Made by a program: the position numbers and the translations under genes. From Octopus sinensis (lineage: Eukaryota), in assembly GCF_006345805.1 (NCBI RefSeq), contig NC_043006.1:23002001-23066000 (forward strand): a stretch of DNA of 64,000 nt, in the 5' to 3' direction. This document shows, piece after piece, positions 1-64,000 of the stretch (the first letter of the stretch is position 1; each line of letters starts with the position of its first letter). The notes beneath the pieces are model-generated. The model did not search any database, was not told where the DNA came from, and saw nothing but the letters and a program-made list of their open reading frames with translations.

Positions 1-19
1 CTGGAAAAAAACATGGATG

Positions 20-885
20 ACATGGAAAAATGCGAGCAAGAGAAATAATATTCTTAAGAAAAGTATAGGACAAGTTATTACACCTGGAATAGTTTAGGAC
101 AAGTTATAACATCTGATAAAGTACAGAACAAAAAAATTTTTTACTTAAAATATTGCAGCTAAGGATAAAATTTGAATATTAAAAATTATTTGATTTTAAT
201 TTACAAAATAACATTATAATTATAAAAAAGGTACCATCATTTTGTTAGAATATTGACACACTGGAATACTTAAAACATGAGAGCCAGAAGTACCAATATA
301 GCTAAAGTTTAATGCAAAGTGGAGTATTATATATATGGTAAGCAAATTCATTATGAAATAAAAAGGCATTGGGTCAAGACTAAAAATGTGAAGACTTGGC
401 AATAACTGAACCAAATTTTACTGTGAATTTGTTGTTTCAGGTACTTATTTTTTTACAGATATGTAACTAACTTTTGTATTATTCCATTTATTGTACCAAG
501 TATGTACTACTATTATTTTTATAACCTATTTTCAAATTTCTATTTATTAATTAATAATTAAAAAAATGAATTTTTTTTAAGTTCAAAAAATATTCTAATT
601 GAGTTATTTTTTAATTTTTAATAGAAATAACAAGTAATAACAAATAGAAGTAATAACGTGTAATAAAATTTTTAGTTTTAATAAAAGCTGATATTTTCTA
701 AATCTCAATATTTTATTTGAAATTTTATCCTTAACTGCAATATTTTAAGTAAAAATTTTCTTGTTCTATACTTTACCAGATGTAATAAGCTGTCCTGAAC
801 TATTTCAAGTGTAAGAACTTGTCCTGTACTTTTCCAGGTTTATAATCTTAAGAATATTATTTCTCTTGCTTGCATTTTTCCATGT
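20..885. mobile_element. MITE-like element with ~165-bp terminal inverted repeats
   Basis: acatggaaaaatgcgagcaagagaaataatattcttaaga...tattgcagctaaggataaaattt (20-~190) is mirrored at ~700-885; AT-rich interior; TSD not identified. Confidence 0.6.
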
Positions 886-1199
886 AATATATTATGTAGA
901 TAGGCCTAAAATCCAAGCTGTGTCCTCTTAATGCACATCTGCTTATTCTAGTAATCCAAATTCCTATGTATATGCTATTGTTGTGTGAGGCACACATAAA
1001 AGTTGAAAATTCTGGAAAATATGTTTTGTAGAGCAATTATATATCAAAACAGGCAACAGGAAAAATTTGTGGCATTATTTATTCACCATTACATGTTTCA
1101 TTTGCAAAGAGGAGTTCCAAAATTGTTCATGTAGGAGAAATATGTAAGATATCTTCTATTAGAATTTTCTTCAGACAGAGACTCAAATAATACCTATTA

Positions 1200-1538
1200 C
1201 GGGTACCGAACCTCTTATCCGGAATCCAGAAATCTGGAATTACCAGAAATCTGGCTATTTTTGAAATTGGCTAGCTTTGAATTTCGTGGACTGTAGTAGT
1301 TTGCCATGTGGTTGCTTTGCTTTGGTTTCCATGGCGTATGCGTCACATGATGCCACATCAAAGAGACCCTACTTTAGAAATTTATTAATTTGTATGTGTA
1401 ATACAATTTTGTGCTTTACTTTTCATTGTTTATTTTATATTTTTGGTATATATTTAACCTGTGTCCAGAAATCTAGAAAATTTGGAAATCCAGATCACCT
1501 TCAATCCCAAAGTCGACAGAGAAGGGGTTTAGTACCTG
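1200..1538. mobile_element. pogo/Tigger-like MITE
   Basis: TIRs CGGGTACCGAACCTCTT / AAGGGGTTTAGTACCTG flanked by TA on both sides. Confidence 0.65.
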
Positions 1539-2134
1539 TATTTGATTCTCTGCCTGAAGAACATCTTATAGGAGATATCTTACATGTTTCTCCTACATGT
1601 TCAATTGTGTGAGTCCTATTAGTAAATGAAACATGTGTAATGGTGAATATTATCAAAACATTTTTCTAATCTCCAGCTGTGTGGTAAGAAGCATGCTTCA
1701 CAACCATAGTTCCAGGTTCAGTCCCACTGCATGGCACCTTGGCCAAGTGTCTTCTACTATAGCCTTAGGCCAACCAATGCCTTATGACGGAAACTGAAAG
1801 AAGCCCATCAAATATATATGTGTGCGTGCATGTGTGTGTGCATGTGTGTGTATGTGTGTGTGTGTGTATGTGTGTGTGTGTATGTGTGTGTATATATATC
1901 TGTGTGTGTGTATATATCTGTGTGTGTGTCTTTACGTTTGTGTCTGTTCCCCACCCCCACCATCACCGCTTCACAGCTGGTGTTATATCCCTATAACTTA
2001 GAAGTTCAGCAAAAGAGGCCAATAAAATAAGTACCAGGCTTAAAAAGTCCTAAGATTGATCTGTTCAACTAAAAACTTTCAATGCGGTGCTCCAGCACGG
2101 CTGCAGTCAAATGACAAGTAAAAGAAGAAAATAA

Positions 2135-2176
<42 letters not shown>

Positions 2177-2704
2177 AAAGTAAGATAGGGGTTATGAAAG
2201 TAACCCACTATGGGATATTAGTTATCCAATATACTGCTGGTAAGGTACCCAAATACTAAATGCTTTTAATTGCAATGCAATTAATTCATTTATTGTATTG
2301 AATGGGTGAAGGTAAAAAATATTTTTACCGTAAATTCATAATACGAATAAGAAAATGAAGAAACAAATTCATTTCAATCATCAACTTTCACATTATTTAT
2401 TAATTATACAAATGGGAACATCAAAATCGAACAAAACAATATACATCAATATGTAAAATAATAATAAAAATAATTACATATTGATGTATATTGTTTTGTT
2501 CGATTTTGATGTTCCCATTTGTATAATTAATAAATGATGTGAAATTGTAATATCCATAAGTTGATGATCGAAATGAATTTGTTTCTTCATTTTCTTATTT
2601 ATATATATATATATATATATAGATATATATAATGTGACCTCGTGTGTACCGGTGGCGATTTTTTTTCCTCTGTCCTCCCTTCTCTAGATCTTTCCTTCTC
2701 CTAT

Positions 2705-2739
2705 GTTTCCGACGAAGAGCTCTGCTCGAAACATTAAAC
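2705..2739 (+). ncRNA. Minimal hammerhead motif, same family as 19156, U4C
   Basis: gttt-CCGACGA-A-gagc(tct)gctc-GAAA-ca-T-T-aaac. Confidence 0.5.
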
Positions 2740-2858
2740 CCTCCTTCTTTCCTTCTTTCCTGAGCGTCCAATAATATTATATTTGTTCCACGTCCTCGCA
2801 TTGCTGTGTTTTTTTGTGCTTTCTTGTTTGGATTAACTATATATATATATAGTTGGAT

Positions 2859-2899
<41 letters not shown>

Positions 2900-3035
2900 G
2901 AGATGTACTTGCATAGCAAGTGATTTGATCTGTGATCGTGTGCTGAAACGAAAACAATTGCAGCGTGGAAGGTGTTTGTAAGCCATTTAAGAAACACACA
3001 AAAGCCGTTTGATTCTCTTCAACATTTAAGTTTAA

Positions 3036-3086
3036 TTTGTCAAAATATTTTCGTCGCTTTAAGACCACGACCTGTTCACTGACAAA
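3036..3086 (-). ncRNA. Minimal type I hammerhead motif, G3-C8 core variant
   Basis: tttgtca-GTGAACA-G-gtcgt(ggtcttaaa)gcgac-GAAA-atat-T-T-tgacaaa; 7-bp stem I, 5-bp stem II, palindromic AATATT stem III. Confidence 0.7.
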
Positions 3087-3129
3087 AATCCGTGCTGTTT
3101 ATATATATATATATATATATATATTTACA

Positions 3130-3172
<43 letters not shown>

Positions 3173-3219
3173 ACAATACGATGTATAATACATATAACAT
3201 CTGATTACAAAGATTAAGG

Positions 3220-3225
3220 TTTATT
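3220..3225 (-). promoter_or_regulatory. Candidate poly(A) signal of DPH7
   Basis: AATAAA on the minus strand 6 nt after the stop codon, followed by a (GT)n tract at ~3125-3170 that could act as a GU-rich downstream element. Confidence 0.55.
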
Positions 3226-3231
3226 ACTTGA

Positions 3232-3416
3232 TTAACTTTTAAGCTGATTATCATGCTGCCACTGCCAAAGCTGTAATGAAGAATCATAAAATGAACAGGA
3301 TGCTAAAACTTCTGAATCACAGTCATGAGGTACTGGCCTTTCTCCCTGGAACCAGTCAATGCCATAGGCGAGTATATCTTCATGGCAGTAATGTTCAACA
3401 ATGTTCATTTCTGCAT
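3232..3416 (-). CDS. DPH7: DPH7 coding exon 7 (terminal)
   Basis: Acceptor ttatag|AT; AEMNIVEHYCHEDILAYGIDW...LASCSFYDSSLQLWQWQHDNQLKS*, with the LAYG.DW and SCSFYD motifs; TAA at 3234-3232. Total CDS 1101 nt = 366 aa + stop. Confidence 0.92.
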
Positions 3417-3868
3417 CTATAATTTAGAAAGGTTAATTTTTACGAATAAATGCTGACAGAGGATCTTGGTGAAAGAACTAGAGAAGACAACACACTCTAC
3501 CAAATAATAAAGCATCAAAAAATAGGAAAAGTAATAATAATAATAATCTGAGTCTGAGACCCCCTTCGGTCATGACACTGACCATGGGATTGCACTTAGT
3601 TACCCTCCCAGGCACAAGTCCGGGTAAGATTGTTTATGGAAGACCAGTAGTCACCCATGCATACCGGCTTCCCCTCTCCATGCCACCAATGTTATCCAAG
3701 GGAAAGGCAAGGGCCGATACAGCTTGGCACCTGTGACATCACAACTCATTTCTACAGCTGAGTGAACTGGAGCAACGTGAAATAAAGTGTCTTGCTCAAG
3801 AACACAACATGCAGCCCAATTCAGGATCATAAGCTCGATGCTCTAACTACTGAGCCATGCGACTTCAC

Positions 3869-3899
<31 letters not shown>

Positions 3900-4259
3900 G
3901 TCCTTTCTACAATAGGCACAAGACCTGAAATTTGACTACATCAATCCCAGTGCTCAATTGGTACTTATTTTATCGACCTCCCAAAAGGATGAATGGTAAA
4001 GTCAACTTATTTCAAAGATGCCCAACCGAGAGACATGTCCAACTCTTGACTGCTTATTCCAGATTGACAATATCTTCTACTCATCTTGTAGGAACATCAG
4101 TCCAAGGATTTCCAGTTGTCTATAGTCCCTAAATCAAAAGTCCTCTCAAATAGGCTACTTATATGGACTTCACATATGCCCATTAACCTTATAGAATGCT
4201 AGTGTGGATGTTCTACCAACTGCATTATGTAACTAATAGACAAATGTGAGTACCTGACA

Positions 4260-5330
4260 ACATTCCAGATATCAAACATCCAATCTTGGTCTTTACTTGA
4301 CATACAACTCTAACATGATCAAAGAGACAATAGGTGGGAGAACAGACTTCAAGAATGGCAATCACACCTGTTTAACATAGAGGAATCTCTGTAGATGTCC
4401 CAGCTTCTGTGCATGCAGGCACATCATTAGCCACAGCTTGCTGAGCCTGCCATGCAAAGGGTTTGGGAAGCAGATAAACCTTCTAACCAGAGGAATATGA
4501 TCCTTCTATAAAAAATGAAAGGGCAAACACTCCAGCTTGGCCAGATGCAAATTGGAGCAAGTAATGATGGCCAAGTGATAATATGCAATGTTTGTAATAT
4601 ATGCATTCACCACTTCTGACCCTTTACAGATAGCTTCCTCTTGGACCATTTCTGGGTAAGATTGGTCACCTTGCCCTTAACCTTATCCCAGTTTCAATTC
4701 ACTCTGGACTGAATCAGACCCTAAGTACCTTAATCATATCATAATTCCAAGAACAGATGACACTAACATTGGCCAGCATGGACTTGCTTATCTGGGTTAC
4801 TTCAGTATGGTGCCAATCACCTTCATTTCAAATGTGTCCTACACTAACAATGGTGCTGTTCATATATGACAATATAGCTCACTTTCACTTCAGCTCAAGC
4901 AGGTTGCCCCTCAAAACCACCAGCTTCAGTAGTTAGTGGCTCAAGAGCCAAAATCTACAGAAATGACTGAAAAGGGACACATTCGACAGACTGCACATGC
5001 AAACCCAAATAATTTTGAATAGTGCCACCAATAAGCAGGATGATGTTGTACAATGTACTGATCTAACACCTGAACACTGGACTAAAATCAGTCAATGTGT
5101 GGCACAGCTGCTAGGACCAACAGCCAACCCTATCAAGTTCTTTTGATTAACCCAAGTTGATCAGTATCCCACCAAAGTCAGATCTAGACCCAATCTTCCA
5201 AATGAAGCATTGCATAAGGAGAAGGCTTTCCTAGATAGAGCTGTCACATGGGTTTATGCAGGCCTACTGACGCTATTTACAACAAGTACCAAACTCTTTA
5301 AGAGTTAAAGAAAAGAATCCCAACCATTAG
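4260..5330 (-). mobile_element. Highly degraded LINE reverse-transcriptase remnant (Tx1/L1-like)
   Basis: Frame-broken motif resembling S.RQGCPLS...ILALEPL at ~4920-4990; many stops. Confidence 0.4.
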
Positions 5331-5451
5331 AGAAAAAGGAAGATTCAATAATGAACAAAATCTGTGACAGACAAGGATTTCTATCAACAGTTGGGGTCAT
5401 TATATTAGATAGACAAATAGACTATTTGATGTATGAAATTATTAATCTTAC

Positions 5452-5627
5452 CAGCGGTATGAAATCCACAGTCAATAATGTGGAAACCATTATACATTGT
5501 TGCTGTAGCAATACAATTACCAGAACTAGGGTGCCATTTGATTCTCCAGATTCCACCACCAAGGGATTTAGATCTAAGTGGAGCCTTCATGCTGCGAGTA
5601 TCCCATAACATCAATTGTTCATCATAG
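5452..5627 (-). CDS. DPH7: DPH7 coding exon 6
   Basis: Acceptor tatttctag|C; YDEQLMLWDTRSMKAPLRSKSLGGGIWRIKWHP...MYNGFHIIDC; donor G|GTAAGA; 176 nt, phase 2->1. Confidence 0.93.
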
Positions 5628-7290
5628 CTAGAAATACATTATGAGAGAAAATGTGAGAAAGATTAATGAATACTCCCTCAATTATGATTAAATCACAAAA
5701 CATGGAGTAATAATGAACACTCCCTAAGCTACAGTTAAATTACAATACAAGGACTAATGATATCTGACATTCATACAAGACCACAAATATTGCTTTCAAA
5801 TGTTGGCACAAAGCCAGCAATACCAGGGGTGGGGTGTAGGTCAATTACATCAACCCCACTGCTTAACTGGTACTTATTTTATTGACCCTGAAAGGATGAA
5901 AGGCAAAGTTAACCTGAATGGAATTTGAACTCAAAATGTAAAGATGGACAAAATGCCACTAAAGCATTTTGCCTGACATACTAATGATTCTGCCAGCTCA
6001 CTGCCTTACAAAATCACAAATATTGAAGAAGGATCATCGTCAGTGTAACCAACCCTTATACCTGACTGACTCTTACTGATTATGAACAGCTGAAAGATAA
6101 TGTTGACTTTAGCAGAATTTGAACTTAGAATATAAAGAACCAAAAACAATACCACAAGCATTTTTTCAGATGTTCTAATGATTCTACCACCTTACCACCA
6201 CTAATAATTGATTCTAATTTAGGCACGAAGACGGTAGTCCTGAGGTGCAGCATTTAGTTAATAACATTGACCTCATAACTTGCTAGCACTTTATCAACTA
6301 CAAAAGGGTGAAAGGCAAAGTTGGTCCTATGTAAAATCATTTTTATCTTTATGAAGGGGTTGTCTGTATTAGTCTGGCCTCTAACTTTGACTTGTCCAGT
6401 ACAGGGAAGCCCTAGCAAAGCTCGCAGGATCATTAAGAAATGTATGTTTCAATGACCCTGCCTGGACTTTATGGTAGAATTAAAGAGGGTACTGAATGGT
6501 AAATGAAATTCCAGTAGAGGTCTGAAATAGTCTGGTTGAGACCACAATCCCTATCAATGAAAATATTGCATATACATTATTCATATTTTATATATAGCTT
6601 GCTTAAATGGACAGAACATACATGAGTTGGAAAAGATTGGCAAAACTATGATACTCTACAGCACAGAACTGCCCAGTATGCAACTCCTCTCTATATGGTA
6701 TGCTTTCTATGGGACTGAACTGTATAGAACTACCCTGTATGGTACCGGTCTCTATGAAGCTGCCCTCTATGAGACTGGTCTCTATGGTATTTACACTATG
6801 GTACAAACAGATGTTTGTACCATATGAGTTAATTTGTTTATAATTATTGCTTCCTAATTGAGAACTCATAAGATAGGAGATATTTAAATGTTGGTTAAAA
6901 ATCTATAAACATATTCTGCAGAAAAGTACATAATTGAGAACATTGTTATCACAGCAGAAATTTATACATCAATCTAGAAGTCGATAATGGTAGAGTTAAA
7001 AGCTTGTATATCTATGGAAGATATCTTGTTGGGAGGGAGAGAGGAAGAAAGAATTAGGGGAGGAGGGAAGAAGACAATTAAGAGAGAGAGAGAAACTGAA
7101 AAGGGAAATAGAGAATTAGGTCAAGAAGGAGAAGAAAGAGGCAATTAAAGTGAGAGGAGATAATAGGAATAAGGGAGAAAGGAATGAAGTATTTAATAGG
7201 AATAAGGGAGACGCTGTACTGATGTCAATGACCGCAGGAAGAAACTAAGCATCAACAGTAATTACATGCACTCACGTGTACATGCACATG

Positions 7291-7321
<31 letters not shown>

Positions 7322-9010
7322 GCTTACATACACACACACACAGAGTAGCTTACACACAAACACACACACACTCATGCACACACACAGAGTAGCTTACACG
7401 CACACACTCATGCACACACACAGAGTAGCTCACACATACACACACACACAAACACAGATAGCGGAAGCACACAGAAGCTTACACACATATACATACACAC
7501 ACTCATGTAAGCACACACATACATATAAGTAGAAGCACACACACACACATATATTCATCTATGGAGATTGTGTGTTCACACAGACAACGGAAGCAGTAAC
7601 ACCAGCTTGCAGATTCTCATTTGTGCATACACCCATATAGAAATAATACTAGGCATAAAATGTAAATGAAATAAATCAAAATATGATTAAAACAAACAAA
7701 AAAAAAAAAGATAAAAATGATAAAAATGAAAGCTAGAAGCATTCTCGTAAAGATATTCTGTAGAGCACATAAATAAAAATAGGTGAAAATAGGATCAGAG
7801 TTAGAAAGAACTTTGGTGGAGAAACTTTCATTTTGATCCCTCCATCTGAATCAATAGATAGATCAGGTCCGACCTACATCTGAACAGCAACACCTTACCA
7901 TAAGGTGACGTCAATTAAAGTCAAAAATAGAAATAAAAGAAATACAGGTGGAATCTGTTTTTTTCATTTTCCCACATAAATTTGCATTCAGATCATCAGA
8001 TCACATGTTTTATGAAGAATGGCTGTAACATACTTTACAGTTTGGCTATTTTGAAACAGTTTGAGGAATATAGCTTAAGTGGACAGAACATACATGAGTT
8101 GGAGAGGTTTGGTAAAGCTATGATACTATACTGCATAGAACTGCCCAGTATGGGACTGCTCTCTATATAGGACTAAACTGCATAGAACTGCCTGTGTGGT
8201 GCTAGTCTCTATGGGAGTGTCCTCAATGAGACCGGTCTCTATGGTATTCATTGATACAAACAGATGTCTCCTTTATGAGTTAATTTGTTCCTAATTATTG
8301 CTTGATAATTGAGAACTCACAAGGCAAGCAACTATTTAAGTTTGTGTAGTTAAGAAGGTCTCTTCTCAACCACACAGTTTTCGGTTCAGTCCCACATCAC
8401 AGCACCTTGGACGTTATGTCTTCTACTATAGCCTCAGGATGACCAAAGACTTGAGTAAATTTGATAGATGGAAACTGAAAGAAGCCTGTCATATATTCAT
8501 GCGTGCATGTGTGTGTGTGTCCTTGTCTTGACATCATGTGGAAGCTATAAATGAGCATCAGTCATACAAGCAATGTCCTTCGTTTTCAATTTTCTAGGAA
8601 AGCCAAAAGACCTCTAAACATCAGTACAATAAAGACACACAGCAGACGACTGGAGCATAAAAGACTAGAACTTGCAAAATTACTCAGAAATTACAACATG
8701 GATATCCTAGCAGTAGATGAACACAAAATGGTGTACAAAGATGAGAAAGAGTACACCCAGTTGGAAAAATGTCAGCTAATCACAACTTTAGCATGGAGGA
8801 ATGAGAGCAGAGCAGCATGCAGTAGTGTAGTAATCTTCCTTCATAAGAATGCTAAAATAGCACTCAGCAACATCACACTTGCCAATAAAAGAATCTTGAC
8901 TGAAAACTTTGGTGGAAACACAGCTACAACAGTCACTGTGCATTATACCCTTGAAGGCTCATGAGATGCAGGAGAACACTACAACAATCTTGCTGATGTA
9001 ATTCATTCAA

Positions 9011-9506
9011 TACCTATTTCTTTACTACCCACAAGGGGCTAAAAACACATAGGGGACAAACAAGGACAGACAAACGGATTAAGTCAATTATAGCGGCACC
9101 AGTGTGTAACTGGTACTTATTTAATTGACCCCGAAAGGATGAAAGGCAAAGTCGACCTCGGTGGAATTTGAACTCAGAACATAGCGGCAGACGAAATACC
9201 TATTTTTTTACTACCCACAAGGGGCTAAAAACACATAGGGGACAAACAAGGACAGACAAACGGATTAAGTCGATTATAGCGGCACCAGTGCATAACTGGT
9301 ACTTATTTAATCGACCCCGAAAGGATGAAAGGCAAAGTCGACCTCGGCGGAATTTGAACTCAGAACGTAGCGGCAGACGAAATACCTATTTCTTTACTAC
9401 CCACAAGGGGCTAAAAACACAGAGGGGACAAACAAGGACAGACAAATGGATTAAGTCGATTACATTGACCCCAGTGTGTAACTGGTACTTATTTAATCGA
9501 CCCCGA
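9011..9506 (-). mobile_element. SINE family B body concatemer (2 full units plus a partial third)
   Basis: Tandem ~185-bp units with B-box GAGTTCAAATTCC and core GTCGACTTTGCCTTTCATCCTTTCGGGGTCGA. Confidence 0.85.
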
Positions 9507-9525
9507 AAAAAAAAAAGCAAGCATA

Positions 9526-9935
9526 GGCGTAGGAGTGGCTGTGTGGTAAGTAGCTTGCTTACCAACCCCATGGTTCCGGATTCAGTCCCACTGCATGGCA
9601 CCTAGGGCAAGTGTATTCTACTATAGCCTCGGGCCGACCAAAGCCTTGTGAGTAGATTTGGTAGACGGAAACTAAAAGAAGCCTGTCATATATATGTATA
9701 TATATATATATATGCGTGTGTGTTTGTGTGTCTGTGTTTGCCCCCCTCAACATTGCTTGACAACCGATGCTGGTGTGTTTATGTTCCCATAACTTAGCAG
9801 TTCAGCAAAAGAGACCAATAGAATAAGTACTAGGCTTACAAAGAATAATTCCTGGGGTCGATTTGCTCAATTAAAGGTGGTGCTACAGCATGGCCGCAGT
9901 CAAATGACTGAAATAAGTAAAAGAATAAAAAAAGA
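9526..9935 (+). mobile_element. tRNA-derived SINE family A, full length
   Basis: A-box TGGCTGTGTGG, B-box GGATTCAGTCCC, internal (TA)/(TG) tract, tail ...CAAATGACTGAAATAAGTAAAAG. Confidence 0.88.
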
Positions 9936-10672
9936 GATATAACTGGTACATCTTGAAAAGGGATATGGATCTGCTGCAAATGTACAGTGTTACAGTAAAG
10001 AACCGATTTGTTGCACCATAAAATGGTTTGGAGTCAATAACCAGCCTATACGAACACTTCATCACAGCTAACAGAGAAGTGAAAGAACAAATGATACCAG
10101 CAAAGAAGCACCGTTCAAAGAAAAGAATATCAGCTGAACCAAGAGTTATTACGGAGATGTACTTGCATAGCGAGTGACTTGATCTGAGATCGTGTGCTGG
10201 AACAAAAACAATTGCAGAATGGAAGGTGTTTATAAGCCATTTAAGAAACACACAAAAACCGTTAGATTCACTTCAACATTTAAATTTAATTTGTCAAAAT
10301 ATTTTCGTCGCTTGAACAGGTCGCGGTCTCAAAGCGGTTTGTTAAATGGCTTATAAACACCTTCCACGCTGCAAGAGTTGTTACATCCAGGTAAAATGTG
10401 CAAAGAGCATTTAACTGCTACCAAGAGATTCCTAACAAAGAACACAGGCTGGAATTACAAGCTACCAAAACCACTCTTCAAAATGCCTAACACACCATTG
10501 AGGAAGAGGAATTAGACTGCATAATTGATCAAGTCAAGGCAGCAGATGCAAGTTCACTGCACAGAGAAAGCTGTAAATTGATCAATGAGATAAGCAGAAG
10601 GAAAGCAGCAAAGTTGGGCATCATCCATAGAAACAGAGAGTGACTAAGACAAGAACTTCATGTGAAACATAC

Positions 10673-10738
10673 CTTCCTGTAGCTAGGATATGTGGTAGCT
10701 TAGGGTTGCTCTGTATACTGCATACTCCCATTGAATGG
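10673..10738 (-). CDS. DPH7: DPH7 coding exon 5 (missed by ORF track)
   Basis: Acceptor ttttttctttacag|C; HSMGVCSIQSNPKLPHILATG(S); donor AG|GTATGT; 66 nt, phase 2->2. Confidence 0.92.
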
Positions 10739-11912
10739 CTGTAAAGAAAAAAATAGTTAAGCTGTTAATCTGCTAGTTTGTTAATCCATTCATTAAATAC
10801 AGAAGGGATTGTCCATATAACTGGTATTTCATTCGTGTTCATAGGCATAAGCGTGGCAGCGTGGTTAAGAAGTTTGCTTTGTGATCACGTGGTTTGGGGT
10901 TCATGTGTGTGTGTGTGTGTGAGAGTGTGTGTGTGTGTGAGTGTGTGTGAGTGTGAGTGTGTGTGTGTGTTTTTGTGTTTGCCTTTGTGTTTATCACCAC
11001 CACCACTATCACTTGACAACTGGGTTGATTTGTTTGACTAGAGCCTTCAAAGCAGTACCCCAGCGTGGCCACAGTCTAATGGCTGAAAGAATTATCTGAC
11101 CTAAATAGTCTTCCTGTTTTACTTTCAAACTGGCCAGATCCAGCCTCTCACACCTCTCCTACAATGTCATTCTAAAAATAAACACTCACATCATCAAACT
11201 CTCAAAGCTATGAGATTTTGTTGAGGGCATGACCTCCTTTCTAGTACTGGTACCATGATAAAACACACCAAGATAAAACGCACTCAGGAAAGTGGTTAGT
11301 GATTGAGGGGAGATTTTTACTCCTTTTGCTGCTTTTGCGAATTCCCATGACTCTCTGCCACCATCCAATTCCATTATTATGAATTTGAATTGGAAGCTTG
11401 AATCATAATGAATCTTATATTAGTTGATGACACAATAATCCATCTATGGATACATTGCAGTTATTCTCTTCATCGAGCTTGGTGATTGTGACCATTGACC
11501 TAAGATTTCTCTGCTCAGCATCAATATAAGAAGCACCATGGGCTTTGTTGAGCTCTTCCACTATCTCTACCCAATCTCCCATGCTGCAGTCCCATGACTT
11601 AGCCATATCTCTGGCAGGGTGGCTGAACAGGTGCCATGCCTTGCTAAAGTGCAGCCTGTAACTACACAGGGTACAGTCATTACTCCTTTTTTTTTCAAAT
11701 AACACTGTGATAAGTGAACTCTTCGGTTTTGCTGAGGACAAATCAACCTCTCTAATGCTGGTGCCATGATAAAATGCACCCAGTACATTCTGTAAAGTGG
11801 TAGGCGTTGGGAAGGGCATCCAGCTGGAGAAATTAAATTCAAACTGAAACAGATGAATAAGATGTGGTTTTCTGACTTATCTAGGAGAGCAATAACTTTT
11901 AAGTAGCAGATA

Positions 11913-13297
11913 TGAGGGTGAGCTGAAAAGTTCATAGGCTGACCACGATGCAATGATCAAACTTGACCAAATGTGTTTTATTTTTCAACATAGTCTTCCC
12001 TGCGGTCCATACACTTCTTCAATTGGTGTTGCAGTACTTGAATTCTTGTGGTATAGAAGCGCTCATCCTAACACTCAAAAAAGTCCTTAATGTCAGATAT
12101 GACCTCATCATCGGTCTGATTCTACTTCCCGACCAAGTATTTTGTCATGTTGGGGAACAGAAAATAGTCAGATGGTGGCAAATCAGGAGAATATGGAGGG
12201 TGATCAACCAGTTCAAAGCCACAGTCATGCACAGCAGCCATTGCAACTACAGACTCGGGTGCAAGAACATTGTCCTGGTGAAGCAGGACCCCCTTTGTCA
12301 GTTTTCCAGGCTATTTTGACTTGATTGCCTTTCGCAGCTGCCTCAGCAAGTTGGCATAGTATTCTCCATTGATAGTATGGCCTTTCTGAAAGTAGACAAT
12401 GAAAAAAATGCCCTTTGCATCCCAGAAGATGGAAGCCCATCACCTTCCCTGCTGATGACACCACAGTGGCCTTCTTTGGTTGGGGAGAAGACAGGTGTTT
12501 CCTCTGCATGGATTGCCATTTGGTCTCTGGCTCAAACTGGTGAACCCAACATACATCTTGGGTGAGGAAACATTCAAGAAAACTGGCTGGATTTGCTTCA
12601 AAAAGTGCTAAGTTTGCTTCTGATATTACCAGCCAGGTGTGTTTTTGATCGGGCGTCAAAAGTCGTGGCACTCACCAAGAGGAAACTTTTGACATGCCAA
12701 GTTCATTATGCAGAATGTTCTTAACTCGTTCATGGGAGATGCCTACAGCATTAGCTATCTGATTAACATTTAAATGTTTGTCATCCATCACTATATAGTG
12801 AACATGGTCAAAGCTTTTTTGGGGTGGCAGAACATCCGGACCTTGGGTCATCACTCCTTTTTTTTTCAAATAACACTGTGATAAGTGAACTCTTTGGTTT
12901 TGTTGAGGACAAATCAACCTCTCTAATGCTGGTGCCATGATAAAATGCACCCAGTACATCCCTACCCCTCTTGAATACAGCTTCCCACTTTTGTGCTGTT
13001 AATAAAACTGGAGCATCAACCTCTAAGGTAGTAACCATGTCAGCATGAATGTCCTTGAGGGCTAACCCCTTTTTCTGCAGATATTTGATAACACCACAGT
13101 GCCAAATTTTATCCATTTTCATGAAATGTCTCAAGTACCACTTTTCCAAATTCTCAATTCTGTATCCAGTGTGAGTTTATGTGGAAAGAAAAAAATGCAG
13201 TTAGCATCAGTTAAGGTTGAATTGAATGCATGTCAGGTTTAATTACTGTATGATAACTCCTTCTTAGTCAGCCTATGAACTTTTCAGCCCACTCTCA
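11913..13297 (-). mobile_element. mariner transposon relic, full-length TIRs, broken transposase
   Basis: TIRs TGAGGGTGAGCTGAAAAGTTCATAGGCTGAC / inverse, TA TSD; peptide remnants VIKYLQKKG...DDPRSG, MPRLLTPDQK, WVHQFEPETK. Confidence 0.88.
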
Positions 13298-13870
13298 TAG
13301 TTTCTGCTACTTAGGTGACCAAATTAGTAATGGTGGTAGACGCTCCAAAAGCATTATTTCTAGAGTAAGAATAAGATGGAGGAAGTTCAGAGAACTACTA
13401 CCTCCTCTTTTGGCAACAAAAGGACTCTCTCTCAGAGAGAAAAGTAGATTGTATGATGTTTGTGTATGAACGGCTACACTCCGGGTAGTGAAACATAGGC
13501 TCTGAATCCAGAGGACATGCAGAGACTAGACAGAAATTAAGGTAGTATACTCTGCTGGATGTGCAACATCCGTGTGCATAAACAACAAGGTGCAACTGTA
13601 TTGAGAGAAAAGTTGGACATAAGAGGAATTAAATGTGGTGTGCAGGAGAGAAAACTACCTTGGTTTGGACATATGATGCATATGAATGAAGACAGCTGTA
13701 TAAAGAAATGCCAGTCATTGAAAGTGGATGGTACCTGTGGAAAAGGGAGACCCAGGAAGACATGGCATGAAGTTGTGAAGACTGATCTCAGGGTGTTAAG
13801 GTTCAAGGAGGAAATGATAATGGACTGAGATATCTGGCGATATAAGGTTCTAGAGAAGACCCACCCACAT
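13298..13870 (+). mobile_element. RTE-clade LINE 3' RT/C-terminal remnant
   Basis: SFCYLGD...RIRWRKFRELLP, KLPWFGHMMHM...GKGRPRKTW; rejoins gtagcaga at 11903-11910 across the mariner TA site (VADSFCYLGD). Confidence 0.85.
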
Positions 13871-14387
13871 CAGCAAAACTGAGTTCTAGAAGTGTTGTGT
13901 CCCACCCACACATAGCAATAAAATTTTCACACACCCTATCCCAAGAAACTAAATCACATCTCCTCTCCTAAACTGCATTTTTACTTGCTCACATTTCATC
14001 TTCATACACTATGATTATCCCCCACTCTTAATCCTTGTCTTCACTGCCCGGCTCACTGTATCACTGCTTTCTCCACCTGCTCTTTGTACCAAAGTTCTCG
14101 CCAGTCTCCACAATCTTCACTTCCATGTCTCTTGACAAAACCTAGCCAAGTATATTATAACCTCCATACCCTGAGGGCATGCCCTGGCAATTGCCTCTAT
14201 TTATCTCTTTCTTGTTACCTCTCTCTCTGGCCATGTAACTATGTACCTCCTCTATAACAAGACACCTGTTTCTGCCTCTCTGTCTTTCTGTCACACTCGA
14301 ACCTTTCATCATCTGACACAAGATCACCTCCTCCAATCACCCCCTCTCAAAATACTTTGTTTTACACGTTACTTGGTGATCTTGCCA

Positions 14388-14716
14388 GTGCTGGTGCCAC
14401 ATAAAAAGCATCCAGTCCACACTGTGAAATGGTTGGCATTTGGAAGGGCATTCAGTTGTAAAAACCATGCCAAAACTGACCTCCCCTGTGCTGGTGCCAC
14501 ATAAAAGCACTCAGTCCACACTGTGAAATGGTTGGCATTTGGAAGGGCATTCAGTTGTAAAAACCATGCCAAAACTGACCTCCCCTGTGCTGGTGCCACA
14601 TAAAAGCACTCAGTCCACACTGTGAAATGGTTGGCATTTGGAAGGGCATTCAGTTGTAAAAACCATGCCAAAACTGACCTCGCCTGTGCTGGTGCCACAT
14701 AAAAGCACTCAGTCCA
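14388..14716 (+). repeat. 99-bp tandem repeat x3.3 derived from a SINE-C-like segment
   Basis: Unit starts at 14388, 14488, 14587 and 14686; near-identical copies. Confidence 0.9.
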
Positions 14717-16412
14717 CTCAGTGGGGTGGCCAGTGTCAGGAAAGGCATCCAGCTGTAAAAAAACCAGGCCAAAACAGACACAGTAGCTTGGTGTAATCTT
14801 CTACCTGGCTGGCTCCTGTCAAACTGGCTGACCTATGCCAGCAGGGATGGTGAACATTAAATGCTGATGATGATTCAAACTCTAATGACCCAACCCGTGC
14901 CAGTGTGGGAAGCAGACTGAAAATAATGATGATATATATAACATATATATATATATATATATATAAATGCATGTACATATACAGACACATATTCACACAC
15001 ATACTCACACACAGATATTCATAAACATACTCACACTCACACACAGATATTCATAAACATACGCACACACACATACTCATACACACTCATACACATATTC
15101 ATACACAAAAACTCATATACTCACATACATACAACACACATATAGATACATTCATATATATGTGTTTATCATAGACACACACATACATACATATGTATGT
15201 GTGTGCTTATGTGTATGTTTGTGCGTGTTCAACTCTTGGCAGCATAAAAAAAAAACTGTCAATAATAATAATATATCAATGCAGCATATATGTAATGTGC
15301 TTTAAACATGAGTAGCAGGTTTGGGGCAATTCCCACCCCTCTTCTCCCACTATACAAACAAAAATACAAAACTGGTTACAAAATAGCTAATTAACCAACA
15401 AAAGCACACCACTTTTCTCTGGAAACAATAGCCAAATGTGTTTTATTTCCTCTTCATCGTTTAATGTCCGCTTTCCATGCTAGCATGGGTTGGATGGTTC
15501 AACCGAGGTCTGGGAAGCCAGAAGGCTGCACCAGGCCCAGTCTGATCTGGCAGTATTTCTACAGCTGGATGCCCTTCCTAACGCCAACCACTCCGTGAGT
15601 GTAGTGGGTGCTTTTTACGTGCCACCAGCACAGGTGCCAGACGAGGCTGGTAAATGGCCACGATCGGATGGTGCTTTTTACGTGCCACTGGGACGGAGAC
15701 CAGACGAAGCTGGCAACGGCCACGAATTGGATGGTGCTTTTTACGTGCCATCGGCACGGAGTTTGTTTGCTTTTTTAAATTTTACACAAATAATTTTACT
15801 AGTTAGTTTTTCCATATTTTCCCCTCAACCATAGTTGATGAACCAAACATGGAGACTGCACAATTGGTTGCCTATATCTGCAAGAAATAGCAGCCTAATC
15901 TCCCTCAAACCACATGAATAACACATTTGATAATGTGGTTTTTAACACAGTATGCTATGGACTATAACTTGAAATTGCATCTGGTAGGGTCAGACTTCAG
16001 GAGTGCCAGGGGTTTGAAGAGTGTAGAACCACCTCTTGGCCATTATAATTCTCAAGTCTGCTCTGACATAGAATAGTAGCACCTGTCCCAGCTATGGGTT
16101 AATTAGCATATTAGGGTTTGTTATCCTATGGACCTGGCGAACTTTGCAGTTTATGGTTCAATGGAGGGGAAGATGACTGCAATGACACATTGTGGAGAAC
16201 AGAGAGCAAGATGAGGTAAATAAGGCATCTTGCTCATCCACCACATCCATCTACATCTTGGGTTGTCTTGACCTGGTCTTTCACTAGAAGTCTATGCAGT
16301 CATCTGACGAGAATGATTTCTTTCAAATGAGGTAGTGTTTTCATTAATCAGTTAAAGGAGATGCATGACACAGCCATAATGAATTGACACCTGTACATCT
16401 CTGTTAGTCATT

Positions 16413-16453
<41 letters not shown>

Positions 16454-16549
16454 CGGGAAGGTTTACGAAAATAAACAAAAGACGAAGGCAGGTGGAGTAC
16501 AAACAAACAAATGTATTAGTATGGCGCTCAGGAATAGAAATAGAACAAG

Positions 16550-16587
16550 TCTTTTACGTTTCGAGCCTATGCTCTTCGACAGAAAGA
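16550..16587 (-). ncRNA. Minimal type I hammerhead motif, CUGUCGA variant
   Basis: tcttt-CTGTCGA-A-gagc(atag)gctc-GAAA-cg-TA-aaaga. Confidence 0.65.
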
Positions 16588-17195
16588 TACACAAAAAAGA
16601 AACAAGGAGAGAAAAAAATGCGTGTAGGAGCTAACGGTCCATCATGGCTATATATATATACAATGGGCTTCTTTCAGTTTCTGTCTACCAAACTACTCAT
16701 AAGGCTTTGGTCAGCCCAGAGCACTTACTCAAGATGTCACACTGTGATACCGGACCCAAAACTAGGAACCTTGTAGGTGGGCAGTAAAGTTCTTGCCACA
16801 AAACCATGCCAACTATGTATGCATATGACACAGCATGTATGTGTATGTGAGTATATATATAAATATAAATATAAATATTATATATATATATCATCATCAT
16901 CATTTAGTGTCCACTTTCCATGCTAGCATGAATTAATTAATAATGTCAGGGTAATAAAGATTTTAGAAATTTTTACTACCAGTGGCCTAGCGTATAGAAA
17001 AATTAGTCAATAGCAAATTATTTTATTTGCTAAAAAATTGTCAGAAACCATGGTCCAGGAAATAGATGGTAAATGTTTTTATTTTTCATTCCCTTCGAGA
17101 ATTTATCCCTAATTAGTGGTTTGGACTTTAGCTGTTCCTTCTAGCGAGAGGGATTCCTATGATGGATACCTCTTAATGTGTTTAAATGTACACTG

Positions 17196-17239
<44 letters not shown>

Positions 17240-17439
17240 TTGTGTTTTTTACTGGTTTCGGTCATTGGATTGCAGCCATGCAAGGGCACCACTTTGAAGG
17301 GAGTTAGTAAAAAAAAAAATTCAGCGCCAGTACATTTTTCTTAAGCCAGGTACTTACTCTATCAGTCTCATTTTGCCAAATTGCTAAGTTATGGAGACAT
17401 AAACAAACCAACACCAGTTGTCAAGTGATAGTGTTCGTC

Positions 17440-17990
17440 AAACACATATACAAAGACAAACACACACAGATATACGCACACATATAGATATACATACACA
17501 AACATAGATACACACACAGATATACACACATATATAGATATACACACACATATAGATATACATACACAAACATAGATACACACACAGATATACACATACG
17601 TATAGATATACATACACAAACATAGATACACACACAGATATACACACACATATAGATATACACACACATATAGATATACATACACACACATAGATACACA
17701 CACAGATATACACACACGTATAGATATACATACACAAACATAGATACACACACAGATATACACACACATATAGATATACACACAGATATACACACACATA
17801 TAGATATACACACATATATAGATATACACACATATAGATATACACACACGTATAGATATACATAGACAAACATAGATACACACACAGATATACACACATA
17901 TATAGATATACACACATATAGATATACATACACAAACATAGATACACACACAGATATACACACACATATATATATGCATACACACACAAA
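17440..17990. repeat. Minisatellite expansion inside a minus-strand SINE A
   Basis: Repeats of acacacagatatac/acatatagatatac/atacacaaacatagat between SINE A segments (~17270-17440 and ~17990-18085). Confidence 0.85.
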
Positions 17991-18978
17991 CGTGACAGGC
18001 TTCTTTCGACTTCCATCTACCAAATCCACTCACAAGGTTTTGGTTGACCCAGAGCTATATTAGAAGACGCTTGCCTAAGGTGACACATGGAATTATGTAT
18101 GTTTATGCATGTCTCTACGATCATTAAGGAAATTTTTATTCACTTAATGCCGATACAGTATATGTGAATGCATACATGAGTGTGTTCACGTGTTTCTATC
18201 AGAAAAAAAAACCAAAACACTCACACACAAATAAGATATCACAAAAGCCCAGACAAAAAGGAAGGCCACATAAAATATTTTTACAATAGAGTTACTCAAA
18301 TAAAACTCACTTTTCTAGCCCAACCCATATCATGCGTATACTGTCTTTCATTGTGCATATTATATAAACTTACGTCACCTGTTTCAGTAAGTTTTTGTTT
18401 TTTTTAACGTATGACATAATTGTTATTACACATATATTCAATCATGATCACAACAATTGCTTTGGCGCATCTAGCATCAATCCCTCACAACTTGTTTAGG
18501 AGTATCCAACAGTGTAGATGCATCTCTTCAGGAGATTACAAAATGTAGCTCCTTAAAATTATGTCTGTTCCGCTAGTTTTCTTCTCGGTATGTGTATAGA
18601 AATGCAACAAATTAAGGGACACAGCTTCATTATTAGTGATCAATAATAACATCAGATGCAAAAAGAAACAAATACACACACACCCACACACTTATATTCT
18701 TTACCTTCTCTGAGCATTTCATTAATACTTGGGATGTGCTACATCATCACGTTTTTTTTCTTCATTTCTTGAATTGATTATATATATATATATATATATA
18801 CAGTAAAAGCAATTAAGATTCAAGTGAGTTCTATTGAATTCACTTGAATGCGGTACTTAACTTAGATGCACCAGAAAAACTCTATGGTATTAACCATACA
18901 ATAATGTGGGGTGATTATAAACGAGAAAAAAGCAACAAGAATGGATTCTTGTTGCTTTTTTCTCGTTTATATATATAG

Positions 18979-19016
<38 letters not shown>

Positions 19017-19155
19017 ATATATATATATATATATAGTTAATATATATATATATAGTTAATCCAAACATGAAAACACAAAGAGAAAACACAACAGCGCGAT
19101 GACGTGGAACAAGTATAGTGTATTGGACGCTCAGGAAAGGAAGGAAAGAAGGAGG

Positions 19156-19190
19156 GTTTAATGTTTCGAGCAGAGCTCTTCATCAGAAAC
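19156..19190 (-). ncRNA. Minimal type I hammerhead motif, canonical core, imperfect stem III
   Basis: gttt-CTGATGA-A-gagc(tct)gctc-GAAA-ca-T-T-aaac. Confidence 0.62.
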
Positions 19191-19900
19191 ATAGGAAAAG
19201 GAAAGATCCAAAGAAGGGAAGACGGAGGAAAAAAATCGCCAACAGTACACACACGGTCACATTTTGAATATATATATATAGTTATAGTTATATTCACATA
19301 TATATATATCGGGCATAGCTGTGTGGTTAGGGAGCTTGCTACATGGTTTCGGGTTCAGTCCCACTGTGTGGCACTTTGGGGAGGTGTCTTCTACTATAGC
19401 CCCGAGTCGATCGAAGCTTTGTGATTGAATTCGGTAGGCGGAAGTTACTGCCGTGTGTGTATGTGTGCGTATAGCTGCTCAGTGCCTCTCCAAAAGAGAG
19501 AGAGAGAGAGGGGATATATCGTTGCTATTATGTTAAACTGTCATATATCCAAATTTGACAAAATGTGTTTTTTTCAATATATAATTTTGCTTGCAAGAGC
19601 CAGTTCTTTTGGTCAAACTATTGTATCTGCAACTGCTTCAGCTGAAAATTGTCAAAGTGTAGTACAATGGTTTTGCATTTTTCAAAAGTGTAGTAAGTCC
19701 CACATATGACAGGTTTGCAAAAATATTTCTGACTGAAAATATCATACATGCATGGAGTTATGATTTTAGGCAGCCTACAAAGTATTATCATTAAGCTGAA
19801 ACTGTTGCTAATGTAAAAAGAAATGGAATGGCGAAACTATTTTCTTGCTTTCTGAAAATGCAACATTTTGGACTTACGACACTTTTGCATAATGGCAACG

Positions 19901-19949
<49 letters not shown>

Positions 19950-20046
19950 ACGGGAAGGTTTACGAAAATAAACAAAAGACGAAGGCAGGTGGAGTACAAA
20001 CAAATAAATGTATTAGTATGGCACTCAGGAATAGAAATAGAACAAG

Positions 20047-20084
20047 TCTTTTACGTTTCGAGCCTACACTCTTCGACAGAAAGA
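20047..20084 (-). ncRNA. Minimal type I hammerhead motif, CUGUCGA variant (second copy)
   Basis: tcttt-CTGTCGA-A-gagt(gtag)gctc-GAAA-cg-TA-aaaga; same repeat family as 16460-16620. Confidence 0.65.
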
Positions 20085-20087
20085 TAC

Positions 20088-20118
<31 letters not shown>

Positions 20119-20754
20119 AAGTTAATCCAAACAAGAAAACAAAAAGACAATAACGCAAGGATGTGGAACAAATAAAGTATTATTGGACGCTCAGGAAAGA
20201 AGGGAAGAAGGAGGAGGGAGGGTATATATATATACACATATATATTTTATATATATATACATATATATTTTATATATATACATATATACATCATCATCAT
20301 CATCACCATTTAATGTCCGCTTCCCATGCTAGCATGGGTTGGACGATTTGATTGAGGTCTGGCAAACCAGATGACTGCACCAGACTCCAATCTGATCTGC
20401 CAGAGTTTCTACAGCTGGATGCCCTTCCTAACGCCAACCACTCTGAGAGTGTAGTGGGTTCTTTTATGTGCCACCGGCACGAGGGCCAGTCGAGCTGTAC
20501 TGGCAATGACCTCGTTCGAATCTTTTTACACATGCCACCAGCACAGGTGCCAGTAAGGCGATGCTGGTAATGATATATATATAATTAATACACAACTATG
20601 AGAGAGAATCCACTATGTGGATGCTCTTACACTAGATGTAGATCCGCAAAGGGACTCAACCACTAAGAATTGTTCTCAAGAAATAATTTGGCACACTGTC
20701 TCTGACCTCGTGTTAATATATAGCGTGCAGATTGACAAATTATATTTTATGACG

Positions 20755-20832
20755 TACTCCACCGATGAGCCGAGGATATTTATGTAAGTAAAATTCCATA
20801 ATTTATTAACGGTGAAACAATTGTATAGGGTT
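20755..20832 (+). ncRNA. Hammerhead motif with long stem II loop, U4C
   Basis: actcca-CCGATGA-gccg...cggt-GAAA-caattg-TA-tagggt; palindromic ACAATTGT stem III; stem I has one mismatch. Confidence 0.55.
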
Positions 20833-21090
20833 AATCTATATTTTTGTTATTTTTCATTTGTCCTGCTCGCTTACGTTCTTAGTGTGCCAAATTATTTCTT
20901 GAGAACAATTCTTAGTGGTTGAGTCCCTTTGCAGATCTATATCTAGCGTAAGAGCGTCCACATAGTGGATTCTCTCTCATAGTTGTGTATTAATAATATT
21001 TACTGAATCTCAGTCTTTTATACGCTAGGCCACTGGTGTTTAAATTGATGTTGTTAAATTAATAGCCAATTTTTTCACCCTCATTTTGAC

Positions 21091-21129
<39 letters not shown>

Positions 21130-22744
21130 TATATATATAGATAGATATATCATCATCATCATCATCATCATAATTTAACGTCCATTGTCCATGCTGGCAT
21201 GGATTGCACAATTTGACCAGGGCTAATAAGCTGAGGGGCTGCACCAAATACCAGTCTGATTTAGCATGGTTTCTACAGCTGGATACCCTTCCTCAGAGAG
21301 TGTAATGGGTGATTTTACATGTCATTTCCACAAGTACCAGTAGCATGACATCAGTATCTGCCATGACTACAATTTCAGTTGGCTTGATGAGTCTTCTATT
21401 TAAGTACCACATATTGCCAAAAGTCTTGGTCATTTGTCATTGCCTCTATGAGGGCAAATGCTCAAAAGTGCTTTTTATGTGCTACCAGCATGGGTGCTAG
21501 TTATGTGATGCCAGCATTGGCCACACTGCCTCCATGAGGTCCAATGCTCAAAAGCCACGACTACGATTTCACTTGGCTTGACAGGTCTTCTCAAGCACAG
21601 TATACCTATTTCTTTACTACCCACAAGGGGCTAAACACAGAGAGGACAAACAAACGGATTAAGTCGATTACATCGACCCAGTGAATAACTGGTACTTAAT
21701 TTATCGACCCAGAAAGGATGAAAGGCAAAGTCGACCTCGACAGAATTTGAACTCAGAACGTAGTTGCAGACGAAATACCACTAAGCATTTCACCCGGCAT
21801 GCTAACATTTCTGCCAGCTCGCCGCCTTGGTGGTATGCTGTGCTCACTGAAGCACAGCATACCACCAAAGGTCTCAGTCAAAGTCATGCTTCCACGTGTG
21901 TGTGTGTGTGTGTTTGGTGGCCTTCTTCCAGTTTCCAAGGCTTTGTTCAGCACAAAGCTATAGTAGAAGACACCTGCCCAAGATGCCATGCAGTGGGACT
22001 GAACCAAGATCACATTGCTGGGAAATGAACTTCTCAAACAAACTCTATAGCCCTCTTATGTACCTCTGACCTTCACTTCTGTCACTGTACCTCTCCCACC
22101 CTTCCACTCTTACACATTGCATACTATCCCTCTACTTTCTGATTTATCTCCCTTCTTGAACCACTGCTATCTCTCTCACCTTCACTCCAGTTTCCATACT
22201 GATATTTCCTATCAACTTCATCTCTACCTTTATTCCTAACTCACTCCATTCATCTCTACCCCCCAGCTCTAATCATCTGTTACCCTCCTCTCACACACTT
22301 ATGAAACTACCCACCCTCTCCTTCCCTGCAGATCCACTGTTCATATTCTCTCTTACTCTCATGTTCTTGTGACTTGATAGTTTGCTCTGACACTTCATCG
22401 CCATCATCATTATCTTTTTTGTTAGCTACTCACCTGACTCTTATATAAAGCAAAAACTCATGCATCTCCTCAATAGCAAAACACTTGTGCTTGTGCCTCA
22501 ATCATACTTCAGCAATACAATAGCTGGCCCCCCAAAAAACTACCTGACCCTCACTAGTGCCACTGACACAAAAGAAAACAGCCAATACAAACTGTAAAGC
22601 AGTTGATGTCAGGAAGAGTATACTGTTGTAGAAACTACACCAAAGCTGACACTGGAGCTCAATGCAGTCCTGCAGTTCATCAGATCTTGTCAAATAGAAA
22701 ACAGACATTAAATAATGATAATGATGATGGTAATATATTTATCA

Positions 22745-23210
22745 TCATCGTTTAACATCCGTTTTCCATGCTAGCATGGGTTGGATGGTTCAACTGGGGT
22801 CTGGGAAGCCAGAAGGCTGCACCAGGCTCCAGTCTGATCTGGCAGTGTTTCTACAGCTGGATGCCCTTCCTAATGCCAACCACTCGGTGAGTGTAGTGGG
22901 TGCTTTTTACGTGCCACCTGCACAGGTGCCAGACGAGGCTGGCAAACGGCCACGATCGGATGGTGTTTTTTACATGCCATCAGCACGGGGGCCAGACGAG
23001 GCTGGCAAACGGCCATGATCGGATGGTGCTTTTTACGTGCCACTGGCACGGGGGCCAGATGAAGCTGGCAAACGGCCACGATCGGATGGTGCTTTTTACA
23101 TGCCACCGGCACGGAGGCCAGTTGGGGCGGCGCTGGTAACAGCCATGTTCGGATGGTTCTCTTACGTGCCACCGGCACTGGTATCACAGCTACAATTTCC
23201 ATTGATGTTG
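22745..23210 (-). mobile_element. SINE family C with internal ~62-bp tandem units
   Basis: (CAT)n-TTTAACATCC...CAGCTGGATGCCCTTCCTAATGCCAACCAC; units at 22929, 22991 and 23054. Other copies at ~15457, 20300, 26330, 28925, 37650, 41900, 42870. Confidence 0.85.
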
Positions 23211-24891
23211 ATTGCTCAGGTGCACTACAACTTATCAGAAAAAGTAGCCAAAACTGCATAAACAGTACATAGAATATGTTTAGGAAGTAAACAGTGACTA
23301 GGTCTTCAAAAAAAAGTAGGGGATGGGCATCAGGTATATTTTTGCGAATTTCAAGAAGTTCCCTCCATGCCACGAGGCACATTAGGCCCCAACATGAACT
23401 CTCCAACCAGCTCAGTTTTCTGCCACTGTTCTGGTCTCATTCCAGCTTTTCCACCCTTTCTATCTCCTTTCCTTGTCAATGGTCCTTCACTATGTGGTTT
23501 TAGAGTGCCCTACTACTCTTTTCCCCTCAGGCTGCCATTCAGGACTAGAATATATCAAATCAGACAGCGACAATGCCACTACAACCAGCACTAATGTTTA
23601 ATGTCCACTTTTCCATGCTTGCATGAGTCAGATGAAATTCATTGACGCTGGATGCCCTTCCTGTGGTCAACCTTCAAACAAGGTAATATTTTGCCATGGA
23701 AGACAGGAAACAAACAACCTCACTTGTATAGTAGTGATGCTCATTTACAATTATCATATGATGTCCAAACAAGAGTACACACACACATATACGATAGGCT
23801 TCTTTCAGTTTCTTATTTCTTTATTACCCACAAGGGGCTAAACACAGAGGGGACAAACAAGGACAGACAAGTCAATTATATTGACCCCAATGTGTAACTG
23901 GTACTTAATTTATCGACCCCGAAAGGATGAAAGGCAAAGTCGACCACGGCAGAATTTGAACTCAGAATGTAACGGCAGACGAAATGCTGCTAAGCATTTC
24001 ACCCGGTGTGCTAACATTTCTGCCAGCTCACCACCTTAGGCTTCTTTCAGTTTCTGCCTACCAAATCTACTCACAAAGCCTTGGTTAGCTTAAGGGCATA
24101 GTAAAAGACACTTGCCCAAGGTGCCATGCTGTAGGACTGAACTCAGAACCATGTGGTTTTGAAAACAAGCTTCTTACCTTCTCAGAAATGGTTGAACATA
24201 TCTTCTTTTTTTTCCATTTTTTTTTTTGTTGTTCTTTATTTTTTTGTTATATACAATAATAAATGCAAACCAAAACAAGAAATACTTCTAAAATAGTAAT
24301 CTCCAGTTAATTATTCAAGCTTTACTATAATTACTCACACAAGACTGTGTTATTCATTATCTACAAATTTAATTATCTCGTTAATATTCCAGCTGTCAAG
24401 AAATAAATTGACTCAGTCAAGCTCACTCAGTGGGAGAAATCAAGAAAAACGGAAGAAAAGCATAAAAATGAAAAAAAAAAGAAATAAAGATTGAAGTAAA
24501 AAGACTAATGATTGTTGAATTGCATCAAGGAAGTAATATAAAACTACCACAACTATCATAACTATCAACAGCTAAATACATTCTAATAAAAGTGTAGGCA
24601 TGGCTGTGTGGTTAAGAAGCTTGCTTCCCAATCATGTGGTCTTGGGTTCAGTCCCACTGTGCAGCATCATGTGCAAATATTTTCAACTATAACCCCAGGA
24701 CAATTAAGGTCTTGTGAATGAATATGGTGAACAGAAACTGAAAGACCTTCATATATATATATAACTTATAAAATAAGGGCAAAAGAAAAATTCTAATGCC
24801 AAATATGCCGAAAAAAAGACAAAATTGTCAATAACCATTTTAATTAATGCATCTCGAAACAAGTAGATAGAAATTTCTAAAAAATCCGTTA

Positions 24892-24952
24892 TTACCGTAT
24901 TGGTCCCAATTTCAGAGTTAATTCATAAGAATTTTCTCCTCGTCAGCGATAA
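24892..24952 (-). ncRNA. Type I hammerhead ribozyme motif, canonical core
   Basis: Minus strand: ttatcg-CTGACGA-ggag(aaaattcttatgaattaa)ctct-GAAA-ttgg ga ccaa-TA-cggtaa; stems I, II and III all pair. Confidence 0.8.
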
Positions 24953-25166
24953 ATACGTAAGACATAAATGAAATGAAATGTATGTATATACATAGATACA
25001 TACACTTAAGCACATAAATGCAAAATGAGGTGGCAAAAACAGTACTTGAATACCAAAGGTGGAGTAATATGCTTTTTTATTAAAGCTGCTAAAACATCAC
25101 AAAAAAGCTGTTATTCAGAGTTTCGTCAGACAGTTATCATCAAGACTGGATTCCAGTCTTGATCAC

Positions 25167-25208
25167 AACTGTCTGACAAATGAGAACATGAAACTCTGAG
25201 TAACAGTT
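25167..25208 (+). ncRNA. Degenerate minimal hammerhead motif (G8A)
   Basis: aactgt-CTGACAA-atg(agaa)cat-GAAA-ctctgag-TA-acagtt; perfect 6-bp stem I. Confidence 0.6.
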
Positions 25209-25252
25209 TTTTTTTGTGATGTTTTTGCAGCTTTAATAAAAAAGTTTATATA

Positions 25253-25657
25253 GGCGCAGGAGTGGCTGTGTGGTAAGTAGCTTGCTTACCAACCACATAG
25301 TTCCGGGTTCAGTCCCACTGCGTGGCATCTTGGGCAAGGGTCTTCTGCTATAGCCTTGGGCCGACCAATGCATTGTGAGCGGATTTGGTAGACAGAAACT
25401 GAAAGAAGCCTGTCGTATATATGTATATATATATATGTATGTATGTGTTTATATGTTTGTGTGTCTGTGTTTGTCCCCCCAACATCGCTTGACAACCGAT
25501 GCTGGTGTGTTTACGTCCCCATCACTTAGCAGTTTGGCAAAAGAGACTGATAGAATAAGTACTGGGCTTACAAAGAATAAGTCCCGGGGTCGATTTGCTC
25601 GACTAAAGGCGGTGCTCCAGCATGGCCGCAGTCAAATGACTGAAACAAGTAAAAAAA
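25253..25657 (+). mobile_element. tRNA-derived SINE family A, full length
   Basis: GGCGCAGGAGTGGCTGTGTGG head to TGACTGAAACAAGTAAAA tail. Confidence 0.88.
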
Positions 25658-25676
25658 AAATATATATATATATATA

Positions 25677-26224
25677 CTAGCACTATGACCTGGCGTTGCC
25701 GGGTCTTGTGCTAGTCAAGCATATTTGGTCTTTCATGAAAATCCCCTCTCTTGGTCTGACTCATTAATTATTCCCTGCATTTCTCAAATCCAAAAAGCGT
25801 GCATGTTTGAATGCCAAAACACATGATAACGTGTTTTCGCAAAACACAAATATGCACTGAGTCATACAGACTATCTGCAAACGTACACACACATTCAACT
25901 GTCATGAGTAAAACTATCTCCGTCCAATCAAAAAACAGCTGCCAGTCTATTGGCGTATCTAGATGTACGCATGCACCGCGTACAAATTTCTATGTTTTAA
26001 CGATTTTGAATGGATATGCCCATAACTTATGGGCATAAGGGGTCAGTTTATCAATTTTTCTAATGGCTTTCTGGGGTGACTGGGGAAATGAAAAGATCTT
26101 CACGACCACCCTCAGACAGTTTTGAAAGCCCATAGAAAATGTGAGCCCTTTACGTGAAAAACTGTGGATTTGTATAAAGGACACACAGATACACAGACAT
26201 TTTGCCGTTTATAGATATAAAGAT
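25677..26224 (+). mobile_element. Non-autonomous Helitron/Helentron-like (DINE-1/HINE-type) element
   Basis: Begins CTAGCACTATGACCTGGCGTTGCCGGGTC (short stem); ends GGATTTGTATAAAGGACACACAGATACACAGACATTTTGCCGTTTATAGATATAAAGAT, an architecture typical of such elements; inserted in a TA tract. Confidence 0.55.
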
Positions 26225-26497
26225 ATATATAAAATGTACTGATCTATGATACATTGAGAAAACTCAAACATATTCTTCAGGTGCAAACCACATATCATAA
26301 TGAAATAAAGAACTTGAATAATAGAAGAAACATGAAAGGCATCCACCTGTAGAAACTCTGCCAAATCAAGATTGGAGCCTGGTGCAGCCATCTGGTTCGC
26401 CAGCCCTCAGTCAAAATCGTCCAGCCCATGCTAGCATGGAGAGCGGACGTTAAACGATGATGATGATGAAAAAACTGAAAAGGCAGCACATAGAAAA

Positions 26498-26910
26498 TGC
26501 AGGAGTGGCTGTGTGGTAAGTAGCTTGCTAACCAACCACATGGTTCCGGGTTCAGTCCCACTGCGTGGCACCTTGGGCAAGTGTCTTCTACTATAGCCTT
26601 CGAGCCAACCAAAGCCTTGTGAGTGGATTTGGTAGACGGAAACTGAAAGAAGCCCGTCGTATATATGTATATATATATATATGCGTGTGTATATGTTTGT
26701 GTGTCTGTGTTTGTCCCCCTAGCATTGCTTGACAACCGATGCTGGTGTGTTTAAGTCCCCGTCACTTAGCGGTTCAGCAAAAAGAGACTGATAGAATAAG
26801 TACTGGGCTTACAAAGAATAAGTCCCGGGGTCGAGTTGCTCGATTAAAAGGCGGTGCTCCAGCATGGCCGTAGTCAAATGAATGAAACAAGTAAAAGAGT
26901 AAAAGAGTAA
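26498..26910 (+). mobile_element. tRNA-derived SINE family A, full length
   Basis: Same head, body and (GTAAAAGA)n tail as the other copies. Confidence 0.88.
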
Positions 26911-27261
26911 ATGACTGTTTTCTATATGCTGCTTTCTGAGTTTTTTCACGTTTCTTCTATTATTCAATTTCTTTAATTCCTTATGATGTGTGGTTTTCAC
27001 CTGAAGAATATGTCTGAGTTTTCTCAACATATGAAATTATTAGTAGTGCTTTAATGTTTTGTAGTGTCCACTCTATGTTATGCCTTTATGGCAAAATATT
27101 GAAATAAAGAAGCTTGCTTTCCAACTACGTAGCTTAGGTTCAGTCCCACCTCATGGCACCTTGTGAGTGGATTTGGTACACGGAAACTGAAAGAAGCCCA
27201 TGCATAGAGCTGGTCCCATCATGCTTTTTACCACACAGCTATGCCTGTGCCTAAAAGTGAG

Positions 27262-27377
27262 ATGCTTACAACACCTAGGTTTCCCAAGTATTTACCAATC
27301 TAAGTACTAACTAGGCTCAACGTTGCTTAACTTTGGTGATCAAACGAGACCCAGTGCATTCAGCATGATATGGTAAC
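27262..27377 (-). pseudogene. 5S rRNA-derived pseudogene
   Basis: Minus strand ACCATATCATGCTGAATGCACTGGGTCTCGTTTGATCACCAAAGTTAAGCAACGTTGAGCCTAGTTAGTACTTAGATTGG...GGTGTTGTAAGCAT follows the metazoan 5S sequence with many substitutions and a clipped 5' end. Confidence 0.8.
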
Positions 27378-27994
27378 ATTCCTGGCAATAGCAGCCATGA
27401 CATAATTGAGAGAGAGAGAGAGAGAGAGATAGTTAATTTAACGGGACAGCAAATGTTGATAACAGTAAATAGAATTTAAGAATCTGAGAGCCAGTCTAAG
27501 CCAAAATTGGAGACGAAATGTCTGTGTGATGGACTTTCATGAGTGAGGGAATATGTTGCAGATTTAGGGGAAATGCATAAGAGTCCCTAATTGTTTTTGC
27601 CTGCTCTTCTTTACAACGTTAGGGTTGTAAAGCAAAAAAAATGGAGTGAAAAGGAAAGAGGAAAAAGGGGTTAAGTGATTGGCATAAGGAAGAACATCCA
27701 GCTGTAGAAACCATGCTAAAGAAAACACAAGGGCATGATGCACTGTCTTGGACATATCAAATCCTGTCAGGCAGCAGTCTAATGACTGAAACAGATAAAA
27801 GATCTTTTAAAAAGTAGATAAAAAGTGAATCCAATGACCCTGTATTCAATGAGGTGATGGTACTAATAACTGTTTCTAACATAGGCACAAGACCAGAAAT
27901 TTTGGGGGAGGTTTCAATTCATTACATCGACCCCCAGTACTGGGTTGGTACTTTATTTTATTAACCCTTGGAAGGATGAAAGGATGTTAAATGG

Positions 27995-28025
<31 letters not shown>

Positions 28026-28094
28026 GAAACATGTCAACAAAAACAAGCAGAAAAAAATGGAAACAAACACAACTGGTTCTACTGTTAGACTCAC

Positions 28095-28167
28095 ATTTTG
28101 CTGGTGAAAACTGGTTTGCTCTGTGAACTTCTCAGATCCCAACCTTTAAATCGACAATCATCCCCAC
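28095..28167 (-). CDS. DPH7: DPH7 coding exon 4 (missed by ORF track)
   Basis: Acceptor ttttatcttcag|GT; GGDDCRFKGWDLRSSQSKPVFTSK; donor AT|GTGAGT; 73 nt, phase 1->2, completes the YTGGDD motif. Confidence 0.92.
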
Positions 28168-28826
28168 CTGAAGATAAAAACAATTAAAACAAATTCCTTC
28201 ATTTCTTATATAGAAACTACTGAACACCTCAAATCAAGAAACAAAAGAAAATATAAAGAAATAATAATTGTCATACATTTGTGTATATCATTAAATTAAA
28301 CTATTATTCGCCCTTTTCGAAATACAATATTTTTGTCTCATTTAATTTTGAAAATAACGACTGATTTATTAAAATAGTTTTGTTATTAAGTTGATTTTTG
28401 AAACATAAATTAACATGAAATTTTCATATAGAGTTTTAATTTAGACCACTTTAAAATGAGAAGCTTGCACCATAGAACCAGGGGTAGTCCAAGCAAATTA
28501 ATTAATGGTAATAATTAATAACTTTAAAGCGGTAAGCTGGCAGAATTGTTGGCACACTGAGCAAAATACTTGACAACATTTCATCCATCTTTTATGCTCT
28601 GAGTTCAAATTCTGCCATGATCGACTTTACCTTTCATCCTTTCAGGGTCAATAAAAGCAGTACCAGTCAAAGGCTGGGGTCTTGCTAGCCTTACTAGCTG
28701 AACTTGCTAGCCTTGTGCTACAATTTGAAACTAATAATTAATAAATTTAATTTTATAAATAGCTTACAAAATCCTACAACTTCATCATCTTTTTAAAAGC
28801 TAATTAAAATTATGGTTAAATTATAA

Positions 28827-29475
28827 CCCGTTAGCACCCATGATCCTTTTTTAGGACCAGAAGGATAATCCATCATATTTCTGCAACACCAGTATTTTTC
28901 TGAGTGAAAATCAAAATCGTATTCAATCAACATCAATGGAATTTGTAGCTGTGATACCAGTGCCAGTGGCACGTAAGAGAACCATCTGAACATGGCCGTA
29001 GCCAGCACCGCCCTGACTGGCCTCCGTGCCGGTGGCATGTAAAAAGCACCATCCGATTCGTGGTCGTTGCCAGCTTCATCTGGTCTCCGTCCCGGTGGCA
29101 CGTAAAAAACAGCATTCGATCGTGGCCATTTGCCAGCCTCGTCTGGCACCTGTGCCGGTGGCACGTAAAAAGTACCCACTACACTCACCGAGTGGTTGGC
29201 GTTAGGAAGGGCATCCAGCTGTAGAAACATTGCCAGATGAGACTGGGCCTGGTGCAGCCTTCTGGCTTCCCAGATCCCAGTTGAACCGTCCAATCCATGC
29301 TAGCATGGAAAGCAGATGTTAAACGATGATGATGATGATCTTTAGTTAGTCATCAAGACTGGAGTGTCTTTCAAATATTGTAATAAAATTGTTTTTATAT
29401 ATTTAGAATCAGATAAAGTTGTATAAAAAATATTTTTCGTAATAAATTAAATTTAAAAAATTGGGCACTAATGGG
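28827..29475. mobile_element. piggyBac-like MITE carrying a SINE C insertion
   Basis: TIR CCCGTTAGCACCCA / TGGGCACTAATGGG; right flank TTAA, left flank ATAA. Confidence 0.55.
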
Positions 29476-29949
29476 TTAATGATACTAAATGTAATGGTGG
29501 GGAAGAACTTTGGTTAAATTAGTCTTAGCATGGCTGCAGTGAAATGACTGAAATAAGTAAAAGTATAAAAGAATGGAACACTTATTTCAGTCTTAACTGT
29601 ACTTGCTGGAACAGTGATGTTGTAATCACTTGTGTCGACAACTATGGCTGTATGTCATAGAAAGTGAAGGCACCCCATCTACTAGGTGAGGTAAATCTAC
29701 ATGGCCTAGGAGTTAAAGTGTTCAGCTCACAATTATAAGACCATGGGTTCGATTCCTTGACTGAGATGTGCATTGTGACCTTGAGGAAGGCATTTCTTTT
29801 CATATTGCTCCAGCCTACACACCAGCAATGAACGCTAAGTGCTAGTGCAGCCTTCTGTCCCCTTCATTTGTCATGTCCTTGGTGGAATGTTCTGCAGGAT
29901 CAAAGACAAGAGGGTAGCCATGTCAATTTGCAACTATATCACATGATCA

Positions 29950-30243
29950 TGTGACTGACCAGTCCATCAGATGTAGTTACACATCGCTGGTCACAATGCG
30001 TTCGCATTGTTTTAGCCTTCGTATGACGCCACCCTGCTGGCTAAGCGAGCAGGCCAACAGAAGAAAGAGAGGGAGAAAGAGTGGTGAAAGAGTACAGCAG
30101 GGATCACCACCCCCTGCCGGAGCCTCGTGGAGCTTTTAGGTGTTTTCGCTCAATAAACACTCACAACGCCTGGTCTGGGAATCGAAACCGCGATCCTACA
30201 ACTGCAAGTCCGCTGCCCTAACCACTGGGCCATTGTGCCTCCA
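29950..30243 (-). mobile_element. tRNA-derived SINE family D
   Basis: Minus-strand head GGAGGCACAATGGCCCAGTGGTTAGGG...GGTTTCGATTCCCAG; the same head occurs at ~31960-32130 with a different, longer body. Confidence 0.8.
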
Positions 30244-32137
30244 CATTTGCAACTATATAGCGACCTAAAACAATTAGAGAAAGCGTGGTACATATTGGAT
30301 TCAAATTTTGGTACAAGACCTGCAATTTTGGGGAGGGGCTAAGTTGATTACATTGACCCAGTGTTTGACTGGTACTTATTTTATTGACCCCGAGAGGGAT
30401 GAAAGGCAAAGTCGACTTTGGCAGAATTTGATCTTAGAATTTAAAGACAGATGAAATGCCAGTAAGCCTTCTGCTAACGATTCTGCCACCTCTCTACATT
30501 AAGTGTGGAACATAATGATTTCAAATTTTAGCACAAGGACAGCAATTTTGGGGGACAGGTAAAGACAAATACATCGACCCCCCACCCCACCCCCAACATT
30601 CAACTGGTATTTATTTTATCAACCCAGAAAGGATGAATGGTAAAGTTCACCTCATCGGAATTGAAACTCAGAAATTGATGACAGACGAAATACTGCGAAG
30701 CATTTTGTCAGCTTACCGCCTTCCATGACAACATATTAGCAAGCCTTGTTCACTTGCAAGTAGCAGTTGGCTGTACCGTCATATAAAGTAATACAAGGGA
30801 CATAACTGGTTTGGTCTGAGAACTTACAAGTCCATTTTTCCACACAATTTATATATGAGAGAAAATTTACAATGCATTTAATATTAAACAGAGCGTTCTC
30901 AAAGTGAAAAATACCACTCCACTTCTATCCCCTCCAAAAAATTGAAGGAAGTGGGTATTTGAAATTATTTATGCTTCCTGTTTTATTTATGAGAAGACAA
31001 AATATAACTCCCATGACATCTGTCCTGTTTGAGTAGGAGAGCTCGATATTTTTAGCGCAGGGGTTCGGTAAAAAAGACCAATAGAATAAGTACCGATTTC
31101 TTTATTACCCACAAGGGGCTAAACACAGAGGGGACAAACAAGGACAGACATAGGTATTAAGTCGATTACATCGACTCCAGTGCGTAACTGGTACTTAATT
31201 TATCGACCCCGAAAGGATGAAAGGCAAAGTCCACCTCGGCGGAATTTTAACTCACAACGTAACGACAAACGAACTACGGCTACGCATTTCGCCCGGCGTG
31301 CTAACGTTTCTGCCAGCTCGCCGCCTAGAATAAGTACCACAAAGTTAATAAATAAGTACTGAGGTCAATATGTTCGACTAACCCCTACAAAGCAGTGCTC
31401 CAGCATAGCCGCAGTCCAACGGCTGAAACAAGTAAAAAGAAATGAAAACTGTATGGTTTTCCAAGATAATTTTTTGGCAAACCAACGGAGAATAAAGAGG
31501 TGATAATATGGGGACTAAACAACAAAAACAATAATTATTATCTTCTAGCCAGCGAGGAAGTCTTACATCAACCATGGACAATTTGCGGCCCGTAGGACTT
31601 TCTGAATGGCACGCCATAAGAAACATTACCATGACCTTTTTTAAGTAGTACGGCCAGCCTGGTGAGGAGCAAACCATGTCTCATGCGGCCTGTGTCACGT
31701 ACAAAGTTACCTCTGCCTGCATACAAAAAAATATATTTCTTTACTGGGATGGAAGCACTCCGTCGGTTACGACGATGAGGGTTCCTGTTGATCCGAATCA
31801 ACGGAACAGCCTGCTCGTGAAATTAACGTGTAAGTGGCTGAGCACTCCACGGACACGTGTACCCTTAACGTAGTTCTCGGGGATATTCAGCGTGACACAG
31901 AGAGTGACAAGACCGGCCCTTTGAAATACAGGTACAATAGAAACAGGAAGTAAGAGTGAGAGAAAGTTGTGGTGAAAGAGTACAGCAGGGATCACCACCA
32001 TCCCCTGCCTGAGCCTCGTGGAGCTTTAGGTGTTTTCGCTCTAAACACTCACAACGCCCGGTCTGGGAATCGAAACCGCAATCCTATGACCGCGAGTCCG
32101 CTGCCCTAACCACTGGGCCATTGCGCCTCCACTAGTA

Positions 32138-32565
32138 ATTTCTTTACTACCCACAAGGGGCTACACATAGAGGGGACAAACAAGGACAGACAAACGGATT
32201 AAGCGGATTACATCGACCCCAGTGTGTAACTGGCACTTAATTTATCGACCCCGAAAGGATGAAAGGCAAAGTCGACCTCGGCGGAATTCGAACTCAGAAC
32301 GTAGCGGCAGACGAAATACCTATTTCTTTACTACCCACAAGGGGTTAAACATAGAGGGGACAAACAAGGACAGACAAACGGATTACATCGACCCCAGTGC
32401 GTAACTGGCACTTAATTTATCGACCCCGAAAGGATGAAAGGCAAAGTCGACCTCAGCATAATTTGAGTCCACCTCGGCGGAATTTGAACCTAGAACGTAA
32501 CGGCAGACGAAATACGGCTACGCATTTCGCCCAGCGTGCTAACGTTTCTGCCAGCTCACTGCCTT
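32138..32565 (-). mobile_element. SINE family B concatemer
   Basis: One head (GGCAGTGAGCTGGCAGAAACG) plus two bodies. Confidence 0.85.
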
Positions 32566-32767
32566 ATAGCAAGCAAACCGCCTCCCCAGCAATTTTAATA
32601 AAGGACGTACACATTAAATACGATACAGCAGGTGGAGACGGGATGGTTACCACTATGTTTACTCAATAATGGCTAACACAGAAATTGAGAGAAACGATGT
32701 TTCGATAGCTTTTTTTTTTTTCAATTAATACTGTAGCTGTTCTTAAGGCGGCGAGCTAGCAGAATCG

Positions 32768-33147
32768 AGCAATCTTTCGTCTCTAGTAGACCTTTCCGTC
32801 GATTTCCGTAAAAAAATTTTTTTTTTTACATATGGGCTTGCGGGAACTTTTGAAGTAATGAGAGCGAAAGAGACTAAGAGAAAGCGATTGTATGACGAGG
32901 GAAGTTCTTTTGAAGTTACCGTGCATGGGAGCATTGATGTACATGTGTGTGTGTGTTTGATGGTGTGTGGGAGACAGACAGTATGTTGTGTAAGTGAAGT
33001 GCTTCTGTCAGTGTGTGTGAAGAGACAGAGAGAGTAATGTGTCTCTTTCGCTCTCATTACTTCAAAAGTTCCCGCAAGCCCATATGTAAAAAAAAAAATT
33101 TTTTTACGGATATCGACGGAAAGGTCTACTAGAGACGAAAGATCGCC
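32768..33147. mobile_element. MITE with 107-bp TIRs and 8-bp TSD (Merlin-like), inserted in a SINE B head
   Basis: TIRs 32768-32874 / 33041-33147; TSD CAGAATCG at 32760-32767 and 33148-33155; right end CGAAAGATCGCC. Confidence 0.85.
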
Positions 33148-33531
33148 CAGAATCGTTGGTACGCCGAGTAAAATTCCTAGCAGCATTTCGTCCGTCTTTA
33201 CGTTTTGATCGTCAAGGTCTACGTTGTCTTTCATCTTTTCGGGGAAAGGGTCGATCAAAAAAGTACCAGTTAAGCACTGACGTTGCTGTAATCTACTATC
33301 CCCTCCCCTGAAATTCCTGACCTCGAGCCAAAATTTGAAACCATTTTTAATAACTGCTTTCTGTGGCCCATCGGGAAAGTTTATTTTCCCCAGACATAAA
33401 AGAAGGGAAATAACTCTCTAGTTCATTCAAATTCAAGAACACATATATACGGTGGCAGGGCTGCACACACACACACACACCTGTGACCAGGTTTCGAACG
33501 ACGTAAATTTTGTCAGCATGTTACAAACAAG

Positions 33532-33933
33532 GGCTCTTTTCGGTTTGACCGGCAGTTTTTTCTAGCGGTGTCATATGAAATTGTCACCCATAATTATGAC
33601 CCTAGTATCGATCTATTGCATTTCAATCTGTTTTAGGGTTAGGGGTTAGGGGTGGGGGGAAGGGTATCTTTTTTTCTTCACAATCTGTTTCTTAAACGAG
33701 GGACATATTCATACGGCACAGAATGTTTTCGCCTCAATAAACGTCATTGATTGGTTGAAATTGCAGAAATTGAAGAAAAACAACAACAGATATCTTACAA
33801 ACTATAGAATTTTCTCAATAAAGCCAAGAGAAAAATATGTTTTATAAACACATTCTACCAGTATACGAAGTTTAAAAGTGTTTAGTTACGTGGAAATTAT
33901 TTTTAAAAACTGCCGGTCAAACCGAAAAGATCC
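33532..33933. mobile_element. MITE with GG...CC ends and 8-bp TSD (Merlin-like)
   Basis: TIR GG(C/A)TCTTTTCGGTTTGACCGGCAGTTTTT; TSD CAAACAAG at 33524-33531 and 33934-33941. Confidence 0.88.
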
Positions 33934-34050
33934 CAAACAAGGATTTTTTGAAATGGAGTTAATGGTCTTTGTGTGTTTCAGAATGTTTAAATTGCGTCTT
34001 CTACGCTACAGTTGTTTACATAGATATGTAAAGCTAAAAATTAAAAAGAC

Positions 34051-34205
34051 CTGTGTATGCCAGATTTTCGTCCCAATAATCAAAAGCTGAAATCCATGCT
34101 TCGAAATCATGTGCCTTCCATCTAATAATGTTCTTCAATCCAGTATTTGTCACCTGCCATAGTGAGATCTTACCATCAGAACTGGAAGCTATGATAGAAG
34201 GGTCC
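34051..34205 (-). CDS. DPH7: DPH7 coding exon 3
   Basis: Acceptor tttttcgcag|G; DPSIIASSSDGKISLW...WKAHDFEAWISAFDYWDENLAYT(G); donor CAG|GTCTTT (weak); 155 nt, phase 2->1. Confidence 0.92.
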
Positions 34206-34375
34206 CTGCGAAAAAAAATATATATGTGTATTAACACTTCGGTGTAGCTATGTGAACCCCTGTATGTAAATGTATACACATAAACATTGTTAGATAGGGG
34301 TGGCTTTAAAAAGTTTGTGCGTGTGTGTACCTAACCTATGCCTGCACAGGAAAATAGAAATGCACCCAAATTGTA

Positions 34376-35847
34376 GAAGGTGGTATCAAAAAGTTCCCGG
34401 AGTAGTTCTGTAGCACGCAAACAGATGGCACAGCACGATTATGTGCATAGTGAGAGATAGCAGTGACCTTGGTGAGGCAGTGTGCCGAGTGACATACTTG
34501 TGTATACTTCGCAAGTCGTGCTTTTGTGATCACGTGCATGCTGTAGTCTGCGATTTTTGTCACGGAGAGGAAGTTCGAACAAAGAGCCGACGTGAAACTT
34601 TGTATTAAACTTGGGAAGTTTGCCATAGAAATATTGAGCATGAAGGCGGCGTGCTGGCAGAAACGTTAGCACGCCGGCGAAATTTCAGCTTAGCGGTATT
34701 TCGTCTGCCGCTGCGTTCTGAGTTCAAATTCCGCCGAGGTCGACTTTGCCTTTCATCCTTTCGGGGTCGATAAATTAAGTGCCAGTTACGCACTGGGGTC
34801 GATGTAATCCGTTTGTCTGTCCTTGTTTGTCCCTTCTGTGTTTAGCCCCTTGTGGGTAGTAAAGAAATAGGTATTTCGTCTGCCGTTACGTTCTGAGTTC
34901 AATTCCGCCGAGGTCGACTTTGCCTTTCATCCTTTCGGGGTCAATAAATTAAGTACCAGTTACGCACTGGGGTCGATATAATCGACTTAATCCGTTTGTT
35001 GTTGTTCGTCCCCTCTGTGTTTAGCCCCTTGGTATTTCGTCTGCCGCTACGTTCTGAGTTCAAATTCCGCCGAGGTCGACTTTGCCTTTCATCCTTTCGG
35101 GGTCGATAAATTAAGTACCAGTTACGCATTAGGGCCGATGTAATCGATTTTATCCCTTTGTCTGTCCTTGTTTGTCCCTTCTATGTTTAGCCCATTGTGG
35201 GTAATAAAGAAATAAGAAATATTGATCATGCTTCGGTAAGTTTACGGCAACGAGGCAATGGGTTGTAGACAATGTTTCGAGTGGCACGGCGCTTCAAAAG
35301 CGGAAGAATGCCCCTCGAAGACGATGACTGATGTGGAAGACCTTCCACGAGCGTCACCCCCAGAAATATGGCATTGTCCATCAAGAATTCGTCCCCCACG
35401 GCCAAACCATCAATTTAAAGTTCTACTGCGATGTGTCGAAGCGTATGAGGGAGGACATTTGGCGAAGGCGACCGGATCTGTGGAACGCGAATTGGATTCT
35501 TCACCGAGCTCGCCTCACTCGTGAGTTTCTCACCAAAAACAACATGATATCGCTTCAGCATCTGCCCTATTCGCCAGATTTAGTACCTGCAGACTTCCAT
35601 CTCTTCCCCAAGATGAAAATGCAGCTCAAAAGTCGCCGTTTTAACAACCGTGGTCGAGATCCAGAACGAATCGCAGCAGGTCCTCAACTCGCTTATGGAA
35701 AACAACTTCCAGCCCAAAAGCGGCAGGAACCCCAAGACCGGTGTATTGCTGCGCAAGGTGACTATTTCGGACAGGATGTTAAACTTGGGTAATTAATTTA
35801 GTTTTCATTAAACATAACTAGTCCGGGAAGTTTGTGATGCAACCTCG
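34376..35847 (+). mobile_element. mariner relic, internally deleted, interrupted by SINE B trimer
   Basis: TA-flanked TIRs; remnants VKLCIKLGK and LQHLPYSPDLVPADFHLFPKMK. Confidence 0.85.
34643..35215 (+). mobile_element. SINE family B trimer (one head, three bodies) with 15-bp TSD
   Basis: TSD GAAATATTGA(G/T)CATG at 34628-34642 and 35216-35230. Confidence 0.9.
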
Positions 35848-36244
35848 TAAATGTAAAAAAGCAGTAATAAGCAGAATCGGTTGAGTTATGTCCCTTTATG
35901 TTGACGTTGAATGAGAGTGTCACTGGAAATTCTTCGCAATATTCCTCATTGAAATTGAAAAGTTCTATGAATTTAAGCTCTTCTAAGAACGCTTTTAATT
36001 TTGTTATAGAACATTCTATAATGATGTTGGGGATCATTCCTGGATCCCTTAATTTTGATTACTGCATCGATTCCATATTTTCCATCTAACATATAAAATA
36101 TTGAAAAAAACCATCGAGTTTATTTTCGAGCACAGTGCTAGTGTTATTCATTTCCTCTTTACAATATATTATGTCATGTCTTTTAGTTTGAAGGATGTTA
36201 AATAAGACATCAACGAAAGAAAAAAATTTCATATTTACAAAGTC

Positions 36245-36510
36245 CTTTGATGCCGGCAGTTTGTTCCATGCTTCAGCAACTCTCAGTGTGAAAAAATGCT
36301 TCCTAAAGTCATGGGAGCTGTGCTGTTTTCTGACTTTGTAAATATGTCCACGGGTGTTAGACGGGTGGAGTTTGAAAAGGTGCTCAGAGTTATTGTTTGT
36401 AAGATGGTTAATAATTTTATGGGTGTCTGCCAAGTCAGCTGCCAGACGTCGGAGTTTCAATGTGTCCATGCCCAGGGAAGTAAGGCGTTCAGAATATGGC
36501 AAATGCTCTT
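36245..36510 (-). mobile_element. CR1-clade LINE C-terminal fragment
   Basis: PYSERLTSLGMDTLKLRRLAADL...TRGH.YK...RKHFFTLRVAEAWNKLP, the typical CR1 ORF2 end. Confidence 0.88.
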
Positions 36511-36811
36511 CTTATTAATAACTGTATTAATAATTGTATTGTTTCTTTCCAGGTAAACTGATATCTGACTGTTCAAAGAAGACTTCAAAACTAGCTAATC
36601 CACACATCACAAACACAGCTACTTTATGTTATACAGAAGACAAACACATATATAAAACTATAAGAAAAAACGTTAGCATTAAAAAGACTACATTGCATCT
36701 AACAAATTCTTGAGCAAATATCTAAATTTATAAAACAATCCAACCCATGGAAATATATGCAGACAAAGGCGGTAAATATAATAATGGCTAAAAAGTTTTT
36801 CTTGTTGTTAC

Positions 36812-37119
36812 CTTGTTTGTTGAGGAATTGACCAGTCCAAGGATAAACCAATAACATTAGAATCTAATTCTTCAGAACTGGTCAAAGATACATGCTTCTG
36901 GTCTTCACCTTCAAGACGATAAAGACATAGTTGACCTTCAGCATCGACCAAGGCGAATGACGAGTGACCGTTAAGATCTGAATGAAACCATTTAATGTCC
37001 AATATTCCGGAATGATTCAACTCTTCATCAATGGAGAGCAGTTCCTGGGAGTCTTTTGATTTTAGTTGATATACATACAGTCTACCAACTCGACAGTTCA
37101 CATTTGAGTTCTCTTCATC
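36812..37119 (-). CDS. DPH7: DPH7 coding exon 2
   Basis: Acceptor ttctag|GATGAA; DEENSNVNCRVGRLYVY...GILDIKW...GLSLDW; donor AG|GTAACA; 308 nt, phase 0->2; overlaps ORF 36808..37101. Confidence 0.93.
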
Positions 37120-37529
37120 CTAGAATAGTGATAATAATAATAATAATAATGATAATAACAACAACGGTTTCAAATTTTGGCACAAGGCCAGCAAGTTTGG
37201 GAGATGGGGATAGGAGATTACACTGAGCCCAGTACTCGACTGGTACTTATATTTTATTGATCCTGAAAGGCAAAATTGACCCTGGTGAAATTTGAACTCA
37301 GAACAAAGACTGATGAAATGCTACTAAACATTGCAGCTGGCATGCTAATGATCCTGCCAGCTCTTCATCTTAATAATAATAAGAAGAAGAAGATGAAGAA
37401 GAAGAATTCTTTCTAATATAGGCACACAATTTGAAATTTTGACGGGAGGAGTTAGTCAATTTCATTGACTCAACTGCTCAACTGGTATTTTATCAAACCC
37501 AAAAGCTGTAGACAAAGTTGACCTCAGCA

Positions 37530-37564
<35 letters not shown>

Positions 37565-38082
37565 GTAAACCTATAAAAACAAATAGCAAAAGTAGGTGAT
37601 AACATATTTAATGTAGAGTGACAGGAAATTTTAATTCATCTTCATCATCATCATTTAACATCCGCTTTCCATGCTAGCATGGGTTGGACGATTTCACTGA
37701 GGACTGGCGAACCAGATGGCTGTGCCAGGCTCCAATCTGATCTAGCAGAATTTCTACAGCTAGATGCCCTTCCTAATGCCAACCACTCCGAGAGTGTGGT
37801 GGGTGCTTTTACATGCCACCAGCACGAGGGCCAGTCTGGCGGTACTGGCAATGGCCATGCTCGAAATGCTGTTTTTTACGTGCCACCTGCACAGGAGTCA
37901 GTCCAGCGGCACTGGCAACCACCTCACTCGGATTAGTTAAAATTATATCCTTAATGATAAATATTATCATTAGCAAAGTGAATAATTACAAGCATGAAAA
38001 GTGAGACAATCCTGGAATTTGAACTAATAAAAGTTAATTATATCCAGTGGGTAGTGTTGATTGTTGGTAATATAGGGACAAA

Positions 38083-38121
38083 TCTGGACATGTTTCAGGC
38101 TTATATGACCTTATCAGCAAA
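38083..38121 (-). ncRNA. Degenerate hammerhead motif (G8A) in DPH7 intron 1
   Basis: tttg-CTGATAA-ggtcatataagcct-GAAA-catg-TC-caga; palindromic ACATGT stem III, GUC triplet; stems I and II weak. Confidence 0.4.
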
Positions 38122-39007
38122 GCTTAGTTTAACTGTGACTGCAAGATTTTAGATTGACTAGATATATATATAGGTTTTTAAGGAATACATATTGAATAGT
38201 GTTAGACCTCAAACACTGGAGAAAAATACCTTGGTCTACTTTCTGTATGATAAATATAGTGTGAAGTGTAAGCTAATACTTGGTATAGAGAGTCACATAC
38301 ATATGTAACTAAAATTATATCTGTAATAAGGTATGTGTGTGTGCATGCATATGCATGTGTGAGTGTAAATGTTCATCTCCTTTATGTCTGTTTTTTCCAC
38401 CCCAGCATGAGTTAGGTGAGTATATTATTGAGGTATTGTTTTACAACCAGATGTTCTTTCTGTCCCTAACCCAAACCTGTTTTTAAAGTAAGGGATCTCT
38501 AGTTCCCTCGTTCTTCAAAAATGCAAAACCAGTGGACGATTTGTTAGCAGAAGAACTGACAATATCACTGCTTCTTCTTGTTCAGAGATTTTCAGAAAAG
38601 TGCAAATGTAAATAAGCACACACACACATACAACGGGCTTCTTTTAGTTTCCCTCTACCAAATTCACTCACAAGGCTTTGGTTGGCCCAGATCTACAGCA
38701 GAAGACTCTTGCCCAAGGTGCCACACAGTGAAACTGAACTTGAAATGTTGGGATGGTCACAGCTGGACCGGGGATGAACTGGGGACAAAACAACAACAAT
38801 AACAACAACTTAGGAGGATCAGTCCATTGCTAGGTGGGGGGGGGGGTGAAGGCACTGTATTGTACATGTAACTGTATGAGATGTGCAAACATGGCCAGAT
38901 ATAAAGATAGTAACAATGACCAAATACAGAGTGAAGCTTTTATAAAACAACTTAAACAACAACAACAACAACAGTAGTAGTAGTAGTAGTAAAGAATATC
39001 ACTTTAC

Positions 39008-39145
39008 CTGTTGCTCTGAGCGTTGTAATTCTTCAACGAGTTGATAATTACCAACAAGCAGAACTGAAGAATCTTTACTAACTGGACACCATTCTACTGA
39101 ATCAGCATAGAACTTGGTTTTAAGGGTCTGAAGTGTTGTAATCAT
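39008..39145 (-). CDS. DPH7: DPH7 (WDR85, diphthine methyl ester esterase) coding exon 1
   Basis: ATG at 39145; MITTLQTLKTKFYADSVEWCPVSKDSSVLLVGNYQLVEELQRSEQQ carries the ADSVEWCP...G.YQL N-terminal motif of DPH7; donor CAG|GTAAAG; 138 nt, phase 0. Confidence 0.93.
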
Positions 39146-39517
39146 AATTGGCTTTTTAAAAATTATTTGTTATTTCATTCTATATTGATTGTAGACAACT
39201 GAAAATTGATTTGTTATTTCATTCTATATTGATTGTAGACAACTGAAAATTGATAAAATATATTATTCGATTGATAAGAATGACCAAGAAAATATGTAAG
39301 GGTAAAAAGAAATGGAAAAGGAGAGAAGAAAAGAGAACAATACATAGAGAATAAATGCCCTTCATCCATCCATCTGCTATCTTCTACTTACCTCATACCT
39401 TGACCGTCCACCCAGACACCTCTTCACCACCATTTTTATCTCTTCCTAACTCCACCAAATATCATACCCCACAACTCTCTCTTCTGAAATGTAAATAGCC
39501 ATGTAGTTCCTCAACAG

Positions 39518-40601
39518 CAGTGGTTCTAAACCAGGGTCCAGATGGCCCTTGGGGTCCCATATAAGATTTTGTGGTTCTTTTCGGTTTGACTGACAGTTTT
39601 TTCTAGCGGTGTCATATGAAATTGTCACCCATAATTATGACCATAGTATCGATCTATTGCATTTCAATCTGTTTTAGGGTTAGAGTTAGGGTTAGGGGTG
39701 GGGGGAACGGGTATCTTTTTTTCTTCAGAAATGTAAATAAACCCAATCTGTTTCTTAAACGAGAGACATTCATACGGCACAGAATGTTTTCACCTCAATA
39801 GACGTCATTGATTGGTTGAAATTGCAGAAATTGAAGAAAAACAACAACAAATATCTTACAAACTATAGAATTTTCTCAATAAAGCCAAGAAAAAAAGATG
39901 TTTTATAAACACATTCTACCAGTATACAAAGTTTAAAAGTGTTTAGTTACGTGGAAATTATTTTAAAAAACTGCCGGTCAAACTGAAAAGATCTGATTTT
40001 GTTGCTAAAATTTATGTGCAATAAATTGCTCATACTTCTACAATACACTAAATACTTTAATTTTTTTTATAGAGTTCCTGATAATATTTATTTGTAAATA
40101 TCGTTAGCATGCCAGGCAAAATGCTTAGCAGTATTTCGTCTGCTGTTACATTCTGAGTTCAAATTCCGCTGAGGTCGACTTTGCCTTTCATCCTTTCAGG
40201 GTCGATTAAATAAGTACCAGTTACGCAGTGGAGTCAATGTAATTGACTTAATCCATTTGTCTGTCCCAGTTTGTCCCCTCTGTGTGTAGCCCCTTGTGGG
40301 CAGTAAAGAAATCGGTATTTCGTTTGCCACTGCGTTCTGAGTTCAAATTCCGCCGAGGTCGACTTTGCCTTTCATCCTTTCGGGGTCAATTAAATAAGTA
40401 CCAGTTACGCACTGGGGTCAATGTAATCGACTTAATCCGTTTGTCCCCTTTATGTTTAGCCACTTGTGGGCAATAAAGAAATAAATATTTATTTGTAAAA
40501 ATACTATAGGATATTTTATGTACATTGAATGGCTCTAGAGATCCAGTTGAACAAAATATGAACCAAAGAGGTCTATAGACAAAAACGGTTGAGAACTACT
40601 G
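39518..40601. mobile_element. hAT (Charlie-type) MITE with nested Merlin-like MITE (39573-39994) and SINE B dimer (~40101-40483)
   Basis: Ends CAGTGGTTCTAAACC / GGTTGAGAACTACTG, TSD CTCAACAG/CTCTACAG; nested MITE TSD GATTTTGT. Confidence 0.82.
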
Positions 40602-40868
40602 CTCTACAGCAAAAAACCTGTTCTGCTCTGGCCCCTTTTTTCATACTTTATCCTTTTGTCTCCTAGCATAAAGGCAACTCTCTTGTGATTCATAGTTTTG
40701 CAAGTTGCATGGCAATCTCACTAAAGCTGGTGCCATGAAAAGACAAACTCTCCCTATATACATTGTAAAGGTGTTGCTATTAAGAAGGACATCCAACAAT
40801 CCATGATAAAGTAGACAGCTGAGCACAGTGCAGACTTTAGACCCATCAAATCCTGTCTTGTTGGAAAC

Positions 40869-41066
40869 TCAGATTCCTGTTCTTGTTGGAAACGTTATAG
40901 TTTGACTGTCTGTGTTTTGTACAAAGTTTAATGGATTTTTATACATGACAAGAATGGTGTTGACAATTTCAACTTGGATACTGCAATTCAACAGGATATG
41001 TAACATGACTTTTCTATTGACACTATGAAATGTTTTGGAAAAATCCACAAATACAGTTGGTCCCAT
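40869..41066 (-). mobile_element. RTE-type reverse transcriptase fragment
   Basis: VFVDFSKTFHSVNR...IVNTILVMY, the FVDF.KAFDSV motif. Confidence 0.75.
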
Positions 41067-41121
41067 TCAAGACAAAGGATCACTGTCAAGTAGAAGCAAT
41101 TAATCAATTAGTTGAGAGTTA

Positions 41122-41342
41122 CTCTTTTACTCTTTTACTTGTTTCAGTCATTTGACTGCAGCCATGCTGGAGCACCGCCTTTAATCAAGCAACTCGACCC
41201 CGGGACTTATTCTTTTGTAAGTCCAGTACTTATTCTATCGGTCTCTTTTGCCGAACCGCTAAGTAACGGGGACATAAACACACCAGCATCGATTGTCGAG
41301 CAATGCTAGGGGACAAACACAGACACACAAACACACACACGC

Positions 41343-41373
<31 letters not shown>

Positions 41374-41538
41374 TACGACAGGCTTCTTTCAGTTTCCGTC
41401 TACCAAATCCACTCACAAGGCTTTGGTCGGCCCGAGGCTATAGTAGAAGACACTTGCCCAAGGTGCCACGCAGTGGGACTGAACCCGGAACCATGTGGTT
41501 GGTTGACAAGCTACTTACCGCACAGCCACTCCTGCGCC
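41122..41538 (-). mobile_element. tRNA-derived SINE family A, full length
   Basis: Reverse complement of the family A consensus. Confidence 0.88.
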
Positions 41539-41599
41539 TATAAGTTAAGTATAGAATTCTAACCTTATGTGAGACTTAATGTTAAAGCAGTATTTTTAA

Positions 41600-41816
41600 C
41601 CCTTTAACATTTAAACCAGCCATATCCAGCCCAAATATTCTTGTTTTAAGTTCAAACCAACCAGATCCTGCCTCTCACACCTACACTACAGTGTCATTCA
41701 AAAAGTAGACAATCACATCATCAAAATCTTGAAGCTATGAGGTAATGCATGATTAATTCAAAGCAATGTGAATAGCTAAGCATTACACTTGACAGAGTAA
41801 TCTAAATGCTAAAGTG
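41600..41816. mobile_element. piggyBac-like MITE
   Basis: TTAA|CCCTTTAACATTTA ... TAAATGCTAAAGTG|TTAA; partial related copy at ~11110-11215. Confidence 0.7.
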
Positions 41817-43222
41817 TTAAAATAGAGTATTATAATACCCAAGGTCTCACAACATAATGCTTAGGGCATGATACAAGTGTCTCATCCAATATCCAAAAAT
41901 TGCACGTAAAAAACATCATTTGAGTGTGGCCATTGCCAGTACCACCTGACTGGCCCTTGTGCCAGTGGCACGTAAAGAACACCCACTACACTCTCGGAGT
42001 GGTTGGCATTAGGAAGGGCATCCAGCTGTAGAAACTCTGCCAGATCAAGACTGGAGCCTGGTGCAGCCATCTGGTTTGCCAGTCCTCAGTCAAATCGCCC
42101 AACCCATGCTAACATGGAAAGCAGACGTTAAATGGTGATGACGATGATGATGATGTACACAAACCATAGCTACAATCATCATCATCATCATTTAACGACC
42201 GTCTTCTATGCTAGCATGGGTTAGACAGTTTGACTGGGATTGGTAAGCCAAAGAGCTGTATCAAGTCTGTTTTGGCTTGGTTTCTACAGCTGGATGCTCT
42301 TCCAAATGCCAATCACTCCACAGAGTGTACTGGGTGTCTTTCACATGTCACCAGCACTGACCATGACTCTGATTTCACTTAGCTTGACATATCTTCTTAA
42401 GCACAGCAAATCACCAAAGGTCTCTGTCACTTGTCATTGCCTCCATGAGACTCAACATCTGAACATCATACTTCACCACTTCGTCCCATGTCTTCCTGAG
42501 TCTACCTCTTCCATAGGTTCCCTCCACAGTTGGAGATCAGCACTTCTTCATGCAGCTGTCCTCATCCACACACATCACATGACCATACCAGCAGTCTTCT
42601 CTCTTGCGCACTACATCTGATGCCTCTTATATCCAATTTTTCTCTCAAGACATTTACACTCTGTTGTACTTGCACATTGACATACAACGGAGTGTAAATG
42701 TGTTAATTGTTTATAATGTTTAACTCCAAAATAGGTCAGAAGGATGCCATCTATAGAAAAGCTTCAAAACATTTATTCTAAAACTTCTCTCAAATTAATA
42801 TAACAGTGACTAAAAATTCATTATACTAAGTACCAATCACTTCAGTGTTTATGGCTGCAAGCACCCACTACACTCACGATGTGGTTGGCGTTAGGAAGGG
42901 CATCCAGCTGTAGAAACACTGCCAGATCAGACTGGAGCCTGGTGCAGCCTCCTGGCTTCCCAGACCCTGGTCGAACCATCCAACCCATGCTAGCATGGAA
43001 AACGGACGTTAAATGATGATGATGATGGAGTCATTTTTCAAAAGAAATTGTACAACATCTGAAACAAAAGTTAAATATATACCTTTACCCTCTTAGCTTA
43101 CATTGAGTCTTGCTCTGAAGTATCATACCAAACCACAGCTGACTCCTTTCATATGATATTTGATTATGTAGAATTCTGTGTGTGTGAATTAAGAGAACAA
43201 CAAATGGGTTGTTAATGTAGAG

Positions 43223-43423
43223 CAGTGCTTTTCAAACTTTTTGCTGGAGCAGAACCCCAAGGAAACATTCCATCGGCTCAGGGAACCCCTGTGCAATAAT
43301 TTAATAGTCTTATGCACACATATCTGCACAGGAGAATTAAAATTTACTGCCGATTTTAGCAGTTTTGTAACTTCTTGTGGAACCCCTGGACTGTAGTGGG
43401 GGAACCCTAGTTGAAAACCACTG
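43223..43423. mobile_element. hAT MITE (201 bp)
   Basis: CAGTGCTTTTCAA...TTGAAAACCACTG, perfect TSD ATGTAGAG. Confidence 0.9.
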
Positions 43424-44604
43424 ATGTAGAGAAAAACAGTAAAGTTTTCATACTCGAAGGCTTTTGATCATACCACTAACTCATTGACCCTACTTACTGT
43501 ACTACCTTGACACTGATCAGGCATTCTGTTGATCTTAAAACTTATTTTTGCCAGCAGAGTGGACTCATGGTAATAAAGCATTTTGCCAAGGCTGGTATTA
43601 GAACTCTCTAATGAAGCTACTTGCCCATATATGTTGTACATGTTTAATTGCTTGGATGGCAAACTTCTGGTTACATTCTCCATCACATTATGTGTCTCTC
43701 TGCAGCTACAACACCCTCAATATAGCCAGTTCCCAGGACTTTTAATGTCCCAGGCTCTTCTTTTTCAGAGGGAGTGCTGACCAATTTGTTAGGCAAGTGG
43801 ACAGAAACTCATTTTGGTTAAGGGACGTTGCTCCACTTTACCCAACTTCCTTTACACATTATCTCAACAACAATAATAACAGTACTTTTTACTACTGGTG
43901 CAAGGCCTGAAGTTTGTTGGGATGTAACTAGACGATTACATCGACCTCCGTCTTCGACTGGTACTCATCGACCCCGAAAGGATGAAAGCCAAAGTCGACC
44001 TCGGTGGAATTTGAACTCAGAAAACAGCGACGGACGAAATACAGATAAACATTTTGTCCGACGTGCTAACGATTCTTATTTCTTTATTGCCCACAAGGGG
44101 CTAAACATAGAGGGGACAAACAAGGACAGACAAAGGGATTAAGTCGATTACATCATCGACTCCACTGCGTAACTGGTACTTAAATTATCGACCCCGAAAA
44201 GATGAAAGGCAAAGTCGACCTCGGCGGAATTTGAACTCAGAACGTAACGGCAGACGAAATACCGCTAAGCATTTCGCCCGGCGTGCTAGAAAGAGAACAG
44301 AATGTAAACAAAGTCACGTGTGTACTTATACCGAAGGATCGCCATATATATGAGTGTGCAAATATATGCAAAAATACGGGATGGTCACGACTGGAACACG
44401 TTATCATAAATCTATATATCACGGCTGATTTGACGCTAAACGTCAATGTCAAGTACTCTATTATCGCCAACTTCCAAAGATATATTAAACAGAGCAGCAG
44501 ACAACTAATAACACAGAAAATTCTCTAAAGTCTTAAAATGCAAGTCTTAAGGAAGAGTGATCAATTAGGATTATAATAAATAGTATAAAAGGTGGGGTCT
44601 AGAC

Positions 44605-44805
44605 CAGTGCTTTTCAAACTTTTTGCTGGAGCGGAACCCCAAGAAAACATTTCACTGGCTCGAGGAACCCCTGAGCAATAATTTAATTGTCCTATGCACA
44701 CATATCTGCACAGGAGAATTAAAAATTACTGTCGATTTTAGCATTTTTGTAACTTCTTGCGGAGCCCTTGGACTGTACTGGCGGAACCCTGGTTGAAAAC
44801 CACTG
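44605..44805. mobile_element. hAT MITE (201 bp), same family
   Basis: Same termini, perfect TSD GTCTAGAC. Confidence 0.9.
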
Positions 44806-45329
44806 GTCTAGACATTTACATGAAATGATTTCTCTCGGTGATTTATAGTAAATAATTATTGTGCTCTTAATCAAGAAACGGTGAGAACTCAATTTAAGGA
44901 AAAGTATTCGGTATATAAAATAGGATGGATATATAAATTTATTAAAGTAATAATGACTTTTACAGAACTAGTCCTGTTTCCTTTACAATTCATCCAAGAG
45001 TTTGCAGTAAATGCACGTTACCTGAAATTGTTTTCCTGCGACACCGGTATCAAAAGTTTATTAAGAGTTATCTCCCTCCTCCAATGCTTCTCATGTCAGC
45101 ATTTAACTCGAGTTTTGTCCCTTTATATTATGAATTCAAATCTAACTAGAATTTGTAGTAATCTCGTTCCACTGTGGTCATTTCATTTGAATAGGTACCA
45201 ATAAATATACTCGTCAATATGCCTTATTGTTATGTAAAAATAAAAACCAGCTAGGGATCTTTTCCTTTTGAACGGCACTTTGTAACAATTTCTAGGTAAC
45301 TAAAAAGTTTTAAACTTCGTATACTGGTA

Positions 45330-47600
45330 GAATGTGTTTATAAAACATCTTTTTCTCTTGGCTTTATTGAAAAACGTCCCCCTTGTTTGGATCCTTTCTC
45401 AGCAAAACCACCACCCCTCGACAAACAAAAGCAGGAATTCTCCCGTTTTTTTTTTTTTTTTTTGCCAGTTGCAGTAGACGTTTGCCAAACAGTCCCGCAA
45501 ACAAATCTGGTATTGAAGTGTAAAGCTCGTAGGGCAGACCATCCAAACCTGGCGATCTGCCTCTCGGGCAGCTCTTCATTGCTTCCTCCACTTCCCAGGC
45601 AAATATCGGTCTTTCGCAGCACTCCGCCTCGCCATCCGAGAGTTGCGGTAGGCCGTCCAGGTACACACCGAAGTCTGTCCCTTTGTCCGTCCCACCGTTC
45701 ACCCCAAACAGTTGACCAAAGTGCCGCTGAAACACCGCACACATCTGCTTCGGTTCGGAAACCTCGAGCCCGTTCTGGTCCACCAAAGACCGAACGGTCG
45801 CTTTGTTGCTACGCTTCGCCTTCACCACGCGAGCCCATCGAGCGGCTTTAGTTCCCTCCCCGCTTAGCGAACGCGCCTTAGCTCTGACAACGCAGCCTTC
45901 GTGTTTGGCGTCAAAGCGATGGTTGAGGGTCAACCTAGCCGCCAACATCGGTTGCGATGCCTGTCTCAAGAGCCTCGTCTAGTTTTCTAACTAAATCCCG
46001 CTCTGTTTTCTAACTAAATCCCGCTCTGTTTTCTAACTAAATCCCGCTCTGTTTTCCTAGGTTCTACAGCTAGAGCTTTACTAAACCTAATCGACTCTGC
46101 TCTAATTGCTCTCTTGAGAGCAAACCACCAGTTGTTGATGATTGCCCCCGTGAGCGCTCGTTTAACAAATAAACTAATCCGGTCTCTGTAGGCTTTGCAC
46201 GCCGTTAACGACGCGTTCAGCTTCCAGTAGCCAGGATCCTGTCTATGTAGCCTATCTAAGTCGACCGTACAGATCACGAATTTGTGGTCCGTGTAGTCGA
46301 CTAGGTGGAATTGTGGACACTCTATGCTGTCCTTATCCGCTGGCCTACAGAAGACTCTATCTAAGTACGATCTTGACGACCCGATGCAATTAGTCCAAGT
46401 CCACATTGGCACATTCGGGTTGTCTAGTCGAAACCTGTCGGACAGCTGAAAGCGCCTGAGCAGGTTGGCGAGGCTCTTGCACCCCCTCTCCTATTAGATG
46501 CTCCCGTGCCCACCCGATCGAAACGTTCGTCTAAGACAGCGTTCCAATCCCCAACTAGCACTAGAGTGCGTGACGTTCCCAAGAAAACTTCCAGACGCTT
46601 GAAATAATCGGACTGCCCTGCTCCTGTCGGAGCGTAGGCAGCCAGCAGTCTGAAAGCACCACCGTCACTACCGTCTCCGTCGAGGACCACTAACTTACCT
46701 TCCGGATCCAGGAAGACTGTCCTTATTTTCAAATCCAGGCCCTTCCGAAACAAAACCGCAGTACCACCACCGCCCGCTCCCGGCCGACACGGAGATAGAA
46801 AGATCTCGTATCCGCCGAAAAGGGCCGCGAGTTCCTGCGGGTCGGAGAGCCTGGTTTCACTAATGGCTGCCACATCCACTCTATGAGACCTCAGGTCGTT
46901 TAACAGGTGACCCTGTTTCCAAGGTGACCCGAGGCTTCTTACCGATTCTGAGTTTTTCCATGTTTTAAAAGGTTAAGGAGAAAAAGGCTCTACTTACTGT
47001 TGTTGTTTGGTGGGATGGCTCCCTTGTGCTTTTGCGCGGGTGTTTCCACCAGGTTTTTGTAGAGTTTTTTTGAGAAATTTCTCTCTAGCGACCCAACATC
47101 GTTTGGGAATTTCTCCTTGATTTTATTATAATTGTCTTGTGTGATTTTAAATGTAAGTATGTGTGATGGTGGTGTGTTGTGCGTGGGTATAATAAAATCT
47201 GACAGTTTTGTGTCTGTGATGTTTTTCAGGTATGTTACTATCTGTTCATTGCTCGTGTTTATTGCTGTAACGGTGTTGGTGGTGTCTGTGTGTGTTGGTG
47301 TGTGTAGTAGTACTGGTGGAGAAGGTGGTGTTAATTGTTGTTGTTGTGAGTGCATGTTGTTACTGTTGATGTTAGGAAGCTCTAATTGTTCGCGCCTCCC
47401 CAGTGTGTCATGTGTTTCTTTTTGTTTCTTTCTTCTTTTCTTTTTCGGTGGCACTGTGTGCCACTCCCCTTTCTCGCTATCAGTGCTCGCACAATCCGAG
47501 CTGATTTGGTCTGGAAAGGGGACATTTGTTGGGTCTGTTTCCACAGTTTATACAGTGCTCAGGTGCACCACAACTTGTCAAAAGTGCGTATAAAGCATAT
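45330..47600 (-). mobile_element. Tx1/L1-clade LINE, 3'-truncated, frameshifted
   Basis: ORF1-like 47544-46990; ORF2 ATG ~46961; APE motifs (DVAAISETR, GDWNAV, PGYWKLNASL); SPGLDGLPYELY; stops before the RT core. A 23-bp unit x3 at 45982-46050 shifts the frame. Confidence 0.88.
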
Positions 47601-47602
47601 GC

Positions 47603-47810
47603 AGTAATGTACATATGTCTGGAAAGCGAACAGTGTATGAGTCAGATACATGCTAGCGTGTGTATGGAGGGGAGAAAATCAGGAGTAGTGTTGGCGAATC
47701 TCAGAAAGCATGAAAGTTTTGAAGGATGCAGTACTCCGACAACTAACAACTGATGCCAGCAGTTTGTTCCATACTTCAGCAACTCTTAGCGTGAAAAATG
47801 TTCTATACAA
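47603..47810 (-). mobile_element. CR1 LINE 3' end
   Basis: FTLRVAEVWNKLLASVVSCRSTASFKTF...; overlaps in sequence with the 36245 fragment. Confidence 0.75.
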
Positions 47811-50800
47811 TCTATATAGGCCCATACTCGGCCTATATAATCTATATTGGCACCCATGGGTATAAATAGCTTATATAGTCTCCCAAGTAGACTTTAGGAA
47901 CACCTGGGCCTATATTGCAACTTCTGCACCTGTATATGATTTTAATGAAAATTTTGAAAAAATGTTTCAAAGGAATTTCATGAACCTTTTGAAAAACATT
48001 TCAATGGAATTTGATGAAAATTTTCAAAACTTTCCAAAGTGCTCCATGAAAAGTCTGAAAAAATTTTCAGAAGAGTTTGATGAAAACTTTGATAAAACTT
48101 TTCATTGTTTCACGAAACTTTTTTCAAAAATTTCATCAAATTCTTTTGAAAAGTTTTTCAAATTTTCATCAAATTCCTTAAAAATGTTTTTTAAAATTTT
48201 CATCAAATTCCTTTGAAAGATTTCTCAAAATTTTCACAAAACACCTCTAAAAGTTTTTCAAAATTTTATCATATTCCTCAGAAAAGCTTTTCAAAATTTT
48301 CCTCCAATTCCTTTGAAATTCCTTTCAAACTTTTCACGAAAATCCTCTGAAAGTTTTAAAAAAATTTTCTTCAAATCTATGTAGGGACAGGAGGGGGGCT
48401 GTATAGTCTATATAGGGCCTTGGTCCAATATAGTGTATAGAGGCAACCTTGGACTATATACACTATAGTCCGCCTGGCCTATACACATCATATAGGCCCT
48501 AAGCCTATATACGCTATATAGACCACTGGGTCTATATAATGTATATAGGGACAAGGCCCTGTATAGTCTAGGTTCCTGGTCCAATATACACTATAGGACC
48601 CCTGGGCCTGTATTAATTATATAGGCACCAAAGTCTATATACACTATATAGGCCTGGGCATATATAATGTATATAGAGACAGGTTTCTGTATATTCTATA
48701 CAGGTATGCAGTGACTGTATGCATTATAGACCCCCTGGGCCTGCATATATTTTATAGGCCTCTGGGCCTATATACAGTATATAGGCCACTTGGCCTTTAG
48801 AGACTATATAGGGACAAGTGCCTGTATAGTGCAGGCCCATGGGCCAATATACACTGTATAGGCCTCCGGGCTTATAAACACTATATAGTGTATATTAGCC
48901 CGGAGTTTCTATATAGCCTCTGAAAAGTTTTTCAAATTTTCATCAGATTCCTTAAAAATGTTTTTTTAAAATGTTCATCGAATTCCTTTGAATGGTTTTT
49001 CAAAATTTTCATCAAACTCCTTTGAATAGTTTGTCAAAATTTTCAACATAATCCTCTAAAAGTTTTTCAAAATTTTTTATCATATTCAATAGAAAACGTT
49101 TTCAGAATTTTCACCAAAATCCTCTAAGTTTTCAAAATTTTCATGAAATCTATGTAGGGACAGGAGGGCTGTATAGTCTATATAGGTCCTCTGCTCCAAT
49201 ATAGCGTATAGAGGCACCCTGTGCCTATATACATTATATAGGTCCCTAGGCCTATATACGCTATATAGGCCTCTGGTCCTATATAGTGTATATATGGACA
49301 AGGGCCTGTATAGTCTAAGTTCCCTGGTCCAATATACACTATTGGCGCCCTGGGCCTGTATTCATTATATTATTCATTATATGCCTATATAGTGTATATA
49401 TATATATACACTATATATAGGACATGGGCATATATAATGTATATAGAGACAGGTGTCTGTATAGTCTATATAGGCATGCAGTGCCTGTATGCACTATAGA
49501 CCTCCTTGGCCTATATACATTATATAGGCCTCTGGGTCTATATACAGTATATGGGCATCTGGGCATATAGAGAGTATATTGTGCCAAGTGCCTGTATAGT
49601 GCAGGCCTCCTGGTCCACTATACACTATAAGCTCCCTGGGCCTGTATACATTATATAGGCCCCTCAGTTTATATACACTATATAGGCCCATACGTCTATA
49701 TACACTGTATAGAACTCTGGGCCTATACAGTGTATACACTATGTAGTGTATAGTGAGATAGGCGGAGATAGAGTAAGATAGGCGGAGATTGGCGGACATT
49801 GGCGGAGAGTGGCGCAGATAGGTGGAGATAGGCGGAGATAGACGGAGATGAGCGGAGATTGGCGGAGATTGGCGGAATAGCATTTTGGGAGATTTCCCAA
49901 TAATGCTGGGTGTTAAAACACCTGGGAGAGAGGGAGAGTGTGAGTATCTCGGCCTATCTCCGCGTATCTCCGCCAATCTCCACTAATCTCCGCCAATCTC
50001 CACCAATCTCCGCCTATCTCATTCTATCTCACTCTATCTCCGCCTATCTCCCTCTATCTCACTCTATCTCCGCCTATCTCACTCTATCTAACTGGTACTT
50101 ATTTAATCGACCCTGAAAGGATGAAAGGCAAAGTCGACCTCGGCGGAATTTGAACTCAGAACGTAACGGCAGATGAAATACGGCTACGCATTTCGCCCGG
50201 CGCACTAACGTTTCTGCCAGCTCGCCGCCTGCGAGATTTTCCAATAATGCTGCGTGTTAAAACACCTGGGAGAGATTGCAGGAGATAACCGGAGATTGCC
50301 GAAGATTGCCGTAGATTACCAGAGATTGCCGGAGATTGCCGAAGAAAGCCGAAGATAGCCAGAGATTGCCGGAGATGTTGCCGGAGATTGCTGGAGATAA
50401 GTGAAGATTTCCGGAGTTTACCGGAGATGGCCGAGATGGCCGAGGATGGCCGAGATTGCCGGAGATAGGCAGAGATAGGCGTAGATAGGCGGAATAGCAT
50501 TATGGGAGATTTCCCAATAATGCTGGGTGTTAAAACACCTGGAAGAGAGTGAGATAGAGTGAGATATGCGGAGATAGGCGGAGATAGAGTGAGAGAGAGA
50601 GTCAGATATGTGGAGATAGGCGGAAGTAGGCCGAGCTAGACGGAATAGCATTTTGGGAGATTTTCTAATAATGCTGGGTGTTAAAACAACCGGGATAGAT
50701 TGCAGGAGATAGCCGGAGATTGCCAGAGATTGCCGTAGATTGCCGAAGATTGCCGGAGATAGCCGGGGATAGCCGGAGATTACCGGAGATAGCCAGAGAT

Positions 50801-53800
50801 TGCCGGAGATAGCCGGGGATAGCCGGAGATTACCGGAGATAGCCAGAGATTGCCGGAGATTGCCGGAGATAGCAAGAGATGGCCGGTGATAGGCAGAATG
50901 GCATTTTGGGAGATTTCCCAATAATGCTGGGTGTTAAAACGCCTGGGAGAGAGTGAGATAGAGTGAGAATGCCGGAGATAGGCGGAATAGCATTTTGGGA
51001 GATTTTCCAATAATGCTGGGTGTCAAAACACCTGGGAGAGAGTGCGTCTATGAAAATAATTTAGAGGATTTTGTGAAAATTTTGAAACACTTTTAGAGTA
51101 TTTTAATAAAAATTTTGAAAAACTTTTAGAGGATTTAGGTGAAAATTTTGACAACCTCTTCAACGTACAGTTGGGGCACGAAATAGCCTAAAATGGACCA
51201 GTTGGCGTATATATATTTGCAATTTTTCATCATATGAAATTTTTCATCATATGAAAAACTTTTTCAGAAATTTCCAGTAAATCAATTGAAAATACTTTGA
51301 AAATTTTCATCCGAATCCTATAGAGGTGCAGAAGTTGCAATATAGGCCCATTTTTTTTCACAGGCTATATAGGCACACTCAATATGGGACCTGGTGGACC
51401 TATATAGGCTATACAGGAACCCTGCGCTAGTATACAATATATAGTGTATATAAGCCCAGAGGCCAACACAGTGTATTTAGGCCCATGGGCCTATATAGTG
51501 CATAGTGGAACAGGGGGCCTGTACTATAAAGGCACTTGTCCTTATATACACTATATAGGCCCAGAGGCCTACATACTGTATATAGGCCCAGAGACCTATA
51601 TAATGTATAGAGGCCCATGGGGCCTATAGTGCATAGAGGCACTGCATGCTTATATAGATTATGCAGAACCCTGTCCCGATACACACTTTTAGAGAATTTT
51701 GATAAAAATTTTGAAAAACCTTTAGAGGATTTAGGTGAAAATTTTGACAACCTCTTCAAAGGAACTTCAGGAAAATTTTGAAAAACTTTACAAAGGAATT
51801 TGATGAAAATTTTGAAAAACATTTTTAAGGAATTTGATGAAAACTTTGAAGAACATTTCAAAGGAATTTGATAAAGATTTTGAAAAACTTTTCAAAGGAA
51901 TTCAATGAAAATATCAAAAGAAATTTTGTGAAATAATGAAAAGTTCTCTCAAAATTTTCATCAAACTCTTCTGAAAATTTTTTCTGAATTTCATGGAACA
52001 CTTTGGAAAGTTTTGAAAATTTTCATCAAATTCCATTGAAATGTTTTTTTTTAATTTTCATCAAATTCCTTTGAAAAGTTTTTCAAAATATTCATCAAAA
52101 TCATATAAAGGTGCAGAAGTTGCAATATAGGCCCAGGTGTTCCTAGATCCCGCTTAGGAGACTATATAAGCTATTTATACCCATGGGTGCCAATATAGAC
52201 GATATAGGCCGAGTAGGGGCCTATATAGATGTTATAGGACCCTTGGCCTATATAGGTTATATAGTACCGGGGGGGGGGGCGAAATAGCCTAAATAGGGCC
52301 CGTGGGCCCTATATTTTTGCAATTTTTCATCATATTCCTTTGAAAAGTTATTCAGAAATTTCAAGTAAATCAATTGAAAATATTTTGAAAATTTTCATCC
52401 AAATCCTATACAGGTGCAGAAATTGCAATATAGGCCCAGTTTTATTTTCAGAGGCTCAGTCAATATAGGCCATGGTGGGCCTATATAGATTATACAGGCA
52501 CTGCGGGCTAAAATACACTATATAGTGTATATAGCCCCACAGGCCTATATAGTGTATAGGAGGCCCAATGGGCCTATATAGTGTATATAGAATCAGGGAC
52601 CTATTTAATGTATACACGCCAAGGGGGTCTGCACTATACAGGCACTTGTCCCTATATACACTATATAGGCACAGGGTCCTATGTACTGTATATAGTGCCA
52701 GAGACCCATATAATGTATATAGGTCCAGGGGGCCTATAGTGCATACAGGCCCTGGATGCCTATAGAGACTATACAGGCCCTAGTCCCTATATACACTATC
52801 TAGGCCCATGGGCCTATATAGACTCAGGGGCCTATATATTGAATACAGGCCCAGGGGATACCAATAGTGTATATTGGACCCGGGGTCATAGACTATCAAA
52901 GCCCTTGTCCCTATATACACTATAAATATCAAGGGGCCTACATAATGTATATAGCCACAGGGGGCCTAAATTATATATAAGCACATGTTGCCTATATACA
53001 CTATATTGGAGCAGATGTATGTATAGACTATACCGGCCCCTGACCCTATATACACTATATAGGCCCGAGTGCCTACATAGTGTTATAGGTACGGGAGCCT
53101 ATACCAGGTTCCTATATTCACTATATTTGACCAAGTGGTCTATATAGTTGTATACAGCCCCCTGTCCCTATATACATTTGATGAAATTTTAAAAAATCTT
53201 TTAGAGGATTTTGGTGAAGATTTTGACAAACTATTCAAAGGAATTTGAGGAAAATTTTGAAAACGTTTTCTAAGGAAAATGATGGAAATTTTGAAAAACT
53301 TTTATTAGAGGATTTTGGTGAAAATTTGAAAAAACTTTTCGAAGGAATTTGATTAAAACTTTGAAGAAGTTTCCAAAGAAGTTTCCAAAGAAGTTTCCTA
53401 TAAAAATTTTGAAAATCTTTTAGACGATTTTGTTGAAAATTTTGACAAACTTTTCGAAGAAATTTGAGGGAAATTTTGAAAAACTCTAAGAGGATTTTGG
53501 TGAAAATTTTGACAATCCTTTGAAAGGAATGTGAGGAAAATTTTGAAAACGTTTCTAAGGAATATGATGAAAATTTTGAAAAACTTTTAGAGGAAAGTTT
53601 TAAAAAACATTTCAAAGGTATTTGATGAAAATAAATTTTTAGAGGATTTTGGTGAACATTTTGAAAATCTTTTCATAGGAATTTGATGAAAATTTTTAAA
53701 AACACATCTAAGGAATTTGAAAAACATTTTTTGAAAAAGTTTTCAAAGGAGTTTCATGAAAATTTTGAAAAGCTTTTAGAGGATTTTGGCGAAAATTTTG

Positions 53801-55790
53801 CAAAACTTTTAGAGGATTGTGATGAATATTTTGAAAAACATTTAGAGTATTTTGGTGAAAATTTCGACAAACTTTTCAAAGGAGTTCAATGAAAATTTTG
53901 AAAAAAATTTCGCGAAACACTGAAAAGCTTTATCAAACTTTTCGTTAAACTGTTCTGAAATTATTTTCAGAATTTGCATGGAACACTTTGGAAAGTTTTG
54001 AAATTTTCATCAAATTCCATTGAAATATTTTTCAAAATTTTCATAAAATTCTTTTGAAAACATTTTCAAAATATTCATCAAAATCCTATACAGGTGCAAA
54101 TGTTGGAATATAAGCCCATGTATTCCTAGAATCTGCTTAGGGACTATATAAGCTATTTTTACCCATGGGTGCCAATATTGACTATATAGGCCGAGTAGGG
54201 GCCTATATAGATTGTATAGGACCCTGGGCCTATAAAGGTTATATAGTACCGGGTGGGAGGGGGTTCTAAATAGCCTAAAACGGGCACGTGGGAGAATATA
54301 TTTTTGCAATTTTTCATCATATTCCTTTGAAAAGTTTTTCAGAAATTTCAAGGAAATCAATTGAAAGTTATTTTGAAAATTTTCATCCAAACTCGATGCA
54401 GGTGCAATATAGGCCCAATTTTTTTTAGAAGCTTGTATAGGTTCAGCCATTGTAGATCCTGGTGGGCCTTTATAGGCTATACAGCCACACTGGGCAAATA
54501 CACAAAATCCTATACAGGTGCAGAAATTGCAATATAAGCCCAGGTATTCCTAGAGTCTGCTTAGGAGACTATATAAGCTATTTATACGCATGGGTACCAA
54601 TATAGACCATATAGGCCGAGTAGGGGCCTATATAGATTGCATAGGATCCTAGGCCTATATAGGTTATATAATCCCGCGAGGGGGTCTAAACAGCCTAAAT
54701 AGACCCCGGGGACCTATATATTTCTGCAATTTTTCATCAAATGCCTCTGAAAAGGTTTTCAGTAATTTCAAGGAATTCAATTGAAAATATTTTGAAAAAT
54801 TTCAGCCCAGTTTTTTTAGAGGCAATATAGGCCCTGGTGGGCCTATATAAGCTATACAGACACCATTGACACTATATAGAGTATATAGGCCCAGAGGCCT
54901 ATATAGTGTATATAGGCCTATGGGCGTATATATTGTATATACACTCAGCGACCTATTTAATGTATACACGCCTAGGGGGCTTATAGTGTATAGTGGACCA
55001 AGAGGCCTGCACTATACAGGCACTTGTCCCTATATACACTATATGATCCCAAGGCGTATACATACTGTATATAGGCTCAGAGACCTATATAATGTATATA
55101 GGCCCAGTAGGCCTATATTGCATACAGGCCCTGGATGCTTATATAGACTATTGGATTCTCCCTAAATACACTACATTGGCCCATGTGCTATATGGTGTAT
55201 ATAGTCTCAGAGTCCTATATAATGTATACAGGCCCAAGGTGGCCAATAGTGTAGACTATCCAGGCCCTTTTCCCTATATACACTAAATTGGCCCAGGCGC
55301 CTATATAGTGTATATATTCCTAGGAGCCTATATAATGTATATAGGCACAGGTTTCCTATATGCACTATATTGGAGCAGGGGCGTATATGGACTATTAGGC
55401 CCCCCTGACCATATATAAACATTATAGGCCCAGTGGCCTACATAGTGTATATAGGCCGAGAAGTTGCAATATAGGGCCTGTTTTTTTTTCAGAGGCTATA
55501 CAGGCTCAGTCAATATAGGCCCTTGTGGGCTTATATGGGCTATACAGGCACTGTGTATATAGGCCCAGAGGCCTATATAGTGTATATAGGTCAATGAGCC
55601 TACATGGACCTCTTTAATGTATACACGCCTAGGGGGCTTATAGTGTATAGTGGATCTGGGGACCAGCACTATACAGGCACTTGTCCCTATATACACTATA
55701 TAGGTCCAGGAGCCTATGGTGCATGCAGGCCCTGGATGACTATATAGACTATACAGACCCCTGTCACTAAATACACTATATTGTCTACAA
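47811..55790. repeat. Composite satellite: AT-tract blocks, TATA/GGCC blocks and GC-rich decamer core; arms inverted about the core
   Basis: Marker GGTGCAGAA(G/A)TTGCAATATAGGCCC forward at 51325, 52110 and 52413 (variants at 54093, 54517) and reversed at 47906-47930; ~1980-bp higher-order period; 33-bp A-block unit; 10-bp core units. Confidence 0.9.
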
Positions 55791-55834
55791 AGTATATAAA
55801 AGTCTATTGTCTACAAAGTATACAATGTAGAGAA

Positions 55835-56160
55835 AAAAAGATTTGAACACCTGGAGGAAAGCACCATTGAAAAGTGTCTTGGTGCGACTACGAAAGATAT
55901 CTAACCAGAGGCGGTAAATTCGCCACAATAGAAGCAATGTTCGAGTCAACGGAGCGTGCAAGGGAGTACTCGACTCGAACCTTGCAAAGTGGAAATATTT
56001 TATTTTTACCTTTATATCTGGGATGTAGGACGTCCCGGATAAAAATTTAAAATGTCTCCCCAGAAGTAGAGGTAGGCTGGATTGTAGCCACACTTCTATA
56101 TAAGAGGGAGGATAAGATGCAATTGATCGAAATTGCAAGAGATGGGCTTACAATTCCAGT
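55835..56160 (+). mobile_element. Possible Tx1/L1-type ORF1 fragment
   Basis: Frameshifted reading FEHLEESTIEKCLGATTKD.LTRGGKFATIEAMFESTERAREYSTRTL...LPLYLGCRTSRIKI*NVSPEVEVGWIVATL looks like a LINE ORF1 RRM-type region (recognition only). Confidence 0.4.
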
Positions 56161-56379
56161 CTGTTATATATTTTGAGTATTGTTATCACTAGCGATATCA
56201 AGATATAACTTTGTATTTTGCATTTTATGTGTAGATGTATATATATAGATGTACATGTAATATGTACACATATATATACACATATATACATGCACTAGCT
56301 CTATGACCCGGCAACGACGGATCATAATGCTAGTATATTATATATATATTATATTATATATTATATTATATATATATAT

Positions 56380-56425
<46 letters not shown>

Positions 56426-56426
56426 A

Positions 56427-56457
<31 letters not shown>

Positions 56458-57690
56458 CAGGGATTGGAAAAAATGGAAACACTTCAACATTTCTAACAAA
56501 TGAAATTTGATATGGGGTAGGGCCGATTTTGGCAGTAATCACATCTTGAATTCTACAAGGTATGGACTCGTACAAAGTTTGAATAATTTCAAAAGGAATT
56601 TTTGTCCATTCTTCAGCTAAAACAATCTCCAGTTCTTGTAGTGATGATGGTGGAGGGTATCGACTCCTTACTTGTTTTCTAAAATGCACCATAAATGTTC
56701 AATAATATTGAGATCTGGGGACTGTGATGGCCAGATAAGATGTTCAAATTCACTAGAATGTTCCTTGTGCCATTCAGTAACAACTTTAGCTGTGTGAATT
56801 AGTGCATTATGATCCTGAAAGATTGCGTTTCCCTCCAGAAACAATTCTGCAACCATAGGATGAATTTGATCAGATAAAATGCTTAAATCGTCTTGACTAT
56901 TAATTCTGCCATGAAGAGAAACCATTGGGCCAGTGGATTTCCAAGATATAGCCTCCAGATCATCACAGATTCTCCTCCATGTTTAACAGTTGGAAGAAGG
57001 CAGTCTGGGTGAAATGCTTCTTTAGGTTATATCCACTGGTACACTCGGCCGGTGGCCGGAAATAAGGTAAAAGATGACTCTCCGAGAAAATAACCTTCTT
57101 CCACTGCTCTAGGGACCAATTCTGTAGGTTTTTACTCCACTCTAAATACTTTACAACGTTTGTTTTTGAAGCCCTCCCGTGAAATCCGCCTTTGTGCAGT
57201 TCTCGGTGAACAGCTTTGGGTTTTCGAGGTGGTCATGAGGCTCTGCAGTAATTTTAGGAGCTGTACTTTTGTGATCCTCTCTAACAATTTGCATAAGAGT
57301 TCGACGGTTCCTATCTGTAAGTTTTGGGGTTTTTTCCGGAATTTTGTTTCTACGAGGAGATTTTTCCCTCTTTCTCAAAGGGCGTCATTACTTTCGAAAC
57401 AGTACTTCTAGATACACCAAATATTTCGGCTGTTTTCGTTACGCTAGCGCCTGCCATCCGAGCACCAACAATTTGACCTCTTTGAAAGTCCGATAGATCT
57501 GTCATTTTAATGAATTTTGATTACCCTTTTCTGATGATATCTGAAAAGAAACAGCAATTTTGGTAAAGCATGTTAAGCAACACTAATAATAAATGAAAAA
57601 ACAAAAATATACAAGCTTTTGATGGTTTTATAGATATTTCAAAATTGTGATGCTATGATGCTAGGTGTTTCCATTCTTTTATCCAACCCC

Positions 57691-57692
<2 letters not shown>
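56458..57692 (-). mobile_element. Tc1-like transposon relic
   Basis: TIRs CAGGGATTGGAAAAAATGGAAACAC / inverse; IFQDHNALIH, WPSQSPDLNIIEHLW motifs; frameshifts. Confidence 0.9.
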
Positions 57693-57740
<48 letters not shown>

Positions 57741-57741
<1 letters not shown>

Positions 57742-58200
57742 GAAAGTGTACCCGATGAAAACCAGAATTTTGCAATATTATTTTATTCATTTAGTTTTAC
57801 ATATTTACACTTTTATCACCTTCAAATTATTCTCCATTTGAAGCAATGCATCAATCCAGATGCGTTTTCCACCGTTTGAAGCAGTCCTGGAACTCTTGCG
57901 AAGTGATGCCTGTAAACACCTCTGTCATTTTTTGTTCTCCTCTTCCACATCTACAAACCTTTTTTTCTTTTAAGGTCATTTGTATTCAGGGGAACAAAAC
58001 AAATTCGCAGGGAGCAAGATCAACTTCCAACTGTTCTTTTAGTTTACGACAGGCATTCAGTCGTGACTGTTTTTGATCTTCCGTGGGCAAGCGAGGCACA
58101 ATTTTTACTGCAACTCTTTTCAATCGCAATTCCTCGCTCAAAATTCGTTGGCAGAAGCTCCAGAACATTTATCATTTTTAATTGTTACCCTAGATAATGA
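57741..58200 (-). mobile_element. mariner relic with internal deletion
   Basis: ILSEELRLKRVAVKIVPRLPTEDQK fused directly to DLAPCEFVLFP. Confidence 0.78.
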
Positions 58201-58245
58201 TAGAGTCAATATCTTCGCAAATATTTTCTCCTGAATTATTTGCTC

Positions 58246-58320
<75 letters not shown>

Positions 58321-58796
58321 CACCTGCACAGAGTTTCTGATGCGTTGAATTCACGACAAAATTACCATAGATAGTCGGGGCTCGGTTCATCTTAAGCTGC
58401 TGTCAGCGATAGATTTATTTCAGTATTGATTATTGGTTGCTAAAATATCTGCAGTGAAGAAGCTGGTATATCAGCAATTTGGTTATGTGTATTTTGGACT
58501 CTCCTGTCATTAAATGATGGCTGATGGTTCTGCAATTTCTAACTGAACAATTGCACAAATGCCTTGTTTATGGTAGTCAAATGTTTATGATGCGCATAAG
58601 CTCCCTCCCTCCATCAAATTGACATTGCCTGTACAAGTTTCAAGACTGTGCCACGCATCAGAAGTCGAAATGGTCGCAGAACAACGGAAGATGAAATAGT
58701 TTACTCAAGAACGCCACTCGCCGCCCGGTCTGGGATCGAAACTATGATGTTGCTATCGTGAGTGCAACACCTTAACCACTAGGCCATATGTACATA

Positions 58797-59250
58797 TATA
58801 CAGACTGATACATACATACATACATACATACACACATACATACATACATACATACATACATACATACATACATACATACACACACATACATACATACATG
58901 CATGCATACATACATACATCATACATACATACATACATACATACATACATACATACATACATACATACATACATACATCATACATACATACATACATGCA
59001 TGCATGCATGCATGCATACATACATACATACACACACACACATACATACATACATACATACATACATACATACATACATACATACATACATACATACATA
59101 CATACACCCGTACATACATATATACATACATGCATACATACATACACACACACACACATACATACATACATACACACACATAAACACACACATACATGCA
59201 TACATACATACATACATACATACATACATACATACATACATACATACACA
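58797..59250. repeat. (TACA)n microsatellite
   Basis: Direct inspection. Confidence 0.95.
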
Positions 59251-60762
59251 TCTGCATATTTAATGTCGGTATGCAAGTTACTGCGGTTATTGTCCGAGAT
59301 AAAAGTTCTTATGGATGTGCTGTATTATCGAAGGGAGACCAAATGTCGGCCCAGTAGCGATTAGCGAGAGTGTCTGATGAATTTCGACCTCACGTATAAC
59401 TCCTGTATTCATTAATTAATATTTCACTCTCGCTGACAGAATACACCACACTGTTTCTTTAAGTTCTGTTTCTGCTCTACGTATGGGCGTTGCTTTCATA
59501 GACTACACACACCTCTTCACTAACTATATATGGCCTTTTACATATGTTTGTGTTTAAAAAGCAAACCATAACTCCGCCCCACTTTATGCGGAATCACAGT
59601 CCGAACATATGTTGCCTGTTATCGTGGATTTTAAGATATTCTCGTTCGCTTGGTCTTCAAGTCGTGGCCACGCCCACACTTCTTGTAAGATCAGTTGTAT
59701 TTTTCAAGAACTAAGCAGTAAATATGGACACGATAGACCAGAAAATAAACTTCTGGCGTGCCAACAACGTCGGGGTTTCAATCTTAGATCGGGGGCGAAG
59801 GTATGGCTGGTTGTGTGGTCACGAAATTCATTTCGGAAACCACATTGAACCAAGTTCGATCCCATTCATCCAAGTTCGATTCAACATATTGGGTGTTTTC
59901 TAAAGTAACTTCCTGAATGACGAATACCCCGCGAATTTGGTAGACGGAGAATTCGAAACATATATTCGAGCTTGGTTGGTTAGGTTCGTTTGATGAACCT
60001 ACGAAACTTTAAGCTGTATGGAGCAGAATCAAACTGTTAAATAACTCCAACCAAATGTGTTGAGTAACGCTATTTTTCGATAGTCCATGTGTGTGTGTGT
60101 GCGTAGTTTTATTTCTAGATTTCTTGCCAATGGAGAAAGAGCCAGTTTCTGAACTAGATTCAAAGTTTCGTTATTAGAAATTCGACAGCAATATAGGGTA
60201 GTGCATTTATGTGTGCATATGTGCAAATATATGGAGTCAGTACATGTGCAGATCTGTATATTTTTATGTATGTATATTCACACATAGTTGTATGTCTTGA
60301 CATGGGAATTTGCGCTTATATACTAAACTTTTGGACAGTTTTACATATTTCAGTAGTTCTATTGATAGTTTGTATCTGTAGTCTCGTAATCAGTTTTCTC
60401 CTTTCTGATTTGTCAAGATTGGAACTGAAGCTATTTATTTCATACCTAGTGCCCAAATAATTACGACTCTAAATCTAAACTTTTAATCCAGGTGGATTTA
60501 CTGTAAATTTCTTAACAGTTTTGCGCTGTTGCTTTCTTTTATACTGAACTTTAGCTCTATGATTTTTTTTTACTTATTCCCATCAGCGAAAGGCACATAC
60601 ATACCTATACATACATATAGAAATCATACACATACACACATACACACTCACACTCACACACATACACACGCATACACACACCACACACTTATCTACAGAC
60701 ATATATATATATATATACATATAAAAGCACATACATAATACATACATACGTACATACATACT

Positions 60763-60793
<31 letters not shown>

Positions 60794-61497
60794 GTACTGA
60801 AAGACTCTAAATTGATTTATTTCAGTATAACCAAATTGTTGATGTACCAGCTTCTTCACTGCGGATGTTTTAGCAGCCAATAATTAATACTGAAATAAAT
60901 CTATCAATTGATTTCCACAGCTGTATATAGTTTCTCTCCTCCATTTCATTTCATTATATCAGGTCTATTATATTTGCATTTTATTGAAGTTTTCAGAGGG
61001 ACATTCCGCTAGTACTCTTTGATATTTTAAGTGATTTTGGTCTCTACCACACTAAAGGTTCTTATGTCTTAGGCCTCAGGATTATCCTTCTAATGACTCT
61101 CATAGTACGGTGTCATGGTCACAACATCATTACTAGATAACAGGATGAATTTTCGGCGTAACTGCTTATGATTTAGATATCTTCAGTGTCAACTCCATAA
61201 AGTCTGCATTAGTTATCACACTCCGATGTTTTTACCGCGTCTCTGTCCATTTTGCGCATCAGGAATTTGGTAACTGTTTCCTGTTACCGAATTGCAAATG
61301 CATACCCTTCAAAGTGAGAGTTGGTGATCCGATTGTTGGTCCACAACAGGCTGCTTTGATTATCAATGTTACCGTCATCTTGGAACTTTCTGTTAACACA
61401 TACTCTTCTGCTAATATGTCCTCGTTCTTTCAGTATGTCTGTCTGTCTGTCTGAATGTATGTTTGTATGTATGTATGTATGTATGTATGTATGTATG

Positions 61498-61534
<37 letters not shown>

Positions 61535-62064
61535 GCGTGCGTGCATGCGTGCGTGCGTGCGTGCATGCATGCATGTATGATTTATGTATGTATGTATGTA
61601 TGTATGTATGTATGTATGTGTGTATGTATGTATGTGTTTTTATATGTATATATATATATATGTCTGTAGATAAGTGTGTGGTGTGTGTATGCGTGTGTGT
61701 ATGTGTGTGAGTGTGAGTGTGTATGTGTGCGTGTGTATGATTTCTATATGTATGCATAGGTATGTATATGGAGGTATGTATGTGCCTTTCGCTGATGGGA
61801 ATGAGTAAAAAAAAATAAAAAGAAACCGAGTTGTTCTCAAAAAAAAAATTACATTAAAAAAATACATAACTTTTTTTTTTTTAGTTTTATAAAGAAACGG
61901 AAATAAACACACGAATTAACACTGAACTTTGCAAAAATTCACACGATTTGAAGATTTTGGCTTCTCCATTAGCATTCTCATTGCTAGATGTTTGTATAAC
62001 AACTTTCACATTAGTACACGAGTACGTTTTTTTGTTTTTACGGTAAAATCGTTCAAAGTTATCT

Positions 62065-62155
<91 letters not shown>

Positions 62156-62719
62156 CTCTACAGGAAGTTTAATATTTTTCTTCATTTTTCTAATACCTAT
62201 TTATTTATTCATTTTATATTGTTTTGCCGGAAGACAAGGCCTTTCGGGGGCTGTGCCCCCAACACACTTTGTAACCGTCTCATTTGCAGTTTCAGTATCA
62301 ACAGCTAAATTTAATTAACTATTTGCCTGCTTGCATCAGGACCTTCTGACACATTAAATTAAGATGGTCGCTTTTCACTCACCGCTATTTTAAAAAAATA
62401 TCGTCCACAACTGACTTTTCTTTTTGTGATTTGTTTGTTTTGTAGGTTTTTTTAACCTCACCTCCCTTTCGGTTTCATTTTAATAGTTTTGTTTGTTGTT
62501 GACTTTGTTGTAATTGTTGTTTTTTTTTGGGGGGGGGGGGTTCTATGTTTAATAACTCTTCTCCTTTCTTTTCCCTCTTTCCTTTCTTTTTCTTCCTATT
62601 ATTCCTTCTTTTCCTTTTCTTTTGGCGTCGTGTTCTTGGCGACTCCGTTTCTTCCAGAAACGTCCTTAACGCTACAATAGTCTCGCTGCACTCCACCACA
62701 CAAACATATGGTCAATTGC

Positions 62720-62767
<48 letters not shown>

Positions 62768-63130
62768 GGTGGTGGTGGTGGCAGTTGTAGTGGTGGTTTT
62801 GGTTGTATTAGTAGTGATGATGGTTACGGTGGTGATAGTAATATAGTAGTAGTAGTGGTGGTGGTGGTGGTAGTGATGTAGTTGTAGTAGTAGTAGTGGT
62901 GGTGATGGTGGTGGTGGTGTGGTGGTGGTGGCAGTTGTAGTGGTGGTTTTGGTTGTATTAGTAGTGATGATGGTTACGGTGGTGATAGTAATATAGTAGT
63001 AGTAGTGGTGGTGGTGGTGGTAGTGATGTAGTTGTAGTAGTAGTAGTGGTGGTGATGGTGGTGGTGGTGGTGGTGGTTGTGGTAGTGGTTGTGGTAGTGA
63101 CATAGAAGTAGTAGTGGCGGTGGTGGTAGT

Positions 63131-63162
<32 letters not shown>

Positions 63163-63171
63163 GGTAGTGAT

Positions 63172-63222
<51 letters not shown>

Positions 63223-63243
63223 ATATAGTAGTAGTAGTAGTAG
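62720..63243. repeat. (GTA)n/(GTG)n trinucleotide array with internal ~126-bp duplication
   Basis: Direct inspection; GGCAGTTGTAGTGGTGGTTTTGGTTGTATTAG occurs twice. Confidence 0.92.
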
Positions 63244-63844
63244 ATCGAGAGGCAAAGTGGCAATAAAAGAGCGACGTCAATGAGGACTACTAAAAACGAT
63301 GATGAAACGACAGCAATGAAGGACAAAGATAACGACGACGACGATGACGGCGATGATGATGATGATGACACGACGACCATGACGACAATGGTGATTATGT
63401 ATGTCAAAATAAAGGGGGAGGGGGGAGGGAAAAACAAAAAAACAAAAGATAAAATACGATGAAAAATGACAAATATAACATAGGAGAATAAATAAATAAA
63501 TAAAGCAAGTGTTGTTGTTGGTGATGATGACGAGGGGAAGGGCAACCCATAATGAGGGTGATGACAGCAATGGCGGGCAAATGTTAGTGATGAAAGGCCA
63601 GTTAGAAATGGTATGGATGATGACAGGGTGGAGGGTAAGTGGTGAATATTGTAATTTTTTTTTTTTTTTGTAGTATGTGGTAGGTTATTCTGGAAATATT
63701 AGAGCGGGGCGGGGGGCGGGGGGATAAGTGGAAAAAGTGGAAAAAGTGAGAAAAGTGATTGAAAATGGTTAGGTCTTTCACATTAAGGACTTCGTAGTGA
63801 TTGTGGGGGTTTTGCGGTAACAAGTTTCCTTAAAGAGGAAATAC

Positions 63845-63855
63845 ATCTATCTGTC

Positions 63856-63934
<79 letters not shown>

Positions 63935-63942
63935 ATCAGTCA

Positions 63943-63989
<47 letters not shown>

Positions 63990-64000
63990 CGTCCGTCCGT
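63845..64000. repeat. (ATCT)n/(AT)n/(GTCT)n microsatellite
   Basis: Direct inspection. Confidence 0.95.

What the first reader, a model, noticed from the sequence alone, without database searches (positions are those of the whole stretch)
47811..55790. 8-kb composite satellite with inverted arms (foldback-like architecture)
Seen: alternating A-blocks (gaaaattttga-type) and B-blocks (ctatataggcc-type) form a ~1980-bp higher-order unit (52110->54093). The left arm (47811-49745) is the reverse complement of units in the right arm (51050-55790); for example GGCACCCATGGGTATAAATAGCTTATATAGTCTCCC at ~47850 is mirrored at ~52155 and, less exactly, ~54140. Orientation flips at the GC-rich core. Established: modular long inverted repeats built of subrepeats typify foldback elements (Drosophila FB, sea-urchin TU). 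The outer ends are asymmetric and no TSD is visible, so element status is inference. I do not recognise it as a described family.
Basis: partly seen in the sequence, partly recalled or inferred. Interest (0 to 1): 0.7.

Follow-up and report, generated by a model that had tools for sequence, protein, structure and literature searches.

The report
Old composite tandem-repeat locus with inverted arms
An 8-kb stretch of non-coding DNA in an invertebrate genome consists of a few short hairpin-prone repeat units stacked into larger blocks, with one side flipped relative to the other; it is real but old and decaying, is best read as an ordinary complex satellite that underwent an inverted duplication, and has not been shown to be a jumping gene.

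Summary
Window 47800-55790 is a composite tandem-repeat locus. It is built from a 34-bp unit (A), a quasi-palindromic 27-bp unit (B), and two derived blocks (C, which is B-like, and D, which is A-like). These form an irregular ~2-kb higher-order unit.

The left arm (47800-49748) is the reverse complement of the right arm (51046-55790) for every block type. Cross-arm identity is 71-89% inverted against ~60-66% direct.

The GC-rich core (49749-51045) is a third tandem family. It has 10-bp arrays punctuated by six copies of a ~57-bp double-hairpin motif (H), all on the + strand. It also holds one 340-nt near-perfect hairpin and a 5'-truncated SINE.

The inverted copies are as diverged from the right arm as the right-arm copies are from each other. 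The inversion is therefore old and is not an assembly fold-back artefact.

The transposon criteria that could be tested fail or cannot be scored. The left end is a truncated C block abutting LINE-derived sequence, and the right end lies in B. There is no terminal inverted match, no TSD and no coding capacity. No other copy was found in the window or in any searchable collection.

My best reading is a decaying complex satellite with a hairpin-mediated inverted duplication. A foldback-transposon relic remains possible. Interest is low to moderate.

The parts
47800..47942 (-). C block of the left arm, in reverse orientation. It contains the junction motif J at 47906-47931 and is truncated ~30 bp before the normal end of C.
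   Evidence: Alignment with C1, C2 and C3. Identity to the right-arm copies is 85-89%. J is matched with 0 mismatches on the minus strand.
47943..48376 (-). Mirror image of the A+/A- pair. 34-bp units read one way at 47943-48104 and the other way at 48120-48376, forming a local hairpin.
   Evidence: TRF. Inverted pair I18. Folds at -91.7 kcal/mol, z = -8.6. 81-83% identical to the right-arm A+A- segments.
48377..48916 (-). Outer B block of the left arm (27-bp / 54-bp quasi-palindromic units).
   Evidence: TRF. Aligns best to right-arm B blocks on the minus strand, 71-75% against 63-65% on the plus strand.
48917..49149 (-). Inner A block of the left arm (34-bp units, 7 copies).
   Evidence: TRF. 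Together with the next B block it is a direct duplicate of 48147-48888, at 80% over 772 bp.
49150..49748 (-). Inner B block of the left arm, abutting the core.
   Evidence: TRF. Its best match is right-arm B0 on the minus strand, 82%.
49749..50088 (.). Mini-foldback inside the core. A 10-bp array (GGCGGAGATA, + orientation, 49749-49880) is followed by H1 (49877-49941) and then the same 10-bp array inverted (49945-50088).
   Evidence: TRF. Inverted pair I17, 128 nt at 80%. Folds as a 340-nt hairpin, -115 kcal/mol, z = -14.4.
50089..50230 (+). 5'-truncated copy of a SINE-like element. It sits exactly on a strand-switch junction and replaces the 5' part of H2 (the first ~20 nt of the motif as shown by the H alignment). 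No TSD is visible.
   Evidence: More than 20 related copies elsewhere in the window, 72-97% identical. Alignment shows that the other copies extend further 5'. The H alignment shows where H2 is cut.
50231..51045 (+). Rest of the core. It is a tandem series of H motif plus 10-bp arrays (GAGATTGCCG, GAGATAGGCG, GAGTGAGATA): H2 at 50231, H3 at 50494, H4 at 50641, H5 at 50898 and H6 at 50986.
   Evidence: TRF. H alignment. H pattern hits, all on the + strand. H folds into two small hairpins, z = -3.8 to -6.2 for three copies. GC is 50%.
51046..51349 (+). Short A+ stub (33-bp units, 2.8 copies) and block D0, ending in motif J (51324-51349).
   Evidence: TRF, D alignment, J match.
51350..52270 (+). 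First right-arm unit: B0 (51350-51686), A+ (51687-51936), A- (51937-52099) and C1 (52100-52270). This is the segment mirrored by the left arm.
   Evidence: Inverted alignment to 47800-48650, 76% over 858 bp. Among right-arm copies, C1, the adjacent A+A- segment and B0 are each the closest to their left-arm counterparts.
52271..54258 (+). Second higher-order unit: D1, B1 (52438-53175), a long A+ block (53176-53905), A- (53906-54086) and C2.
   Evidence: Direct alignment of 51687-53176 to 53671-55282. TRF.
54259..55790 (+). Rearranged further units: D2, a short B, C3 (54501-54678), D3, B3 (54811-55455), a J-like remnant, and B4 up to the right edge.
   Evidence: Alignments, TRF, B orientation test. 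The right edge carries a 21-bp direct duplication at 55779-55799 and 55805-55825.
47751..47799 (-). Left boundary. A fragment encoding the C-terminal motif of a LINE reverse transcriptase (FFTLRVAEVWNKLLAS) is joined directly to the truncated C block.
   Evidence: 91% DNA identity to 36248-36292. tblastn against the LINE ORF at 36086-36502.

Best explanation
This is a non-coding, non-autonomous complex tandem-repeat (satellite-like) locus. It is not a demonstrable mobile element.

Two short monomers that each contain a palindrome expanded by slippage and unequal exchange: A (34 bp) and B (27 bp, effectively a 54-bp self-complementary dimer). They became interleaved into a ~2-kb higher-order unit of A+, A-, junction motif, C (B-like), D (A-like) and B. 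That unit was then amplified a few times.

An inverted duplication followed, most likely by fold-back priming or template switching at hairpin-forming repeats. The 10-bp-array hairpin in the core is the obvious candidate site. This placed a mirror copy of the first unit on the other side of a core made of 10-bp arrays and H hairpin motifs.

Since then the locus has decayed neutrally, to 70-90% identity between all copies in either orientation. It has suffered block-length changes and internal duplications, and retroelements have invaded it: a SINE in the core and LINE-derived sequence at the left edge.

Shown here: the anatomy, the orientations, the equal divergence of inverted and direct copies, the hairpin potential, the broken left end, and the absence of coding capacity. 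Inferred: the order of events and the fold-back or template-switch mechanism.
For: - Tandem structure and higher-order unit.
- Every block type is inverted between the arms.
- Inverted copies are as diverged as direct ones. C blocks are 85-89% identical across arms and 88-90% within the right arm. A+A- segments are 81-83% in all pairs. B blocks are 71-82% across arms and 66-81% within an arm.
- The left arm is symmetric with the first right-arm unit when read from the centre outward. In each case its closest relative is that first unit: C1 88.7%, J1 83.4%, B0 81.9%.
- Hairpins occur at several scales: H, the 340-nt core hairpin with z = -14, and the A+/A- junction with z = -8.6.
- There are three strand switches, with short palindromic microhomology at one junction (GAG|TATCTC at ~49945).
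- No Pfam domain was found in the five array ORFs scanned; the LINE and Tc1 ORFs in the flanks do hit. Rfam gives no match above threshold and ARAGORN finds no tRNA.
- The ends are not equivalent, and the left end is a TE junction.
- No other copy is present in the window.
Against: - Genome-wide copy number and distribution could not be examined. It is therefore unknown whether this is a single locus, a satellite family or a dispersed element.
- Modular inverted arms of subrepeats around a non-coding middle domain are also the anatomy of foldback transposons such as Tetris (PMC4079207).
- The left arm is truncated, so the key terminal test is lost rather than failed.
- The same 10-bp unit, in a small foldback arrangement, occurs in an unrelated marine metagenome contig (L004). 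L005 carries a long array of the same unit with only weak inverted partial units. This hints that the core module may be dispersed or mobile.
- H (0-3 mismatches in 45 nt across five copies) is better conserved than the surrounding repeats. J is matched with 0-2 mismatches in 26 nt across five copies. Pure neutral decay does not predict this.
Confidence: 0.55

Rival explanations
1. The locus is a relic of a non-autonomous foldback-type DNA transposon, similar to Drosophila FB, sea-urchin TU or D. virilis Tetris. On this reading the two arms are long TIRs built of tandem subrepeats that later expanded. The core is the non-coding middle domain. The left terminus was destroyed by a LINE-associated junction.
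For: - The inverted arms are built of modular subrepeats.
- The middle domain is non-coding and of different composition.
- Unequal arm lengths and variable subrepeat numbers are normal for such elements. Tetris has TIRs of up to 1.7 kb containing 220-bp tandem repeats, and its middle domain has no ORF.
- The core contains an FB-like 10-bp-repeat hairpin.
- The same 10-bp unit in a mini-foldback occurs in an unrelated marine contig (L004).
Against: - The outermost ends are not inverted copies of each other. The right flank has no inverted partner.
- There is no TSD, no transposase, and no second copy in 64 kb.
- The searchable collections yielded no related copy of the arms.
- The arms are no more similar to each other than the tandem units within one arm are.
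- The right arm ends directly in B repeats. It lacks the unique terminal flanking domain seen in Tetris.
Confidence: 0.2
2. The locus is a shuffled cluster derived from rolling-circle (Helitron/Helentron, HINE-type) elements. The H double hairpin next to a microsatellite-like 10-bp array would be the palindrome and microsatellite modules of tandemised truncated elements. The A and B arrays would be their central tandem repeats, as described for complex loci in oyster genomes.
For: - HINEs combine a microsatellite, central satellite-like repeats and a 3' palindrome. In Crassostrea they form truncated, tandemised and oppositely oriented arrays in complex loci.
- The core is a tandem series of a palindrome-bearing H motif plus a microsatellite-like array.
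- H is the best-conserved part of the locus.
Against: - No subterminal inverted-repeat pair was identified, and no Helitron termini or Rep/helicase sequence.
- There is no sequence similarity to anything retrievable.
- The resemblance is purely architectural, and the host taxon is not established.
Confidence: 0.1
3. The inversion is an assembly artefact, produced by a fold-back chimeric long read or a mis-join. The true locus would then be a plain head-to-tail array.
For: Satellite loci are prone to mis-assembly. No read data were available to check this one.
Against: - Fold-back read artefacts give near-identical arms. Here the arms are 71-89% identical, with different block lengths and a private internal duplication.
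- There are three separate strand switches.
- An old, diverged SINE lies at one junction.
- There are no Ns in the window.
Confidence: 0.05

Closest known systems
Complex satellite DNA with higher-order repeats and strand switches
   Same: Short monomers repeated head to tail are stacked into a larger periodic unit. Block lengths vary, and there are inversions within the array. The locus is non-coding, the monomers contain palindromes, and transposable elements have invaded it.
   Different: Only ~8 kb is seen, and abundance in the genome is unknown. Three unrelated monomer families are interleaved. The mirror symmetry is centred on a distinct GC-rich core.
Foldback transposons (Drosophila FB, sea-urchin TU, D. 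virilis Tetris; PMC4079207)
   Same: Long inverted arms are made of tandem subrepeats. The middle domain is non-coding and of variable composition. The arms are unequal. The core hairpin is built of 10-bp repeats, which I recall as resembling the FB TIR subrepeats (from memory, not tested). Tetris shows that such repeats can grow into satellite arrays.
   Different: No matching outer termini, no TSD and no dispersed copies were shown. The arms are as diverged from each other as the tandem units are. The right arm lacks the unique terminal flanking domain present in Tetris.
Helentron/HINE elements carrying satellite-like central repeats, and their shuffled loci in oysters (PMC7492417, PMC12628747)
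   Same: A microsatellite-like array, palindromic hairpin motifs and satellite-like tandem repeats occur together. The units are tandemised, truncated and oppositely oriented within one locus.
   Different: No subTIRs, Helitron termini or Rep/helicase were identified. There is no sequence similarity. The monomers here are 27-34 bp rather than ~160 bp.

Membership tests
Foldback (FB-like) DNA transposon | Long inverted arms composed of tandem subrepeats | tested here: met
   The arms are inverted for A, B and C blocks. Cross-arm identity on the minus strand is 71-89%, against 60-66% on the plus strand.
Foldback (FB-like) DNA transposon | The outermost termini of the two arms are inverted copies of each other (conserved terminal or flanking domain) | tested here: not met
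   The left end is a C block truncated ~30 bp early and joined to a LINE fragment. The right end is the end of a B block. The right flank 55781-56340 has no inverted match in the window. Caveat: the original left terminus may have been lost.
Foldback (FB-like) DNA transposon | Target-site duplication of fixed length flanking the element (8-10 bp in Tetris) | tested here: inconclusive
   No flanking direct repeat is visible. However, the left boundary is a secondary TE junction, so the original flank is not available.
Foldback (FB-like) DNA transposon | Multiple dispersed copies sharing the same ends, or empty sites | not testable with these tools
   No copy is present elsewhere in the 64-kb window. 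The protein-based and exact-pattern searches of public collections found nothing related to the arms. The source genome itself is not searchable here.
Satellite DNA with higher-order repeat | Head-to-tail tandem monomers | tested here: met
   34-bp, 27-bp and 10-bp arrays, each with up to ~20 copies.
Satellite DNA with higher-order repeat | A larger periodic unit containing several monomer blocks in fixed order | tested here: met
   A ~1985-bp unit (51687-53176 against 53671-55282, 70% over 1650 bp), plus partial units and conserved block junctions.
Satellite DNA with higher-order repeat | High genomic abundance or long arrays at many or specific chromosomal sites | not testable with these tools
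   Only this window is available.
Helentron / HINE with central tandem repeats | 5' and 3' subterminal inverted repeats, a left-flank microsatellite and a 3' palindrome flanking the array | tested here: inconclusive
   Palindromic H motifs adjacent to microsatellite-like 10-bp arrays are present. No subTIR pair or defined element ends could be recognised from a single locus.
Fold-back chimeric-read assembly artefact | Nearly identical inverted arms meeting at a single junction | tested here: not met
   The arms are 71-89% identical. There are three strand switches, the arms differ in block lengths, and an old SINE lies at one junction.

The most novel reading that the evidence does not exclude
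The locus may be a decayed copy of a previously undescribed family of foldback-type mobile elements in this (probably molluscan) lineage. The TIRs would be built of composite minisatellites, and the core would carry an FB-like 10-bp-repeat hairpin module that also occurs in other marine eukaryotes (Tara Oceans contigs L004 and L005). On this reading the locus captures a transposon-to-satellite transition like Tetris, but outside insects.
Probability: 0.15. Interest if true: 0.5.

Novelty: new member of a known kind. Interest (0 to 1): 0.25.

Why it matters
As it stands, this is one more example of a complex, hairpin-rich tandem-repeat locus in a repeat-dense invertebrate genome. Its use is mainly for repeat annotation, where A, B, C, D, H and the 10-bp units should be added to the species' repeat library. 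It is also a small case study of how palindromic monomers favour inverted duplications.

It would matter more if genome-wide copies showed that the arms plus core form a mobile unit. That would add a foldback-like family outside the classic insect and echinoderm examples, and give a second documented route from TIR subrepeats to satellite arrays.

Tried and rejected
- **Searches for other copies through predicted proteins.**
  - The D-C-A ORF (54010-54450, minus strand) gave no hit among 5.8 billion proteins.
  - The A/B ORF gave only one borderline low-complexity hit among 1.84 billion representatives.
  - The core ORF hit two Tara Oceans contigs that share only the 10-bp array.
- **Exact-pattern scans.**
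  - The commonest B 20-mer in JGI metagenomes returned one unrelated locus, L001.
  - The H and J motifs gave 0 hits in viral contigs.
  - The SINE core gave 0 hits in prokaryote genomes.
- **Exact-product look-ups.** Two window ORFs were not on record.
- **Organism identification.** The flanking LINE ORF gave one 48%-identical Logan hit with no taxon. The SINEs remind me of octopod repeats, from memory only, so the organism stays unverified.
- **Literature string searches.** The SINE, B and H sequences matched no paper.
- **Rfam at permissive threshold.** Only sub-threshold generic miRNA-hairpin matches appeared, and I reject them as artefacts of the hairpin potential. ARAGORN found no tRNA.
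- **Does the array continue beyond the left LINEs?** No array-like sequence occurs anywhere else in the window.
- **Is the array a LINE 5' or 3' UTR repeat?** Rejected. The only LINE homology at the junction is ~50 bp of RT C-terminus coding sequence, and the array lies upstream of it on that strand.
- **Is apparent inversion of the B blocks just monomer palindromy?** Rejected by the plus/minus comparison.
Full report
**What is there.** The window is eukaryotic, repeat-dense DNA. It contains a LINE endonuclease, Tc1 and mariner remnants, a 5S rRNA gene and many copies of a SINE-like element.

Between about 47800 and 55790 lies a block of sequence found nowhere else in the 64 kb, apart from its embedded SINE copy. 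TRF resolves it into three tandem families:
- A 34-bp unit (A), consensus TTTGATGAAAATTTTGAAAAACTTTTCAAAGGAA.
- A 27-bp unit (B), consensus CTATATAGGCCCAGAGGCCTATATACA. In practice B behaves as a 54-bp self-complementary dimer.
- 10-bp units (GGCGGAGATA, GAGATTGCCG, GAGTGAGATA) in the GC-rich centre.

Two further blocks are derived from these. C (~150 bp) has 27-bp periodicity and is B-like. D (~170 bp) contains degenerate A units. A 26-nt junction motif, J (AGGTGCAGAAGTTGCAATATAGGCCC), marks each transition from an A- block to B-like sequence. It occurs once on the minus strand in the left arm and four times on the plus strand in the right arm, with 0 expected by chance.

**Higher-order structure.** Reading outward from the core, the right arm is:

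A+ stub, D0, B0, A+, A-, C1, D1, B1, A+, A-, C2, D2, short B, C3, D3, B3, J-like remnant, B4.

51687-53176 aligns to 53671-55282 at 70% over 1650 bp. It is one of several unequal spacings, and later units are rearranged. Each full unit contains its own inverted pair, A+ followed by A-, which folds as a long hairpin.

**The inversion.** The left arm (47800-49748) is the reverse complement of right-arm units.
- 47800-48650 aligns to 52240-51438 at 76% over 858 bp, 608 bits.
- 47800-48375 aligns to 54222-53648 at 82%.

B monomers are quasi-palindromic, so I tested them separately. Same-arm B pairs align best on the plus strand, at 66-81%. Cross-arm pairs align best on the minus strand, at 71-82%. 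The wrong orientation gives only ~62-66%. The inversion therefore holds for every block type, and the k-mer dot plot agrees.

Reading outward from the core, the left arm is B, A, [B, A], A, C. This mirrors the first right-arm unit (B0, A+, A-, C1), with one extra internal [A-B] tandem duplication (48921-49658 against 48147-48888, 80%). The left-arm blocks are in each case marginally closest to that first right-arm unit: C1 88.7%, the adjacent A+A- segment 83.4%, and B0 81.9%. The structure is thus symmetric from the centre outward.

**The core.** 49749-51045 is not a unique spacer. It is a third tandem family, in which 10-bp arrays are punctuated by six copies of a ~57-nt motif H. H consists of two small hairpins.

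All H copies are on the plus strand. Only the 10-bp array at 49945-50088 is inverted. Together with the array at 49749-49880 and H1 between them, it forms a 340-nt near-perfect hairpin (-115 kcal/mol, z = -14).

Orientation therefore switches three times: at 49747, at ~49940 and at 50088. It does not switch once in the middle of the core.

A 5'-truncated SINE copy (50089-50230) sits exactly on the third switch. It replaces the 5' part of H2 and shows no TSD. This would fit capture during break repair, but that is inference.

**Age and reality.** Inverted copies are as diverged from the right-arm copies as the right-arm copies are from each other:

| Block | Across arms | Within the right arm |
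|---|---|---|
| C | 85-89% | 88-90% |
| A+A- segment | 81-83% | 81% |
| B | 71-82% | 66-81% |

This excludes a fold-back read artefact, which would give near-identical arms. It also shows that the inversion dates from about the same period as the amplification of the higher-order unit. The diverged SINE in the core points the same way.

**The ends.** On the left, the C block stops ~30 bp before its normal end. It is joined directly to ~50 bp that encode the C-terminal motif of a LINE reverse transcriptase. That fragment is 91% identical to 36248-36292. A second LINE follows, with ORF1 and an APE endonuclease.

On the right, the array stops at the point where a B block would normally pass into A+. 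It is followed by unique DNA that has no inverted partner anywhere in the window. Next comes an independent Tc1 relic at 56458-57692, with its own TIRs and a DDE_3 hit.

The two ends are therefore not equivalent. No TSD can be defined, and the original left end is lost.

**Coding and RNA.** The five array ORFs scanned are translations of the repeats and have no Pfam match. Rfam gives only sub-threshold hairpin noise, and ARAGORN finds no tRNA.

**Copies elsewhere.** The source genome cannot be searched with these tools. Indirect routes gave nothing for the arms.

The core ORF did retrieve two Tara Oceans contigs, L004 and L005. They carry arrays of the same 10-bp unit (GGAGATTGCC). In L004 a 5-unit array faces a 20-unit inverted array across a 70-bp spacer. 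They share nothing else with the window. A shared 10-mer may be coincidence in a database of this size. The repeated mini-foldback anatomy is nonetheless worth noting.

**Interpretation.** The best-supported reading (about 0.55) is a complex satellite-like locus, built from palindrome-containing monomers, that underwent an inverted duplication and has since decayed and been invaded by retroelements.
- Fold-back priming or template switching at hairpin-forming repeats is the most economical mechanism for the duplication.
- It accounts for the centre-outward symmetry, for the multiple strand switches, and for the hairpin sitting next to the switch points.
- The mechanism itself is inferred, not shown.

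The foldback-transposon reading (about 0.2) fits the gross anatomy. Tetris, for comparison, has long TIRs with internal tandem repeats and a non-coding middle domain. This locus fails the terminal-identity test, cannot be tested for TSDs or dispersed copies, and shows no closer similarity between the arms than between tandem units.

A Helentron/HINE-derived shuffled locus, as described in oysters, is an architectural possibility only (about 0.1). An assembly artefact is unlikely (about 0.05).

**Comparison and verdict.** This is a new example of a known kind of sequence, not a new kind. I found no described family with these sequences, but the means to look were limited. The organism is unverified. 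The SINEs resemble octopod repeats as I recall them, and that was not tested.

Interest is low to moderate. It would rise if genome-wide analysis showed that the arms plus core form a discrete, repeated unit with fixed ends.

Noticed in passing
window 9009-9508, 34695-35197 and >20 dispersed sites (e.g. 21686-21827, 31185-31326, 40102-40223, 44170-44288): A SINE-like element is extremely dense in the window, with more than 20 copies in 64 kb. It also forms short tandem arrays: 186 bp x 2.7 copies at 94% matches, and 162 bp x 3 copies. Its sequence reminds me of octopod SINEs, from memory only and not tested.
   Followed up: partly
window 50089-50230: The SINE copy inside the satellite core is 5'-truncated and has no visible TSD. 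It lies exactly on a strand-switch junction, where it replaces the 5' part of an H motif. This fits capture at a repaired break, but that was not shown.
   Followed up: partly
L004 883-1200; L005 762-1054 (Tara Oceans metagenome contigs): Unrelated marine eukaryote contigs carry arrays of the same 10-bp unit (GGAGATTGCC) as the core. In L004 a short array faces a long inverted one across a 70-bp spacer. There is no H motif, and no A or B repeats. This could be chance, or a dispersed foldback-like module.
   Followed up: partly
window 47906-47931 (-), 51324-51349, 52109-52134, 52412-52437, 54516-54541; H motifs 49887-51041: Motif J (26 nt) is perfectly identical in three copies, and H (45 nt) has 0-3 mismatches in five copies. 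The surrounding repeats are only 70-90% identical. This is locally higher conservation with no explanation.
   Followed up: no
window 27263-27381 (-): A full-length 5S rRNA gene, Rfam RF00001, 73.7 bits.
   Followed up: no
window 45340-47590 (-) and 47751-47799 (-): A LINE with an ORF1-like ORF and an APE endonuclease (PF03372). Its reverse transcriptase stops after the first motifs. It is preceded by a ~50-bp fragment of another LINE's RT C-terminus, related to 36086-36502.
   Followed up: partly
window 56458-57692 (-): A degenerate Tc1-like transposon with TIRs CAGGGATTGGAAAA / CAGGGGTTGGATAAAA, embedded in (TA)n. It has frameshifted transposase pieces with a DDE_3 hit.
   Followed up: partly
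window 12225-12671 (-), 35331-35792 (+): Mariner-like transposase fragments. The second has a sub-threshold Pfam Transposase_1 match (22.1 bits against a cut-off of 24); the first was identified by eye from its translation and had no Pfam hit.
   Followed up: no
window 14388-14779; 22899-23178; 17442-17988; 58779-59276; 62672-63545: Other tandem or low-complexity arrays: a 99-bp repeat at 98% matches, a 63-bp repeat, and long imperfect (ACACATATAG)-type and similar microsatellite tracts that generate spurious long ORFs.
   Followed up: no
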